A stretch of DNA of 63,508 bases, the filler included, from Reticulomyxa filosa (lineage: Eukaryota; Protista; Foraminifera), in the NCBI GenBank assembly GCA_000512085.1. It is 20 parts of 20 records of this genome, joined end to end, with 100 filler letters (N's around TTAATTAATTAA, not from the genome) between each part and the next. Parts side by side here need not be neighbours in the genome. Positions count along the whole stretch, not along the records: positions 16,286 to 24,199 come from ASPP01018931.1; 19 more parts are not named here. The stretch is one strand, 5' to 3'. The position numbers and the translations under genes are program-made. Under the pieces are notes generated by a model. The model was not told the origin of the DNA. It worked only from the letters and a program-made list of their open reading frames with translations, and searched no databases. Below, piece by piece: positions 1 through 63,508 of this stretch. Within the stretch, counting starts at the first letter, position 1, and each line of letters starts with the position of its first letter.

Positions 1-83
1 TTTTTTTTTTTTTTTTTTTTTTTTTTGAAAAAAAAAAAAAAAGAACACACAAATGTAGCACGAACAATAAAACTAGACAAAAC

Positions 84-1077
84 TCGACGAATATATTTGC
101 TGAACAAAGAGTTAGGGTCTTGAAAGTCGTGAGAGAGCATTCGAACTACAGCTAAGACGTTTTCGCCGCAATGCTGCAAAGAGCCTCGCGTGAGGTGCAG
201 CAGGTCGTCCGACGTGGTATGATACAGGTAACCATTTTGGATGAATGCAAAGTCGAGCCCAGGCAGAAAGTCATCGCCGTAGTCGCGATAGATGGTAAAG
301 TCTGTGATGCTCGGGATGACGCCTGTTTCGAACAACTCTTGCGCCATGCTGTTGCCGTAAGGGTATACCGCCGCGCGCTTGTATACGTCGATGAACCACG
401 CGTGTCCCGGCCCAGCCTGAAACAGCATCACTTTCCCGCCGGTGCCGGAGGCCTCCAGGTTTAAAAACGCCTTCACCTGTTTGCCCCACTCGTGCTTCGT
501 TATGAACCCATGTGCTGCTTGCAGTATCGTCTCTTCAGCACCATTGAAGTTCATTATCACACAAAATGACAACTTTTCTTTCTGGAACAAGAAATTTCGG
601 ACCATTTCTAACCCCACCGCGACATTCGATGCTATTTAAAAAAAAAAAAAAAGCAATATATATTGGTTTGGATCAATAAAGGGGGTACAACAACAACAAA
701 AAAAAAAAGACCATCGTCGGAAATTGCAGCTGTGTTAATGGTCGAATCGTAGTGACTATTAATGAGTATTGCAACGTCACTTGGGTTGGATGTGTCGCAT
801 ATCTTTACCAGCAAATTAGTCACGTTTCGGTAAATGTTCACCATTCCACCCAAAAAATCTTGCAACACAAACGCACCGTTCGCTTTTTGGATTGCAATCG
901 TCATCGTTTTCTCCGTGCTCGGATTCGCTTTCTTATATTGCTTCTCCAGCTGAGATAAATATTCCAGTATGTGCACAGGCGTTTGCACCTCATTCGCGTA
1001 ACTACCCACCGTTCGGATGCCGAATGACGCTATTTTCTCCAAATGAAACATCGCACGCTCTTCACTAAATTGCGACC
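84..1077 (-). CDS. ERMP1/FXNA-like M28 family ER metallopeptidase, internal exons (partial gene)
   Basis: Exon 1077-712 reads SQFSEERAMFHL...NVTNLLVKI...AILINSHYDS...AISDD. A GT-AG intron spans 711-632. Exon 631-84 reads ASNVAVGLEMVR...NFNGAEETILQAAHGF...FLNLEASGTGG...IPSITDFTIYRDY...GLDFAFIQNGYLYHT...GSLQHCGENVL. The M28 zinc-ligand motifs (HxD, DD, EE, YHT) are present. Confidence 0.9.
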
Positions 1078-1079
1078 CT

Positions 1080-1119
<40 letters not shown>

Positions 1120-1124
1120 AAAAA

Positions 1125-1224
1125 NNNNNNNNNNNNNNNNNNNNNNNNNNNNNNNNNNNNNNNNNNNNTTAATTAATTAANNNNNNNNNNNNNNNNNNNN
1201 NNNNNNNNNNNNNNNNNNNNNNNN
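1125..1224. other. Artificial contig-joining linker N44-TTAATTAATTAA-N44 (first of 19)
   Basis: The identical 100-bp spacer with stops in all six frames starts at 1125, 2225, 3337, 4682, 6198, 14911, 16186, 24200, 25338, 27665, 30803, 34462, 37059, 39140, 44314, 55456, 56794, 59340 and 62158. Confidence 0.98.
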
Positions 1225-1720
1225 ACAGTCTCGAGTTGTCAAACGACGATTCAAGTAAAAGACGGCGTGTCAGCTTTGCGCCAGTTACGTTTCTTGAGTA
1301 ATCTTCCTTCTCTTTATAACACATTTTTTTGGAAACTTTGCTTTCGAAATCCCGTCATCTCGTTTTTATTTACAAAAAAAAGGGTCAATCAAATATCGGT
1401 AAAATTCCAGAAGACAAAGTGGCAAAAAAAAAAGGCATCACAACAAGCGAAGTCCAAGCAAAGAAGGACAAGAAGCAAAAAGAAGAGAGCCAACTGGGAA
1501 AAGACTGAATCACAATGGATTGGAACAAATCTACACAACGATTATATGACGAACTGCGAAAAAGAAGCCAAATGAACACAAAAATTGAAAAAAAAAAAGC
1601 AAGCAATTGCAAAAACATTGAAAGAATTAATGGCGAAGAATGTGTCGAAAAATTGGAAAACAAAGAATGATCTATTGGCAGATAAACACAAAACATGGAA
1701 AGAAAAAGAAAGCAAAGAAG
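1225..1720 (+). pseudogene. Degraded Lys/Glu-rich coiled-coil gene fragment with an RVxF-like motif
   Basis: A short exon SLELSNDDSSKRRRVSFAP is followed by a GT...AG intron, then K/E-rich sequence broken by stops and frameshifts. Confidence 0.3.
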
Positions 1721-2376
1721 TTTTATTTTCATTAGCGGTTTACCTTTTAATTAAGAAAAATTTTTACTAATTTCGGAAAGGTCATAAACATTTATTTGGA
1801 AGCTACAAGTTTTGTTTTGTTTTTTGAGAAATAACCTCTTTTTTTTTTAAAAAAAAATTCTTTGCTTTATTGGACAATTTTTTCCGTTCCTGCTTTTTTC
1901 TCTCCAAATGTTGTAATTTTGTGTTTTAATGAAAAACGTTGAGATGGAATGTGATGTGTGGTATACGTATGTACGTATGTATGTGTGAAAAAGAGAATAG
2001 TGGGGGACAGCCAAAAAAGATGTACGGCAAATGTATGGAATTTGCGGAAGAGTAGATTGAGTTTGTAGATAAAAAAATGACAAAGGTAGTGGCGAGAATT
2101 TTGAATGGCACAAAAATCCCACAAAAATATTTGAATAGCAGCATGGCAAAGAAACAAATGTGGAATATGAAATACTTGAAAGTGTTCAAATGGCATCATT
2201 TATTAGAACATAAAGAACAAATGCNNNNNNNNNNNNNNNNNNNNNNNNNNNNNNNNNNNNNNNNNNNNTTAATTAATTAANNNNNNNNNNNNNNNNNNNN
2301 NNNNNNNNNNNNNNNNNNNNNNNNATATATATATATATATATATACATATATACATATATGTATATTACGATACAG

Positions 2377-3225
2377 AACAAATACGGTGAAAAACTTGCG
2401 GAATTTGGAATTGGAATCACTCCAAAGATGTTCAAGGATTGGCTGTTGTATGCGAAACAACATACGATTGAATCACGACGCAAGGACGTGTCAGGCTTCT
2501 TTGAAGGCAGTGACGACGAGTTCAGAGATCGACTGCTGAACTCGACGGAATCGTTGTTCAAGATCACTGATCGCAACGCTGTGCAGCCCAGAGGCATTCA
2601 AAGGTTCCAAGAGTCGTGCAAACAGATGAGACCGTTGAAGGAGAAGATGGTCGTGATGGATGCCGTATTGCTCCGCAATCTGTCCCAATGGATTAGCGGA
2701 GTGCTATACATCGCCTCCGTGTACGACGACGAAACGTATTTGTACGACTATCTCGCTAACCTGCGTCCCAAGGTCACTATCCGCTCACATGCTCGCGACG
2801 TGCGCTTCCAAACGAGCCAAGAGTTCCAAGCTTGGCTCTCCAAAATGTTCCACGATCTAAGCACCGGGCTGCAAAAAGACTCGGTGTTGCAAGCTTATCT
2901 CAATACGGAAACTGGCGCCATCATTCCGCACTCTGCCGCCACACACAAAGACATGTCTTCCGAAACCGTTACCGCTCCCTCCGAACAAACCGATGAAAGG
3001 CGCAGCGTCTGGGGATTCGTCACCGAGCGCATCTTGGATTCCCACTGGCCTGGCTGCTACTTTGCATCTGCTTCCATCGATCAATTGGCCGAGTTGTTTC
3101 AAGTCAATTCTCTCGAAAAGTTGAACCAGTTGAAACCACCAGAAACCGGATTCACTCCTGAAGAACTTCAATCTTTCCTACCGCCTCCATCGCACTCCAA
3201 ACTAACTTCAAAGAAAATGACTCTA
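2377..3225 (+). CDS. Internal exon of an uncharacterised protein
   Basis: An ~280-codon, GC-richer open frame follows an AG acceptor (2375-2376) and is flanked by (AT)n intron sequence. No family recognised. Confidence 0.7.
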
Positions 3226-3436
3226 GTTTTGATATATGTATTACGTACACACATATATATATATATACATATATGTATACGTATATATACATATATGTAT
3301 ATATATATGTATACGTATACATACGTATATATATATNNNNNNNNNNNNNNNNNNNNNNNNNNNNNNNNNNNNNNNNNNNNTTAATTAATTAANNNNNNNN
3401 NNNNNNNNNNNNNNNNNNNNNNNNNNNNNNNNNNNN

Positions 3437-3990
3437 GCGACAAAGACGCCTACTAGTTTTCCAACAAGAAGGTCAACTCGTAGACCCACTCGTTCTCCAA
3501 CCAAAGTTCCTACCAACACTCTTATCAATCAATGTTCCAATACGCAGACCTACTCGTCTTCCAACCCGTAACCCCACAAAGTATATTTTTTAACAATCAT
3601 CATTTCTTTTTTTGTTTTTCTAATGAAAATATTATGAAACAAATGGCTCTATTTTTTTTTTATTTTTTTAACATTAGGGTTCCAACCTTGTTACCAACAT
3701 TAACACCAACAAGGATATCAACCAAAGCTCCAACAAAATCACATGTCAAATGACCAACTAATGTTCCAACAAGATCGCCAACGAGATTGCCACCAAGTAA
3801 GTGTTTGTCTGTGATAACATACACACTCCATTCTTTTTATGATTTTTATAAAAATACATTGGATGATAAAAAATGATTGAATAAGGTACCAACATTATTG
3901 CCAACAAAGACACCAACAAGAAGGCGAACTCGTAGACCTCCCACCAAGGCTCCAACTTTGTTGTAAACAATTTTACCAACCAAAAAAGTA
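3437..3990 (+). pseudogene. Pro/Thr-rich (PT-repeat, mucin-like) surface protein, degraded
   Basis: Three exon-like blocks (TPTSFPTRRSTRRPTRSPTKVPT; VPTLLPTLTPTRISTKAPT; VPTLLPTKTPTRRRTRRPPTKAPT) are separated by AT-rich introns and contain a frameshift and in-frame stops. Confidence 0.55.
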
Positions 3991-5329
3991 AAAACTTTAG
4001 TTGGATTATTGTATTATGGCTCTAATATTTAGTCTTTGTTTTTTATTTATACAAGTAAAATATACGAATAAATGTGTGTGTTGTTGTTATTAATAGATGT
4101 TGACAATTGAGCCAAATTGTTAAAGTATAGTGTTGCGTGCCAATATGTCATTTTCTCTCTATTTATATTATATCTTTATCTCTATCTCTCAATCTCTCGA
4201 TCATTTAAATGTGTCAGACAATGCAAAACTTAAATAATAATAATAAAAAAACAACAAGAAGAAGAAAAAAAACAATGATATAATAATATGATGATAATAA
4301 TAATAATAATAATAATGTGACAATCAAATAAATCACAAAATATTTGTGAAATTAAAATGTACAATCTTTAAATGATTGAACCAAATCAATGTCACAAATA
4401 ATTATAATAAATTATTATTGACTTGTTTGAAAAAAAAGATATATATATATATATAAAGAGTTAGATAATTTACATTTAGCACTTTGTTCTTGTATATATT
4501 ATTTCAATTGTTTCATGTTATGCTCTTGTCAATTTTAATCCAATTTTTAATTGATATATTATAAATTTAATTCAATATTTACATTGAATATCATATAAAC
4601 ACTTTTATCATATATTTCATTTGCATCTATGTTAATAACAACAGCATTTCATAATTTCATTTATGTCGGTAAAGAAAGTATNNNNNNNNNNNNNNNNNNN
4701 NNNNNNNNNNNNNNNNNNNNNNNNNTTAATTAATTAANNNNNNNNNNNNNNNNNNNNNNNNNNNNNNNNNNNNNNNNNNNNAGTATCTGACAATCTAACA
4801 TTCAAAACAGTTTCAATCCAAAATGCTCTTACAAAATAATGTGTTCCCAAAAAAAAAAATAAAAAATAAAAAAAAAAAATAAGATCTCAACTCCTTCTTC
4901 AACGCGATAATGCTAATGCTACCCACATCAAACTAGTTCTGATTCAACTTTTTCTCAATCTTTGCTGATGACGATTCAGTTCAAACTTGTGTCGAGCGAC
5001 AAACAGCCTGAAATAATCTCAGAAGACCTGGAAATGAAAACCTTCTGCCGAATTTCAGCCGACGGATAGATCGAGCGTGATCATTATCCGAAGACGAAAA
5101 TGTGCAAGACGACTTCTATCACCACGGTTTGCACTCAAACTATCTTTTTTTTTCATTCAGTTATCAAATAAGGTTGTCTTGTCAATACATTCTATATTAA
5201 TATTTCTCTTCTTTTCAAAACAAAAACTTTTTCAGTGTTTGTACCTTTCGGCCACCATTTGCAATGGACTGTCCAATATGGATACATCAATATATATATA
5301 TATATGTACATGTATATTTTTTGATATAA

Positions 5330-5680
5330 TCAAATTTGGAACGCTTAAATCGGATAAAATGTCGTTTCACAATGGTCTCCCTTGAGCAAAGAGGGCCATG
5401 GCTTGTTGCCATTGTGACCTTTCATGTTGAATTCCCTAAAATGGAATTTTCCAATGTATTTGATTACTACCTGCAAAAAATCAACAGATTGTTTTTTTTT
5501 TTTTTAAGCTGTCAAAAAAATCGATATGCAATTTCAACAAATGAAAACTGGAAAAAAAAAGGGCATATGTATATTATATGCACGTATATACATGTTGCAT
5601 GTTTAAAAAAAAAAACACCTGTTCTATTATTAAATCACTTCAACTCGATCACCGATGACATACATAGTCACGAGTAATTG
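5330..5680 (-). pseudogene. CAP-Gly-domain-like gene remnant
   Basis: The minus strand gives YVIGDRVEV...(intron)...VIKYIGKFHF...GHNG, resembling the CAP-Gly consensus GDRVxV-GxIRYIGxxHF-GxxxG, with stops and frameshifts. Confidence 0.4.
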
Positions 5681-6799
5681 AATAGTATGCGTTATCATAT
5701 TGAGTTCTTTTACGATCTTGCACTTGCCAGGTTATCGACGGGTTGGTTCACGTCATTGTTGTCTAAAGATGTGCTGTCGCGGAATAGTCTGTTATGTTTT
5801 GGTCCAATATGACTTTACTTACAAATTCATTCAAAAAAATATGCGAAGGAGCCAGTTCGTATTGTCTCTTTATTACAATATCGTCTTCATTCTGTTTGTC
5901 CAGCTGCACAAACATTTTCAGAATCCGTTATCGTTGTCATCCGCCCTTCCGTCAGTTTCAAGATATATCTCGCTTGGAGTATGCCGCAGTCTTGACGCAT
6001 ACTCAACCGTCGCTGTAACGTATCTATCATTGATCGCAATTGTGGCGTCGTGTCTTTCTTTTTGAGGATTCCTTTTTTCGTCAAATCTTATTTGGAGGGT
6101 CTTGGTTTCAAAAACAAACTTTGTCGAGGTTTATTAAGTTGACTTCTTTCCATTGATAGTGATTCTATAGGAAAGCCTTTTTTTTTTTTTTTTTTTTNNN
6201 NNNNNNNNNNNNNNNNNNNNNNNNNNNNNNNNNNNNNNNNNTTAATTAATTAANNNNNNNNNNNNNNNNNNNNNNNNNNNNNNNNNNNNNNNNNNNNTTT
6301 TTGTATTGTATAGAAAATGTCATTTTGCACAATTAGTGTAATAAATTATAAACTTACCCAAAGAAAGGACTTTGTTATCAAATTACAAACCTTTTCTGTA
6401 TTTTGTTAATTTCTTCATTCTGTTTTTTATTCAATTTATCTATTAATGTACTGCTTCTCCAAAATAGCTACATGCTGATAGATGTTTTAGGTAATCGAAA
6501 TAACGATTATTTCCAAATAAATTACGTATAATTTAAGACAACCAAAAATTAGAGTTGGCTAAACACAATCAAACAAAAGATCAAAAGTTACTAATTATTA
6601 AACACTCAGAATGTTTTATCTTAGCGTTTAAATATTTTTGCAATCTCTGAAGAAAATATTTAAATTCTTACTTTTTTTATTAAGTTATCAATCATGTATC
6701 AATTACAATCAAAAAGCTTAAATATTTTCATGCTTGATTTGTTTTTTCACCTTCCAAATTACCAAATGTACTTGGTTTTTAATAAAATGTAGAAAATTA

Positions 6800-7171
6800 A
6801 GTAGATTGCAAAAAAAAACTGCAATACCTAAATGGCATTATATGAAGAGAATCGATTTTCTCCATGAAAAATAAAGATTTAAACATAATTTTTTTAAAAA
6901 TATCTACTAATCTTGTAGTCTTTAAATATGAAATTGGATTTATAATAAGTTTTTTCTAGGTTGATCAAAAATATAATTTTTTCAAATGATTTTTAAAAAT
7001 TTCGAAGGAGTTCATACATTTTCAAATATTTTTGTTCATTTGTTAGGAATTCCCAAGTCACGTAGATATCTTTCAAAAAAATAATTAGAAATAAATATTT
7101 ATTTTTCATGGAGAAAATCAATTATCTTAATAAGGTACATTTTATACGTTCGTCTTCTATGCAATTTACTG
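6800..7171. mobile_element. Tc1/mariner-type MITE (~370 bp, imperfect ~80-bp TIRs)
   Basis: The left end AGTAGATTGCAAAA...GATTTTCTCCATGAAAAATAAA is mirrored by the right end TTTATTTTTCATGGAGAAAATC...TGCAATTTACTG followed by TA. The same terminus recurs at 24300-24356 and 63467-63508. Confidence 0.75.
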
Positions 7172-7244
7172 TAGTGATTTAATAAAATGTAATAAACTGT
7201 AATAAAAATATATAATTTTTCTCAAAAATCAAGAAAGATACAAG

Positions 7245-7540
7245 ACTAATTGTTTTTTTGAAAGATATCTACGTGACTTGGGGATTCCTAACAAATAAAC
7301 AAAAATATTTGAAAATGCCATAGTGTCACTACAAACACAAATTATACGAAACATTGCAAAATTTTCAAAAATCTTTGCAAAAAATTGCGTTTTTGTTTCA
7401 TCTAAAAAAAGTTATTTGAAAATCAATACTATATTTAAAAACTATAAGATATATATTTTTGTAAGAAAGAATTTTATTTTTCTTCATTGAAAAAATCCAA
7501 TGATCTTCATAATGTGCGTTTTAGGCTTTCATTTTTTTTT
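7245..7540. mobile_element. Second, inverted and more diverged copy of the same MITE
   Basis: 7246-7318 is the reverse complement of 7019-7088 (core GAAAGATATCTACGTGACTTGGG). 7480-7540 resembles the reverse complement of the TIR. Confidence 0.65.
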
Positions 7541-10249
7541 GGAACATAATGTACTTTTCAATTAACTTTGACATTTTGATCCAACTTTTCTACAATAGTC
7601 TTACTGTCACACAGTTATAAAAATGTGTAAAATTTTGATTTATGCTTTATGCAGAACATGTTCGTTGACTACTTCTTCATTTATCAACTTGCTTGAAGTT
7701 CATTCAAATGGCATAAATCTAGTACTGATGATTCTAAAATTGTTGATAAATATTATCTACTTTTTTTCATACACTTTAATACAAAATTTTTTTGTTTGGT
7801 TTTTTTTGTTCAGGGGCCAGGGACAGAAAATGTGAACACATTCCCCCCATCCCACTCACAACACATTATTTTTTATTTTTAATTATATTTTTATTCACAA
7901 TATTATACATCTATCTAATTTTTTTATCTTTTTCTACTACCTCAAATATAATATAAAAACTTAATACGTTGAAGCCAACGGAAGGTGGCCGCACCGACTT
8001 CTAATATCCAATTGTTCTCAATCACAAAGTTCCCACCACCTGCCAGTTGCATCATGTGAATGACACAAACTAGCAACAGGCTATCTAGCCATCATTGTCG
8101 TAAAAAATACACTCCACCCGCATTTCCTGTACTACGCAGTGATACGGTAATACGCCCGGGGCATTTAGCGCCAGACTTTAATACGAAAGCCCTCATCCAT
8201 CCGTTGATACATCAATGCAATCAATGTGCCAACATCTGGGTCCAGGACATTGTCTATTGCTCCTGAACCCCAAAGTTTTCGAATTCCCTACTCCACCCGA
8301 CGCTTCCTGTGTCACTTTAGTCTTGGGAGCAAGCGATTCTCTTCATTGGCAGGATCCCGATCTAATTATTGTTTATTTCCAGTCGCACATTGTCCCGACT
8401 CGATAGCTTGCAAGTTGAAAACAGCAGATTATATGTCTTGTGATGAGAATTTGTTAATATCGTGACGATCGATGACAATATCGTCCCCATTGGCGAGCCT
8501 TGCGATATCGATAATAGTGACTTTTTCGTTTGCTATTTCAAAACAAATACATCAATCTGTTGACATATACATATGCTTTTTTTAAAAAAAAATTTAATTC
8601 AAATTTAAATTTAAAATTTTTTTTTGCCATTGCATTTGGCTTGAATAAATTCAATTGTGTCTTTGGACTTAACAAAAATGTTATTTAAATAACACACGAA
8701 TGAATCGAACGAATGCGATTCAAACGAGACGTGATTGTATTGGAGACTCTGGACAACAGCGAGTTGTGAAAGAGCAATAGAAGCAACTTATTTTCGGAGA
8801 TGGGAGGGCCAGTTGTGTCTTCTATGTTGTTCAATACCTCTTCTATTTTCACCTGGCTTTCCATAAATGTCTTGTCGATCAAATACTTCAACACATTGTG
8901 GTAAAAGGTAAGTCGACCACCATATCACATACCTCCGGCTTCAAATGTTCACAAAAGGATTGGATCACTTGGAGAAATTTGAGTTGATTATTCTGCAGCG
9001 TATATGTGTGTATATTCGAATCATAAAGTCATAGTTATCATGTGTAGTATAATATTTCGGGTAAACTGAGTGAAAAAATGTTTCCAGTCATATTTTTTGG
9101 AAAAATGCACAAAAAAGCGACTGTTTTAAGAAAACATTGCGTGACTGTATCCCGTGTGTGCGATCACTCTATTTCCCTCTGCAACGAGCATGTCCAGTAA
9201 ATGTGTTCACAAACAAACACTAGTGAATATGACGCAAATCAAAGTCTCAAACTGTCATACAATTGCATTATTGCACAATCGCACAATCAATCAAAACAAA
9301 AACAAAACAAACATAATGCCATTTATGAAGCCAACATCTTTGCCACAATTCAAAGGCAATTTTTCTGGGAAGTTGTGAATGACTTTGGAGAAAATTTTCA
9401 ATTTATGCCAGCGATCACTAACGCATAATTCGCGTTTATCTAAGTCGAATCTAATTTTTTTTTTTTAAAAAGGGAGGTGTTTTATCTTAGTTCATTTGAT
9501 TTTATTTTATTTGTCCCCAAAAAAATAAAAAATAAAAAATTTTTGCGCAAGTAATCTAAAAAATATAACAAACAAAAATAAAGATGTCACTAGAAGGAAA
9601 ACCTAGAGATCTGAACAAACAAATGGTTTCTTTGAGTGCCAAAGGTATCAAAATGCTGTGTATAAAATTGTGAGAGTGGACAAATAAAATTGAGGTATTA
9701 TTTTGTCTTTGATTTTCTTTTAGACGATAACACAGAGCCTGATGTGAGTTATCTTTGATGGAATAAGCTTTACAAATTTTTTTGAAAAATTTACAATAAT
9801 AATAAAAAGAATACAACGCAGAAATCAACAACGTTCCGGAGTCACATCAAAAACAAGAATGTCAAAAAAGATTTATGTCTAGTGCAGAACTTGATAACCT
9901 TCATATTAACTCATCATTTAATTCCTTTTTTTTAATAAAAGAATTGAATTATTTACAATGAGATGCATTTGCCAATGATAAAATAAGGTACCACCATCTC
10001 CGAGTTGAATAAGTTCAAGCAGTGGAGCCAACAAGTCAAAGTTGAAACATCATCGACGAATGACCGACAAAGAGTTAATTGAGAATTTGAAGGCTCAACA
10101 ATCCAATGTATGCTTTGTGAAATTCAAACAAAGATTGCAACAAGAACAAACATTACAAAATAAAACAAATTTATTCAATTCCCATTATCAAATGCACAAA
10201 AAGATGTACTAACAATGAAAAATCGGATGCAAAACTTGAAAGTGGTGCT

Positions 10250-10561
10250 ATGACCAATTTGAATTTAGGCCATGTGATATTACGATTATTATCCATGAAG
10301 ACGATGTCTATCTTTATGTTCGGCTTCAAAGAAATGGTAAACAAACGCATCGACGAATTCTTGAATGTCTATAAAAGGCAATGCAAAGATGGTACTGGTA
10401 TTGCCATGCTCGCACTGAATCTGGAAAAAGATCCAAGTAGAATTGGTGAAATGATTGCTGAACATAATGCATTTAAAGGATATAATGTGGCTCTATTTAA
10501 TTCAAAGACAATATCACATGAGATTGACTACGTGCTGGAAAAAATTGGAGCCATAGGATAA
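10250..10561 (+). pseudogene. Fragment of a large protist SecA-like/helicase-domain protein family
   Basis: KRIDEFLNVYK...GIAMLALNLEKDP...GEMIAEHNAFKGYNVALFNSKT.SHEIDYVLEK matches, from memory, the region preceding the SecA-like ATPase in protist proteins. Upstream sequence (9.2-10.2 kb) is riddled with stops, and the ATPase motifs are absent here. Confidence 0.4.
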
Positions 10562-11084
10562 GAACTTTATGAAATAACACAAACACACTATGTAAAGCAA
10601 AATCATGTCATTTTTGTCTGGAATTTTTTGCACAATAATTTCCACTGCTTCAAGCAAAAAAAATTGAGCAATTTTAACTCCAAAAAAGGGACAACAAAAA
10701 ATCTTGAAATTTTTTTATTTCAGCTTTTGCGGTGTACAAATAACGTTTTAAATGTTTATTTACGAAATTTTGTATATTTATTATAATAGGACCATAACTT
10801 TTTTCTGTATATGTATTATTAAATGCTGATTGTATTTGTTTCATATATTTAATAATTTTATCCATTACGATATGTTAATTCTTCTTCACTTTGATCACTA
10901 TAATTGATAAAATGTCGTTTTATTGATTTTCTTCTATGAAGTGTTAAACGATTATAAAAAAAATAAGTTATAAAACTATATGCACATTATCAACAAATAA
11001 TTATAAAAAATACTTTAGAAAAAAAAAGTTACGTTAATTCATTTTTCTCATTCATTTTTTTTATTGAACTCATATGAACATGTG

Positions 11085-11990
11085 TTTACCAAGAAAAATA
11101 AGAATGCGAGCAAGGCCAGTATGGAAAGATGCTTGTGTTTGTGGACAGAAGAATGAATGGCCGGTGGTATGAAGAGAACAACGAATGATACCAATCCGTC
11201 CAACCAAAAGCTGCTAAGCTAACTCTGTAAATCCTTTCGATCAAGTATGTCGTGCATGATCGTTGATATAAACTCCACCATGAACAATACTAGTACAACA
11301 ATCTGCAAAATTGACATAAGTAGTAGCATACAATAATCGCATTTTCATGTCTTTTTCTCATTGCGTATTATAACATATTTTTTATTTTTTTTTATTGATG
11401 AAATTGAAAACGTGCGCATACACATGAATATATATTTACATATATACATATACACATATATACGTATATGTATGTAGCTATTAGTATTGGTTAAATAACA
11501 ACTATGAGCTATGATAGCATGACAGTACATCACAAAAAATGATTAGTACAATTCCCATTTGGCGCTGTCCTGACACACGAAATGCCCACGGTACTATTAT
11601 TATTATTCCATTCAACAGTATTCTTATTATATTTGTCGCTGTTCCTGCGAGATCATTTGAGTTTGAACTTGAAGACACCAGGTCAATATAGCTGAATATA
11701 TCAACCCGTTGTTCCATATTTGAATCATCAACAATGTGAAAAATTTTCCAGAAAAGCACCTTTTTCTCGCGTCGCGTCTTTGATAATGTTTTAGTCCTGC
11801 GTCAACTTGGCGCATTAACTAGCAACAAATTCCAGTTCCTTTTAAGAAAATAAAAGAATTGCAGAAGATTAAGTCCGTACGCACCTTGAATGGAATACGT
11901 GATTGGAAAAGATATCAGTATTTCTATGTGAATGTATGAATTTGTAAGGTTGGATCATGTTGTAATATCACAACACAAACGTAAAGCCTT
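11085..11990 (-). pseudogene. Degraded multi-pass membrane protein (possibly 7TM-like)
   Basis: Several hydrophobic stretches (IIRILLNGIIIIVPW; MLLLMSILQIVVLVLFMVEF; LVSFVVLFIPP) are interrupted by stops and an (AT)n intron. Confidence 0.3.
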
Positions 11991-12027
11991 TTAAGAATAT
12001 AAAAAGAATATAGACAGAAAAAACAAA

Positions 12028-13046
12028 TTAAACCAAGATAAAGTTAAACAACAAAAAAAAAAAATTAAAGTAGATAAAAATCATCAATGTTATTATCTTT
12101 GTCATTTTTTTGACTTTTGCTGCCTTCCAACAAAACAGGGGACACTCCCGATTTGACAACAGATGGTGTTTCTTCATTGATAATGGCAATCTCTTCAGCT
12201 TCACTGGTGGCCTCTGGAGGTCTATAATCATTAGTTCTGCTTTTTTAAAAAAATAAACCAGCACCAGATCATAAGCGCAATGACAATGCAGCCAATCACA
12301 ATAATCACAATGACCCAAATCTGGATGCGCGATTCGGTACTAGTTTGAACCTCATTTGAATAAATGCATGTGTTGGACGAGTTGCACGTGTAGTCGCACT
12401 CGATAGAAGGGAGGACATGACAGCACTGAGTATTATAATACAGCACCGACGATGAGCAAGCGAATGTGGCCTCATTACGGTGACACAATCTGTGATAAGT
12501 CAGCAGCATACACATGCATATTCTGGCATGCTGGTTGAGTGGTTTCGTCTTTGTGTTCGCATCGAATCTGTGTCGAAGGGCTCAGGAGCGAGGTGGTTGT
12601 TTGTGAAATAGGAGCATATATGGTCACATTTTCGCAAGCCCAAGAGCAGTCATTGAACGATAGATGGACCGTCGTGGCATATTCAAAGTGCCATAGTCCC
12701 TTGGCACATGCCCAATCATGATTGCATGAGATGGTTACACTCATATTGTTGTTGACAGTCTGGATAACAGAACCAAAACATGACTGCGATTGATCGCAAT
12801 GTTTATTCAAACTTTGCATGTGCGCGATTACATTCAAATATTGAAAACAATAAAACGTTTGTTCTTCTGAACTTTTCCCTTTTTTTCGTCTTAGCTTTGG
12901 AACCTCAAAACTTTAGTTAAAAGTAAAAAACAGTAGATATGTAATAAGGGTTGCAATGTGACGTAGCGAAAGCAAAACAACTGGATCGAAAAGAGATTGC
13001 CGGACATAAAAAGTAATGCGATCAGCCAAAGTGAAAGAGATGCCAA
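12028..13046 (-). CDS. Cys-rich type I membrane protein (frameshifted; pseudogene or assembly error)
   Basis: A signal-like segment LSLWLIALLLCPA (~13040) precedes an ectodomain with repeated Cx5C pairs (CDQSQSC, CNHDWAC). A TM helix IWVIVIIVIGCIVIALMIWCWFIF is followed by KK. Frameshifts fall at ~12485 (GT repeat) and ~12245 (T/A homopolymer). Confidence 0.6.
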
Positions 13047-13399
13047 GTTTGTATTTAAATTAAAAAATTCAGCAAATAAAATTCAGATCAGAAATAAAGA
13101 AAAGAGCTTATTTCTATGCACAAACAAATTGTTTTGTGCTGGACAACCAAACAATGCATAAGCTTTTTTGGACGACATTACACTGTTTAAAGACTATGGA
13201 AAAAGAGGACCAAATATTAAAAAAAAACAAACACAATCAAGCAAACAAAAGGGCAAATACAATTTGAAATTTTTGTTTGACTATAATTGACATCCGCAAT
13301 TTCGTAACCTACCACGACTAAAGCGAAACCTGCTCATTCTAAATTTATATAAGTTCGTTTTTCATTTTTTTTTTTAAAGAAACGAGAGGTGGCGTTCTT

Positions 13400-14120
13400 T
13401 TACTTGTTTTGGGTTTGGTAGCGCCTTTGTCGTCAGCCCATTCGATGAAAATATGGTCTGATCTCACTCATATGATACACTCGTCGATGTAGCCTTTTGG
13501 ATGCTTTGTACGCGTCCAAATTTGACCCAGTCTTGTCTTCGTTTTTTCCACAGACTTCGCCACTTTTTTTGGTGTGGTGGTCACTCGCGCATTACGTATG
13601 TGTTTGTGTCTTTGTTCTTGAATATCAGCACTCTACAAAAAGCGTCCTTTGTCGTCGATTTGTGTCCATTTTCACACGCGTTTTTTTTAAATGCGTATAT
13701 GTCAATAGTGCAAACATACATTACAACTTTTTTTCTAAAAAAATATGTACAAATACTTTCCTTTTTTTTAAAAAAGGGACGACCCAAGTGCAAAGGTGTA
13801 TCGAGAGCCAATTGCTCCGGAGAGGTGATATCAATCGCGTCGGTGAAGTTTTGAACTAAGACTTGAATAAGTGCGATGTTGCCAAACGCACACGCAAAGT
13901 GAAAAGGCATATTGCGGTTGATCATTGATGTATTGTTGCAAATGTTTGAGTTCGCTCCCAAGTCCAACAATACTTATTGATTGTGTTCGATTGAATTCAC
14001 AAGCACTTAGCAGCTCACTGTCCAAATCTTTTTTTAAACTGTTGGTACAACGCTTTGCTTCTGCTGTGTGCAAATCTTTGTCTCTAGAATTGCTATCCTT
14101 TGAGAAGCAAAGCGAGATAA
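13400..14120 (-). pseudogene. Ankyrin-repeat protein, frameshifted
   Basis: ELLSACEFNR...LLDLGANSN...MPFHFACAFGNIALIQVLV...DTPLHL(intron)ACENGH are ankyrin consensus motifs. There is a frameshift near 13970 and downstream stops. Confidence 0.75.
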
Positions 14121-15061
14121 CCTTAAGCTACAAACAGAATTTTTATTCCCCAATTCATAAGACATTAATTATGTTTTTTTGTGTTATGTAAATTACAAGT
14201 CATTATATATTTATGGTAATGAAAAAGAAAAAGGATTTTTATTAAACTTCAAAAAATATCAAAGTATAAAATAAAAAACAAAAGCATGTCAATACATAGT
14301 GTTTTCGTAGTTTTATTATCATGTATTGTTCAGGCAAGGGTTTGTCAATAAAAAAGATTTTGTTTATATTATTGCAGTTGCGCTATCTGATATTTGCCAT
14401 TGAAAACAAAAAATCTTTCTTTTCTTTTGTGGCATTTTTTGTCATTACTGTACACCTATTCGTGCTGAGCTTCACGCTTTGAATGTTCTAGCATATGTCG
14501 TGGTTGGGTTTTTCAAAGTAAAAAGAAGTAAATCACTTAATTGCTTTTTAAATAAAAAAATAAGGAATATTGGTATGAAAAATCATTTTACTTTTGCATT
14601 GTAGAGGTTTTGCTTCAACAAAATTAATTTTTGCTAACACAACAATTCTTAATAATTCAGGAAACAAAGTCTTTTTCATTGACAACAGACAAAAAATAAA
14701 ACTAACTGGTATGATTCAAACATAATACGATTTATTATAATTAAATACAATTTCGCTGTCTTAAATTAAAGTCAAAAAAAACGCAAGATATGATGAAAAT
14801 AAAAAGAACAAAATACTTTGTTAAAAAAAACAATCAGTTAAAAAAAAACAGTAATCCTAAATTCTGAATCACCAAATTTTTTAAAAAAAGCAAATGAAGG
14901 GAAAACCGAANNNNNNNNNNNNNNNNNNNNNNNNNNNNNNNNNNNNNNNNNNNNTTAATTAATTAANNNNNNNNNNNNNNNNNNNNNNNNNNNNNNNNNN
15001 NNNNNNNNNNCTCTATCCACACACACAAAATAAAAAAAAAATGAAAAATGAAAAAGAAAAT

Positions 15062-15810
15062 TGGGGTCGAAATCCACCCCGCCTCCGAAAGGAGCAAAAA
15101 AAGTATGATTATGTTTGTATTAATGTTTTCATATATACTTTTATTATATGATGTGGTGTGTTTGTGTTTTGAAGTAATAGGAATTCCCCCTTCAAAGAAA
15201 AAAAATTATATGTTTATATTTTTATTTGTTTATTGTTATTCCCAATCCCCAAAAACAAAACAAAAATGTATTAAGTGTTTATATAGGAAAAAAAAGATAA
15301 CTGAGCCTGAATGGATCCGCCTATTGGAGTTAAACGTTTCTGTTTTGTTTTTTAAAAAATATAAATGTAACTTTGTTTTTGTTGTGTATAGATATTAGGT
15401 ACAATGTATAAAAATAATGAAAAAAGGTCAAGTGGGGGGGATGAAACTTAAGGGGGAGTTAAAAAAAAAAGCAAAAAAAAAAAATATAGTAATAAATTAA
15501 AAAAATGGAAATGAAGAAGGGGGAAAAAAAAAAGATGATAATAAAAAAAGAAAAAAAAATGGAAAAAAGAAAAAGAAAATGGAAAAAAAGAAAAAGAATA
15601 GAAAAAGAAAATAAAAAAAGAAATATAAAAAAGAAAGAAAAAAAGAAAATAGGAAAAAAAAAAAGAAATAAAAATGAAATGAAAAAAAAGAAGGGGAAAA
15701 AGAAAAAAAGATAATTGTTGTAATTTTATTTTTGAATTTTTTTGTTGGAATTGTTGCCTCGTGCGAGGACACAACAATAGTTAAGTATTTTTTTGTTTGT
15801 TTGTTTATTT
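15062..15810. repeat. ~750-bp dispersed module beginning with a GC-rich double hairpin (copy 1)
   Basis: Collinear with 57354-58120. Shared blocks: GGGGT-N8-ACCCCCG-N-CTCCGAAAGGAGCAAA, GATGTG...AATAGGAATTCCC, a purine-rich tract, and AGTTAAGTA(T/A)TTTTTT. Confidence 0.7.
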
Positions 15811-16364
15811 ATTTAAATATGATAACATACTTATAATAATAGATTTGCATTGGACCCGATCAAATGCGAGCTTAAAGATGTTGTGGAAATATAAAGTAGA
15901 TTATCGTCAAGAAGCAAGCATTACACTATACTCGGCGACACAATACAACCGACATTGATGTATCATTATCACCACTTTATTTACTGGCGACAACACATTA
16001 AACATATTATTGTATATGCATAAAGATTTATTCGTCGTTTGGATGATACTTTTATGTACGTACATGAATATAATCTGTCCTCATTTCAAATTACCAATAA
16101 TACGCTCCCGACAGCATCCAGAACTGCTATTCAACATACAAGCATTCATGAAAGTGAAATCGTCTCAACAAAAAAAACATACACANNNNNNNNNNNNNNN
16201 NNNNNNNNNNNNNNNNNNNNNNNNNNNNNTTAATTAATTAANNNNNNNNNNNNNNNNNNNNNNNNNNNNNNNNNNNNNNNNNNNNAAAAAAAAAACATGA
16301 ACAGAGCAAAGGGAAAAAATACGTGTGTAAAAATTAACAAGAGAGAACTGAATAAATATCTCAC

Positions 16365-16440
16365 CTTCAAGGCTGTGACGAGGCAGATTTCTTTTTTTGT
16401 GTTGTTCCTGGCTTTTGCAACAATTTAAGCAAAATGCCAT
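16365..16440 (-). CDS. Probable first exon of an unknown gene (Cys-rich N-terminus)
   Basis: ATG...MAFCLNCCKSQEQHKKRNLPRHSLE is followed by a GTGAGA donor. The gene runs off the contig. Confidence 0.4.
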
Positions 16441-17665
16441 CTTTTCGAATTACACAAAATATTCCTGCTCCTTAAAAAACGAAAAGTGTACGTTTCTACA
16501 TTTGCTTTTTTGTATATAATCAGCACTACATGCGCTTTTATTCAATTTCATACTCTAGCAAGATCTTACATTCTAAAATGGATGTAATTGTCTTTTTTGT
16601 TACAACAATCGCATTTATTGTGCGAAACTTCTTTTCTTTTCAGACGCTGAATTTTTGTTTTTTACTCCAAAAAAGAATTTTCAAGTTCTATGTACAAAGG
16701 CCAGTTTGTATTATAATATCGAAAGTACAATATAAGAACTAGATATTTCGATAGGAAAGATGCATCAAATTCTCAACCAAACTTTTGACGAGTTTCACTT
16801 CAAGTCCAGTTTTCCAATTAAAGATTTTTTGTTTTCAAAAAAGTTAATAACATTATCTTTATCAATCAAGGCAAAGCAGCCTAATTCATATAATGATAGT
16901 GAGCTCATAATGTTTTTCTATTGGAAAAAACAAGCAATCTTTGAAGAAAATTTCACACTTTGTACGATATTTCATTGTGACAACAGAAAAAAATAACTAA
17001 CTTGTTAAGACAGTAGGTTTTTGAATAATTAAAGCTATTACATTCATTTAATTTTGCAATATATCATTTTTCACTTTGGATCTCTTTGGTCAAATTTGTC
17101 AAACAATTGTTCATTCTTACATTACATTATTTTCTTTTCTTAATAAATTGGATAACAATGAAAACTGCAACTAAGATTATTTGTTTTGTTGTTTCAACAA
17201 AGGAAAAAAGCTGCACTACATAAGAAAGTTAAGTAAGAGAAGCAGAATCATTGAACTACTTTGTTTTTCTGTGACAATTTAGTGTCTATTCTTTCAAAGC
17301 TTAAACACATTACAAGTAAAAAAAGAAAAAAAAATGGAACTAACCCCTTTTACGACCTTTGACCCGATATGATTTTTATTTGTTTAAGAAAGAAAGAAGT
17401 GAATAGAAAAACACAATTTTGAACAGATAGGGTAATTTTCAAACATGTTTTTAATTATAAATTCACTTGGAACAAAGTAAGAGAGGGAACAAGTTCTACC
17501 AAACCAAAAAAACTCTCTAAAATGTGTTGCAGTGTCTTTTTTCCTCTTGTATTGATATCTTGCGAAGGTCATCACTATTAAAACCTCTAAAACCTTTTCT
17601 TACTCTTAATGCCGTTAAAGCAAATATTGCAAGACAGTAACTGCTTACGTATCTCAAAAACAAAT

Positions 17666-17790
17666 TGTATTATCTGCTGATCCAGAACATATCACATTTG
17701 AACTACCACTAACTTCGTTACTACTCTTTACCATAAATGGTAATATTCAACAAACCATGCCATAATTTGTATGATCACAATATTGTCTTG
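17666..17790 (-). pseudogene. WD40 gene-family fragment
   Basis: Reads ...PFMVKSSNEVSGSSNVICSGSADNTI, homologous to SPFVIKNNDSSNVICSASRDNTI at ~46420-46490. Confidence 0.7.
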
Positions 17791-20268
17791 AACGAATTTT
17801 ATAACACGTGGCATAGAATAATTGATGTATAGAAATAAAAAAATATATATCTTTTTTAAATTCCTTTTCCATACCCTTTATGACTCTTAATTGTTATTCA
17901 TCTCTAAATTACACATAGAAAGCCAATGGACTAATTACAAAATGCAATTAAGTAACATTGAAGGACTCTTTGCAGCAAAATTGATAAATGTTTACCAGAT
18001 TATTGGAGAATGAAATATTTTTTCTTTTTAATTACAGAATGACCTCATTTTTGATTGAAACGCTGTTTAAAATAGTACTTACAAAAGTTATTATATCACA
18101 AAGTTTTTTTGTAAAGAATTTTAGTGTTTTGTTTTTCAAAAAGTATATTGAATTATGCCAAGTGTAGAGCATTTATGCTTTCCTCATTGGTTTAACAAAG
18201 GAAATGTAGAGTTGTCATTAGTACTTTAGTACTTTGTTCACAATTACAGAGTGTTATCAATATGCTCGTGAAAGAAATGCCCCTAAGGCTATAACCACAT
18301 GACACATTAATATGTTGTTGCTTGAAGCAGGCCCCTTTGGCGTCTTAAAATGTGTCACATAAATGTTATGATCATATTGTTTTTTTAAGTGCTTCTTTAG
18401 GATGTAGATGTTTTGATGATCTTTTGTTTTTCACTAATTGAACAAAGTTAGAAACATTATCAAAAATTTACGATAAACCAGCAAAAAAGGAAAGGGTTGA
18501 CCTCGTCATGACATTATATAATAAGGTGTTAATACTCACTTCAGTATGTTTATATTGTCTCAATAACGCTCCGCAAGATTAAATTGCAAACTACCTAAAT
18601 GGTATTCACTGCTTTCAATGCATACACAAACGATGCCATTCGGCTGGTCTTCAGTTGCTATTGTTTTTTTTAACTTTTATTTGCACGTCCAAAAAAGAAT
18701 ACTGTCAGTTTTAATTTACATTACAAGTTTTTACAGTACAGCAAAATTTCTATGTTTGAATGCTTTCATGCTTCGAAAAACAATATTTACAGTGTTGATT
18801 ATCGCTATGTTTTAAGCCACTTTCAGATATGCACACATATCAAAGTTACGAACCTATTCCTTTTGTAAATATTCATTTTTCCTGAGTTTCGATGTAAAAT
18901 TTTAGGGGTTTTCCTGTAACAGCTGCAAGTGTGTTGTGGATTGTACTTGTCAAACAGGGTTGTGTAGTGTTTTTTTTAAAAGGGGTCTGAACTTGAATAT
19001 TAACAACAGCAAGCTTTAGCGCTTGTTCTCCAGGCAATGGAGAAAGGTAAAAGACTTCTCACAATCGTTAATGAGCCACATTTCGCTTGTACACTTCATC
19101 CTTATCCGTCATAAGCACAATCAACGTAACTGATTATCAAAACTCAAAACTATCTATGTCTCTTCCTCTTCCCAACGTATGAAGTTAAGTGACGGACATT
19201 ATGTGCATTGGAAAAATAAGACTTATTCTCTTATTTAAAATATTTGGCTTGCACCAACTCCAATTTTTTGCACTCAAACATAGAAATTAGGCTCATTCGA
19301 CAAGTGAGAGCAGTAGTTTTTATAAAAATGCATCTCACAACTTTCACAAAGTTTTTTTTCACCTTTTCATTTAACATCCCTCATAGTATACGTTTTCAGT
19401 TTTCTTTTTTTTTTTTTAATAAAAAAAATTGTGATCTATCTTATCCCTCTCTTCTCTTGTCAAATCAATGGAAGGGGTAAAAAAATGCCCCTTTTTTTTT
19501 TTACAGAGTAAAAGTATACTGTCGATCGTGCACAAACACTTTTTTTTTTAACCAAGTATTTCCTTTCGAAAAAAAAAATCGCCAAACATCCGCTGCTTGT
19601 TTTTTTTGTCAAAAAGGAAACAATGTATAGCTAGCTATTGCAAAACATAAAAAAAAACATCATCACACCTTTTCTTTCCGATTTACCATGTACACCCGTT
19701 CTCTCCCCCTCCCCCCTCTTTTTTTCGTATTTTGTAGGACTGAACCTGTTTTTTTTTGAAATAACGCTTCTTGTCAAACTTTGCAGCATAAAGCCTTTAA
19801 GTCGGACGTCATCAGATTAGATTAGATTGGCTATCTATTGCTACAGTTAAGTCATTCTTTTTTTTTTTTTTTTTCCCGTTTTTCTGTCGCTTCTTAAAAA
19901 AAATAAAATTGCACAAATAACGACAATTCACAGGGAAAATCGTATTTGCGGAAAGTATATCTATTATGTCCGATGCAGTTATTAAAGAAAGTTAATGTAA
20001 CAAAACTAGTTTTTCACATTCAAAACAAAAAAAGCAACGTACATGTATAACGTTTCTTTTTTTTAATTTAAAACGAGAGATCGCAGCACCATGCATCTTT
20101 GTGTGTACGTGGGACAAAAAAAAAAAAACTGTGCATACGTAAATAATAAAGCAAGTATCCGTGGTCACCAAAGTATGATTGCGTGTATCCAAAGTGGAAT
20201 CAACAGTGGAGAAAGTTAAGCCAAGACAGAAATTTATCTTTCAAAAAAAAAAAAAAAAAAAAAAAAAA

Positions 20269-23200
20269 GGGAACTAAATACCAATAAAGTTGAAAAAGAA
20301 GAAGAAAAAGCACAAGTTGGAGAACTAAGCTCGGGAATCAATTTGCAAGGTTTATGTTCCAAACATGAATGTTTAGCTGCCAAAACACATTTGCCAGTGT
20401 GGGTTAATGTCGGCTTTAAGGAATCCCTTTTATTGAATGGTATGGATTGTGTGAACTTTCCTTTCTTTGTCCGAATTGCGGGAGCACTACGGTCAAATCC
20501 ATTAGCAGAGTGACATTCATTAACTCAGAATTTTCAATTCGTATAATCAATGGCAGCAACAGTGACAATAAAGATAATAAGTCTGTTATTCAAGATAATC
20601 GTCATCAATGTACATACTCCATCAAGTTTGGAGTCTCTTATGAATTACAAGCAACAAAAATTAAACAACATACAAAAGTATTGGGAGAATTGATATTGAA
20701 AAGTCAAAAAGCAATGGACAGCGATGAAATGAAAAACTTGGTTAAGACATTGAGACAATATCACATCATAGTGGTTCAACCAAAATTAAAAGGAGAGGAA
20801 AGATTAAATGAAAAGATAGAGCATGAGTATGCGAAAAATTGTGATGAAATGTTTGATATTGGAAGATTCACTATTCTATGTAAGAATAAACACCAATTAG
20901 AAACAGCTGTGACAGTACTGAAAAAAGCAAAAGATTTCGGAATGATTGTGTCCAAAGATAAAGATTGCTTTAATAAACAATCGGAAACGCATCATAGATT
21001 TCATAACATCACATTGTTTGTTCCAAAATACGATGTTTATATTGAAATGCAAGCAACATTAGAAAATTTCACAACATTAAAAGGTCATTCTATCATTGAA
21101 AATCCCGAGCTCAGTCATTTGTATTATGAAAACATAAGAACATGGAAAACAAATAATTCAGAAGATGATGATTTGAAACAAGCAAGTGATGAAACGCTAA
21201 CTAAAATTAATGATATTATTTGTGAATGGACAGAAGAAAGAAATATTACAAGAATAGCAGCTCGTTATCGAAAATATTTGAATGAAGGAATATTAGAACC
21301 ATTACAACTGAAAGGTAAAACAGAAGAAGACGTTAAAAATAGTATCCCATTGAAGATGGCTCAATTTACATATAGTCAACTTTGTCAATTCAAGCCACCA
21401 ACAACATTAAAAGGTAAAGCAGTTTTCATGGTATTGTATGATTATTATAAAAAATATATTATCGGTGAAGACAAACCAGTAAACTGTTCAGACATTGCAG
21501 CAATATTGCAAGATGCAAGAATTGAAGAAATAGAAAAAGAAGATATTGTCAGTTCACAGGCATTATTAACATATGTTCCTTTGCAAGCTAATTATGAGCA
21601 ATTTTCCGAACAAGAAAAAAAAGGTGGTGATGCATTTGATTGTCATAAACATGTCCTAGAATTTCTTGAAAAAAAAAGTGAAATAAAGCAAGTAATGATA
21701 ATTCAAGGAAAATCTGGATCTGGAAAAAGCTTATATGGTTGTTATTTAGAGGAATATTTGTGGGAGTGTTTTACTAACCAAAATGAAACTACACAACAAC
21801 AGATTATACCTGTATTTATTTCATTACCAAAATTCTATAATATGAACATTGATGAATCACAACTTATATATCAAATATTACAATCCAAATCAAAATATAT
21901 TCACAAAGATATCATTGACGCTGTTCGTCATAAACTCCAATTTGTCTTCATTTTAGATGGATTTGATGAAATATTTGATTTATATAACAAACACAATGAC
22001 AATTTCAACAAATATTTTTATGATCGTTTCAAATTAAATGAATGGAACGCAAAAGTGATTGTGATATGTCGAAGTAATGTATTGAGTGAAATGGATATCA
22101 AAAAGATGCTGGTTGGTAACAATAACAATACATCCAAAATATATTTGTGGCCATTTTCAACCAGACAAATAGATGATTACATTACGAAATTTGTAAACAT
22201 GCAACAAAATATAAGAGATAAAACCAAAGATAAGAAAGAAAATTGGACAGCAAATCAATATAAAGAAACATTAGATAAATATCCCAATTTTTATAAAATG
22301 ATACAAGAGCCATTTCTTCTTCGTTTGATATTGACAGTGTTACCATTATTAAGTAAAAAACATGATATTGGAGCCAATATATCAAAAGTTCAAGTATATG
22401 ACGTATTCTTACATCAATGGATTGACGAACATGTTCAAAATATATCCAAAAAATTGAATGAATTAAAAATAATTACAAACAAAGAAGAATTGAAATGTTC
22501 ATTTCAAACATATTGTGAAGATTTGGCCTTTGACATGTTTTTGCAAAATGAGCAAGTTGTAACAGATAATGAAATAATATTTGATAATTCAACGTTATTA
22601 TATTCAAATGTTAATTCAATTATTAACTTTGATATTTGTGATCATGATATGAAACAAGAAAAAAAATCAAATGAAGAAAACAAAGAGAATACAATTGAAA
22701 TGACACGAAAAAATGACAAAGGAGATGTATGGAAAAAGTATTTCAAGGCTGGTAATATTAATAAATTTGCATTAAGACGAATTGGTGCCAATCAATACAC
22801 ATTTTTGCATAAATCATGTCAAGAATATTATGCTGCACAAAAAATCTTATTTGATATCATTTTATGGGAACCTAATGTCGAAACACATGCCCAACTTCTT
22901 CTTATTAGTAAAAAATTGTTAAATGAGGAAATGGGAATTATTCAATTCATTGCAGATAGGATTTATGACAACAATTTGATGTTTGTAAATTTAAAATCAC
23001 GATTATTTCGACTAATTGAATTGTCAAAAGATAACTTAAAAGTGTCTACTGCAGCAGCAAATGCAGCAACAATACTCAACGTAGCAAGAATTAGCATGAG
23101 TTACCAAAACTGGGATAACATAAATATATCAAAAGCCATTCTAGATCACGCCTTCCTTGAAGGAACAAGTTTCAAAGATGCCATCTTAAATGGCGTGAGC

Positions 23201-24199
23201 TTTTATAATGCTTATCTCAATTATACCGATTTCACAAACGCATCAGTAAATCAGATTAATTTTGGTACATACGGCTATCTCAAGGGTCATTCAGATAATG
23301 TTAATTCTGTCCAATTTTCACCTGATGGCAACAGAATTGTATCTGGTTCAACGGATGGAACCATTCGATTGTGGGATGCATCATCTGGAAAACAACTTCA
23401 ATTATTAAAAGGCCATTTATCTTCTGTTTATTTTGTTCAATTTTCACCTGATGGTGACAAAATTGTATCTGGCTCAAGAGATACAACCATTCGATTGTGG
23501 GATGCATCATCTGGAAAACAAATTCAATCTTTAGAAGGTCATTCAGGTTCTGTTACTTCTGTTCAATTTTCACGTGATGGCAACAGAATTGTATCTGGCT
23601 CAGAAGATAAAACCATTCGGTTATGGGATGCATCATCTGGAAAACAAATTCAATTATTAGAAGGTCATTTATTTCCTGTTTATTCTGTTCAATTTTCACC
23701 TGATGGTAGCAGAATTGTATCTGGTTCATTGGATAGAATCATTCGATTGTGGGATGCATCGTCTGGAAAACAAATTCAATCTTTAAAAGGTCATTCAGAT
23801 TCTATTAACTCTGTTCAATTTTCACCTAATGGTGACAAAATTGTATCTGGTTCAGGAGATAAAACCATTCGATTGTGGGATGTATTATCTGGAAAACAAA
23901 TTCAATCTTTAAAAGGTCATTCAGATCATATTACTTCTGTTCAATTTTCAGATGATAACAGAATTGTATCTGGTTCATGGGATAAAACCATTCGATTGTG
24001 GGATGCATCATCTGGAAAACAAATTCAATCTTTAGAAGGTCATTCACATAAGGTTACTTCTGTTCAATTTTCACCTGATGGTAACAGAATTGCATCTAGT
24101 TCATTTGATAAAACTATTCGACTGTGGGATGTGTCATCAGGAAAACAAATTCAACCTTTAGAAGGTCATTCATTTCGTGTTAATTCTGTCCAATTTTCA
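20269..24199 (+). CDS. NLR-like STAND protein: C4 Zn domain - RelA/SpoT-like NTase - NACHT - pentapeptide repeats - WD40 array (3' truncated)
   Basis: The ORF from 20447 runs to the contig end. Motifs: LKGEERLNEKI...FDIGRFTI...HHRFHN...IEMQAT...SHLYYE; Walker A GKSGSGKS (~21708); Walker B FVFILDGFDE (~21941); FLHKSCQEYYAA; AILDHAFLEGTSFKDAILNGVSF; at least 7.3 WD40 repeats. The upstream GINLQGLC...C...LPVWVNVGF is in another frame (frameshift ~20430-20450). Confidence 0.9.
23285..24199 (+). repeat. 126-bp tandem WD40-coding repeats, highly similar units
   Basis: GH codons at 23285, 23411 and onward give a 126-nt period (one unit is 123 nt). The framework SVQFSPDGxxIVSGSxDxTIRLWDxSSGKQIQxL is nearly invariant. 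The contig breaks inside the array. Confidence 0.95.
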
Positions 24200-24299
24200 N
24201 NNNNNNNNNNNNNNNNNNNNNNNNNNNNNNNNNNNNNNNNNNNTTAATTAATTAANNNNNNNNNNNNNNNNNNNNNNNNNNNNNNNNNNNNNNNNNNNN

Positions 24300-24356
24300 A
24301 TCGATTCTCTTCATATAGTGCCATTTAGGTATTGCAGTTTTTTGTGCAATCTACTG
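24300..24356. mobile_element. MITE terminus (same family as 6800-7171)
   Basis: ATCGATTCTCTTCATATAGTGCCATTTAGGTATTGCAG...TGCAATCTACTG followed by TA is the reverse complement of the TIR at 6800-6856. Confidence 0.8.
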
Positions 24357-24358
24357 TA

Positions 24359-25337
24359 TATATACGTTCTGTATTTGACTGTTTAAATGACTCAGATTGT
24401 CTTATTAAATTAAATGATATCATATTTTCTTTCTCTATTTGTTTGACAGGAGATATTAAAACATCAATACTTTCCAAATTACTAGTTAATTCGATATTTT
24501 TTCTTTAATAAGTTTTTCTTGTTTTGTTGTTTTTATCATTAAATTCTTTTTTAATAGTTTCGATACTTGCTTGACATTTTTGTAGTTCTTCTTTGATTAA
24601 CTTATTCTCTGCAATACTATATCCCTTTTTCAATTTAATTTCTTGTTGCATAGACAGAATTGTTTTTTTCAATAAAATGGATTGTGATTTCATATCCAAA
24701 AATACCTTATGAACTAAATAAAAATGTAATTTCATGTTTGTAATCAAATGACATTCTGAATCTTGATCCAAGCAGGTATGATTACAACCAAAACGTTTAA
24801 ACCAACAATTAACTAAGATTCCAATCTTGTTAGAGCAGGATTGCTCAGTATTTACTTTCTTTTTTGCGTCTAATGTTATTACATTTTGGTTTTTCATCTC
24901 TTTTTTTGGATTGGCAATTGAAAAATTATTAATATAAAGGAATACATGTCGATCAAAAGTTGAAGTTGTTTGAATGATTTCTGCTCCTGATTCTTTACCT
25001 TTAACTAACCCAGTAATGGATTGTAGATTGTCAAATAATGGCTTGGACGACTTACTATTTTCGGACATAACTTTACAAAAAAATTCTGTAAAATAACTTC
25101 CTTTTTCTTTTGTAGGATCTGACAAATCAGTAATGTATTTACCAGGAGTTGTCGAATATATTAATAATGTATCTGATTCACGGTTATATGATTGTTGTTG
25201 ACACTCTTCTCGACATGCATTTTTTATGAAAATTTTTGGTTTGTTCAAAAACATATCTGTATCTTCTGTAAAAATTTCTTGCACTTTCTTAAGTAATTTA
25301 TATTTCTTATCGTCTGGTGTAACTAATGCATCTCCTT
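24359..25337 (-). CDS. Caspase-like (C14) domain C-half fused to TRAF-type Zn finger and coiled coil; partial, probably disrupted
   Basis: GDALVT...KPKIFIKNACR...DTLLIYSTTPG...GSYFTEFFC is the caspase p20/p10 pattern. It is followed by VNCWFKRFGCNHTC...ECHL....KLHF (TRAF-like finger) and a K/E-rich coil. There is a frameshift near 24510 and a MITE at the 3' side. Confidence 0.8.
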
Positions 25338-25437
25338 NNNNNNNNNNNNNNNNNNNNNNNNNNNNNNNNNNNNNNNNNNNNTTAATTAATTAANNNNNNN
25401 NNNNNNNNNNNNNNNNNNNNNNNNNNNNNNNNNNNNN

Positions 25438-27664
25438 GGTGTCACAAACAAGTCGTTCACAAGCACTCCAATTTGCAGATACACACTGTCTTTCTCGCTT
25501 GATTTGTCCGTCCAGACGTACACACATGTCTACTTCTATGTACATACATATATACATATGTATATGTATATGAATACATATGCATATGTATATATGTGTA
25601 TATACAAAATACAACTTTGGCTCGTTGTGGGATCAGTATCGATTTGATTAGTGAGTCTTCTTCTTCGATTTCACTCTTGTTTGAACTGGCTTGATCTCCG
25701 ACGGTAATGGAACAGCACGATTGCCGACATCCAAACTGTTGCTGTCCATGTGGAGAATTTGCTCGACATTTCATCCTTCTTCTTTTGTATTAGTGTTTTG
25801 TTTCAAATTCAATGTGCCTTTACTTTTCTTCTTCATTACTTGCATCATCATTGCCATTGCCATTGCGATCATCACTATTATCATCCTCATCCTTGTTGTC
25901 ATCATCCGTCTTACTGTCATTGTCACTTTCAGCATTAAGTGAAAACGCGATTGTAATCGTGGCTCTTGTGATAGTACTTTTCGACAATGTCAGGCGGGAT
26001 AAAGCAGGCCGTAAAACAGCAAAGTCTCCACGACAAAATTGTTCATGCACAGCGTACCCAGATAGATTGGCAGCAGCTACTCACGTCACTTGACAACAAA
26101 GTGCGTGGACATGGGATCGTTGAGCATGTGTTTGTTGGGGAATGTGAGTGGCACTGGTTGCTTTGTTGTTCTTCAGCTGCTTGTCGCTTCGATGCGATTG
26201 ATGGAACTCGTGCAACTTTTTGTATCTCACCGTCGTCATCATCCATTTCAAATACACCACGTCAGAGAGGTCTCTGTTGAAGAAGATGCATGTGCATATA
26301 CATTTGCATGTGTTGCTGCTGTGAAAGAATGATCCTCATTGATATACTGCAACTTCACATGACATAGAAAAGGATTTGGCTCGGCGTTGATGACAGTAAT
26401 TTTGCAACTGTGCGCCAGCTTCTTCCATTGTCCCGCGAATTATGCAAATGTCTTGCTTGCTGTAATAAAACTGTTCTATTTTTATTTTTATTTTTTTTTA
26501 TGTCATGCACTTTATCGACCCAAATGGTAGAATCTAATCGCCTACTCAGCAATTCATTTGTGCCTTCGTGTTTTTTGGTTACTTTTCGTCATTTGTTGCT
26601 GTTGTTGCTGTTTTATGTTGCACTTTGTCTTGGATTTCATTTTCTTTTTTCAACTTAGCTTGTCCTTCTTGTTGGCTTCATCGACCACATTTTTTTGCTG
26701 ACTCGTCAGTCTTCTCTTTCAACAGCGATTGCTTCCTTCCGATTATTCTATTGGATAATGTTTGCCGGTTTGCCTTTTCTTTTGAAAAAAAGGAAACGGA
26801 TGAGTGGCATTGGTCCTCGTTGCTGTTGTCTTTCTTTTGTTGTTGCTGTTGCTGATGATGATGGGCTCTTTGTTTTCTTGACTTTTTTCCTTTTTGACTT
26901 AGCACATTACAGCGGACGGAACATGTTCAAATGACAAGCAAAGCTGTGGCCAGTTTGACGGCACAAACGAATCGTTCATAAGCACGCCAATTTGCATGTA
27001 CATTATGCCTTTTTCGCTTGATTTGTTCGTCCATGTATATTATGTCCACTTCTATATACATACATGCGTACACATACGTATATAAACACGTGTATACTTA
27101 TGTATATATGTATATCATACCACTTTGTAACAAATTTATAAATTTAACCAACAACTACACGATGATAATAATACGCATACTGTAAGAATTGATTATTTAC
27201 AGTTGCTCAAGATTTCATTTGCCAGTTGTGTGCACCCATTTTCCGCAATGTCTTTATCGATGGCATATCAATAACTTACTTGATCGATATTGGGACTAAC
27301 TTTAAAAGAATTCCTTCGGTTTTTGTGAGCCTTGCAATTTGCTGATATCACACCTATTGTCATAGCCACAATGTTTTAGTGCGCTCACTGTAAACATTGA
27401 AGGACTTCAGATTGCCACTGTTGATACTTCGACATGATGTCTGCACACTATATTTTCCATTTAAATCTACCACTGTGACAGTCATTCCAGACAAGACTGC
27501 AGACAATGTAATCCAAATCTTTATTTGTCCTTGTGAAGAAGAACGTATTGTAAATTTATCAATCAGCGATGTCAATTATAGCCACTGAAGCGCATCGGAC
27601 TAACTTGAACAATGATAGAGTGCCTGTTAAAATAAATTCAATCATTCTTATAACGCGTATACTG
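25438..27664 (-). pseudogene. Low-complexity unknown gene with an internally duplicated exon, degraded
   Basis: Exon 25439-25536 (EVDMCVRLDGQIKRERQCVSANWSACERLVC) is homologous to 26959-27054 (EVDIIYMDEQIKRKRHNVHANWRAYERFVC). The intervening D/N/Q-rich frames contain stops. Confidence 0.45.
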
Positions 27665-27764
27665 NNNNNNNNNNNNNNNNNNNNNNNNNNNNNNNNNNNN
27701 NNNNNNNNTTAATTAATTAANNNNNNNNNNNNNNNNNNNNNNNNNNNNNNNNNNNNNNNNNNNN

Positions 27765-27804
<40 letters not shown>

Positions 27805-27835
27805 GTTTCCCCTTTCCTTCCTCATTTCTTCATTG

Positions 27836-28723
27836 TCATGTTCTTATACAAAAGGTTTGTGCGGGACAAGACACAAACACAAAACAGGCAGGCAGCAAGA
27901 TAGGCGACGAAGAATGGCGACTATCTTTGCTTTCGCTGAGCATAGTGTCCGAGTGCACAATGAGCCCAATGGAGTCGGTCACATGCAAGCCATGGTTGTT
28001 CAGTGAGGTAATGATTTCTTTGTTGCCATTGCCATTGCCATTTCCGACAGTGTTGTTGCTCTGTGTTGGCAATGGTCTACGTGTCGAATCCAGTCGTATG
28101 TCCTTCATTGTTAGTAGGTCTCTCCACTCGGTCACCATTTCCTTTTCAAAATTTTCATCATCGTTTTCTTCATTATTGTTCTCACTTTTATCGTTTTTAT
28201 CATTTTTATCATTTTTATCATTTTTATCATTTTTATCATTTTCTTCTTCTTCTTTTTTCTTTTGTATATTGGCTTGGTCAATCACTTCATTCAAAGACTT
28301 TTCTTCTTTTGGCTCATTCTTTGTCTTCTCTTGCTCAGGTCTTTGCACTTCTGGAAATGCCATCGTCGATGTGGCTGTAAATGCTCTTTCGATCCCTACT
28401 CGCAATGGATGCGCTTTGTGCAACGATGCAATAAATAGCGCAATCAAAAAACGGTACATTTGTGGCGCTTTCATGTACATAAAATGCTCAATGGCCTCGT
28501 CGCTTGCTTGATGCAATAAGTTGAACAACTGGCCTTGAAATCCGTCTATTGGTGCCGCCGACGCTTTTCCTTCCTTGCTACCTGCGTTTTGCAGGAAAAC
28601 ACCCACTAGTGAATCAAATAACGCTGGTGAGGCTCCTCCCACTGGAGTGAACGCGTTGGAGGTCGCTCCATGTAAGGTCGAAGAGCTGAATAGCAATGTT
28701 CGAGATTGCCTTCGAGACTCCAT
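27836..28723 (-). CDS. Hypothetical protein with acidic (NDK)n insert
   Basis: A 295-codon ORF with coding-like composition and an (AATGATAAA)n repeat near 28190-28240. It probably splices near the contig end. Confidence 0.65.
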   Translation of the reverse strand: MESRRQSRTLLFSSSTLHGATSNAFTPVGGASPALFDSLVGVFLQNAGSKEGKASAAPIDGFQGQLFNLLHQASDEAIEHFMYMKAPQMYRFLIALFIASLHKAHPLRVGIERAFTATSTMAFPEVQRPEQEKTKNEPKEEKSLNEVIDQANIQKKKEEEENDKNDKNDKNDKNDKNDKSENNNEENDDENFEKEMVTEWRDLLTMKDIRLDSTRRPLPTQSNNTVGNGNGNGNKEIITSLNNHGLHVTDSIGLIVHSDTMLSESKDSRHSSSPILLPACFVFVSCPAQTFCIRT

Positions 28724-29017
28724 GCCCTCGTTGCTGGTTAATGTTGCTCCCCTTTTTTTTTTTACACTTGTTTTACACTTTCAAACAAAATCGATTATGT
28801 ATTGCGTTTGTTAGTCTTTTTATTCATTGTGTCGTGATTGCAGTCAATTCTAATTTGTTCTTTCTATTATAAAAACTCATTAAGCATTTATTCAACGATA
28901 GATGAAGTGGATGTAATTTCAACGCGAGTTATTGTTAGTTTTTTATAACTGTAACAAAAGACTTGTTAATTGATCAAAAATGGCCAACCATTTGTTTGAT
29001 TGAATTGAGTTTCAGCC

Positions 29018-29240
29018 TGTGGGACTTGTGAGAAGATTAAGTGTAATACGAAAGGAACTTAGTTCCAAGAGAATAATTTCAGTAAAAGAAAGTTAATTAA
29101 AGAAGAATAATTACAACGCAAGTAAAGAAAACGAGTAAAACAAGAGGAAAGTGAGTAGTGGTAAGAAGAGGGTTTTAATCCACTGGGGGTCCCAACGTTC
29201 CGTTAGTATTTAAGGATGTAATGTAGTGACTTTCCCTACA
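29018..29240 (+). mobile_element. Solo LTR (223 bp) with perfect 4-bp TSD AGCC
   Basis: Termini are TGTGGG...CCCTACA, flanked by AGCC at 29014-29017 and 29241-29244. Homologous to 61642-61870 (reverse) and 62786-63019. Confidence 0.85.
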
Positions 29241-29551
29241 AGCCGTATTATTACAGATCTTTTGTGGATAAAAAAAAGAACTTTTGACATATTTCTTTTA
29301 ATTTTTAGTGAGTGTCTAGTGTTTCATCGACCCAGCAGAGAAAAAAGCACAATAAGTAACTTTAAGAAAAAAAATTGGATTTCATTAACCTTGAAAAATA
29401 TTATTTTTCCAGAGAGCTATTTAATCGCAAATTTTGCTTTGAATTTCTGGTAAACATATTATTTTACAGTTTTAAAAAGTTACAGCAGTCAAAAAGGTCT
29501 TTCCCACAACAAACGATAAAATAGCAAACTACACTAAAATTTAGTTTAAAT

Positions 29552-30032
29552 ATGGCAGATGAACCAACTGTAAGTGATAAAAATTTACAGCCAACACTAA
29601 AACATGTGTCAAGCGACTCTGTTGGGGTACCAGTGGAAACACATGATCTGAGGAAGTCTTACGGGGCACCGCCCGAAGAAACAATTCAAGGAATTCAAGA
29701 CCAAGATCGGCCACTTCCCCAAAAAAACAGTATCTCTGAAAACAAATTAGAAGATCAAATTGGAGACCATTTGGTACGGATTTATTGGGATGCTAAAGAA
29801 TTTTTCAATCTCTATTACAGCTTTTTTTTTTTTTTTGTGACCGCAGCAATTTAGCCAACCCGGAGCGCAAACAACAAAAGTTGAAAATCAAGATACAAAT
29901 ACCCAAAAAGATCAACATGCCGAACCTAAATCAATAGAACAAGAAAAAACAGAAAAAAATACAGACGAAACGAAAGCAACTACAGAAACAGCCCCTGACA
30001 AACCCCCGAGCTCTTGCTGTAACATTTTGTGA
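29552..30032 (+). CDS. Small disordered protein with C-terminal CCNIL (CaaX prenylation/palmitoylation) motif
   Basis: Exon 29552-29773, GT-AG intron 29774-29846, and exon 29847-30032 ending ...DKPPSSCCNIL-stop. Confidence 0.75.
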
Positions 30033-30946
30033 TTGCTATGATGGCATAATGCTTTTGCCAAATGTGAATACATGCACTTTTTTGTGGGACGAGTTGTAAA
30101 AATGATTAGCTTTTTTTCTTTTTGTGTATGTGTGCCCACTTTTACAAATTTTCCATCTTTTTAGTTTAGTATCATTTTCCACCATACTTTTTTATCAATT
30201 TTTCCAGGAGTCGATCTCCTCTCTTTTGTTATCACTATTGATCATTATTGTTAATAAAAGAACAAGGAAAAAGCTTGTCATTTTCATGGTACCTTGTTTT
30301 TTGACAAACTTTTTCATTTCTTTGTAAGCTGCATGAAATATTAAAACTTCTTTATTTTTCGTGTACACTGTGTTGCTATTCGTGGAGTTTTTTTTAGGGA
30401 ACGCATTCTATTTTTCCTGAGAACTAAAACATCAAATTTTGTATTTTGTGTGTGTTTAGAAAGTCTTATTTAAGCTATGGTAATTATGTCGAGACCTGCC
30501 ACCGACGTTTGCAAAGTTTTTTGGGGCTCCCTTGAGAGAACTTTTTCCGCTCTAGGTGAACTTAGGCGGCTGATGTAGAGCACTAATGGCAACTCACCAA
30601 AATGTACTTGGAACAAGAAATATGTCACAACAGAATCTGATCAGTGTGGTGTCCGACTTGGAAAATCAATTTCGATCCTTGGCGGAAGAGTCACGAAAAA
30701 GCGACGGACAACTCAAAACAGTTCGCAAACCTTGAAAAAACCACAATTGCAATTTTTGGACAAAAAAAACAAAAAAAGGGGAACAAATTGGGAAAAAAAA
30801 AANNNNNNNNNNNNNNNNNNNNNNNNNNNNNNNNNNNNNNNNNNNNTTAATTAATTAANNNNNNNNNNNNNNNNNNNNNNNNNNNNNNNNNNNNNNNNNN
30901 NNCACACACACACACATACACACATATGTATACAAAAAAAAAAGAA

Positions 30947-33900
30947 CTTTTCTCGAAGCATTTTGCACGACAGCGATTTTGCATTGCAAGAGTGTCAAAG
31001 CCACCCAAAAAATAACCAACACAACTCGGAAGATAGGCTTGGACCATTCCTTCTTCGCTTGGAGCATCACAGTGAGGGCCTCGACTCCACGGACCACGAG
31101 CAGGATATCCGGATCAGCACGTGCATGCCTCTTTTCGCGAGGATACGTGTCCCACACATTTTGACTCAGCTGCAGGCCTCGAATGATCAGTTGCACGAGC
31201 ATTGCTACCGCTTTCAGAGTGAAAGGCTCCAACACCATGCAATACAAGCGCAGCGCATGGCTCGCGGTTTGACGCGCGGCCGAAACGACGGCGACGTCCT
31301 TCGAAGTCATCTCCGCTGTGGCCCACTGCAGACAGCGCAGTCCCCACGCGTTGATCGTCTCTTTTGTCCCATATCGTGATTTGAAGCACGCAAACATCAA
31401 TCGACTCAGATCGTCCACGATGACGGCGGTCTTCTTCGCAAACAGTTTGTCCAGTTGCAGTCGCGTGCCTGTGTCCATCAGCGACGCTTCCACTTGCACC
31501 ATCATTTGGCTGGTGGTCGAGGGTTCAAGGTCGGTGATGGGCTGTTCATTCCATTGGAACTGATATCTATCAGCAAAAAAAAAAAACGAACATATATTTG
31601 TATATACACATATACATACATATACATACATATACATATATGTATGTACATTTGTATATATTACTCAACGTTCGACGATCTCTGATCCACATAGCCAATT
31701 GGATGATTTCATCATCGATAACAATTCGTGGAGGCAGCAATCCTACGAACAAATGCGACAACAATTCCGCACATGGATTGGCTGACTGCCGCGGCGGTGA
31801 TGATACAAAGAGTAGGGAGTGAGTGATAAGGATTGGCAGCGCACTACGTACTCGTCCAATGTCTACATTTGCACGCAAGTGTTCCCAAACAAGATAACAA
31901 TAACAACAACAACAACAACAACGACACACGGATAATGAATAGATAAAACAAAAAAAAAAACTTCGTGTTGTCAGAGAGGTCAGCCATTGAACGACAATCT
32001 GCGTTTGCAACGGAGTATAGCGCACTTCGCGTGGCTGTGGAATGCCGTCATATCGCACAAGCAATTGGGTTCCCAGACCACTTCCGACGTTCAAAAATTG
32101 CAACAGACTGGAGAGTAAAGACTCGGAATGAGTAACAAGCACCTGCTGCAAAATGGCTTCGCAAACGAGCATCAACTGCTCCGGCGTCATGACCGTCCGA
32201 CGCATTTGATCGATGCGCGCATTCGAACTTGCGCTGTGCGAATTGTCCGGGTCGATTTGCAGCTTGGCCTTGCTCTTCACGCCAAACAGTGATTTGGGTT
32301 TCGACTGCAGAATGCGCTCTTCGTCCATCGCATGTTTGGCCTCGACCGCCATTTCGTCGATCTGCTGCAGCTCTTTGTCGTATGCTTCGTAGCGATCCAC
32401 CACTAAACGCACAAAGTACTGAACAGCCCTGTCGATGTTCTTCACTTCGGACTGCGGTACCACGATGGACCCATTCGTGCTAGTCAGTATTGCAATCCAT
32501 AGTCGATGCAGTTGGACATCAATTTCCGGTGTGGCTATGGAGTATTTAATGTATTCAATGTATTTAGTGTGTGTTTCAAGTTTAATTTAATTTAATTATT
32601 ATATATAATAATTAAATTAAATTAAACAAACAGACATTCGAGTCGGAATTGCAAAGTCAAATTGAAAAGTCTTCCCATGTATGCGTCGGGATCTTTGGAC
32701 GTATGCAAAGGAGCATTAGCGAACCACGGCAAAGCCATTTGCAACAAGTTGTTAATCCACATCAGATGATTGTCTCGCAACATCGCCGACAGTGACTCTT
32801 GTTCTGCACGAGGATGAAGTTGGGCGATCATGTTTTCCAACACGCCCAAGGTTTCGCTGACAATCTCGTGACACACTTCGCTCGACATTACATTTGCAAA
32901 CAGGACGTTGATTTGCAAGACGTTGTGTTTGACATCACGGAGGTCCGAAGATTGGAGGCCATTGCGGAGTTCGAACAATCGATCCAGCGATTCGTTTGGA
33001 TTCGATAGCTTCGTCACGAGTTTGTAAAACAGGTCAAAGGCGCGACGACTCATATTTAGCGCGTGCATCACCTCCTCGGCGACATGCACGGCGACAGTAT
33101 CTTCGGCACGGGCCGAGTGTCCAGTAATGCCCTTTGTAAGGAGAATGGGGGAATAGAGTCTGGGACAAGCGCTGCATCGACTCATGTGGTACTTGGGATG
33201 GGCTGTTTGATATTCGACATCGTCACTAGAGAGTTGGGTTGGTACTGATAACACAAAGCTCGCACCATGACTGTCTGTCGGTAATCCTCGAAACGTGGTC
33301 AAGCATGAAGCATCTCGTTGATGATGCGATATTATCCGTCCGTTCATCAATATCTGTTTGTCCATGAAGGGGATCATGTGCAACAAGCAAAACGCCGCCA
33401 ATTGTTTGCAAATGTCCATCGCATCAATTTCTCTATCCACAATCAAATTATAAATATATATATATATATATATATATGTACATATATACATATATATATA
33501 TATATTATGAACTTTGCAAATCGGTCTGGTAAGTCCAATGAAACAATAACATCGAAAAACATCCTCGCTTCGGCATAGGCACCACGACCCAATGTCAGAT
33601 ACAACTGCGACAAAACGGACTTCAAAATCAACGCGTAATGACTCTTCATTAAGTACTTTAAGGATGGAATCCCCTCTTTTTGCCCTTTGACAGCCCATTC
33701 GAACCACGACACGTGCTGCGCGTCCGTGGCTTCGGTCGACAGAATTTGGTTTGGATTCAACACGTGTCCCAACGCCAATACCGCCGTCGCAGAGCGAAAG
33801 GCCTGATATTCCAGTTGCATGATTCGCAACTTGTGTTGTCGCTCCTGAACCTCGTTCACGTTGTTCCCACTCGCTTCTTTGAACTTACTGTTCAAGGCCG

Positions 33901-34370
33901 ACACAAAGTTGACGTCGCAACGAGACCACGCTTTCATCATTTCCAGTATACGTGCCCGGTCCGATTCGTTCCACAAATGCCATGCCCATTCCATTTTCTG
34001 TTCTTCCATCACCATGCGTAAGGCATAGGCAACGTTTTCGATTGCTGGTGGATGATTTTATTTGAAGAAGTATCAATTTGAGTATGCACTAATTTTTTTT
34101 TAAAAAAAAAAAAAATAAAAAAATAAAAGTGTGAAGAAACTTCTTGCAACGCATCGAAACACTTCAGGATCGCCATTGGAATGCTGAAGCAGATTTGCCT
34201 CGTCCAATTCGTTACAAAATTGGATCAATTGTCTGTGCAGATAATCTCTGTTTTCGTTCTTTTTCTCTTGCGTCCCTTTCACTTCCCGCTCAAACACTTG
34301 GCATAAACGCACTTTGGACGTCAATGCCAACACCACCGAATTGTACAGCCAAAGTCGACGGGAATTGGCA
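30947..34370 (-). CDS. Furry/TAO3/MOR2-PAG1-like cell-morphogenesis scaffold protein, internal multi-exon part
   Basis: Long helical-repeat exons are separated by (AT)n introns. AWGLRCLQWAT...ASHALRLYCMVL...EALTVML...IFWVALTLLQC resembles the MOR2-PAG1 C-terminal motif W...AL.WAT...A.RS.QI...FW..V..L. Confidence 0.7.
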
Positions 34371-34561
34371 AGGTGGATTTGAGTTGCTTTTTTTTTGCTT
34401 TTCATGTCATCTGTGAGTTTTTCTACATTGGAAGTATACCTTTATTATTATTATTATTATTNNNNNNNNNNNNNNNNNNNNNNNNNNNNNNNNNNNNNNN
34501 NNNNNTTAATTAATTAANNNNNNNNNNNNNNNNNNNNNNNNNNNNNNNNNNNNNNNNNNNN

Positions 34562-35599
34562 AAAAAAAAAAGATGAAAGCTTTGACTGGGAGTCAAGCGA
34601 AAATAGCGACGAGGAGGACAAAAGCGAGGATGAAGAGCAAGAAGAAGAACATAACAAAAAAGAAGAGGAGAAAAAGGAAGAAGGAGAAGAAGAGAAACAG
34701 GAAAAAAAGAAACAAGAAACTCCTATAAAAAAAAAAGTAAACGGATATGAGGATATAAAAGCGAATGAGAGCAAAACAAAGAACGAAAGAGAGCCGGATA
34801 GCAAAACGAGCGACGTGGGGACGACGGAATCGAACAACGGAGACGATAGTTTAACGAAAGAGGAAAAGAATGGCGTGCCAATTGTGATTCATGCAAGTAA
34901 GTCACGTGCGATTCCAATGGAAGATGCGACAGATCCCACGGAATCGGATGAGGAGAATATTCGGCGAATGCATTTAAAGTCTATTGAAGGACTGTTGAAT
35001 GGCGCATTGTTGGAAGACGCAACACCCGAACCTTTGTTCGAACAGCCTATCAATATCGCAACATCGCCCACTGCTTCCAGTGTCGCCACAAGTGGCTCAC
35101 CCACACATCCGGCCATCACTCCCACTGTCATCAAAAAACTCGACTCACCGATGATCACTGATCACATGATTGACCAAGATATGTCGATCACGTCACCTAG
35201 TTTTGTCGATCGCTTTGTCAAAAACAATGCTTGCTCCGAAGGAATCACGCCCAATTTGGAGTGTGTCTACTCCAATCACGACGAAAAACGAGACAATATC
35301 ACTGTCGATCTCACCATTTCGCCACTGATGGTCGATCACGATGCTTTGCTGTCTGTCTTAACACCTAAGACCGCAACGACTCCTGCAAAGCTCACTTCCA
35401 ATGACAAAGCCAAGGGGAAAGGGAAACAACAGGACATACTACAGCCACCAAAATCACCACAAAAGCAATGCACTGATTCCACGCAACCACTAAGCACTGT
35501 TGTCCGAGATAGTATCAATCAATCCCACAAATTGTCGGCTCCTCAAACTCTCACAAAATCCACTTCCAATAAGAACACTAATAATAATAATAACACTAA

Positions 35600-35635
<36 letters not shown>

Positions 35636-36019
35636 CAATAACAACAAAAATAAAACACAAAATTTGAACACAATCCAAAAAATAACAATAATCGGACTAT
35701 CCCAACAACACAAACGGATAAAAAAAATGAAATGCCAAATTACAATCATAAAGTAGCGAATCTACCCGCGGAAACTAACAGCAATACAAAAAGTAAACCC
35801 AAGAATGCCAAAGCTGGACAACAGAATATACGAACCAAAGACAAGAAACCTCCGGTGTCAACTTCCGAGACGTTGTTGACCATTAAGCATAACCATACCG
35901 CGCACAATCGCGTTTCCACGTACGCTAGCAACAAGAATAAAAAGCTCAAACCAGATCATTCGAAATGGACGCGTCATCAACATGAAAATAGTAATTCAAT
36001 CCAAGAAAAAACTGAGTAA
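34562..36019 (+). CDS. C-terminal part of a large disordered (E/K-, S/T/P-, poly-N-rich) protein
   Basis: The frame is open from the contig start to 35756 and continues in a second frame (35732-36019) after a shift next to an (AAT)n tract. Confidence 0.6.
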
Positions 36020-37158
36020 TGGAATATCTAAATAATAATGATAATAATAATAATAATAGTAATAATAAAATAAATTTTTGTAGGTTCATTTTATAAAGTG
36101 AGGAGGGATAGAAAGAGTATAAAGAAATGGAATAATGCAAAGAAATACAAATACGGAATCCAACTCAATCTCCACAAACAATAACAAAAAAAGCTGAGGA
36201 CAGGTGTTCCTCATTGTAATGTTTGTTTTGTTTGTCTTTTAATTCTCTTTTTCCTTTCTCACTCTCTTTCTGTTCATTTCTCTTTTTTTTTTTACAAAGG
36301 TTTTTGGAATGTTACAATTCATTTGCTTGTTTTTTAAAGATCTTTTTGAATTTGTTTGTGGTGTGTACTTGTCCACCGTGTGTATTTTTGTTTGCTTGCT
36401 TGCTTTGTTTGTTTTTTTTGGTCAACGCAATACACTGGGACCTTTTCGTTGTGCCAAGAATTTTGTTGTTGTTTTTGTGGCTTATTTTCTGTCATCGCTT
36501 GTACACACGACAAAAGCTTCAGCTTTTTCAAGCAGTTTTTGAGACCAATCAACGAAAAATATTATAGAACTGGAAATACATCCTAAATATCTTTTTTGAA
36601 TTTTCCACCAAAAAGTCTTGCCTAAAAAGTTGTCTTGTAATTGAATGAGATATTATTCTCGAATGATATCTTTTTTTAAAGTTTCTACTAAAAACACTTT
36701 TTTACGTTCAATTAATCTTTAAGGTATATAATTGTTATTCCAACTTATTCAAATTAAGTTTTTCCTATTTTAATAAGTTACAACTGACAAAAAAAAAGAA
36801 AGATAAAGATGCCAAGTGATTATACTATCAAAAATTTCAAATCAAACTTATCGATTATTATAATTACAATATGTTCTATACCGAATGACAATTAGTAAAA
36901 AAACTACAATAACAACCTTATGTTAAACGCGTGGTTGATAATGAAATTGTGATAACAAGTAGTTGAACAAAAGGGTTAAAAAAAACTCTTTTATTGAAAA
37001 AAACCTTTTGTTTTTACTTGCGTATGAATGTCGTCGACTGCTCCTTTGGTGACTTCCTNNNNNNNNNNNNNNNNNNNNNNNNNNNNNNNNNNNNNNNNNN
37101 NNTTAATTAATTAANNNNNNNNNNNNNNNNNNNNNNNNNNNNNNNNNNNNNNNNNNNN

Positions 37159-37193
<35 letters not shown>

Positions 37194-37306
37194 CGTTTTA
37201 CACTTGGCTGTGGTTTTCGTAAAATCCCCCCTCACCCAATCTCAAAATAAAAAGTATTTGCTGTCTTACTCATTCGAAAATGGTACATTTCCATAATCAT
37301 GCCATG

Positions 37307-38076
37307 TCACCAAAAAATCACTAAAAGCAAGACAACAAACAAAAACAACATTAAACAACAACAACCCTTGTCTTTCATCGATTTTTTGTATAAAAAGTCT
37401 GTTCTTTTAATATTTAAATCCAATTTGCTATTGGCCGTGTCCATTTCCGTTTCAATATCATCCATTACAACGCTTTGTCTCTCCAACTCAGATTGGATAG
37501 TATTGCCAATGCTTTGCAGAGTTCGTGTCCCCTGCAAAAGTGCTTCCAAGTCATCGTCATGTTGACGGATTTTTTCTTCATGCATTTGTCTCATTTCTTC
37601 ATTACTCCACACTGCTGTGTCCACTGTCTCGGATACTTGTGTTGAGTTGTGTTCAGTGTATTTATTGCCTTGCAATTGCTCACGATACATTTTGCACTCC
37701 TGCCCTATGTATGCAGTTTGTTTATTGTCGTCATGTTGCTATAATTTCCATTGTTATTTGTTTTTCGCTTTCCTAATACGCATATATGTTTACTTAGTTA
37801 TATGTTTATGAACCCAATACCAATTTTTTTAAGCATTTGAGATCTTCGTTTATACTCTTCTGTGCTCAAGTTGCTGTTGTCGTTCAAATCCGATTTTAAT
37901 TGTGGTATTCTCTCTTCTATTTTTTTTATTTCTGCTCTTGCAAGGCGTTTGTATTTCATCATCCCTTGTCTTTGATTTTTACGCTCGCACTGATTCATGC
38001 TGTCAACAGCGTCTTTTGCAGATCGTGCCATATGAGCAATCTCTTCAAATTCATGCATCCATTCTTGAGCCGACAT
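37307..38076 (-). CDS. Qc-SNARE, syntaxin-8/SYP5-like
   Basis: Exon 38076-37821 is Habc-like (LSTEEYKRRSQML), and the intron spans 37820-37705. Exon 37704-37307 carries the SNARE helix HDDDLEALLQG...IGNTIQSELERQ...MDDIETEMD and the C-terminal TM CCCLMLFLFVVLLLVIFW. Confidence 0.9.
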
Positions 38077-39504
38077 GTTATGTTGAGAGAGGAGAATAAG
38101 AAATTTGTAGCTATCTAAATTAATTCTAAAAAGAAAAACTAGGGAAAAAAAAATTGAACGCTAAACAAAACTTACAGCCAGAATTTTCTCAAATGAACTG
38201 CAAAAAGTAAAAGTAATTTTCTGGTAAGAATCAACGTTATTTTGCCGCAACAAATATATGGCTATTACTACTTTTTCTTTAATTCATCAGAATTAGTTAA
38301 ATAAAAAAATGCTAATACAAAATTGTTTGGAGCTGTACAAAAAAAGGGGCTACAAAGATAACGACAACAAGCAAAAAGCAAGTTGTTGACGGAGGAAGAT
38401 GTCTCCTGCTATGTGGTTAAAGGAAATGATTTTTTGAGCGGAAGAAAACGGCTTCCCTTGAAAAAAACAAGTGACACGGAAGAAATAACCCATTTAAAAC
38501 TTCTTCTTAACAGCACCCACTCTCGTAACTCCATTTTACATCTTTGAAGTGATAGTAATGCAATTTAAAAGTTCAAGAGTTTGATCTACCATAACATAAT
38601 ATTATTAAGCAATGCAATGTACTTGGACTTTGTTGAGAATGCTTCACGAGATGATGTAAAATTTCATTCAATGTACAATCGTGATGTGCGAAAATGGCGA
38701 ATGTTTTTGATCATTAAATAACACACATAGAGTTCTTGCTGGATGTTATGATATGAATTGATTCTGAAGTGAATGGATCGACTCGAACCAAATATCGAAT
38801 AAACTTTGAATATTCTTGGAATGTCTTTGACAGGATGTAGATTGAACCATGTCAATGTGAATGTAGAAATGTACAAATTTTGTCACTGTTCATCTTTTTT
38901 ATTTTTTTTAAAAAAATATGTTTAAAGAAAGAAAAGTGTACACATATCATAATAAATATATATACACACCATGATTGCAAAGGCAGCAATAATTCATTGC
39001 ATCCCCCCCTTTTTTTTTTTACAGTTACCCTTTTTTTTTTAATGCCCGCCTTCCACATTTTTTAAAATACTAGTGCCCCCCATTCTTTTTTTTTTTTTGA
39101 TTTGTGTCCATTTCTTTTATTTTTTAAATGTAATTACTTNNNNNNNNNNNNNNNNNNNNNNNNNNNNNNNNNNNNNNNNNNNNTTAATTAATTAANNNNN
39201 NNNNNNNNNNNNNNNNNNNNNNNNNNNNNNNNNNNNNNNAAAAAATAAGAAAATGAAAAGGAAAGAAAAAAAAATTAAAAATAAAAATCATTTTGTTTTT
39301 TCTTTTTTTTGTTCCTGAGTAAAGTTAAATATATTTTTTTATTTGTGATTTATTTTTAAAAAATACTTGATAATGTATAGAAACGATGTGCGGTTAACGA
39401 ACGTGTTGCTGTCTGACCATTATTGGATTTTTGGGTGTGGTCGTGCAAGTTGGATTATCGTTGCTGCAGCTGTCGTGTTAAGTTCCTGGTCGTTGGCAGG
39501 TTTG

Positions 39505-39665
39505 TTCATGTCGTCATCAATTTGCGTTCCTGCTAGTCGTGTTCCGATCGTTGAAATTAGTTGCAAGTTGTTACTGTTCATTACCAAGCTGCGTTCCTGC
39601 AAGCCGTGTTCCAGTCGTCGAAGTTGGTTGCAAGTTGTTCATAGTCATTACTAAGCTGCTGTTCC
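39505..39665. repeat. Degenerate ~67-bp tandem repeat (about 2.3 units)
   Basis: GCGTTCCTGC...GTGTTCC...GAA.TT.GTTGCAAGTTGTT occurs at 39524 and 39591, with a partial third unit near 39656. Confidence 0.7.
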
Positions 39666-41009
39666 ATATTTGATCTTGTGCGCGTAGTCGGATAATCAAT
39701 ATCGATTTTATTCCTTCGGCCGCAAAAGCTACGGTACATAGTATAAAATGTCTTTTTTTTTTATGTAGGAATAACACGTATATATTGTAGATTTGTCTGT
39801 GTGTAAATAGGTAATTTGGAAATCAAAAAGTATGAAAAAGGGGAAAAAATAGAGAAAAATTGCGTCGGAAACGTTGTATACGTATTGGTGGAGATGTGGA
39901 TTATTGACACTAACATTCGTTGGCAGTCCGGCAGAAAAGGGGTGAAAAAGTTGGTCAAGCCCCCACAAAAATGAGTTATTGATTTGTCGAGATGAAAAAT
40001 TATGGACATTACGATAATTCAAATTATTATACGTCCAACTCATCATCTTGTTCAATCTCAAATTCATATCATTTCGACTACATTCACATCCAATTCCCAT
40101 TCCTTCAAAATTGTGATCACCATCTATTGTGGATATGAAAGTGTTTTGTCATACGCGCAAAATGACATGTTATTTATTGGGAAGGACTTGACATATCGCA
40201 ATTACTACACATGGACCGTATGGCTATTAAAATGCCTCGGTGGCAAGTGGCAAAGAAATGTGCCGAAGAGTGTGGTAATCGCGCAACAACGTGTAAATGT
40301 GATGGCCAACGAAAGTCGTTCGAGTGACCAAAAGCGTAGAACATCATGAGCAAGCGTTTTGATATTATTGCGATCCGTCGAAATATCCAAAATTTGTCCT
40401 AAATAAACAGTTTGTGTTTTTGTGATTGTACAAAATAAATCAAAAAACTTCTTTTTTTTAAAAACTTATACGTACAAACATAAAAATAGATTCTGAGAAC
40501 AATCGGCGAGTCACTTGGGGAAAAGGTGATCATCCGAATCGAAAAGATCAAAAAACGAAGATTCCAAAAAAAAAAAAGATCATGCGAAAAGTTTTTATGG
40601 AAACATACTTGGCAGTGGTCGGCAACTATACGTACATGATGCCTCAAGGATAAAAAAATAATGTTATGTGATATGCCTCATCTCAGCCAAAGCAACAGCA
40701 GCATCCATAACCATTACGAGGTGGCAAGCACATGCAAGAACTTGGGCAGAACGAAAAGAAATGGACTTAGCGACGATCTCGTTGCCACAATGCGAAAGAA
40801 CCAATTGGAAGCCGTCGCAGCCTTCAAAGTTGATGTATAGAAGCAGCTGAACGGCGCTAAGTCATTGACGCGTAGTTGCTCTTACATTTCATTTCCTATC
40901 ATCAAAGTATTGGTGTCCATCGCTTGAAAGTTTAATTATTATATATATAAACAATACACTAACAGCAACATACTCAAACAATATACTTACTTTATCTTAG
41001 TATGTGCCG

Positions 41010-44000
41010 CTTAAAATATTTATAGATATTTAATTGGGCAAGTGGAGATAGAAGTGTACGAGTAGTGTGGAAAATAGCTCTTTACTCAAGTACACGATAC
41101 GAAGGCTGCTTCTGGTCTGGATTCACTTGAAGCAGATTGGCACGGTGTTGTTCTATTGCCATTTATGGTACAGCGACAATGGCAATAGTAACAGTAGTAT
41201 CAATAATGGCGATTCAAGAAGGCGAATACTGTGGCAGTCACAAATCAAATTGTAAAAAGATCGAATTTTATTTGCCACGACAACATGCACATGTGCCCAC
41301 ATTTTCTCCATACAGATATTTGATATTTGTCCAACAATGAACAAATCAATGTCATTTGATAGCACGTATTAGGTGGAGATTCGATGTCGCTGTTTTTATT
41401 TGGATGAGTATACTTTTTTTAAAAGTAGAAATGTCCATAACAGATTGGAGGGAAACAAAAGTCAATTAGGTGTGTTTTTTTAACTGCCTCCATTTGTATT
41501 GCGAACCCAAGTTGTGATCAACACATTATGATATACAGATCTTCAAGTTGAAAATGAGGTGTCGATTGGCTAGCGCAAGTGAAGTTTAAAGATTGGAAAC
41601 TTGTTCAAGGTAGTGTGTTGTTCGTCTGAAATGTTTTCTTTTTTTGAAAGTGTAGTTTGGTTTTTTGTTGTGCAATTTGCACTAAACTGTTTTGTTTTTA
41701 ATTTTTTTAATTTCTTATTTGAAAAAAAAGGGGGCAACGCAAGCCTCGTCAGTATCTACAAAGATTTTCAACTCATTATAATTTTTTATCTTTTTACTGA
41801 AGGGTGTCTTTTTGCATTAAAAAAAGTGGCTACATTAACAAAATATAAATGAAATATCTTTATAAGTATCAAATTGTTTTACACTGAGAAAATGTCAGGA
41901 CGATAACCGAACTGACTTTGAAGCAAATATAACTTAATAAAAAAAAATATGTATCTTAATTCTATCAGATATTCAAGTGCTTGGATTTTATAAGTTGTAA
42001 CCACTGCAGAGCAAACAAAAATCTGACCAAAGGTGTGTCGCAATGACGACATGTTACACTTACAATACACAAAAATCATCAAAACAACACAGCGCAAGAA
42101 TATCATGCTCACAAAATCTATAAGAAGGAAAAAAATTAAAAAAAACAAAAAGCAGGGGAGCGGAGAAAAAAAACAAAAACTGAAGGCAAGTCAAAGGAGG
42201 GAGAAAAAGAAAAATAAGCAATTTTCGTCAAGTCGCCAAGACATTTTTTTGGCTACCTTGGGACTTTAGAATGCGATCTATGACTAGCAATTGTGCGCAC
42301 GATACTCCATCGGTATTGTCGGCGTTTTTTCTATTTCGATACGCATACACAAGTTTTGTTTTAATTGCAAGCTTTAATAAGCAAAAAAAAAAAAAGTGAC
42401 GCCCCACTCTTGATCTTTTGGAGTAAATAGAAGGAAAGAAAGAGTTTGAATATCCTGCGGATAATTTAACTTCAACAAAACCAGCAATAACTCTCGGCCA
42501 AATAACCTTTTTGTCGGTGTCGACCAAGGCTTCGACGGCATCTTCACTCCAAATCGTTAACGCCCGTTCCGCGACAGAGTGATGTTTAGACTTCATACAC
42601 GTGACTAGCTGGTCTATGACCGCCAATAAAATATCCCAATACGATTGCAAATCGAATCCGTTCTTGTGGTTGATCACGGCATTGATGATATTGACAACTT
42701 TCGCTATGGACATTTCCTCTTTGGTTGGTGATCGAACAGGCCAATACAAATTATATGTGATCAATCCAAAAAAAAAAAGTAATTAACTATTCGAGGTACA
42801 ATGAACATGGCGAATACGATCACTGATGGTCAATGTATTCCAGTGAGAGTGACAGAGATTCCTCGGTTGTGCTGGTGCCGTGCTGGCATCTACTTGACTG
42901 CGCAAAAAGTGTTGCAGTCACTTAATAGATCTGAAAATGTGATTAACTTCTTGGAAAAAACAAAGATTATGCGTTGGTTTTCAATGGACACAGGTATTGA
43001 ATTTTTTATTTTTTAATACAGTTGTAATATATATATACATATATGTATATGGACGTGTCAATTTTATTTTAGCGGCTCTTTTTTCTCTCTTGCAAAAAAA
43101 AAACATAAATGAATTAGCCTTGGTGCTGGTGTAAGCGTAGTTTTAGCAGAGTTTTTGAAGCATGGAAGTGAGAATGTGTTTCATTCCAGCTACAAAAATC
43201 GACCTTTTCGCGCGTTTGCATTTGCGCCACCACCGCTATTTGACGAACATTATTGTCGTCAGTTCTTATCTCAAAGTGAATCGTATTTATGTACATTTAT
43301 TTACAGTAAAGATATGGTACCAAGATTGAGTTGGTGAGGCGTAGTGAAAATCCGCGCAGCCATTCCAAGATTGTTGCAACAATGCAAACGCACGCAGTGG
43401 TGGGTATATCAAGCCTCCGTATTGGAAGATCGTACGACTATTTTAGATGCATTAGACTCAGATAGTGGATTCATTTGTGGTAAGGACAGAGACAATCGTG
43501 ATCGTGATTATGATGATGATGATGACGACAATGACATCGCTGTCGATATTGATAATGACACCGATCATATTAATCATAGTAATGATACTGAATTGCAAAA
43601 GAGTAATCAAATCCCGAAAAATATGCCTAACTCAGAGAGTGACCTGATATTTGAAAGTAGACATCACCAGGCACATTCCTCCATCACCGGATCCTCACTA
43701 GAGCAAATATTATTGTTAAGACAAAGGGAGAGGGATACGGACTTGCTCTGAACTTTTTTAATTCGTTACTCTCAATTTGTCGCTTTTTTTTTTATACTTT
43801 TTTTTTAAAAAAAAGGAGAGCAGCTGATCCTGGTTATGTTACATTTCGAAAAGAAATTCGCACAGCTTATAATAGCATTCGAAACAAAACAGTCAAACAA
43901 GGTCTTGTCAGCCCAGAATTGTGGCATGTCAAGACCTCCCATTTAGGCAAATTGTTTCCATATTTGTATCAAAGATATGAAAACAATGAACACAAAGGCG

Positions 44001-44276
44001 TGCGAAAAGAAGGCCAATTATCAACGATTCGCGCAATTGCACTGGTGTAAACGCTGGCTCTATCTCCTCCGGCAAATTTGTGTGGATTGTTGCTGCGATG
44101 GACTTTGGAATTGTTTGCGGTGCAAGCCTTGTCATGAAAATGAAGGTAATGATGAATACATTGTGTATCGCTCTAATCCATTCAATTTTTCTGGAAAAAT
44201 GCTTGTCAGCGGAAGAGATGTTAGTGATCACATGCCATACATTTATCAATCTATACTGCAGCATCTTAATTTCTAA
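41010..44276 (+). pseudogene. Diacylglycerol-lipase-like class 3 lipase, disrupted
   Basis: IRGTMNMANTITD, the nucleophile elbow DYALVFNGHS|LGAGVS (split by an intron), AFAFAPPP, KDMVPRLS and the C-terminal SDHMPYIY are all present. There is an in-frame TGA at 43335, a poly-A frameshift at ~42960, and decayed 5' exons. Confidence 0.8.
42465..42760 (-). pseudogene. PP2A B56 (B') regulatory subunit C-terminal fragment
   Basis: YWPVRSPTKEEM...LLAVIDQLVTCMKSKHHSVAERALTIWS...KVIWPRV matches the B56 consensus YWPKT.S.KEV...C..S.HFQVAERAL..W. The fragment is isolated. Confidence 0.85.
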
Positions 44277-46215
44277 TGTATTGATCCACTTTTGCCTGTT
44301 TTTTTTTTTTTTTNNNNNNNNNNNNNNNNNNNNNNNNNNNNNNNNNNNNNNNNNNNNTTAATTAATTAANNNNNNNNNNNNNNNNNNNNNNNNNNNNNNN
44401 NNNNNNNNNNNNNTTAATTAAAAATAAAAAAAAAAAGGGCTATAAAAAAAAAAATTTTCGTCGTTTACATCAAAGAAAAAAGAGCAAGGTGAGAGGGGGG
44501 GGGGGACAACTTTGTCTTGGTGGTCATGAAATTATATAAACATATTTTTTGGTCTACAATGTTTTTGAACCAGTTTGCTTTTTAATTTTCCAAAAATTCT
44601 AAGAACACGCTTAAAAAAAACACAATGACAAAAAAACACCATTTGCCATAGATCCATCAACCAATGTTAATCGCCATGATAAAACAAACAGGTATTGACC
44701 TAATAAATACAGCAAAAAGGTCATATGCTCTAATGATGTTGGGATTTTTCCCCGTGAAGGAAAAAAAATTCTCTTTGACAATCTACTTTTTCAACAAAAC
44801 CAAAGTAAATGAGGTTCATACCAGTTGTGATACTGGCCTGATGATGACACTAGGAATACAAAGTTGTGCTTGTAATATAACCAGAAACTAAAATCTCCAG
44901 ATAGATGTCATTATCACATAACACCACATAAATATTTCAAGGAATAGACATGTCAATGTAAATGATCTTTAAAAACATTTTAATGTAATAAAGTTAGAAA
45001 AAAATTATTCATTTAAATATTTAAAAAAATTAGGTATTGATTTTCATTCACATAAACAAATATTATTTACTTTGAATAGAAATTTGACCAAGAAATTGCC
45101 TATTTTTAACTTTTGTAAGATAAAAAATTTAGACATTTTTCTATCTGTCCAAAACTACTTGCAACGGAAAAACAAAGTGGAAGGACTTCTGTAATGTTCT
45201 ATGATTCCATCTATGCCAATATAAAAATTACAAAAACAATGTATGTAAGCGTTTGGTAAGATATTACAATGTATTTTTAAATTTAAAAGTAGAACAAGTG
45301 AAACCTAATACAAACGCATTTGACAACAACCATCTTTTTTATAGCGTGTTAAATAAAATTATTTTAAAAATTTAATGTATTCTAATTTGTGTCTAAAAAA
45401 AATTAATTTTACATCATTTATCATTAATATCAACTTTTGCAAAAAAAGTTATATTTTGTATGAGATTGAATGCAGAAGCAACTATATACTGCGACATCTA
45501 TGAAGGAATTTGAAGAATCAATTTGAAGATTTTTAAAGATTCGTATTATAAAGTTTGTTGCGAAAGACGCTCAAAGACAATATTCAAAAAAAAAAATACT
45601 AAAAAAAATATTTAGTAAATTTTTTTATACTAGTTGAAAATATAATATTGTGAAATGTCATATATCTATAAACTAATCAACTAGCCAAACGAATTTTCAT
45701 GAAATATGATGCTAATAATATAATCAACAAGCCACTTTGCTACAGAACAAGTAAATTAAATCACTTTAAAACTTTTTTGATTATGATAAGTGTTTAATTT
45801 TTTTTTTTTGATTTTTTAAATTTGTTAAGTATTGAATATCAATATTACTTCAAAAACAAGGAATCATATGATTATGCTTAGCAATGCTCCTGCAATACCC
45901 ACTGACTATTAACATGGAATAGATAAAATTGTTTTCATAACAGTTTACTGATCCGACTTATAATCTTTGAGATTTTATTTGTTTTTTAAATATTTTGAAG
46001 TCCAATCAAAACTTAAAATTATGTTCCATTGCTTGTTATTGTCTGTTGTGTGATTTTGAGAAATTTCGAGAACTTTTTACTTTTGCTTTTTATGATAAGA
46101 GACTCTTTTTTAACTAGAAGATGAAAAATAGAAATTGGAGAAACCTACTTACAAGGTTATTGCACATATATGTACTATTTAACTGCTAGCAAAAATTGCA
46201 TTAAACAAAAAGACT

Positions 46216-48776
46216 TCATTCACAAACACGAATGTGGCCTTTGTATGAGCCATAATATAGACTAGCACTGTAATTATCGTTTGATTTTTGTTCAATATTC
46301 TTTATTTTCTTTTTCAATGGCACAAATTTAAGACAACATATTCCGCCATCTTCATTTTCATTTCCTTTAATCACATGCAATTGATTTTTATTTGACCGAA
46401 TATCCCAAAAACGAATTGTATTATCTCTTGATGCAGAACATATCACATTTGAACTATCATTATTCTTTATTACAAATGGTGAATATTCAACAGCATATAC
46501 ATAGCTTGTATGTTCATTGAATACTTGAATTTGTTGGCAAGATCGAATATCCCACAAACGAACGCTTGCATCTTCTGATCCAGATAATATTGTATTTCCT
46601 AATTCATTTGATCTATATTTTACACTCCATATACAATCTTTGTGTCCTTTGAATACAATCAATGATTTGGCTGTTTCGACATCCCATATACGAATAGTAT
46701 TATCATTTGATCCAGAACAAATTGTATATCCATTACCACCAATCACGCCAATACTATTACTTTTATTATTATTGCTTTGTAGTGGTGAAAAATCAACACA
46801 CCGGACCCAATTTTCATGTGCATTGAAAATATTTACTGATTTGGATGTTTCAACATCCCATAGACGAACAGTCCAATCTCCAGATCCAGAACACAAATAT
46901 CGACCATTATTAAATGGCGAAAATTCAATGCCACAAACAGCACCAGTATGTCCATTAAATAAATTTAATTGTTGATTATGTTTAATATCCCAAAAGCGAA
47001 TTGTTTTGTCCGATGATGAAGAACAGATAATATTACAACAATGATTATAGTAATGATACGATGAAAATTTCACACAGTATACATAATCGGAATGTCCATT
47101 AAATGATCGAATTTGTTTGTTAGTGTTAATATCCCATACACGAACTGTATTATCATTTGACCCAGAGCAAATAAATTGTCTATCATTGAATGTTGAATAA
47201 TCAATACTCCAAATAATATTGGTATGTCCAGTGAGTGTATTGACTAATTTGGATGATGAACGAAACAAGTCAAAATTTGATAAAGATGACTGATTGGATT
47301 TGACTTGTAATAATGGATTATTGTATTCACTTGTTTTATCTTCATTATGATTAACATTTATTTGATTAATTTGATCTTTGCTTGATTTAGTTTCATTTTT
47401 CAATTGTTCAATTTCAGTTAGTAGGTTGTCCTAATCGATGTTATTTTATTTGTTTGTGTTGTAAACTGAAATACAAAAACAAAACCTACCAACTGTTGTT
47501 TTAAGATTATGTTGTCGTTATTTATTTTTGAAACCACTTCATTTTGTTTTTTTTCATTTAGTTGCCTTTCTGACTTTAAATGTTTGATATCATCCTATAT
47601 TTATTATTTTATTCTTATTACTATCATTGATTACATGATTTGGATTACTGGCTCAAGTGATAGTACACATATATTATACTGACAAATTTTTTAAAAAATG
47701 GCAAGTGTTTACATTTAGTTCCTCAATTTGTTTGTGTTGCGCATCGCTGTTTCTTTTCACAGGTCCTTCCAATTTGTTCGTGCAAATGTTACATTCACCT
47801 TGGCATTGTTCAAATTGCTTCTTGAATTGAATAATATTTTGGTCAATTTCTAATTTCAATTGTTGGATATTTTTTGTCAATTCGGCTATTTGTGCATCTT
47901 TTTTCACAGATTCACATTGTAAATCATCAATTTGTTTCTATTGCATTTTAACAATTCAAGGAGTAAGTAATCAATAAAAAAATCACAAAAAATATTCTAA
48001 AAATAGAAATGTGTACATTAAGTTGTTGAATTTGTTTGCTTTTTTTATTGTCACTTTCTTTCAGATTTTCAATTTCCTTTTTATTTTTTAAATGAGCTTC
48101 TTTTAATTCTTCCTTTTTTTTTTTTATGTTTGTGTATTTTTCCTTTGTTTTTATGATTTTATAATGATTACAATTCATAAATAAACGATGACGAAACCGT
48201 TTGTAATTTTTCCGTTTGCAATTGCGATTGCAATTCTTTGACCAATGAAATAATTTGCTCAATTGAAATTAATTGGCATGACTTGTCCAAATGATCTTTC
48301 ATTTCCTTTATTTTTCCTTTGTGATTGCATTTGCTTTTTGAAGTCCAATTGGTTTCGTCTTCGTATCCTTCTTTTTCTCCTGGTCTTATCCCTTCTTTCG
48401 ATTTTCTCTGTTCCAAATCATATTGTCGAGGACAGACTACTAATAAATCTGAAACTTGCTGTCTCGCTATTCTATTTTTTGAAAATTCGCAATTATCATG
48501 CTGTTGAATTGGGCATTTGCCATTGTTTTGCTTTAAATACGTTTGTAGACATTCTTCTCCGATCAAATATACTTGGTCTGCATTTTCGTGCTCATTGCAT
48601 TGTAATTCTACTGCGTTATTTGCAACTTGATTGCAAAGACAACATATTAATGGGTTTAAATTCTGTAGTCTGTTGGTCAAAAAAATCCAGTCTTTGTCAT
48701 AACAACCAGAACTGGAAAATATTTCTTTTTCATGTTTCAATTTTTTCCCATCCCTTTCCAAATTCAAGGCTAACAT
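46216..48776 (-). CDS. RING - TRAF-type Zn finger - coiled coil - WD40 protein (TRAF7-like architecture, putative E3 ligase)
   Basis: CCLCNQVANNAVELQCNEH...GEECL...CP (variant RING) is followed by CP...CNHKGKIKEMKDHLDKSC (TRAF finger). Several short coiled-coil exons lead to ~7 divergent WD40 repeats in 47403-46216. Confidence 0.85.
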
Positions 48777-49210
48777 TAGCGTTTCTTTATCTTGATGAAG
48801 AGTTTTTTCCAAATAGTTTTTGTTTAGAAAGGGACCCACTTTTTAGCGTGGTTTTTTTTTAGAGCATTCAATATCTTGCATAACGTGTTCTTAATTTAAA
48901 AAGATAAACTGTACATTCAGTTGATGAAAGCAACAAGGACAAAGTATTGTTCTTTGAAGATAATTTCAAAAGAAGATTAATACCGCTCTTGGATTATTGC
49001 TATAATTTTTTTTCACTTCGCAACGAGAATATACAAAAGATGAAAGATAGTATAGAGTTGGAATGTCATTGTGTAATCCCTTAAACGTTTATTGATATCA
49101 TTAATTTTTATGAAGGAGAAGTTGGCATATTTCTAGAGAATTTGAGCAGAAAAACTTTTACAAAAAAAAAGACTTTGAAATTGGTTTTTGAACTCCTTAA
49201 AGAGTTTGAA

Positions 49211-49998
49211 ATGCGCACACTTCAAGTTGCGACCAATCATGTTGTTGGTGCAAATAAAGATGCTGAATCTTTGGCTACTGTTACAAATGAGAGAAGATCT
49301 CTAACTCAGTACTCGGTAACCTACTCTCTTTTTCTCTTTTTGTGTATTATTTATGATTAAAAATGAAAAAATTTGTTTTATTATTAGTTAAAAGAAGCAA
49401 TAAAGATTGTTATTAAAAATTGGTTAACAATTGTAGAAATAAAATTGGATGAATTGATGAATTTGATATATTGGTTACTAAATATGTTAAGTATAATTTA
49501 TAATTAATTATTTTAAATTATTAAATATTTTACAAGAACATACTGATAAAATAAATAGTGTAAGATTGTTTCAGCATCAGATGATATGACAATTTGAATA
49601 TGGAATTCTTCATCAGGAGAAGAAATTACATTCTCATTGGGTAAAAGTTACAGAATTTTCTCCTAATAAAAATATGATTATATATTACAAATCAAGAATT
49701 TATTGTTTCATGCTCACGTGATAATACAATTCAAATATGGAATGTATAATCTGGAGAATTACTTAAAATATTAAAAGGACATTTATCTGTTATTTATGAA
49801 GTACAATCTTTTTCAAATAATCAAATTATTATATCTTGTTCAACTGATAAAACAATTCGTTTATAGAATGTTAAAACGGGATATGAAATACAAAGATTAA
49901 ATTAACATTCTAGTACAGTAAGATGTGAGGATATTTCATTCAATGAAAGTACAATTGTATCAGGATCTGGAGATTGTGCAATTAGAATTTGGAGATAA
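49211..49998 (+). pseudogene. WD40-family pseudogene
   Basis: KIVSASDDMTI*IW, SCSRDNTIQIW, GHLSVIYEVQ, SCSTDKTIRL* and SGSGDCAIRIW occur with multiple stops and frameshifts. Confidence 0.85.
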
Positions 49999-50227
49999 AA
50001 TAATAATAATTCGAGTTTTACATTGACCGTTTTTCTTTGTTGGTGGGAGTATTCATTTTCAATTTTTTTAAACTCTTTTTATGTTTTTAGTGAAAACTTG
50101 TCACTCATGAATTGGAAGTTGAAAACAACCTTAAAAAGTTTATTTTTGAATTTTGAAGAAAATCATTATGCAAAAACAAGAAAATATGTTTTATTTTATT
50201 TGTTTATTTTAATTTTTTAAAAGATAT

Positions 50228-52064
50228 TTACACAGATATCCTTTGTTGGAAGAGGATGTCATAATCAGTTGTGTCCTGACTTTCTACACAATACCATTCA
50301 CCACTTTTATTGCTGCGAATATCCGTTCTGATATCTTGCAACATTTGCTTAAATGGATAACCAATCTTATATTGTGATGTGATAACTTTTTTAATGCTTT
50401 TGCTCAGCAATGACAAATCAGCTACTTGATGCCCCTTTGTGGTTGACCAAATACTCAGAAATCCATCGTCGTTATGTCCATATAATGTTTCATTTCCTCG
50501 TGTTGTAATTTCATGAGCTTTTGGAATACTTTCACCACGACAAGCATCAACTATAAAAATTTTTGGGAAATCTTTGAATGATTCCATTTCGTGACAATTA
50601 AATGATGAACGTATTCTATCAATGGATACATATTTTCCATCGCTTGTCACTAACATATTTCCATTATCTCCGTGTCCACAAATGATCACAATTAATCCAT
50701 CATATTTGTGAGGATTTTTATGAAGTTGATAATTTGTAACTAGTTCAAATAGAAATGATTGAACATCTTGTTTTGTCATATTCGAAGATAAATTACATAC
50801 AATTTCATAATTCAATTCTTGTTCAAATAATTGCTTAAAATTCGTAATGTCCTTTTCTTTTACATTCGGGAGATTACGCCACATTGTATTGTCCATATAT
50901 TCACTAATAGCAATCATTATTACCAATGCATTCTTAATTGTTTTTGTTTTTCCAATTATCGCTGGCCGTTGATACGGAGTCCAAAGAATTTTAAATGTAG
51001 GCTCATTACTTTCAAATTCTTTCTTCACTTTTTCATCTGATTCAATAATATTATCTTTTACATCACTCAATTCAAGTTTTAAATTTTCATTTCTCATTTT
51101 TTGAAAGTCCTTCCATTCCAAGCAATAATAACTTTGACAAACAAGTTCTTCAAATGTCAATCTTTTTACTTTTATCTCTTTTTTTCTTTCGTCTACGATC
51201 ACATATGCTGTCAACTATTTAATATATTGTAATTGTAACTTGAATCAAAAAAAGTAAAAGAAACATAATTAACTTTCTTTTCTATGCTATCTTGATTGCC
51301 CTATTCGTTCAATTACATAATGCATACATTTGATAAATTGTAATAAAATAATAAATAACGTAACAAAAGCAAGAAAAGCATCAATAGAAAAGCAAATAGA
51401 ATCAATATCATTTTCTGTGATTTCATTTTTCCATTTGCATTTATTCAATAACCATATCACAAACTGTTCATTTGACAATGCTTTAAACTTTTCAATTATA
51501 GTTGTTTTGTCTTCTTCGTTTTTTTGACTCCACCATTTTATCCATTCTTTATCTTTCTCCTGTTTTATTTATTTTTGCAATATTTGTTCAGTGCAAAAAA
51601 AAAGATAGAATATAGTCCTAACATTAATCTTTTTAGGTTTTGTCAATTCTTTATCTTTGCTTTGTTGATCTTTTTCTTGCGCTTGTTCTTCTGTTGTCCT
51701 AGTGTAGTAATCATCTTTTAAAAAAATATCGTAAATCAATGAAAAAAATAACATACACAATTTCTTCTTTATATTCATCAAATTTTACCGGTCGTCCGCA
51801 TACTTTGTGTTCTTTGTTTTTTCTATTTTATGTTTTTATATTAGTTGTTTGTCTTTGCTGACATTTTGAAGATCCAAAAATATAATCAAACCTTGCTGGC
51901 CACCATTTGTTGACTTCAGCAAATTTATATGGATAATTTCTTTGTTTGCAAAACGCAAGCATTTGCTTTGTGTCATAGGGATAGTGTCCAACATGTACTT
52001 TAAATTCTTGGCTGATGTCATCCAACGATTTTACATCGCTTTCCTCGCCGGATATGTCAGACAT
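50228..52064 (-). CDS. Caspase-like protease (peptidase C14) with helical N-terminal segments and a PB1-like domain
   Basis: Multi-exon gene starting at ATG 52064. The last exon has NALVIMI, the catalytic ICGHG (His codon ~50673), PKIFIVDACRG (~50540) and the p10-like DGFLSIWSTTKG. The preceding ~80 aa carry a beta-grasp/OPCA-like pattern (LTFEEL...LSDVKDNIIESDE.V). Confidence 0.88.
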
Positions 52065-53018
52065 AATTTTAAATATATCAAATGAAAAAAAAATACTTTT
52101 TTTCTACTCAAAAAAAAGGCTAAGAGGTACAAAACAAGCAACGTATTTAGTAATCTCAAAACGTTTATTTATACTAATATTTTTTAAATAAATATGTAAA
52201 TAAAGGTTGAGTATTAAGTAATTTAAAAGCTTCTACTAATTCCGTTTATTCAATTTTAGAAGTTGTGATGGTCCATGCTGATAACACTCGTTTTCGACTT
52301 TGTATCTCCTTTTCGAACTTTTTTTGAGTGGCTGTCCCATTTTTGTCCTGATCTTACTACGCACGAACAAAAATACGAGATTTTTTGCATTTATAATCAA
52401 TTTTTGAACTGCAAAAAGAAAAAACCACATAGAGAAGTATGACATTTGCGTCCAGACCAAGTAGTAAAAAAAGTTACGTAAATATTGACGGTTCATAGTA
52501 CAAAAAAAGTCTATGCATATATGTACATCTTGTGTGGGTGTACAAAAAGAAATCGATTTTTGATTTGTACATGTTCACAACAGGTATCCAAAGAATTCAA
52601 GGTATGTTAAAAATTTCCACCAGAGATTAACAAATAGAAACTTCTTTTTTTGTCGACATCTCTCGAAAGTGAAAAAAAAACAAATCCACATGATCATTTT
52701 TTGTAGGAAAGATATGCAATTACAACAAAGGAAACAAGATGAAATGGTTTGAGGTCGGTTTTATTTTTCATTTTTTTTTAATGAAAGATTTCATCTTTTT
52801 TTTTTGGGCATAACAAAAGATAATAATCAGTGATCATCCTTTGGAATTGATAAACGCAATGTGGTACCATGGAGGTGTTGTCGACAACGAAGATGTGAGA
52901 GTTTTTTCTCAAAATAAGAGTTATGAAGACAAAACAGTAAATATGCATATTATATATATGTATATATATGTATATATTTGTATGAACAAAGATTGCACAA
53001 CTATATTTAATAGATGAT

Positions 53019-55455
53019 GTGAAATGTAATGGAGGTATGCAAGACAAGAGCAATAGTAATTATACTGATACAAGTGGAAAAGATCGAAAATACGTAAAAG
53101 AAATAAGAGTATTAGTTAGTCTATTCGGAAATTCAATCAATGAAGAAGGATTACAACAGAAAATAGAATATCACAATGGAAATCTTGAATTGGTGATTAA
53201 AGATCTTGTTCAACAATCGATTGAAAATGAGGTATTAAAATAATATGAATAGCAGTGTCTTTCTATTTATCAATATTGATGTTTTATTCCTTTGTTACAA
53301 AAAAAAAAAAAAAAAGATAAATTAGAAGCAGAAAGCAAAATCAATGAATTGAAAGAAACAGAGCAGGTAATAACAAATTTACTTCCTTTATTTGTTTAAA
53401 TATTTCTTTTGTTTTTTGGGGAAATTGATAGAAACAAGTACAAGAAAACGCAGGAAATGAGGACAGTAGTAAGAGTATTCAAAAGGAAATGGAAAAAACA
53501 GAAATAGGAGAAACAAAGCCAGGAATTAATCTGCAAGGATATTGTAGCAATGGAACTTGTTTGGCATCAAAAGCCAAATTACCAGTATGGATAAATATTG
53601 GATTTGATAATATTACATTTATTTCGGACAAGGCATCATTTAGCTGTCCTGATTGTAAAAAATCAACTGCTAATGTAATTATTAAAGCCATGTTTTATAA
53701 CTCTGAACATTCCATTTGTGCAAGTGGTGATTTAATACCTGTAAAAGATAATAATTATCAATGTTCATATACAATCAAACCTGGGTTGTCTTATGAATTA
53801 AAAGCAAACAAAATAAGACAACATGCAAAGAGTATTGAAGATTTAAGAGAAAGGAGTGAATATGCAATGAATAGTATTGAAATAAACAATTTAGTAACAG
53901 AATTGCAAAAATACGAAATCACAGTTGTGAAACCACCTAGTTTAAAAGGAAATGAAAGATTATTGGAAAAGATTCAAGCAGATTATGGTGGTGATTTTAA
54001 TGAAGCATTTGATATTGGAAGATTCACCATTTTATGTGATAATCCAACTAAATTACAAACTGCAGTTGCAGTCATGAAGAAGGCTAGACAATTCAATTTG
54101 GTTGTGTCCGAAGATAAAGACTTCTTTGATAAACAATCAAAGACACATTATCGATTCCATAATATTAAATTGTATGTTTCAAAACATGATGTATATATTG
54201 AAATGCAAGCAACATTGAAAAATTTTACAACATTGGAAGGATACACTGTGATCGAAAATCCAAAATTTAGTCATTTATTTTATGAACATATTCGAGCATG
54301 GAAACCTAATAATCAAATTGAAGAAGAATTAAAACAAGCGAGTGATAAAACATTGACTAAAATCAATGATATAATTTGTGAATGGATTAATACAAAAGAA
54401 ATCCAAAAAATTGCAAATCGTTACAAGCCACATTCAGAAATTCGAATATTGAAACCTCCACAACTGAAAGGAATAAATGAAGAAGAAATTAATTCCAAAA
54501 ATGATATTTCATTAAAATTGATCAAATTTGTTTATGATCAACTTTGCAAATTCAATCCAAAGGAAATGAAAGGAAAAGCTATTTATGTTATTTTATTTGA
54601 ATATTTCAAAGGATACATTATTGGTGAAATGAATCCAGCGAGTTGTGCTGATGTTATATCACTATTAAAAGAATCAAGGAAACAAGAATTAGAAGAAGAT
54701 ACAACAATTTCACAAGCACTTGAAACATATATTCCATTACAGGCAAACAATTATCCATATACTGACGATGATAATAATAAAAAAAGTGATTCATATGATT
54801 GTCATCAATATATTATTGATTCATTAAGAGAAGAAAAAGAAGAAACAAAAAATGAACAACAACAAGTGATAATACTACAAGGAAAATCAGGAGCAGGTAA
54901 GAGTCTATTTTGTCGTCATTTAGAAGAGGCATTGTGGGAATTATATGCAAGTGGTTCTATAACATCCATTCCTGTTTATATTTCATTACCAAAATGTTAT
55001 AATGAAGTAAACGAAAAACAAATAATCTCTCAAGCACTACAAATGAAACAAATCAATAAAGAGATAATTGACGTTATTCGCGAGAATATTTCATTTGTGT
55101 TTATTTTAGATGGATTTGATGAAACATTTGACAAATATGATAAAAATAATAATAATGAAAGATATTTTTATGATCGGTTCAATTTAAATGAATGGAATGC
55201 AAAGATAATAGTAACCTGCCGAAGCCATGTGTTAAATGATGAAGATATTAAAAGCGTTTTAATTGGTTCAAAGAACATTACAACAACATCAATTATATAT
55301 TTGTGGCCTTTTTCAAAAGAACAAATGAATGGATATATTGATAAATTTGTAAAAATGAATAAAAAAAATAAAATGAATGATTATTTGAATTGGACAATAC
55401 AACAATATGAAACAACATTGAAAAATTATCCAAATTTAAATAAAATGATGGAAGA
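53019..55455 (+). CDS. NLR-like STAND protein paralogue 2: CUE/UBA-like - C4 Zn domain - RelA/SpoT-like NTase - NACHT (3' truncated)
   Basis: An exon EIRVLVSLFGNSINEEGLQQKIEYHNGNLELVIKDL and two short introns come first. Then GINLQGYC...CPDC, LKGNERLLEKIQADYGGDFNEAFDIGRFTI, HYRFHN, IEMQAT, SHLFYE, GKSGAGKS (~54881) and FVFILDGFDE (~55094). Collinear with the 20.3-24.2 kb gene. Confidence 0.9.
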
Positions 55456-56893
55456 NNNNNNNNNNNNNNNNNNNNNNNNNNNNNNNNNNNNNNNNNNNNT
55501 TAATTAATTAANNNNNNNNNNNNNNNNNNNNNNNNNNNNNNNNNNNNNNNNNNNNGCAGTTAGTCTACGCCCGCGGGTGGCGATTTTGCGCGTTTCGAAA
55601 CATAAAGATTAATTTCATATAGCCAATTTCAATAAAGCCGGCGGACTGATTGTTTTTTTTTCCTATACTTTTAAGCAAGTCCAACACGATATAACATGAA
55701 ATGATTCACCCGATGTAGTGGTTCGTTCGATCTCAATATCGATTGTTTTCTTTTTCTTCTTCGTTTTCCACTTTTTCGTCGGTCCAGTCGCTGCAGTCGT
55801 TATTACACCATAACGTCGACATCGTTTTCACTTTCCTTTTTTTCTTCTGATTTTGTATTCATACGAATTGCATCAGCTCTTATCGTTCTTGTGACGAGAG
55901 GCATACTTTGGTCTTGGACAATGGCCGTCGTTGGCAATTCTCGAATATATCACCAATGCGTTCATTCAGCAATTTTTGGATTGGCGATGCAATGGCTGAA
56001 GCTATCATGTATAACTTCTTTTTTTTTGGACGTATTCGCTGATGTTTTTCTTTCTCGCTTTCTTGGGTGCCGTCCAACACGTCGCCAGTAGTTCATAGTC
56101 GATCACGGAGACAGTTTGGTAATAGTAATAAGCGCTTGCTCGACAAAAGCAAGACTACAGCCCTTGCAGCGATGGAACCAAAAATGCAACGGACATGCTG
56201 ACCAGTGAAGATAGAGATAGCTCAATGTATCGCGAGCTCACGATTTAAAATCCAAGTTGTGCATGTGCGCACGCACACAGCTAGTGCTCGATATCTGAGC
56301 TAACAGAATTAGCTCAATTTCTATAATGATATAGTGATCATTGTTCGTTGGCGACTATAGACTGCATGTCGACGTTTTCTTTGGTGCTGTGTCTCGCCAA
56401 CAATTATCCGTATCGACTTTTGTAGGCCAATGTTGACGGTAAACGTTCTTTCCAATGAGAGATCGGCCTCCGATATCGATTGTTGCTCCAAGTTTGAAAA
56501 TTGACCAATCCACAACGATCGATTTTCACTTGTCGCTGTCATGTATAGCAACAACAACTTTTCATCAAATATTCATCTTTTTGTTTGCCATTGATCTTGG
56601 CTTTGCTTTTCAACTTCTCCACCGACTTGGTCGCTCGTACAGGACCTCCTCTTCTGCGCGTTGATTGAGCGCATTCATGCGTGTAAATGTACGCACACAT
56701 TTAAATTTTTGGGAACAATTTTCCTTTTTTTCTTTTTATATTTCTTCAACTTTTTTTTCTTTTTTTTTTTTTTTTTTCTCTTTTTTTTTCTTTNNNNNNN
56801 NNNNNNNNNNNNNNNNNNNNNNNNNNNNNNNNNNNNNTTAATTAATTAANNNNNNNNNNNNNNNNNNNNNNNNNNNNNNNNNNNNNNNNNNNN

Positions 56894-59339
56894 CAATGAA
56901 AATGTTGGGAATGGACTTTTTACAAACAAATATGGGATAAATGCGCGAGATCTCCGAAAAAAACCAAAACAATGCAAAGCCATTTCATCTAACAATTAGG
57001 ACACTAGGAGGCTTTGATTGCATTGTTATTGTCGAAGGCAGCACGGTGCTACAGTGAATGTCTCCACCACAATATCGCATAGTGTTGAGGCTCATCAATC
57101 TCGAGCAGCGCCAAGACAACAAGGCAAAACACTTTATATATTGCCGCACACTCACAAATGCCTGCAAATTACACCAGCAATATCCATTTATTACATGTAT
57201 AGATTGTGCTTTTTTTGTGTGTGACCAATTTTTAGAAGAAGTATATATGTGTAAATAAATATATGTACATAATTTGTTTTTGTAAAAAATAAAAAAAAAT
57301 GCGACATAATTATGTGTATAGGCCATACTGTGATGGAAAAAAAAAGATACCAAGGGGTAGAATGCCACCCCCGTCTCCGAAAGGAGCAAATAAGGTTTGC
57401 TTGTTTTTTCTTTTTTAAAACATAATAATCTGTTGTGTGTTTGTAATAGGAATTCCACCGCCCATCCAAATATAGTTCCATTTATTTTCTCCTTCCACAC
57501 ACACAAAAAAAAGCAACAAATTGTGGTTGAAATCTACCTAGTGTGAAAAAGAAAAAGCAAAGGTTTGTATGTTTTTTTTTATGTGTATAATCCTTTCGAT
57601 ATAAGATGTGATTTTGTGTGTGCTTGTTGAAATAGGAATTCCCACTATCAAAGAAAAAAACATATATGCATATACAAATATATTTTTTATATTTATCTCC
57701 ATCATTCAAAAAAAAAAGTATTGTCAGTGTGTTATCAAAGGAAAAAAAAAGATTAAATTGGATATTCAGTTGCAGCAAAGGTCCGGCAAAGTATGTAAGT
57801 TTGTTCTATGATGGGGGAGGGGAAAACGTTGTTAATAAGGGATGGGAAAAAAGTAATAATAAGAAAAAATGATAGAAAAAGAAAAAAAAGATAAAAAAAA
57901 GGATGAAGAAAAAAAAAGGATAAAAAAGAATGAAAAAGAAAAAGAAAAAAGATAAAAAAAAAAAGAATAAGTGAAAGAAAAAAAAGAATAAGAATAAAAA
58001 AGAAAAAAAAAATAAGAATAAGAAAGAAATTATTTATATTTATATGGGAGCTATGACTCCAAAAACTATTGTTACCACGCGATGATAACAAATGTTAGTT
58101 AAGTAATTTTTTTATTTGTTTGCTTGAAAAAAAATTAACTCTAATTTTACAGTTAAAGCTATTGCATGTTTACAATAGGAACGCAGATGGTTGTTTTGGT
58201 GGAGTGCTGTTTCATTATCGCGATGGAATTTGTGATGTTTTGGCATACAAATTGGCAAATCAAGTACCAATAATTGCACAAGCTAATCAACAGTATCCAC
58301 ATCAATGTTCCTGGCAAGACATCAGACAATGCAACTTACAGACACTCGCACTACTTGTAAGAGCATTGAAAAAGAAAAGAGCAAGCCCTTTTGCAAAATT
58401 GCTACTAGCTTGATTATCGATATCATCAAAAGTGTCTGCAAGTCAATGAGAGAATGGTCCAAGCAGAGAATATGAAGTGGGTGATTTTGTTCGACATATA
58501 CTGATTGACAAAATTCACCCACAATTGAAGATTATATCCACCAAAGATATACGTTCAAGTGGACTGTGCTATGTACAGAATGTAATGATCACAACACAGC
58601 AGATAGTGTTACAATTTCATTTTTTAGTATACGTCCAATCCAACTGATGTTCCATGGGCTTCCACTTTTTCGCAGACGCCAATACATGGAATACACTTAT
58701 TGTGATTCAATCTCAAGTCTTTCGTTTTTTGTTAGAACCTGATGAACACAATTTGGTGGATGTACCTGCGTTTCATGTGCTCGAATAACACGTTATGCAA
58801 AATTTCATCAATAATTTCCTCTTTGACAAACTATCTAGCTCAACATTCAGTATACAAATATTTCCTAAAACCAATTACAACACTACAAAACCAGCATAGT
58901 TACTAGTAACAACGGCAGCGCACCGTCCAGTTCCATTGGTCCAAGTATTAATCTGAATAATTCATTTATTGAAAAAAGATCACAATCCGAACAACAAATT
59001 GCACTTCCATGATCTTGCAACTATCAACTTGCAGTCTATTACATCCATAATTGCCGATAAAATATGAACACTGGTTGGACATACTTCAATTTGCAACGAC
59101 CAGGATATCAATTGTTGCAGCATTGGAACATCTTCATAAATTGAACATTGCATCCGAGGTACCATATCGAGACGCGAATGAGCAATCCTCACTCCAAGCA
59201 AGTAATCCCATAGCCAAAAGAGGAGATCAATTGTATAATGAAAGTGGTTACAGTTATTGTTGACACTTACGAAAAAGCCAAGTTTTTTTCAAACTGATCG
59301 AAATTAATCGAAGGACTTCCTCTTTCCTCAACATCATCG
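56894..59339 (+). pseudogene. Heavily decayed large gene of unknown family
   Basis: Coding-like composition with splice sites (GT 57241, AG 58151-58152), but many stops and frameshifts. Confidence 0.4.
57354..58120. repeat. Double-hairpin module (copy 2)
   Basis: GGGGTAGAATGCCACCCCCGTCTCCGAAAGGAGCAAA plus downstream blocks collinear with 15062-15810. Confidence 0.7.
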
Positions 59340-59439
59340 NNNNNNNNNNNNNNNNNNNNNNNNNNNNNNNNNNNNNNNNNNNNTTAATTAATTAANNNNN
59401 NNNNNNNNNNNNNNNNNNNNNNNNNNNNNNNNNNNNNNN

Positions 59440-61069
59440 CTCGAGCTCGGGCTCCATTCTCTTTTCCACCACATGCGTCCGCAATAAAATGTTTTTGATA
59501 TCCGGCGCTGGGTCTCTGCAAAATTACTTGCATGAGTTCAAAGATGGCACGAGGGATTACAACGAAGACGACAGCACCGAGCTGCTCAGCCAAATGTTAC
59601 ATTGCTTTATACAAAGTATTTACCCTGACGTTGAGGTCATTCCTTTTCACAGTGGCAAAGAGATTTTCCGATGTTTGTTTGTTTCATTTTTGACTTGTCG
59701 TGTTAGAGTTTTTTTTTTTTTTTTTTTTTGGATTCAATTCTGCGTATGCGTTGTCTCTGAAGATACTGAAAACATTCGATTTGTTCATCAAGAACTTCGT
59801 CCCGCCATTGACGAGGAGCTGTCTCACTTGGCCACTCATTTCGGCAATCGCTGGAAAAAGTACTTCCACTTGTCATTGGCTTTGTGCGACGGAGCTCCTG
59901 CAAGGTTGTCGGCCTTGACCGAGGGGCTCAGACCCTTTGAGCCGGACGTGCTGCATGTTGTCAACTTAAAAACCCTGTGGTCCAAGTTTCGTTTCAACCA
60001 ATATAAATAAATACATATATACATATATTTGTATTTATTTATATTGATATAAACCGATATGATAAACTGCTATGATTTGAAATGAAAATATACACCCAGA
60101 TTCCCCAAACTTGACCGGCTGTGGGAAGAGGATATCGAATACCTAACATTCAACGACATGGAAACATACCCGGACTGCAGCGACATGAAGTGGACAAAGA
60201 TGTGCAAAAGATTGTGTACGAGATGGAGCGATGGAAGGACGACTTTGTGATCAAGATGAAAGCACCCAAGTCGGAAATCGAAACGTTTTGGCTGCGGAAG
60301 CCTTTCAGCCCATTTTGGCAATTGTGGTGATTCAAAAGCCGAACGAGCCGATCGAATATTTCCGCGGGGTCAACATGGAGGTGGCCATGTCGACAGGCTC
60401 TTTATGTGCCGAAAGAAACGCCATTGGCAGTGCCTTTGTCAGTGATCCTTCCATTCGCAGAGAATACTTCAAAATGGTGGCTGTTTTGCAAATGCCAAAT
60501 TTGCCATCCACAACTCGAATGTCCAAGCTCGACAGGGAGTTATCTCCTCAGCCCTCTGGTGTGTGTGTGTGATAATCCATTTCTGTGAGTTGGTGGCTGG
60601 CAGTCCTATGTTTCAATACATCTTTGTACGATAGCTTCACCGGTTAGTCCTCCTCCTTTGCGCTTGGAGAAAGCCCAGCATCATTACAGCGCCTCGACTC
60701 ATCGCAATCAGGCCATGTTGAGTCAAAGCAATCCCTTTGGCAAGAACAAATTGTCCCCCAGCACGCATTTAAAGGTCGACGAAGACGGGCTCGAAGATCA
60801 AAATCCTCGAGGTCCTTGTGGCGCATGTGCGGAATGGCTCAAGAAAATTGCGGAGGTCAATCCCAATTTTAAAATTGTCACTTTTTCTGACGTCAAGTTA
60901 GCAAAGTTCCTTTTTTTTTTTTTTTTTCTCAATTGCAATATTATGTTTGAAATGTTCAATTGTGATGTAAAAAAAAAAAAAAAAAAAAATTAAAAAAAAT
61001 TGCTCTTGCATTTGTTTACACTTCTTTTTATACAGCATGACCGAAGTCTTTGTTCGTCATGTAGGATGA
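59440..61069 (+). CDS. Cytidine-deaminase-fold protein with an N-terminal alpha/beta domain (two 1-nt frameshifts; 5' truncated)
   Basis: GVNMEVAMSTGSLCAERNAIG and PCGACAEWL form the CAE/PCxxC zinc signature. Introns: 59673-59762, 59986-~60099, 60559-60634, ~60897-61035. Stop at 61067-61069. Frame slips at ~60170 and ~60301. Confidence 0.85.
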
Positions 61070-61641
61070 TCCAATGCTGATATGGCAGAATGTAAGAAAG
61101 GAAGAAAGAAAGTGGGAGAAGGTCGTGCGAAGATAAAGAACACGTAGTCATTGAAAATCAATTCTTGTGCTCAATTGTCTTGATTTCTTTTTCTGTTCTT
61201 GTTATCATTGTTTTGTGTTTGTTGGGGAAAAATAAAAACTAGCTATAAAATTGATTTTCAAACTTTATTCATTTCGCAAGACCCTTATGTTAAAAAGTGA
61301 CTTGCCTTTTGCCTTTCATTGCTTTTGGATAATATCCTCCATCTTTCAAGTTTGATTGATCATTGAACTACTTAAAGAAAAATTTTGGTTGTTTAATTTT
61401 TTGGAAAATGGGAAAGTAGTTAGGATTTCTTGGAAATGTGTAATATCTTCTGATGTTTCATTATTATTGTCTCAATGCGTACATCATACATAGAATATAT
61501 GTCGACAATGCCCTTCGCAAGGGAGTTTTTAAAAAATGCGTTTCACTCTTTAAACAATTTATTGGATTGGAATGTGTGATGAAAGGATTGTATGAAAAAA
61601 AGATAGTATTGCACACGACAATGTCTAAATAGATATGCTAT

Positions 61642-61870
61642 TGTAGGGCAAGGTCCTATAAATGTCTGAACGTTGAAGGAACCTGGGAGTCCCCAGTGGG
61701 CTAAAACTCCTCAACCAACTTCACTTACTCTTTTATTTTGTTTTCTTCTTTTGTTGCGTCATTCATCTTTCTTTTATTTAATTCACTTTTGTTTTACCGA
61801 ACACTGGTTTCCTGAGTAAAACCCTTTTCGTATTACATTTAGTATAACCTCTTCCAGCTGACGTCCCACA
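61642..61870 (-). mobile_element. Solo LTR, same family as 29018-29240
   Basis: The reverse complement reads TGTGGGAC...TGTAATACGAAA...CCACTGGGG...CCCTACA. No TSD is preserved. Confidence 0.75.
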
Positions 61871-62257
61871 TGACATTAAACAACTATTTAAATTGAAATA
61901 TGCTTCTTGTTTTGAATATTGATGTTATTGTATGTTAAAACATTAAAGATTTAAATTAGAAAATAATTACAATTTTTTTTTCAAAAATACATTCACTTTT
62001 CCAATTTTTTTACAACATTATACTTTTCTGCTTGAAGTTGCAAATTAGTACTATCTTCAAAAGGAAACACTTCAATACTTTTCGGATTCAACATTTTTAG
62101 ACTTGTCTCGTAGAAACGTTGTTTGGCACTTGTCTTTGTTAGAGTTTTTTCCCCTTTNNNNNNNNNNNNNNNNNNNNNNNNNNNNNNNNNNNNNNNNNNN
62201 NTTAATTAATTAANNNNNNNNNNNNNNNNNNNNNNNNNNNNNNNNNNNNNNNNNNNN

Positions 62258-63450
62258 TCAGGAAGCCTTTGAAAAGACATAATTAATAAAGTATAAATAA
62301 ATATATAAATGTATATATAATAAAAAATACCTCCAATTCCACCAAAATCCTTTTAACAAATTGAGCATCTTCTTGTGATCTATCAATAACAAATTCTAGT
62401 TCAAATCCATAATTTTTATATTGTGAAGCAAGCCATTCAAGAAATTCATTTTATTGAATAATTTACCAAATAAGACCAGTAGAATGATCTTTTAAGAAAT
62501 CATTAGAATGTTGTAATTCTTTAGGTAAGATAAATTTCTTTTTTCATCATTATTAATAGGATGTTTAATTTGTATTCTTAAAAGATCAAACAATACAAGT
62601 TTCTAAAGCGCCCATTTCCATAGCACGAATAGTATCACGATAACCAAAACAATATTTATTAGTATCTTTAGCAATTTCTTGCATAAAGTCAATTAATGAT
62701 TTTTTTTCACGAACAAATTTAACATTAGCTAAAGCATCTTTACTTAATTCAACAATTTTAATAACAATAGATTTAATCTACATTCTGTGGATTTTTTGCT
62801 GAAAGAGGCGCACAAACTGTAATACAAAAGGTTTTCGATCTTTTGAGCAATTTAAAACAAGAGAATAATAAATTAAATAAAAGAAAAACAAATAACAGAA
62901 TTCAACAAGTGAAAGAGGAAAGACAAGTCGTGAAAGTAAGTGTTATTAGAATAAAGAGGTTCCAAAGTTCACTTGGATTTTGCGAGAACTGCTTATTACG
63001 ACATATCATGAGTACTACAAATCTAAAATATCACTATTAAATAAATCATTTTTAAAACTAAATCTTCTATATTAGGTAAATCATTTATTATAAATGTTTT
63101 GTAGCAGTTTCTGCACTTTACGTACATTATTATGTCTTTTTTCCATAAGCAATCTAGCAAAACTTACTGATGATTGACCTCACCATGTTTTTTTGATATC
63201 TACTGTAAATTTTTGTAATATATTACATGTACTACCAGATAATGTACCATATAAACAACAATTACCATCCATTATTATAAAATCAATGTAGCATCACTTT
63301 CTAATAACTCATTTAATGGTTCTACATGAAATGTATTAGCACATAAATATGATGATGTATTTATATGTTTAAATGGTTCAAAATGTATTGACATTTTTTT
63401 TTCTTTCCATCATCTGTTATTATTGTACCACAATATACTACTAAACCATT
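62258..63450 (-). pseudogene. ETF1: Eukaryotic release factor 1 pseudogene
   Basis: NGLVVYCGT, FEPFK.IN..YLC.N.FH, IMDGN..LYGTL, KHG*GQSS.SFARL (GGQ motif destroyed), LANVKFVREK, YCFG..DT.RAMEMGA and EFV.DRSQE.AQFVKGFGGIG are recognisable. It has many frameshifts and one retained intron (~62267-62330). Confidence 0.93.
62786..63019 (+). mobile_element. Diverged solo LTR inserted in the eRF1 pseudogene
   Basis: Reads TGTGG...TGTAATAC.AAA...CTACA with flanks ATTC/AATC (4-bp TSD, one mismatch). Excision restores eRF1 FKNDLFNSDILDCRL. Confidence 0.75.
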
Positions 63451-63466
63451 TTTAAGTACTTTATTA

Positions 63467-63508
63467 CAGTAGATTGCAAAAAAAACTGCCAACCTAAATG
63501 GCACTATA
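63467..63508. mobile_element. MITE terminus at window end
   Basis: TA followed by CAGTAGATTGCAAAAAAAACTGCCAACCTAAATGGCACTATA matches 6800-6843. It interrupts the eRF1 remnant. Confidence 0.8.

What the first reader, a model, noticed from the sequence alone, without database searches (positions are those of the whole stretch)
20770..21150. NLR-like receptors whose effector is a RelA/SpoT-type (alarmone synthetase/toxSAS-like) nucleotidyltransferase
Seen: both NACHT paralogues (here and ~53930-54300) carry an ~125-aa domain before the NTPase, with LKGxERLxEKI, FDIGRFTI, H(H/Y)RFHN, IEMQAT and SHL(Y/F)YE in that order. This domain looks better conserved between paralogues than the flanking linkers. 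Established: this order parallels the RelA/SpoT synthetase motifs (K..S...K; catalytic Asp; YxSxH; ExQ; distal His). Bacterial toxSAS enzymes kill by making (pp)pApp/(p)ppGpp or pyrophosphorylating tRNA, and a RelA_SpoT N-terminal domain has been noted in fungal NLR surveys. Inference: this protist has a receptor family in which WD40 ligand sensing drives NACHT oligomerisation and switches on a nucleotide-messenger or toxin enzyme. I know of no description of this in Rhizaria.
Basis: partly seen in the sequence, partly recalled or inferred. Interest (0 to 1): 0.9.

Follow-up and report, generated by a model that had tools for sequence, protein, structure and literature searches.

The report
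Foraminiferan NLRs with alarmone-toxin enzyme domain
A giant freshwater amoeba carries a large family of immune-receptor-like genes whose front end is a strongly conserved domain related to a bacterial toxin that makes the alarm nucleotide (p)ppApp, so these receptors likely answer a sensed intruder by making a growth-stopping nucleotide.

Summary
Confirmed. Both genes (source labels: Reticulomyxa filosa) carry a ~180-aa domain before the NACHT ATPase. It has the RelA/SpoT synthetase fold (AlphaFold pLDDT 82; Foldseek E 4e-7; Z 12-13). Its nearest solved relative is the bacterial (p)ppApp toxin Tas1/Apk1 (profile E 1e-29, best TM 0.62), not housekeeping RelA. More than 100 R. filosa protein clusters carry it. 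It is the best-conserved part of the protein, and 51 of 58 paralogues keep all nine residues matching the Apk1/SAS active site. The WD40 sensors have hypervariable positions. Caveats: the acceptor-stacking Tyr is His in 50 of 58 paralogues, including the flagged gene, so product and activity level are uncertain. The flagged gene has an upstream frameshift. The two genes lie on separate, artificially joined contigs. Activation by oligomerisation is untested. RelA_SpoT-NACHT-WD40 is already reported as a rare, untested fungal class. New here: a very large rhizarian expansion, an Apk-type enzyme below the Pfam cut-off, a rebuilt acceptor loop, a transmembrane-receptor variant, and a related ANK-synthetase-NACHT metagenome protein. 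Verdict: new variant of a known kind; about 0.5 that it is a receptor-gated toxic alarmone synthetase.

The parts
20270..20458 (+). Gene A: acidic/basic linker and first half of the four-Cys N-terminal domain (GINLQGxC...C), read in a different frame from the rest of the gene
   Evidence: Six-frame translation and tblastn against gene B and paralogues P0005/P0008
20457..20459 (+). Single-base frameshift in gene A inside the four-Cys domain (real lesion or assembly error, not resolved)
   Evidence: Frame change between tblastn segments; DNA alignment with gene B shows a one-base gap in this neighbourhood; the public gene model P0004 skips the region
20459..20707 (+). Gene A: second half of the four-Cys beta domain (CPxC) and helix leading into the synthetase
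   Evidence: Cys columns 54-55 of 55 rows
20708..21244 (+). Gene A: Tas1/Apk1-like RelA/SpoT synthetase domain; G-loop residue is His
   Evidence: Pfam PF04607 E 5.2e-5; alignment A1; profile and fold searches
21245..21690 (+). Gene A: all-helical linker with no Pfam match
   Evidence: 0 families; helical in the model of the gene B equivalent
21691..23090 (+). Gene A: NACHT module (Walker A 21707, Walker B 21950, FLHKSCQEY winged-helix motif near 22802) and following helical domain; end approximate
   Evidence: Pfam NACHT E 2.3e-6; motifs
23120..23263 (+). Gene A: pentapeptide repeats
   Evidence: Pfam PF00805 E 1.5e-8
23279..24199 (+). Gene A: WD40 array, 7 repeats plus a partial one, cut by the contig end
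   Evidence: Pfam WD40 E 2.4e-95; repeat table
53037..53231 (+). Gene B: probable upstream exon, GGMQ motif followed by a three-helix CUE/UBA-like segment (splicing not resolved)
   Evidence: tblastn of 23 paralogue segments; Pfam CUE only E 0.15-0.17 in 2 of 14 proteins
53522..53830 (+). Gene B: four-Cys beta domain (probable zinc binding), no family assigned
   Evidence: all-beta with pLDDT about 90; no Pfam or PDB sequence match
53861..54406 (+). Gene B: Tas1/Apk1-like synthetase domain with K172, R176, K180, D194, R197, Y240, N244, E257, Q259, H281 (P0002 numbering); G-loop residue is Tyr
   Evidence: Pfam PF04607 E 1.3e-5; AlphaFold model; Foldseek and VIA
54407..54850 (+). Gene B: helical linker
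54851..55455 (+). Gene B: NACHT module (Walker A 54881, Walker B 55103), cut by the contig end
   Evidence: Pfam NACHT E 3.1e-8; model matches NLRP3/NOD2 NACHT at Z 13-14

Best explanation
These genes belong to a large Reticulomyxa family of NLR-like proteins (four-Cys domain, synthetase, helical linker, NACHT, pentapeptide, WD40) whose synthetase domain has the fold and ATP-site residues of the bacterial toxin Tas1/Apk1 and likely acts as a receptor-gated enzyme that makes a toxic alarmone. Shown: architecture, fold, residue conservation, family size, variable sensor positions. Inferred from STAND biology: a foreign ligand binds the variable WD40 face and the NACHT exchanges ADP for ATP and opens. 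Inferred: this frees the synthetase from autoinhibition, with or without oligomerisation. Inferred from Apk1/SAS chemistry: the enzyme moves pyrophosphate from ATP to the 3'-OH of a free purine nucleotide, most likely giving (pp)pApp and possibly (pp)pGpp. Inferred: ATP drain and purine-synthesis block shut down the affected part of the cell. The His that replaces the acceptor-stacking Tyr in most copies would damp the rate or shift acceptor choice.
For: Fold: model pLDDT 82. The 30 Foldseek rows shown are all RSH synthetases, with Tas1 the highest TM-score (0.62, E 7.8e-7). VIA top 10 rows are all RSH (Z 10.1-12.8; Tas1 Z 12.6, rmsd 3.2, 160 aligned). Sequence: Tas1 is the only PDB hit of the 14-sequence family profile (E 0.003). 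With distant homologues added it scores 1e-29, against 1e-11 for YwaC and 1e-5 for RelP and RelSeq. Active site: the Apk1 ATP-site residues R330, N370 and E382 named in PMC12691689 (passage) align with R197, N244 and E257 (a +21 offset from chain to paper numbering fits all three). 51 of 58 paralogues keep all of K172, R176, K180, D194, R197, N244, E257, Q259, H281. Selection: the core is more conserved than the NACHT. A 90%-identical copy in run X1 shows 27 synonymous and 11 non-synonymous changes among the 38 differences used, dN/dS about 0.07. Receptor: Walker A in 61 of 64 near-length hits and WD repeats in 46 of 64. In 317 WD repeats, positions 6, 7, 9, 10, 25 and 42 exceed 2.5 bits; in gene A's 6 full repeats pN 0.54 against pS 0.30 there, and 0.09 against 0.19 elsewhere. 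Context: distant homologues include MuF and eCIS-core fusions, the delivery domains of Apk-like toxins (PMC12691689 section 9).
Against: The G-loop residue is His in 50, Tyr in 7 and Thr in 1 of 58 paralogues, and His in gene A; distant homologues have Tyr in 38 of 51. Tyr-to-Ala kills FaRel2 activity and Tyr-to-Phe impairs it (10.1101/2021.04.30.441581; PMC11782079). The flanking G, D and N of the clade's GYRD..N motif are also replaced (H239, F242, K246). Apk1-like ancestry does not fix the product: SaEAS is promiscuous and AaEAS/VpEAS make (p)ppGpp (PMC12691689). Gene A is frameshifted, and the X1 copy appears to carry a stop at the R241 codon. WD repeats within a protein average only 58% identity (55% between proteins), well below the 85% of Podospora nwd genes. 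The WD pN/pS figures rest on 6 non-independent repeats, at positions chosen from family data that include gene A. No immunity protein or hydrolase was identified.
Confidence: 0.5

Rival explanations
1. Same receptor gating and ATP donor chemistry, but the acceptor is not a free nucleotide: the rebuilt loop (H-H/Y-R-F-H-N-x-K) takes a tRNA/RNA 3' end or another substrate and blocks translation.
For: Donor-side residues are near-invariant while the acceptor loop departs from the GYRD..N consensus, and the departure is shared by environmental relatives P0069, P0074 and P0079. RSH toxins have switched to tRNA acceptors (10.1101/2021.04.30.441581).
Against: CapRel scores below Tas1 (TM 0.52 against 0.62; Z 11.1 against 12.6), and FaRel2 scores Z 6.5. 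tRNA-modifying toxSAS keep the G-loop Tyr. The tRNA-binding basic patch was not tested.
Confidence: 0.15
2. The enzyme is active but low-output: it makes a second messenger for a downstream host effector, or an alarmone aimed at engulfed or endosymbiotic bacteria, rather than killing the host cell.
For: His for Tyr would lower the rate. The same domain sits behind a predicted signal peptide, repeat ectodomain and transmembrane helix in P0053, with no NACHT, which suits a signalling output. Manipulation of bacteria was proposed for fungal RelA_SpoT NLRs (PMC4986451 section 19).
Against: Nearest characterised relatives are toxins. No nucleotide-sensing partner was found on either contig. P0053 is one gene model and could be a mis-join.
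Confidence: 0.15
3. The domain is a pseudo-enzyme: it binds ATP or an alarmone, or serves as a decoy for microbial anti-synthetase proteins, and only regulates the NACHT.
For: Loss of the G-loop Tyr in most copies. Scores below the Pfam cut-off. No other obvious effector domain, but the four-Cys and CUE-like segments could recruit partners.
Against: The Mg-binding Asp, ExQ Glu, three basic phosphate ligands and the distal His are all retained and more conserved than the NACHT. Visibly decayed copies exist and look different (first repeat of P0003, P0076). Tyr is present in gene B and 14 of 103 covering rows.
Confidence: 0.15
4. Bacterial contamination or an assembly artefact rather than a eukaryotic gene family.
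For: The domain is of bacterial type, the assembly is fragmented, and gene A is frameshifted.
Against: 64 near-length and 41 short protein clusters carry R. filosa labels, with 75 distinct cores below 97% identity among 83 covering rows. GC matches the other contigs. Gene B shares a contig with caspase-like and RING/TRAF-WD40 genes. No match in phages or by pattern scans of GTDB genomes (using relatives).
Confidence: 0.03

Closest known systems
Tas1/Apk1 (P. aeruginosa T6SS (p)ppApp synthetase, PDB 6OX6) and Apk2/EAS relatives (PMC10083569, PMC12691689)
   Same: Fold (TM 0.62, Z 12.6), K-x3-R-x3-K first motif, DY.GD segment, D..R, Asn at Tyr+4, ExQ, distal H..YE.
   Different: No PAAR, MuF, DUF4157 or signal peptide in the two window genes; no immunity gene seen; fused to NACHT-WD40 in a eukaryote; G-loop Tyr mostly His; product unknown.
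Fungal RelA_SpoT-NACHT-WD40 NLRs (PMC4986451; PMC12258605; PMC10197012); fungal RSHs are labelled FunRel in the PMC7229694 supplement
   Same: Same domain order of synthetase, NACHT and WD40 (PMC4986451 table passage); also untested in the passages seen.
   Different: Fungal class is rare (under 1% of annotations; 14 T-NACHT cases making 82% of the class in Sordariales) against over 100 models here. Extra four-Cys, linker and pentapeptide parts. The family profile returned no protein labelled fungal among the 20 distant hits looked up. Guillardia, which has a homologue of this clade (P0108), is listed with 0 RSHs where Gaeumannomyces has 10 FunRel. An independent fusion is suggested, not directly tested.
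Small alarmone synthetases RelP/RelQ/YwaC and toxSAS (FaRel, FaRel2, CapRel)
   Same: SYNTH fold and donor-ATP site (Foldseek E 4e-7 to 1e-5; Z 11-13).
   Different: Canonical K-x3-S-x3-K and GYxSxH (seen alignments) are K-x3-R-x3-K and H(H/Y)RFHN here; no antitoxin or pZFD.
Fungal NWD/HNWD receptors (HET-E/D/R, NWD2) and bacterial NACHT proteins (10.1101/2022.07.19.500537)
   Same: Effector-NACHT-WD40 layout, 42-aa repeats with hypervariable positions.
   Different: Lower internal repeat identity (58%); effector is a nucleotide pyrophosphokinase; pentapeptide repeats between NACHT and WD40.

Membership tests
RSH synthetase (SYNTH) domain superfamily | Nucleotidyltransferase-type SYNTH fold | tested here: met
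RSH synthetase (SYNTH) domain superfamily | Mg-binding Asp with following Arg, ExQ Glu, basic phosphate ligands, distal His | tested here: met
   All nine columns intact in 51 of 58 paralogues; mapped through
RSH synthetase (SYNTH) domain superfamily | Pfam PF04607 above curated cut-off | tested here: inconclusive
   23.9 and 25.8 bits against 27; 13 of 14 copies match at E<=0.1; two family members carry a precomputed PF04607 label (P0003, P0069)
Canonical small alarmone synthetases / toxSAS | G-loop Tyr that stacks the acceptor base | tested here: not met
   His in gene A and in 50 of 58 paralogues; Tyr in gene B and 7 of 58. Not filed as a canonical SAS.
Canonical small alarmone synthetases / toxSAS | K-x3-S-x3-K and YxSxH motifs | tested here: not met
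   Arg and Asn at those positions, as in Tas1
Canonical small alarmone synthetases / toxSAS | Adjacent or fused antitoxin | tested here: inconclusive
   None recognised among long ORFs on the two contigs; the four-Cys domain and linker could be autoinhibitory, untested
Apk1/Apk2 (p)ppApp synthetases | Closest sequence and structure match to Apk1, with R330, N370, E382 equivalents | tested here: met
Apk1/Apk2 (p)ppApp synthetases | PAAR (Apk1) or MuF (Apk2) delivery domain | tested here: not met
   No such Pfam match in the N-terminal parts of either gene. Not filed as Apk1/Apk2.
Apk1/Apk2 (p)ppApp synthetases | Makes (p)ppApp | not testable with these tools
   Needs enzyme assay
NACHT-type STAND / NLR-like (NWD) receptors | NACHT with Walker A, Walker B, sensor-1 Arg and winged-helix motif | tested here: met
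   Pfam NACHT above cut-off; Walker A in 61 of 64; sensor-1 pattern in 47 of 64 and F.H[KR]S..E[YF] in 51 of 64; Z 13-14 to NLRP3/NOD2
NACHT-type STAND / NLR-like (NWD) receptors | N-terminal effector plus C-terminal superstructure repeats | tested here: met
   Gene A; 37 of 64 models hold Cys domain, Walker A and WD together; gene B is cut before any repeats
NACHT-type STAND / NLR-like (NWD) receptors | Ligand-triggered activation or oligomerisation | not testable with these tools
   No ligand known
Strict NLR (NACHT/NB-ARC plus LRR) | Leucine-rich repeats | tested here: not met
   WD40, not LRR
Fungal RelA_SpoT-NACHT-WD40 NLRs | Domain order RelA_SpoT, NACHT, WD40 | tested here: met
Fungal RelA_SpoT-NACHT-WD40 NLRs | Same synthetase subfamily (FunRel) and common origin | tested here: inconclusive
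   No fungal sequence was retrieved for a tree; indirect signs point to a different subfamily
Podospora-type nwd genes | Internal WD repeat identity of about 85% | tested here: not met
   Mean 58% over 43 proteins; gene A repeats 84% at DNA level; criterion

The most novel reading that the evidence does not exclude
A eukaryotic immune arsenal of 100+ NACHT-WD40 receptors, plus at least one transmembrane receptor, signals through an Apk1-derived pyrophosphokinase whose rebuilt acceptor loop makes a new nucleotide or RNA product. The synthetase-NACHT fusion was exchanged as a block with an intracellular bacterium (relative P0113). This would be a new nucleotide output for eukaryotic innate immunity, parallel to cGAS and TIR enzymes.
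Probability: 0.2. Interest if true: 0.9.

Novelty: new variant of a known kind. Interest (0 to 1): 0.7.

Why it matters
No eukaryotic NLR-like receptor with an alarmone-synthetase output was described as tested in the passages I read; the fungal cases are rare and functionally open. Here the domain is the main effector of a very large, diversifying family, is under purifying selection, and descends from the toxin branch (Apk1) rather than the housekeeping branch. That gives a specific prediction, (pp)pApp, and natural Tyr and His variants that can be assayed directly in yeast or E. coli. A positive result would extend alarmone chemistry to cytosolic eukaryotic immunity and give a first molecular handle on defence or non-self recognition in foraminifera. 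The search also shows this enzyme clade in other protists (Guillardia, Triparma) where a standard RSH survey lists none for Guillardia.

Tried and rejected
Whole genome: none held, so the family count comes from protein clusters, not loci; sizes 380-692 aa were covered only. Expression: no RNA holder listed; run X1 is only guessed to be RNA and shows a 90%-identical copy, so nothing is concluded on expression. The gene A frameshift was not checked against reads. Genomic context for relatives: pattern scans found nothing confirmed in GTDB genomes or JGI metagenomes; P0113 has no other relative of similar length; its host is unknown. Phages: no tblastn match. Trees: the 61-row quick tree left deep forks open and did not join P0113/P0101/P0104 to the family. 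After dropping 4 fragmentary rows and 9 of the longest branches and using 6 of 11 R. filosa rows, they were sisters at 94/91, short of the starred threshold. No Tas1, RelP or fungal sequence was in either tree. Four-Cys domain: no Pfam, NCBIfam or PDB sequence match; it was not folded alone, so its fold is untested; the Atlas did not answer for it. CUE/UBA reading of the upstream helices: weak only. A ubiquitin-like domain before the GGMQ motif: considered, not supported by the gene models. ESM Atlas: best hits 0.94-0.95 are unnamed, mostly bacterial clusters; one set carries RelA_SpoT in 23% of members, a lead only. No complex prediction was obtained, so oligomerisation is untested. Linkage of A and B: rejected, different contigs. 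dN/dS between A and B not computed because they are too diverged.
Full report
What the window is. Protein hits are labelled Reticulomyxa filosa by their sources; that it is a foraminiferan (Rhizaria) is recalled knowledge, and an abstract calls it a giant freshwater amoeba. The window is 20 contigs joined by an N44-TTAATTAATTAA-N44 spacer. Gene A lies on the 7,914-bp contig 16286-24199 and gene B on the 11,042-bp contig 44414-55455, the same lengths as listed for P0004 and P0045. Their nearness is therefore artificial.

Observation. Both ORFs hold the five motifs in the stated order. Gene A reads four-Cys domain, synthetase, helical linker, NACHT, pentapeptide, WD40 and is cut by the contig end. 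Gene B is cut inside the NACHT. Gene A changes frame near 20457-20459, inside the Cys domain. The synthetase core is the most conserved region: 63.8% identity between A and B against 44-47% in the flanks and 60.7% in the NACHT, and 0.865 mean column conservation against 0.71-0.75 over 63 rows.

Family size. A search with the domain found 64 proteins of 693-2205 aa, all labelled R. filosa, and 42 of up to 379 aa, 41 labelled R. filosa. Some are fragments, so these are not locus counts. Among 127 stored close hits, 83 cover D194-Q259 and fall into 75 cores under 97% identity. Of the 64, 61 have a Walker A, 46 have WD repeats, and 37 have Cys domain, Walker A and WD together. Five of ten close hits looked up come from environmental records (P0069, P0074, P0079, P0093, P0095). 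P0074 keeps Cys domain, synthetase and linker at about 35-37% identity, so the family is not confined to this assembly.

What the domain is. Pfam RelA_SpoT matches just below cut-off. The only PDB hit of the family profile is Tas1 (E 0.003). A scan of 1.84 billion representatives gave 96 hits. The distant ones include MuF and eCIS-core fusions and proteins with TPR, LRR, kinase or DUF285 repeats (50 scanned); two named ones are from Guillardia and Triparma. A 33-row profile with these hits matches Tas1 at 1e-29, YwaC at 1e-11, RelP and RelSeq at 1e-5. The AlphaFold model (pLDDT 82) matches RSH synthetases first in Foldseek, with Tas1 the best TM-score, and in VIA, where YwaC, Rel, Tas1 and RelQ tie at Z 12.4-12.8. 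A 654-aa model of Cys domain to NACHT is confident (pLDDT 84, pTM 0.77) and matches NLRP3/NOD2 for the NACHT and Tas1 first for the synthetase.

Active site. In gene B numbering, K172, R176, K180, D194, R197, N244, E257, Q259 and H281 are all intact in 51 of 58 paralogue rows; 6 N-terminally cut rows and the duplicate of gene B were dropped. In 51 distant homologues K172, R176, K180 and D194 are invariant. R197, N244 and E257 align with Apk1 R330, N370 and E382. Canonical SAS chains in the same output have Ser and His where Tas1 and this family have Arg and Asn. The acceptor side differs: the clade consensus G-Y-R-D-x-x-x-N (41, 38, 41, 38, 31 of 51) is H-(H/Y)-R-F-H-N-x-K here, with His at the Tyr position in 50 of 58. 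That Tyr stacks the acceptor base and is needed for activity in FaRel2. This is the main reason for doubt about rate and product.

Selection and sensor. One contig of run X1 covers the gene B domain at about 90% identity with 52 differences. Of the 38 listed differences used, 27 are synonymous and 11 not (dN/dS about 0.07), but one appears to create a stop at R241, so that copy may be newly broken. WD repeats have six hypervariable positions in 317 repeats from 46 proteins, and gene A shows excess non-synonymous change there, on a small sample. That such positions line the ligand face of the propeller is recalled from fungal HNWD work, not tested.

Variants and origin. P0053 joins a predicted signal peptide, a repeat ectodomain (source name 'vcbs repeat') and a transmembrane helix at 425-452 to the same Cys and synthetase domains, with no NACHT. 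P0113, from an unnamed metagenome record, has an N-terminal hydrophobic segment, ankyrin repeats, the synthetase and a NACHT, and aligns with P0012 at 26% over 835 residues. Its synthetase groups as sister to the family at 94/91 in one tree but not in another. That it comes from an intracellular bacterium is my inference from its make-up; such transfers of NACHT genes are proposed in 10.1101/2022.07.19.500537 (passage).

Mechanism. Best reading (0.5): ligand binding to the WD40 propeller opens the NACHT and frees an Apk1-like enzyme that pyrophosphorylates a free purine nucleotide, most likely making (pp)pApp, and shuts the cell or a cell region down. Only the anatomy and conservation are shown. 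Tas1 is monomeric, so oligomerisation need not be the switch. Rivals: an RNA or other new acceptor (0.15), a low-output messenger or anti-bacterial signal (0.15), a pseudo-enzyme or decoy (0.15), artefact (0.03).

What is known. RelA_SpoT-NACHT-WD40 is listed among fungal NLRs as a class under 1% (PMC4986451: passages and sections 13 and 19; PMC12258605: passages; PMC10197012: passages). Unplaced eukaryotic SAS are noted in PMC3153485 (passages). Apk1/Apk2/EAS: PMC10083569 (passages) and PMC12691689 (passages and section 9; its 6 supplements hold no Reticulomyxa, Guillardia or NACHT string, though they may list accessions only). toxSAS: PMC7229694 (passages; supplement rows, file cut when stored, no Reticulomyxa in the part held), PMC11782079 (passages), 10.1101/2021.04.30.441581 (passages). 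PMC13581612 has no RelA or alarmone word in its main text; PMC7159879 mentions RelA domains in other conflict systems. Searches for a description in Reticulomyxa found none: Reticulomyxa+NACHT 0 papers, Reticulomyxa+RelA 5 unrelated cell-biology papers, and no relevant listing. The R. filosa genome paper was not seen, most subscription journals are not searched, and bioRxiv supplements (such as the NACHT tables of 10.1101/2022.07.19.500537) are closed and could list these proteins.

Verdict. Real feature, correctly spotted. It works like an Apk1-type pyrophosphokinase on an NWD-type receptor, but it fails strict membership of canonical SAS (G-loop Tyr) and of Apk1/Apk2 (no delivery domain). 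New variant of a known kind; interest 0.7.

Noticed in passing
window 1-63508: The window is a concatenation of 20 small contigs joined by an N44-TTAATTAATTAA-N44 spacer; gene order across spacers is meaningless.
   Followed up: yes
window 46216-51214 (-): On gene B's contig: a caspase-like ORF with intact HG and DACRG motifs (50228-51214, Pfam C14 E 2e-19), a RING/TRAF-like Cys-rich ORF (48168-48842, by eye) and a coiled-coil plus WD40 ORF (46216-47430); possibly one spliced gene or a second immune-type cluster.
   Followed up: partly
window 24505-25335 (-): C-terminal part of a second caspase-like gene followed by a Cys-rich and coiled-coil stretch, cut by a contig end (Pfam C14 E 5e-11).
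   Followed up: no
window 49500-50000 (+): Decayed WD40 fragment with stops and a frame change.
   Followed up: no
window 53001-53231 (+): Conserved upstream GGM(Q) motif followed by a three-helix CUE/UBA-like segment in 23 of 63 gene models; the Met may be the true start or the di-Gly a processing site.
   Followed up: partly
P0053 (R. filosa RFI model, 1017 aa): Predicted single-pass receptor: signal peptide, repeat ectodomain, TM helix, then the same Cys and synthetase domains without NACHT.
   Followed up: partly
P0113, P0101, P0104 (metagenome proteins): Closest outside relatives of the synthetase; P0113 also carries ankyrin repeats and a NACHT of the same type, host unknown.
   Followed up: partly
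P0108 (Guillardia), P0110 (Triparma), P0112, P0134, P0137, P0107: Apk1-like synthetase domains fused to TPR, C1, kinase, LRR or DUF285 repeats, some in algae; a wider, largely unannotated eukaryotic branch of this clade seems to exist.
   Followed up: partly
P0003 and P0067: Tandem duplication of the Cys-synthetase-linker unit; in P0003 the first copy has lost motif residues.
   Followed up: no
window 3-1117 (-): Two ORFs that look like exons of an M28-type metallopeptidase (recalled resemblance, not tested).
   Followed up: no

What the first reader, a model, noticed from the sequence alone, without database searches (positions are those of the whole stretch)
23285..24199. WD40 array with homogenised framework and hypervariable ligand-face positions (HET-E/HNWD-like diversification)
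Seen: the 126-bp units are nearly identical in DNA, yet specific residues differ in almost every repeat. After GH(S/L): DN-N, SS-Y, GS-T, FP-Y, DS-N, DH-T, HK-T, FR-N. In SGSxDx: T/G, R/T, E/K, L/R, G/K, W/K, F/K. Established: these are top-face propeller positions, the same class that is under diversifying selection in Podospora HNWD allorecognition proteins, where repeats are shuffled by concerted evolution. Inference: repeat exchange generates a variable recognition repertoire. The WD40s at 46216-47403 are, by contrast, ordinary and divergent.
Basis: partly seen in the sequence, partly recalled or inferred. Interest (0 to 1): 0.7.

Follow-up and report, generated by a model that had tools for sequence, protein, structure and literature searches.

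The report
Foram hypervariable receptor carrying alarmone synthetase
The repeats are the fast-evolving, predicted sensor end of an immune-receptor-like gene, one of about 70 relatives in the single-celled foraminiferan Reticulomyxa; its front end resembles bacterial alarm-nucleotide enzymes and would likely be switched on when the sensor meets a foreign protein.

Summary
In detail: seven WD40 units plus 12 codons, cut by a contig end. Every listed residue is right, but the units are 80-89% identical in DNA, not nearly identical. Codons 4, 5, 7 and 23 of the unit carry the variation. Codon models favour positive selection (LR 36-46; 0 of 149 null simulations reach it), and the sites are known top-face hot spots, matching Podospora HNWD by spacing. 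The array ends Reticulomyxa filosa RFI_21722, an NLR-like gene: Zn-finger-like, RelA/SpoT synthetase, NACHT, pentapeptide, WD40; 70 family members were found. It has the RSH fold, keeps most catalytic residues, and is nearest in sequence to the Tas1/Apk1 toxin group. Only 7 of 47 arrays are homogenised; that sensor module sits on unrelated NACHT backgrounds (p-AU 1.5e-6), so loci recombine. Hot spots also diverge in non-homogenised arrays, so repeat exchange is not the sole source of diversity. Unit-level shuffling and variation between isolates remain untested, and this copy has a frame break near its 5' end. The mechanism is known from fungi; the lineage and toxin-type effector are the new part.

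The parts
23285..24199 (+). Homogenised WD40 array, 7 full units plus 12 codons, cut by the contig end; full-length paralogues mostly have 14-16 units (two propellers)
   Evidence: model pLDDT 92.9, beta-propeller matches
23294..23305 (+). Example of hypervariable unit codons 4, 5 and 7 (d-a loop, R1-2, R1) in unit 1; same offsets in each unit
23351..23359 (+). Example of unit codons 23 (D-1, hypervariable) to 25 (weakly variable) in the b-c turn of unit 1
23138..23263 (+). Pentapeptide repeats; travel with the WD40 array as one module in the family
   Evidence: Pfam PF00805 E=1.1e-8
21692..22192 (+). NACHT NTPase core; Walker A at 21707-21730, Walker B at 21953-21970
   Evidence: Pfam NACHT E=1.3e-5, 25.5 bits, just under the 26.7 cut-off; most paralogues carry PF05729; motif positions
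20657..21259 (+). RelA/SpoT (RSH) synthetase domain of the Tas1/Apk1-like sequence group; K 20789, R 20801, K 20813, D 20855, R 20864, K 20960, N 21005, E 21044, Q 21050, H 21116 kept; His at the G-loop Tyr position (20993)
20334..20656 (+). Cys-rich, Zn-finger-like N-terminal domain shared by the family; no Pfam match
   Evidence: Zn binding inferred from the Cys pattern
20450..20465 (.). One-base frame break inside the Cys-rich domain relative to paralogues, beside a short T run; sequencing error or real lesion. The public annotation bridges it with a gap in the protein
   Evidence: tblastn frames 3 then 2; three-frame translation
20268..24199 (+). Whole gene as far as homology reaches, RFI_21722 (partial); 5' end uncertain, 3' end missing
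53001..55455 (+). Second family member in the window (RFI_06002, P0047), on another contig; cut by the contig end before its repeats

Best explanation
This array is the positively selected, predicted ligand-binding WD40 end of an NLR-like (NACHT) gene from a family of about 70 in Reticulomyxa filosa, whose RelA/SpoT-fold N-terminal domain would likely be activated on ligand binding to pyrophosphorylate nucleotides as a defence output. Shown: architecture, family size, selection on four top-face codons, homogenisation in a minority of arrays, recombination between NACHT and sensor modules, synthetase fold and conserved active-site residues. Inferred: point substitutions at the hot spots are favoured because they change what is bound; gene conversion or recent re-duplication keeps the framework alike in one sub-lineage; binding of a foreign protein between two propellers drives NACHT oligomerisation, as in other STAND proteins (established knowledge); this activates the synthetase. 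My odds for the product: (p)ppApp with ATP depletion and local death or dormancy 0.4, (p)ppGpp 0.25, tRNA or another acceptor 0.15, inactive domain 0.2.
For: Selection: pN 0.57 at five sites against 0.077 in the framework and pS 0.157 overall. M1a vs M2a LR 45.8 (star tree) and 35.7 (ML tree); sites 4, 5, 7, 23 or 5, 23. Null simulations: 0 of 50 star and 0 of 99 mosaic runs reach the observed 44.7, maximum 20.8. Low dS is not a codon-bias ceiling: 4-fold sites differ 0.16 between units and 0.51 between the two window paralogues. Family: positions 5, 23, 7, 4 rank first in entropy over 612 units; 84 distinct 5-site combinations in 87 homogenised units. Location. Module shuffling. Effector: Pfam RelA_SpoT E=3.7e-4; top folds are all RSH synthetases, Z 10-13.7; nearest outside relatives match the domain at 99.1% probability and match Tas1 at E=1.6e-25 against 4e-8 for the next synthetase; active-site residues kept in 94-100% of paralogues covering each column.
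Against: No ligand, activity or expression data. This copy has a frame break upstream of the synthetase and may be a pseudogene. The G-loop Tyr is His here and in 53 of 63 paralogues. Structure does not single out Tas1: it ties with (p)ppGpp synthetases and CapRel (Z 12.3 against 13.7-11.8), and direct sequence matches to Tas1 are weak (E=0.15-0.32; absent for this copy alone). Some Apk1 homologues make (p)ppGpp (PMC12691689 passages). Recombination inflates the test: 19 of 99 mosaic nulls passed the nominal cut-off; multi-nucleotide mutation was not modelled; only 8 units of DNA were available. Within-array mosaicism test p=0.08-0.93. The linker-tree grouping has moderate support (83 and 94, FastTree).
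Confidence: 0.62

Rival explanations
1. The family serves conspecific allorecognition, as HET-D/HET-E do: it would police fusion between cell networks of different individuals rather than sense microbes.
For: Same sites and same evolutionary pattern as Podospora HNWD. Reticulomyxa is a multinucleate network-forming cell (recalled, no call).
Against: About 70 paralogues, with hot spots diverged between close pairs, suits a broad pathogen repertoire better. No partner gene and no allelic data.
Confidence: 0.15
2. The sensor evolves as described but the RSH domain is a non-catalytic or signalling-only module, or this copy is a dead gene within a live family.
For: His for the G-loop Tyr; frame break at about 20455; a metagenome relative has lost the D..R motif (L001).
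Against: Other catalytic residues are invariant or nearly so across about 60 paralogues; the frame is open for 1260 codons after the break and the break lies beside a T run.
Confidence: 0.13
3. A recent neutral tandem duplication made the array, and the variable positions are merely unconstrained surface sites, as in any WD40 protein.
For: R1-2, R1 and D-1 are generic WD40 hot spots; highly repetitive WD40s occur in bacteria, fungi and protists and are read as young duplications.
Against: Models capped at omega=1 are rejected (M8a vs M8 LR 35-45; nulls). First and second codon positions vary while third positions of codons 4, 5, 7 stay T in 19 of 21 cases.
Confidence: 0.08
4. Targeted hypermutation of adenines, as in diversity-generating retroelements, writes the variable codons.
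For: Codons 4, 5, 7 have an NNY pattern.
Against: Synonymous third-position A deviates in only 2 of 94 cells, less than T (7 of 114); no template repeat in the window.
Confidence: 0.02

Closest known systems
Podospora anserina HNWD/NWD family (het-d, het-e, het-r)
   Same: NACHT plus 42-codon WD40 units with a homogenised framework; selected codons 7, 9, 25, 27 flank conserved 8 and 26, which by spacing are our 5, 7, 23, 25 (PMC1805685 passages; the mapping is my inference); two propellers (PMC12222747 passages); exchange between loci.
   Different: RSH synthetase instead of HET; pentapeptide linker; about 70 genes against 10; only 7 of 47 arrays homogenised; identity lower (0.75 aa); codon 25 weak, codon 4 strong; no known ligand or phenotype.
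Fungal RelA_SpoT-NACHT-WD40 NLRs
   Same: Same domain order; RelA_SpoT is one of 12 N-terminal classes, with RELA_SPOT-NACHT-WD40 rows (PMC4986451 passages).
   Different: Rare in fungi and read as ppGpp synthesis; here it is the standard effector of a whole family. No fungal protein appeared among the domain's hits that carried names, so an independent fusion is likely but untested.
Tas1/Apk1-like alarmone synthetases (PDB 6ox6) and other small alarmone synthetases
   Same: RSH fold; D..R spacing and Asn in place of the usual His; residues matching Apk1 R330, N370, E382, Q384 as listed in PMC12691689 (mapping through one search is my inference).
   Different: Eukaryotic, fused to a NACHT sensor, not secreted; G-loop Tyr mostly His; about 17% structural identity; product unknown.
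NACHT-pentapeptide-WD40 proteins of Mortierellaceae fungi and their endosymbionts
   Same: Weak hits in the start of the NACHT region with the same Pfam set: Linnemannia elongata, Glomeribacter sp..
   Different: Matches cover only 27-37% of the 420-residue query; RSH domain not seen in their Pfam lists.

Membership tests
NLR-like STAND proteins (effector-NACHT-repeat) | Central NACHT NTPase with Walker A and B | tested here: met
   PF05729 E=1.3e-5, 25.5 bits against cut-off 26.7 in this copy; motifs present; PF05729 on most paralogues
NLR-like STAND proteins (effector-NACHT-repeat) | C-terminal superstructure-forming repeats | tested here: met
NLR-like STAND proteins (effector-NACHT-repeat) | N-terminal effector domain | tested here: met
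   RSH domain; effector role inferred from position
NLR-like STAND proteins (effector-NACHT-repeat) | Ligand-triggered oligomerisation and defence output | not testable with these tools
   needs experiment
HNWD (HET-NACHT-WD40) | N-terminal HET domain | tested here: not met
   Pfam scan at E up to 10 gave RelA_SpoT, no HET; the region folds as an RSH synthetase
HNWD (HET-NACHT-WD40) | Diversifying selection on top-face codons | tested here: met
HNWD (HET-NACHT-WD40) | Exchange of single repeats within and between loci | tested here: inconclusive
   21 of 45 informative site pairs incompatible but clustering test not significant; no positional signal between homogenised paralogues; module-level exchange shown
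HNWD (HET-NACHT-WD40) | Repeat number and order polymorphic between isolates | not testable with these tools
High-internal-conservation repeats | Over 85% identity over 100 aa (PMC4986451 criterion) | tested here: not met
   best self-identity over 100 aa is 0.81
High-internal-conservation repeats | Internal identity of at least 0.7 (highly repetitive WD40, PMC5587647) | tested here: met
   mean 0.75 over 7 units; my pairwise mean, not the paper's exact procedure
RSH alarmone synthetase | SYNTH fold | tested here: met
   model pLDDT 81.6; ranks 1-11 are RSH enzymes, Z 13.7 with rmsd 3.7 over 158 residues for the best
RSH alarmone synthetase | ATP-site basic residues, catalytic Asp and Glu-x-Gln | tested here: met
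   K45 61 of 61, R49 58 of 59, K53 59 of 59, D67 61 of 61, R70 61 of 61, E130 63 of 63, Q132 65 of 65
RSH alarmone synthetase | G-loop Tyr that stacks the acceptor base (role recalled) | tested here: not met
   His in this copy and in 53 of 63 paralogues, Tyr in 8
Apk1/Tas1 (p)ppApp synthetases | Sequence affinity to Tas1 over other RSH enzymes | tested here: met
   two-step link; direct matches weak; structure tied
Apk1/Tas1 (p)ppApp synthetases | Makes (p)ppApp and depletes ATP | not testable with these tools
   some homologues make (p)ppGpp

The most novel reading that the evidence does not exclude
A foraminiferan runs an expanded innate-immune system in which dozens of rapidly diversifying, recombining WD40 sensors trigger a bacterial-toxin-type (p)ppApp synthetase, draining ATP to kill or silence the infected part of a giant multinucleate cell: alarmone-based immune execution in a eukaryote.
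Probability: 0.27. Interest if true: 0.82.

Novelty: new variant of a known kind. Interest (0 to 1): 0.57.

Why it matters
Little is known of how Rhizaria tell self from non-self (my knowledge). This gives a concrete receptor family with codon-level evidence of an arms race, and shows the fungal HNWD pattern in a distant lineage. The family also holds both homogenised and position-conserved arrays, which separates the role of concerted evolution from that of point selection. No RSH domain on an NLR was found tested in the papers read; here the domain is small, intact in dozens of copies and directly assayable. If it makes (p)ppApp, an antibacterial toxin chemistry has become a eukaryotic immune effector.

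Tried and rejected
No whole genome held, so no family-wide dN/dS. No sequencing run was listed: no statement on expression, isolates or the frame break. A search with the array alone for its missing 3' part or an allele gave 14 unrelated WD40 proteins at 34-51% identity. Metagenome scan: 1 locus from 151 pattern matches. PADLOC gave nothing; NCBIfam only sub-threshold hits. A profile that included WD40 repeats was swamped in the PDB search. Earlier scan notes: none. Adenine-directed hypermutation rejected. Collapsed-repeat artefact rejected: no two units are identical. HNWD membership rejected. The within-array recombination test was inconclusive. The Tas1 primary paper was not held; the supplement of PMC13449251, which may list Reticulomyxa proteins among high-conservation NLRs, could not be read. 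No complex was predicted: no candidate partner.

Full report
Observation. The window is a set of contigs joined by N spacers; the array lies at the end of the contig 16286-24199. It has seven full WD40 units and 12 codons of an eighth. Units are 80-89% identical in DNA and 69-85% in protein. Variation concentrates at unit codons 4, 5, 7 and 23, with 5, 6, 3 and 7 different residues; codon 25 has 4. The WD40 gene at 46216-47430 is divergent, 0.43 among 5 units.

The gene. The array ends a 1260-codon open frame. A search with its first 420 residues after the Met at 20711 returned 79 proteins, 70 named Reticulomyxa filosa, the top one RFI_21722 at 100%. These 70 include this gene and a second copy in the window (P0047); many are partial. 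Pfam gives RelA_SpoT (E=3.7e-4, below cut-off), NACHT (E=1.3e-5, just below cut-off), pentapeptide and WD40. Upstream is a Cys-rich domain with a one-base frame break near 20455 relative to paralogues. It lies beside a T run, so a sequencing error is plausible, but a real lesion cannot be excluded. Full-length paralogues mostly have 14-16 units, so about half of this array is missing.

Selection. Nei-Gojobori counting gave pN 0.57 at codons 4, 5, 7, 23, 25, pN 0.077 elsewhere and pS 0.157 overall (the script stopped at codon 30 of its last per-codon table, after these values). My own codon-model code gave M1a vs M2a LR 45.8 on a star tree and 35.7 on the ML tree, with M7/M8 and M8a/M8 alike; flagged sites were 4, 5, 7, 23 (star) or 5, 23 (tree). 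The omega estimates of 35-47 are not reliable as numbers. Under the fitted null, 0 of 50 star and 0 of 99 mosaic simulations reached the observed 44.7, although 19 of 99 mosaic runs passed the nominal cut-off. Four-fold sites differ at 51 of 311 between units and 36 of 71 between the two window paralogues, near the saturation of 0.58, so low dS reflects recent common ancestry of the units.

Location of the sites. In the model (pLDDT 92.9) unit positions 6-11, 17-22, 26-31 and 37-42 are strands a-d, which puts 4-5 in the d-a loop, 7 at the start of strand a and 23-25 in the b-c turn. By the rules in PMC3419727 (passages) 5, 7 and 23 are R1-2, R1 and D-1, the usual top-face binding residues. Podospora's selected codons 7, 9, 25, 27 flank conserved 8 and 26 (PMC1805685 passages), the same 18-codon spacing as our V6 and D24; I did not see that paper's figure. 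The seven positions in PMC12222747 (passages) map likewise to 3, 4, 5, 7, 23, 25, 32.

Family behaviour. Over 612 full units from 49 genes the highest entropies are at 5, 23, 7, 4. Seven of 47 genes with five or more units have homogenised arrays by my threshold. Non-homogenised paralogues keep a positional signal (same position 0.65-0.69 against 0.57-0.58); homogenised pairs do not (0.73 against 0.70). This gene's units are as close to those of P0027 (0.81) as to each other (0.83), though the two NACHT regions are 55% identical, while two of P0027's NACHT relatives at 72-73% have units at 0.60-0.61. An Asn-Arg signature occurs in 4 of 48 genes, from two NACHT clades. Identity switches just upstream of the pentapeptide repeats. 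The seven genes plus two intermediate ones (P0044, P0019, added after I saw the identity matrix and tails) form one group on the linker tree (1 change, support 83) and scatter on the NACHT-core tree (8 changes) (45 of 47 genes, two lacked Walker A). On 20 of the 45 rows, the AU test rejects their grouping in the NACHT core, p=1.5e-6. So sensor modules have been recombined onto different NACHT backgrounds; direction is not known.

The effector. The domain at 20657-21259 was searched against 1.84 billion representatives: 80 hits; 43 at E up to 1e-10 and a tail of distant proteins. Of 27 distant hits scanned, 11 matched RelA_SpoT; others carried eCIS core, TPR, or ankyrin plus NACHT domains. Named ones were Triparma and Guillardia. 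The model (pLDDT 81.6) matches RSH synthetases: ranks 1-11, Z 13.7 to 8.2 (Foldseek). Tas1 ties with SAS enzymes and CapRel there. By sequence, 11 short distant hits that I picked match the domain at 99.1% and match Tas1 at E=1.6e-25 against 4.3e-8 for the next enzyme. Reticulomyxa-only profiles put Tas1 first but weakly. Active-site residues are kept in 94-100% of paralogues that cover each column, but the G-loop Tyr is His in 53 of 63. Tas1 and Apk2 make (p)ppApp and drain ATP (PMC10083569 passages); other Apk1 homologues make (p)ppGpp (PMC12691689 passages). The product is therefore open.

Mechanism. Most likely an intracellular non-self receptor: a double propeller with a selected binding face, a NACHT switch, and a nucleotide pyrophosphokinase output. 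Binding, oligomerisation and output are inferred from STAND biology, not shown.

What is known. The repeat mechanism is published for Podospora and fungi at large (PMC4986451 passages). High-conservation NLRs occur across domains of life (PMC13449251 abstract and sections 12 and 20; supplement unreadable). RelA_SpoT-NACHT-WD40 is listed for fungi (PMC9815663 one passage). Highly repetitive WD40s are known in protists (PMC5587647 passages). I found no paper on this family: Reticulomyxa+NACHT 0 papers, RelA+NACHT+eukaryot+ppApp 0; listings showed none by title or term counts. The library lacks most subscription journals, and I did not see the genome paper.

Verdict. Real feature, known mechanism, new lineage, and an overlooked toxin-type effector on an expanded family. 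New variant of a known kind; interest 0.57.

Noticed in passing
window 53001-55455 (+): Second family member (RFI_06002). Upstream exon has a Gly-Gly-Met junction followed by a short helical unit that looks UBA/CUE-like by eye; 21 of 70 paralogues have this junction. No Pfam match; the Cys-rich domain has a weak Atlas lead (0.79) to ubiquitin-fused proteins. A lost upstream ubiquitin-like exon is possible.
   Followed up: partly
window 50228-51214 (-) and 24505-25338 (-): Two caspase-fold (Peptidase_C14) ORFs, E=2.3e-19 and 4.9e-11. The first lies about 1.8 kb from the second NLR-like gene, divergently, on the same contig.
   Followed up: no
window 49562-50115 (+): Degenerate WD40 stretch with stops and frame changes, likely a pseudogene.
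   Followed up: no
P0004 (RFI_08856): Paralogue with a tandem duplication of the Cys-rich plus RSH module ahead of the NACHT domain.
   Followed up: no
L001 203-1006: Metagenome contig encodes the Cys-rich domain and an RSH-like domain at 35% identity that lacks the D..R motif: a relative outside this assembly, perhaps inactive.
   Followed up: partly
P0145, P0122, P0156, P0129: Tas1-like RSH domains fused to ankyrin plus NACHT, or to TPR, in other probably eukaryotic proteins; Triparma and Guillardia are named. The effector may recur in other protist sensors.
   Followed up: partly
P0087: Reticulomyxa protein with the same RSH domain but named 'vcbs repeat-containing', so the domain also occurs in another architecture.
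   Followed up: no
window 42228-42782 (-): PP2A regulatory B56 fragment, E=5.1e-11.
   Followed up: no

Follow-up and report, generated by a model that had tools for sequence, protein, structure and literature searches.

Does the close proximity of a caspase-like gene and a NACHT gene in Reticulomyxa filosa reveal a common cell-death module, or does it reflect the mixing of large gene families? The window analyzed here is a stretch of 63,508 nucleotides, filler included, and the locus lies on one of its parts, ASPP01005122.1, a single 11,042-bp contig with three annotated genes. The original prediction placed a RING-TRAF-WD40 gene, a WD40 pseudogene, a caspase gene and a NACHT gene on this contig, and interpreted the last two as following the logic of an apoptosome or an inflammasome.

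Gene content of the contig

The existence of each of these four genes was confirmed (Table 1). The caspase-like and NACHT genes, annotated as RFI_06001 and RFI_06002, are divergent and lie back-to-back.

Table 1. Features of the ASPP01005122.1 part (positions along the window)
Feature	Positions	Strand	Remarks
RING-like / TRAF-type zinc finger / coiled coil / WD40 gene	46216..48776	-	intact five-exon model
Broken stand-alone WD40 gene	49390..49995 (about)	+	stops in all frames
Caspase-like (C14) gene RFI_06001	50228..52064	-	in-phase six-exon model, 507 aa
Caspase PB1/ubiquitin-like beta-grasp domain	50978..51214	-	directly N-terminal of protease domain
Caspase catalytic His	50672..50674	-	CGHG
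Caspase catalytic Cys	50540..50542	-	DACRG
Caspase ATG to first conserved NACHT spliced block	52065..52570		interval of ~0.5 kb
NACHT gene, three upstream spliced blocks	52571..52919	+	
NACHT gene exon with conserved GG-MQ motif and small helical domain	53014..53231	+	
NACHT gene beta-rich domain	53501..53810	+	four invariant Cys
NACHT gene small-alarmone-synthetase domain (RelA/SpoT SYNTH)	53828..54241	+	
NACHT NTPase	54866..55455	+	ends at contig end

The exons of the RING-like gene (48776-48198, 48112-48017, 47937-47713, 47594-47490 and 47430-46216) are in phase and stop-free, its start Met being set by the paralogues. A TAA at 48842-48844 was considered as a break of this gene and rejected, since the paralogues begin at Met 48776. 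The gene is intact and, as predicted, ends in WD40 repeats. Its RING and zinc-finger Cys/His pattern is visible and UniRef labels its paralogues 'TRAF-type domain', but Pfam is silent on both motifs and did not detect any MATH domain, the C-terminus being WD40 where TRAF proteins have a MATH/TRAF domain. Therefore, this gene is not a TRAF, and the labels 'TRAF' and 'E3 ligase' would derive from the Cys/His pattern and the UniRef labels. The neighbouring WD40 pseudogene, correctly predicted on the + strand, retains ~3.5 repeats with several stops and frameshifts. The idea that it is what is left of a previous NACHT gene's tail, with the implication of tandem caspase/NACHT units, was rejected, since the pseudogene carries the N-terminal 'IKLGWI' helix of the stand-alone R. 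filosa WD40 family.

The upstream blocks of the NACHT gene (52571-52601, 52707-52753 and 52820-52919) are spliced and conserved in four paralogues. As they begin at ~52571, the interval shared with the caspase is ~0.5 kb instead of the ~1 kb initially proposed; this interval is a possible bidirectional promoter. The phases of the blocks chain in the window copy but paralogues contain stops, so that these blocks may be 5'-UTR exons. The small helical exon had been called a CUE domain, for which Pfam gives no support. The four invariant Cys, the alarmone-synthetase fold and Walker A/B of this gene were confirmed. The four invariant Cys (53543, 53558, 53645 and 53654) form a probable zinc site, in a beta-rich domain for which neither family nor fold match was found. 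The NACHT domain matches PF05729 above the cut-off, with Walker A at 54881 and Walker B at 55103. The gene is interrupted by the contig end; WD40 tails are seen in paralogues P0076, P0104 and L011 and one would be expected here.

The top Foldseek and VIA matches of the SYNTH domain are all RSH synthetases, the first Foldseek match being the toxin Tas1 (E 3.7e-7), which is tied in VIA (Z 11.4) with small alarmone synthetases (SAS) of B. subtilis (Z 11.9 and 11.1); the Pfam RelA_SpoT match (E 3e-4) is below the cut-off. Conserved residues include K153/R157/K161, D175-x-G-R178, K210, H224-N225 and E238-x-Q240, and D175, R178, E238 and Q240 are kept in 23 of 24 aligned copies. The R, K, N, E and Q follow the ATP-binding residues of Apk1 in order and spacing, without residue-level superposition. 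Since both the fold and the active-site residues are kept, the NACHT protein probably carries its own putative enzymatic effector. It combines a NACHT domain with an N-terminal effector domain, as do NLR-like STAND receptors of the NWD type.

The in-phase model of RFI_06001 (exons 52064-51892, 51822-51757, 51698-51623, 51559-51365, 51300-51274 and 51214-50228) has introns fitting GT-AG and agrees with the predicted PB1-like/caspase gene starting at ATG 52064. No relative of its predicted exons 1-2 was found among the fetched proteins. The beta-grasp domain is structurally similar to Par6 PB1 (VIA Z 7.9, a middling score) and CIDE-N (7.4). The protease domain has a caspase fold with an intact His/Cys dyad and is closest to animal caspases (VIA Z 22.8, compared to 18.4 for MALT1 and 16.6 for a metacaspase). 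The Kelch repeats present in its paralogues are absent, a loss that is a sign of local rearrangement. A caspase S1 pocket of two Arg and one Gln selects Asp. This basic pocket, typical of Asp-specific C14A proteases, was not found in RFI_06001: the first Arg position is Leu/Pro, the SWR-type Arg is absent, and the Gln position (QACRG in animal caspases) is an Asp (DACRG) that is invariant across 26 paralogues. The protease would probably cleave after basic residues, Arg/Lys being predicted, and not after acidic ones.

CARD, DED and PYD gave no Pfam match in any exon or in the 26 caspase paralogues, a divergent death fold in the two small helical exons being conceivable, and no homotypic domain common to the NACHT protein and the caspase was found. 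Given this, the putative effector of the NLR itself, the lack of Asp-selecting Arg and the unpaired state of most sampled copies, the proposed apoptosome/inflammasome logic is not supported, and an apoptosome-like co-regulated module is unproven.

Linkage of the caspase-like and NACHT families

The relatives retrieved all belong to R. filosa: at least 55 caspases, 56 NACHT genes and 40 RING-zinc finger genes, these counts being lower bounds since the family lists are incomplete. Scans of metagenomes and viruses with family-specific patterns gave no matches.

Beyond the window, two caspase-NACHT pairs of neighbouring locus tags were observed compared to 0.12 expected (p ~0.007). This excess is restricted to distance 1, with none at 5-100 tags; correcting for the several distances tested brings p nearer to 0.04. 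The original prediction had proposed recurrence among paralogues as a check, and the answer is positive but modest for caspase-NACHT, including two cases in which both genes share a contig: L010, a second head-to-head case in which the caspase is a pseudogene and the NACHT gene is at least largely intact, and L003, in which the genes are tail-to-tail. For the RING gene it reveals no specific link: on small lists, its tags form no adjacent pair with either family. Contigs 1843/1844 and 3566/3568 have arrangements compatible with head-to-head genes; in each of the four neighbouring cases, the two genes occupy opposite strands. Alternatively, contigs 3566 and 3568 may carry two halves of one NACHT gene, tail-to-tail with the caspase. 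Other neighbours were seen: an ART-like family adjoins the caspase in L005 and the NACHT gene in L011, and a RING-WD40 gene lies behind a Kelch-caspase in L012.

Among four sampled NACHT paralogues, three lack a caspase in the 4-6 kb upstream of them and one has a broken head-to-head caspase. The R. filosa genome is ~100 Mb, and with 60-600 caspase loci the chance of a paired contig among four is 0.6-6%. None of three sampled caspases, one with just 1.4 kb of flank, has a divergent NACHT gene, nor do the nearest relatives of the window's caspase (RFI_05515 and RFI_10549) in their available flanks. Paired caspases amount to 2 of the 45 other tagged ones, a lower bound. Caspases and NACHT genes recur as neighbours above chance, in small numbers. 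Pairing is not their usual state and the partners do not co-diverge: only a minority of the sampled copies is paired, the paired caspases are scattered over four sub-branches of the tree (in which the L010 pseudogene was entered, for this use only, with X at each break), and silent divergences do not match. At four-fold sites, caspases are more divergent than their NACHT partners in four of the six comparisons of pairs, with p from 0.02 to 1e-4; the pseudogene takes part in three of these four. Paired NACHT genes all belong to one subclade, the window's copy being sister to another paired copy (92/80).

Candidate explanations of the pairing

The best reading is that these are intermixed, defence-like families that turn over fast, and that the linkage of caspases and NLRs among them is real but loose. 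According to it, the contig would be a patch of four separately expanded families that became intermixed, in which caspases and SAS-NACHT genes are above-chance neighbours and no fixed unit; as a whole, we regard this explanation as evenly balanced between true and false. The NACHT-WD40 protein would be a self-contained NLR-like switch, sensing a ligand by its WD40 repeats (seen in paralogues) and oligomerising through the NACHT domain, which would switch on its own SAS domain. The latter would transfer pyrophosphate to ATP/ADP, GTP/GDP or the ends of tRNAs, thereby arresting or killing that part of the syncytium which is affected. The caspase-like protease would be a second, mostly independent arm that combines the His/Cys protease with self-association of the PB1 type and, in full-length paralogues, with a Kelch sensor. 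We infer that neighbouring members of the families were rearranged repeatedly, which created the linkage, and that it was perhaps kept in part since both serve defence. This reading builds on the domains, the intact catalytic residues, the above-chance adjacency and the scattered caspase partners as observed facts; the activities, the role in defence and the origin of the linkage are proposals. Against intermixing, the restriction of the excess to distance 1 and the opposite strands in all four cases look more specific than general mixing, and a single NACHT subclade holds all paired copies.

Another explanation is a true co-regulated pair with a bidirectional promoter, in which the NLR, once activated, would recruit the caspase or license it (e.g. 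via PB1), similarly to fungal NWD2/HET-S or to head-to-head NLR pairs of plants. Copies without a partner would then be decay products. The distance-1 excess, the head-to-head order in the window and in L010 (and possibly on 1843/1844 and 3566/3568), the short interval and the catalytic residues kept in both window genes are consistent with it. However, the partners have no common homotypic domain, the NLR has its own putative enzyme, pairs are a minority among tagged caspases and sampled NACHT genes, the caspase of L010 is a pseudogene, the partners fall in different branches with unequal silent divergence, and orientation across separate contigs is ambiguous. We consider a co-regulated pair rather unlikely. 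A shared caspase/NACHT cell-death module is possible and no more, since most sampled copies are unpaired. Its boldest form, a rhizarian death module in which an NLR with an active Tas1-like (p)ppApp synthetase is recurrently head-to-head and co-transcribed with a PB1 caspase-like non-Asp protease, as a STAND-caspase pair devoid of death folds, is unlikely.

Two explanations dispense with a common function. An old caspase/NACHT block could have been segmentally duplicated, gene conversion among NACHT genes later homogenising them and giving them a younger appearance than the caspases they are paired with. In favour of this neutral hitch-hiking are the single NACHT subclade, the same rank of similarity to the window over the shared region for both genes (1853 > 3874 > 31743 and 1852 > 3875 > L010), and the silent divergence of the window versus 1852/1853, in which no difference was found (0.32 vs 0.25, p 0.43). 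However, DNA similarity between pairs did not extend beyond the genes themselves and the upstream blocks of NACHT, and RFI_05515 and RFI_10549 show no divergent NACHT gene in their available flanks. We regard this scenario as distinctly unlikely. One recent block duplication behind all pairs was rejected on the tree, the four-fold-site divergence and the sampled flanks, and a transposon carrying the pair was rejected because terminal repeats were not found. Finally, the families are very large and the assembly is fragmented, so that chance alone, possibly combined with a mis-join, could place the genes side by side. Lists are incomplete, numbers are small (two tag pairs, one sampled contig) and the corrected p is weaker, but two separate tests, on tags and on sampled contigs, exceed chance, and this explanation is improbable.

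Comparison with known systems

RelA_SpoT-NACHT receptors have already been described in fungi and bacteria; reviews of the fungal ones report no tested product, and our literature search found no paper on such receptors in Rhizaria. With at least 56 copies, a conserved active site and an ATP-depleting toxin as top structural match, R. filosa makes the product of a eukaryotic NLR alarmone synthetase directly testable. A functional link to the caspase would amount to a non-animal STAND-caspase pathway without death folds, bearing on the origin of apoptosome-like signalling and on the walling-off of infected sectors in a giant syncytium; without such a function, the contig would be no more than a typical sample of the expanded families of this genome.

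In architecture, the NACHT gene resembles fungal RelA_SpoT-NACHT-WD40 NLRs (Dyrka et al. 2014, PMC4986451; reviewed in PMC10197012), which belong to the same class with an N-terminal enzymatic effector and the same order of alarmone synthetase, NACHT and WD40 (the last known from paralogues in R. filosa). The R. filosa family differs by its rhizarian host, its additional small helical and four-Cys domains, the pentapeptide repeats of paralogues and its copy number. Bacterial NACHT proteins with alarmone-synthetase or caspase effectors (Kibby et al., 10.1101/2022.07.19.500537) likewise join a STAND NTPase to a nucleotide-signal effector with a proposed defence role, whereas the R. filosa gene is eukaryotic and intron-containing and its caspase is a separate gene; PADLOC gave no notable match. 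Tas1/Apk1 and other small alarmone synthetases (PDB 6ox6, 6fgk, 7ztb; PMC12691689) share the fold of the SYNTH domain at ~21% identity but are secreted or antitoxin-held, whereas the SYNTH domain is fused to a STAND switch. The window's caspase shares the C14 fold and the His/Cys dyad with the R. filosa caspase-like family already reported (Klim et al. 2018, PMC5982838), animal caspases and MALT1; compared to animal caspases, it has DACRG in place of QACRG, no S1 arginines, and a PB1-like domain, joined in paralogues by Kelch domains, where those have CARD/DED. Finally, NWD2/HET-S and the fungal gasdermin-protease clusters also associate a STAND gene with an adjacent candidate death effector (PMC10197012). 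There, pairing is the rule, ~80% of fungal gasdermins being genomically paired, and NWD2 and HET-S are linked by a common motif, whereas in R. filosa no common motif was found and pairing concerns a minority of copies.

Gene content of the contig

At 100% identity, the caspase exon belongs to RFI_06001 of Reticulomyxa filosa, and the NACHT exon matches RFI_06002. Their contig, ASPP01005122.1, is 11,042 bp long and carries three annotated genes. Each exon of the spliced gene models was searched separately, and all relatives retrieved by word searches were R. filosa paralogues: at least 55 caspases, at least 56 NACHT proteins and at least 40 RING-zinc-finger proteins (lower bounds, each search being confined to a limited length range).

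Features of the window and of related R. filosa loci
Feature	Record	Position	Strand	Description
RING-like gene	window	48776-46216	-	five exons, in phase, stop-free
WD40 relic	window	about 49390-49995	+	disrupted copy from a family of stand-alone WD40 genes
Caspase gene	window	52064-50228	-	six-exon in-phase model, 507 aa
First caspase exon	window	51892-52064	-	small helical-looking peptide
NACHT gene	window	from about 52571	+	starts with spliced blocks common to four paralogues
Di-glycine	window	53023-53043		CNGG-MQ, LLGG-MQ, LAGG-MQ across window and paralogues
Acceptor of small exon	window	53298-53318		lacks one G present in paralogues, beside a long A run
Small exon	window	53317-53366		exon served by this acceptor
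Four-Cys domain	window	53501-53810	+	beta-rich, four invariant Cys
ART-like gene	L005	387-3918		PUB + ADP-ribosyltransferase-like by eye
ART-like gene	L011	681-3322		same expanded family
Caspase and RING genes	L012	3600-9359		Kelch-caspase, then RING-zinc-finger-WD40 gene on same strand

Caspases of Reticulomyxa are known to be closely related to those of animals (PMC5982838). The last exon of the window caspase encodes a PB1-like beta-grasp (Z 7.9, a middling value) and a protease domain closest by structure to animal caspases (Z 22.8, versus 18.4 for MALT1), with catalytic His and Cys both intact. In the R. filosa family, Asp invariably takes the place of the Gln in QACRG, and none of the S1 arginines is present. 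In the C14 fold, such changes speak against Asp specificity and for basic residues, and the window caspase probably falls outside the Asp-specific caspases. Its paralogues carry N-terminal Kelch repeats, in place of which it has two short exons without relatives among the fetched proteins; this exchange suggests a local rearrangement. For the first of these exons, Atlas gave weak look-alikes from Mucoromycota and giant viruses, and there were faint matches to integrase zinc-binding sequences; these are a lead only.

The RING-like gene encodes a RING-like Cys/His cluster, a TRAF-type zinc finger, a coiled coil and WD40 repeats, only the last being matched by Pfam. No MATH domain was found in it. 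This gene, originally predicted to encode a TRAF-like E3 ligase, therefore does not encode a true TRAF, and any E3 activity of its product is putative.

After its upstream blocks, the NACHT gene continues with a small helical exon, followed by a beta domain with four Cys, the alarmone-synthetase domain and finally the NACHT domain, which the contig end truncates. The synthetase-bearing part was confidently modelled (pLDDT 86); its best Foldseek match is the alarmone-synthetase toxin Tas1 (E 3.7e-7), and in the VIA comparison Tas1 and Bacillus small synthetases are tied (Z 11-12). Residues D175, R178, K210, N225, E238 and Q240 are retained in 22-23 of 24 aligned copies and have the same order as ATP-binding residues of Apk1 (PMC12691689), an order from which the product is not readable. 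Structural look-alikes of the synthetase region in Atlas include one TPR-fused cluster as well as diatom and Nucleocytoviricota clusters, so this synthetase type may be more widespread in eukaryotes and giant viruses. The four-Cys domain, which precedes the synthetase and is confidently modelled, has no Pfam match, and fold searches, dominated by the synthetase domain, barely probed it. Of the paralogues P0056 (RFI_08856) and P0103, one has this Cys-domain and synthetase unit tandemly duplicated; the other has it fused behind VCBS-labelled beta-repeats, in a record without NACHT domain. The di-glycine just before the presumed start Met, kept by most N-terminally annotated paralogues (P0059-P0107), looks like the processing site of a ubiquitin-like protein, although the sequence before it showed no ubiquitin-like domain. 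The G missing from the small-exon acceptor points either to an error in sequencing or to skipping of the exon, which would preserve the frame.

Recurrence of the caspase-NACHT pairing

Adjacency of caspase and NACHT genes is above chance yet a minority state. In a locus-tag test leaving out the index pair (45 caspases, 53 NACHT genes), two neighbouring pairs (RFI_01852/01853 and RFI_03874/03875) were seen versus 0.12 expected (p 0.006-0.009, nearer 0.04 once several tried distances are allowed for), and there was no excess at 5-100 tags. Both pairs sit on consecutive contigs, so that their adjacency is one of tag order. On the RFI_03875 contig, a NACHT-WD40 3′ half lies 1.2 kb off, tail-to-tail. 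At one of four NACHT paralogues chosen for long upstream flanks (RFI_31743, locus L010), a broken caspase gene and a second caspase fragment lie head-to-head with the NACHT gene. For a genome taken as about 100 Mb with 60-600 caspase loci, the probability of this by chance is 0.6-6%. The other three have no caspase in these flanks, and none of three fetched caspases (one with 1.4 kb of flank only) has a divergent NACHT gene. In all four adjacent cases, the two genes are on opposite strands.

The caspase-NLR link is thus real but loose: the predicted recurrence among paralogues exceeds chance, in tag pairs and at L010, but most sampled copies are unpaired. A true co-regulated caspase-NACHT pair, for which this excess and the opposite strands would speak and the unpaired copies would not, is the main rival explanation, possible but rather unlikely. 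RING genes gave 0 tag-neighbour pairs with caspases and 0 with NACHT genes. The original observation was largely right, but its three-gene RING/caspase/NACHT module is not supported.

Origin of the pairs

The paired NACHT genes fall within one 21-member subclade, the window copy being sister to paired RFI_01853 (support 92/80, bootstrap not settled), and the paired caspases are spread over four sub-branches of a quick tree. Four-fold-site divergence is larger for caspases than for their NACHT partners in four of six comparisons (e.g., 0.50 vs 0.31, p 0.02; 0.68 vs 0.29, p 1e-4, the latter with a pseudogene); between the window and 01852/01853, no such difference was found. Given the four sub-branches and mismatched divergence, a single recent block duplication was rejected as insufficient for the whole set of pairs. 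They could be accounted for by juxtaposition that happened repeatedly or by gene conversion within an old block. Neutral co-duplication of both genes, with which the lack of such a difference between the window and 01852/01853 would agree, appears unlikely. Chance adjacency, against which the tag excess speaks, is less probable still.

Other families also mix with these genes. An ART-like gene adjoins a caspase in L005 and a NACHT gene in L011, the gene order of L012 is that of the window, and a stand-alone WD40 gene lies upstream of NACHT in L009. Caspases also neighbour caspases on consecutive contigs (ETO07240/ETO07241 and ETO04845/ETO04846); this family therefore makes local clusters of its own.

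Proposed functioning and known systems

In the most likely reading, to which we give about even weight and of which we infer every functional step, the NACHT-WD40 protein would be a self-contained sensor-effector: ligand binding would cause oligomerisation, which would activate its alarmone synthetase and lead to arrest or death locally. In parallel, the caspase-like protease would form an arm of its own, loosely linked to NACHT in the genome.

Our literature search, with subscription journals (R. filosa genome paper included) outside its scope, found nothing linking Reticulomyxa with NACHT or ppGpp, and its sole match for Reticulomyxa and NLR concerned animal apoptosis. The apoptosome/inflammasome logic initially proposed is not supported for the window genes, in which no death fold was detected. 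In fungi, proteins of RelA_SpoT-NACHT-WD40 architecture have been described as a class of NLRs (PMC4986451; PMC10197012), and bacterial NACHT proteins bear alarmone synthetases or caspases (10.1101/2022.07.19.500537). By analogy, the window NACHT gene would resemble enzymatic-effector NLRs in its mode of working.
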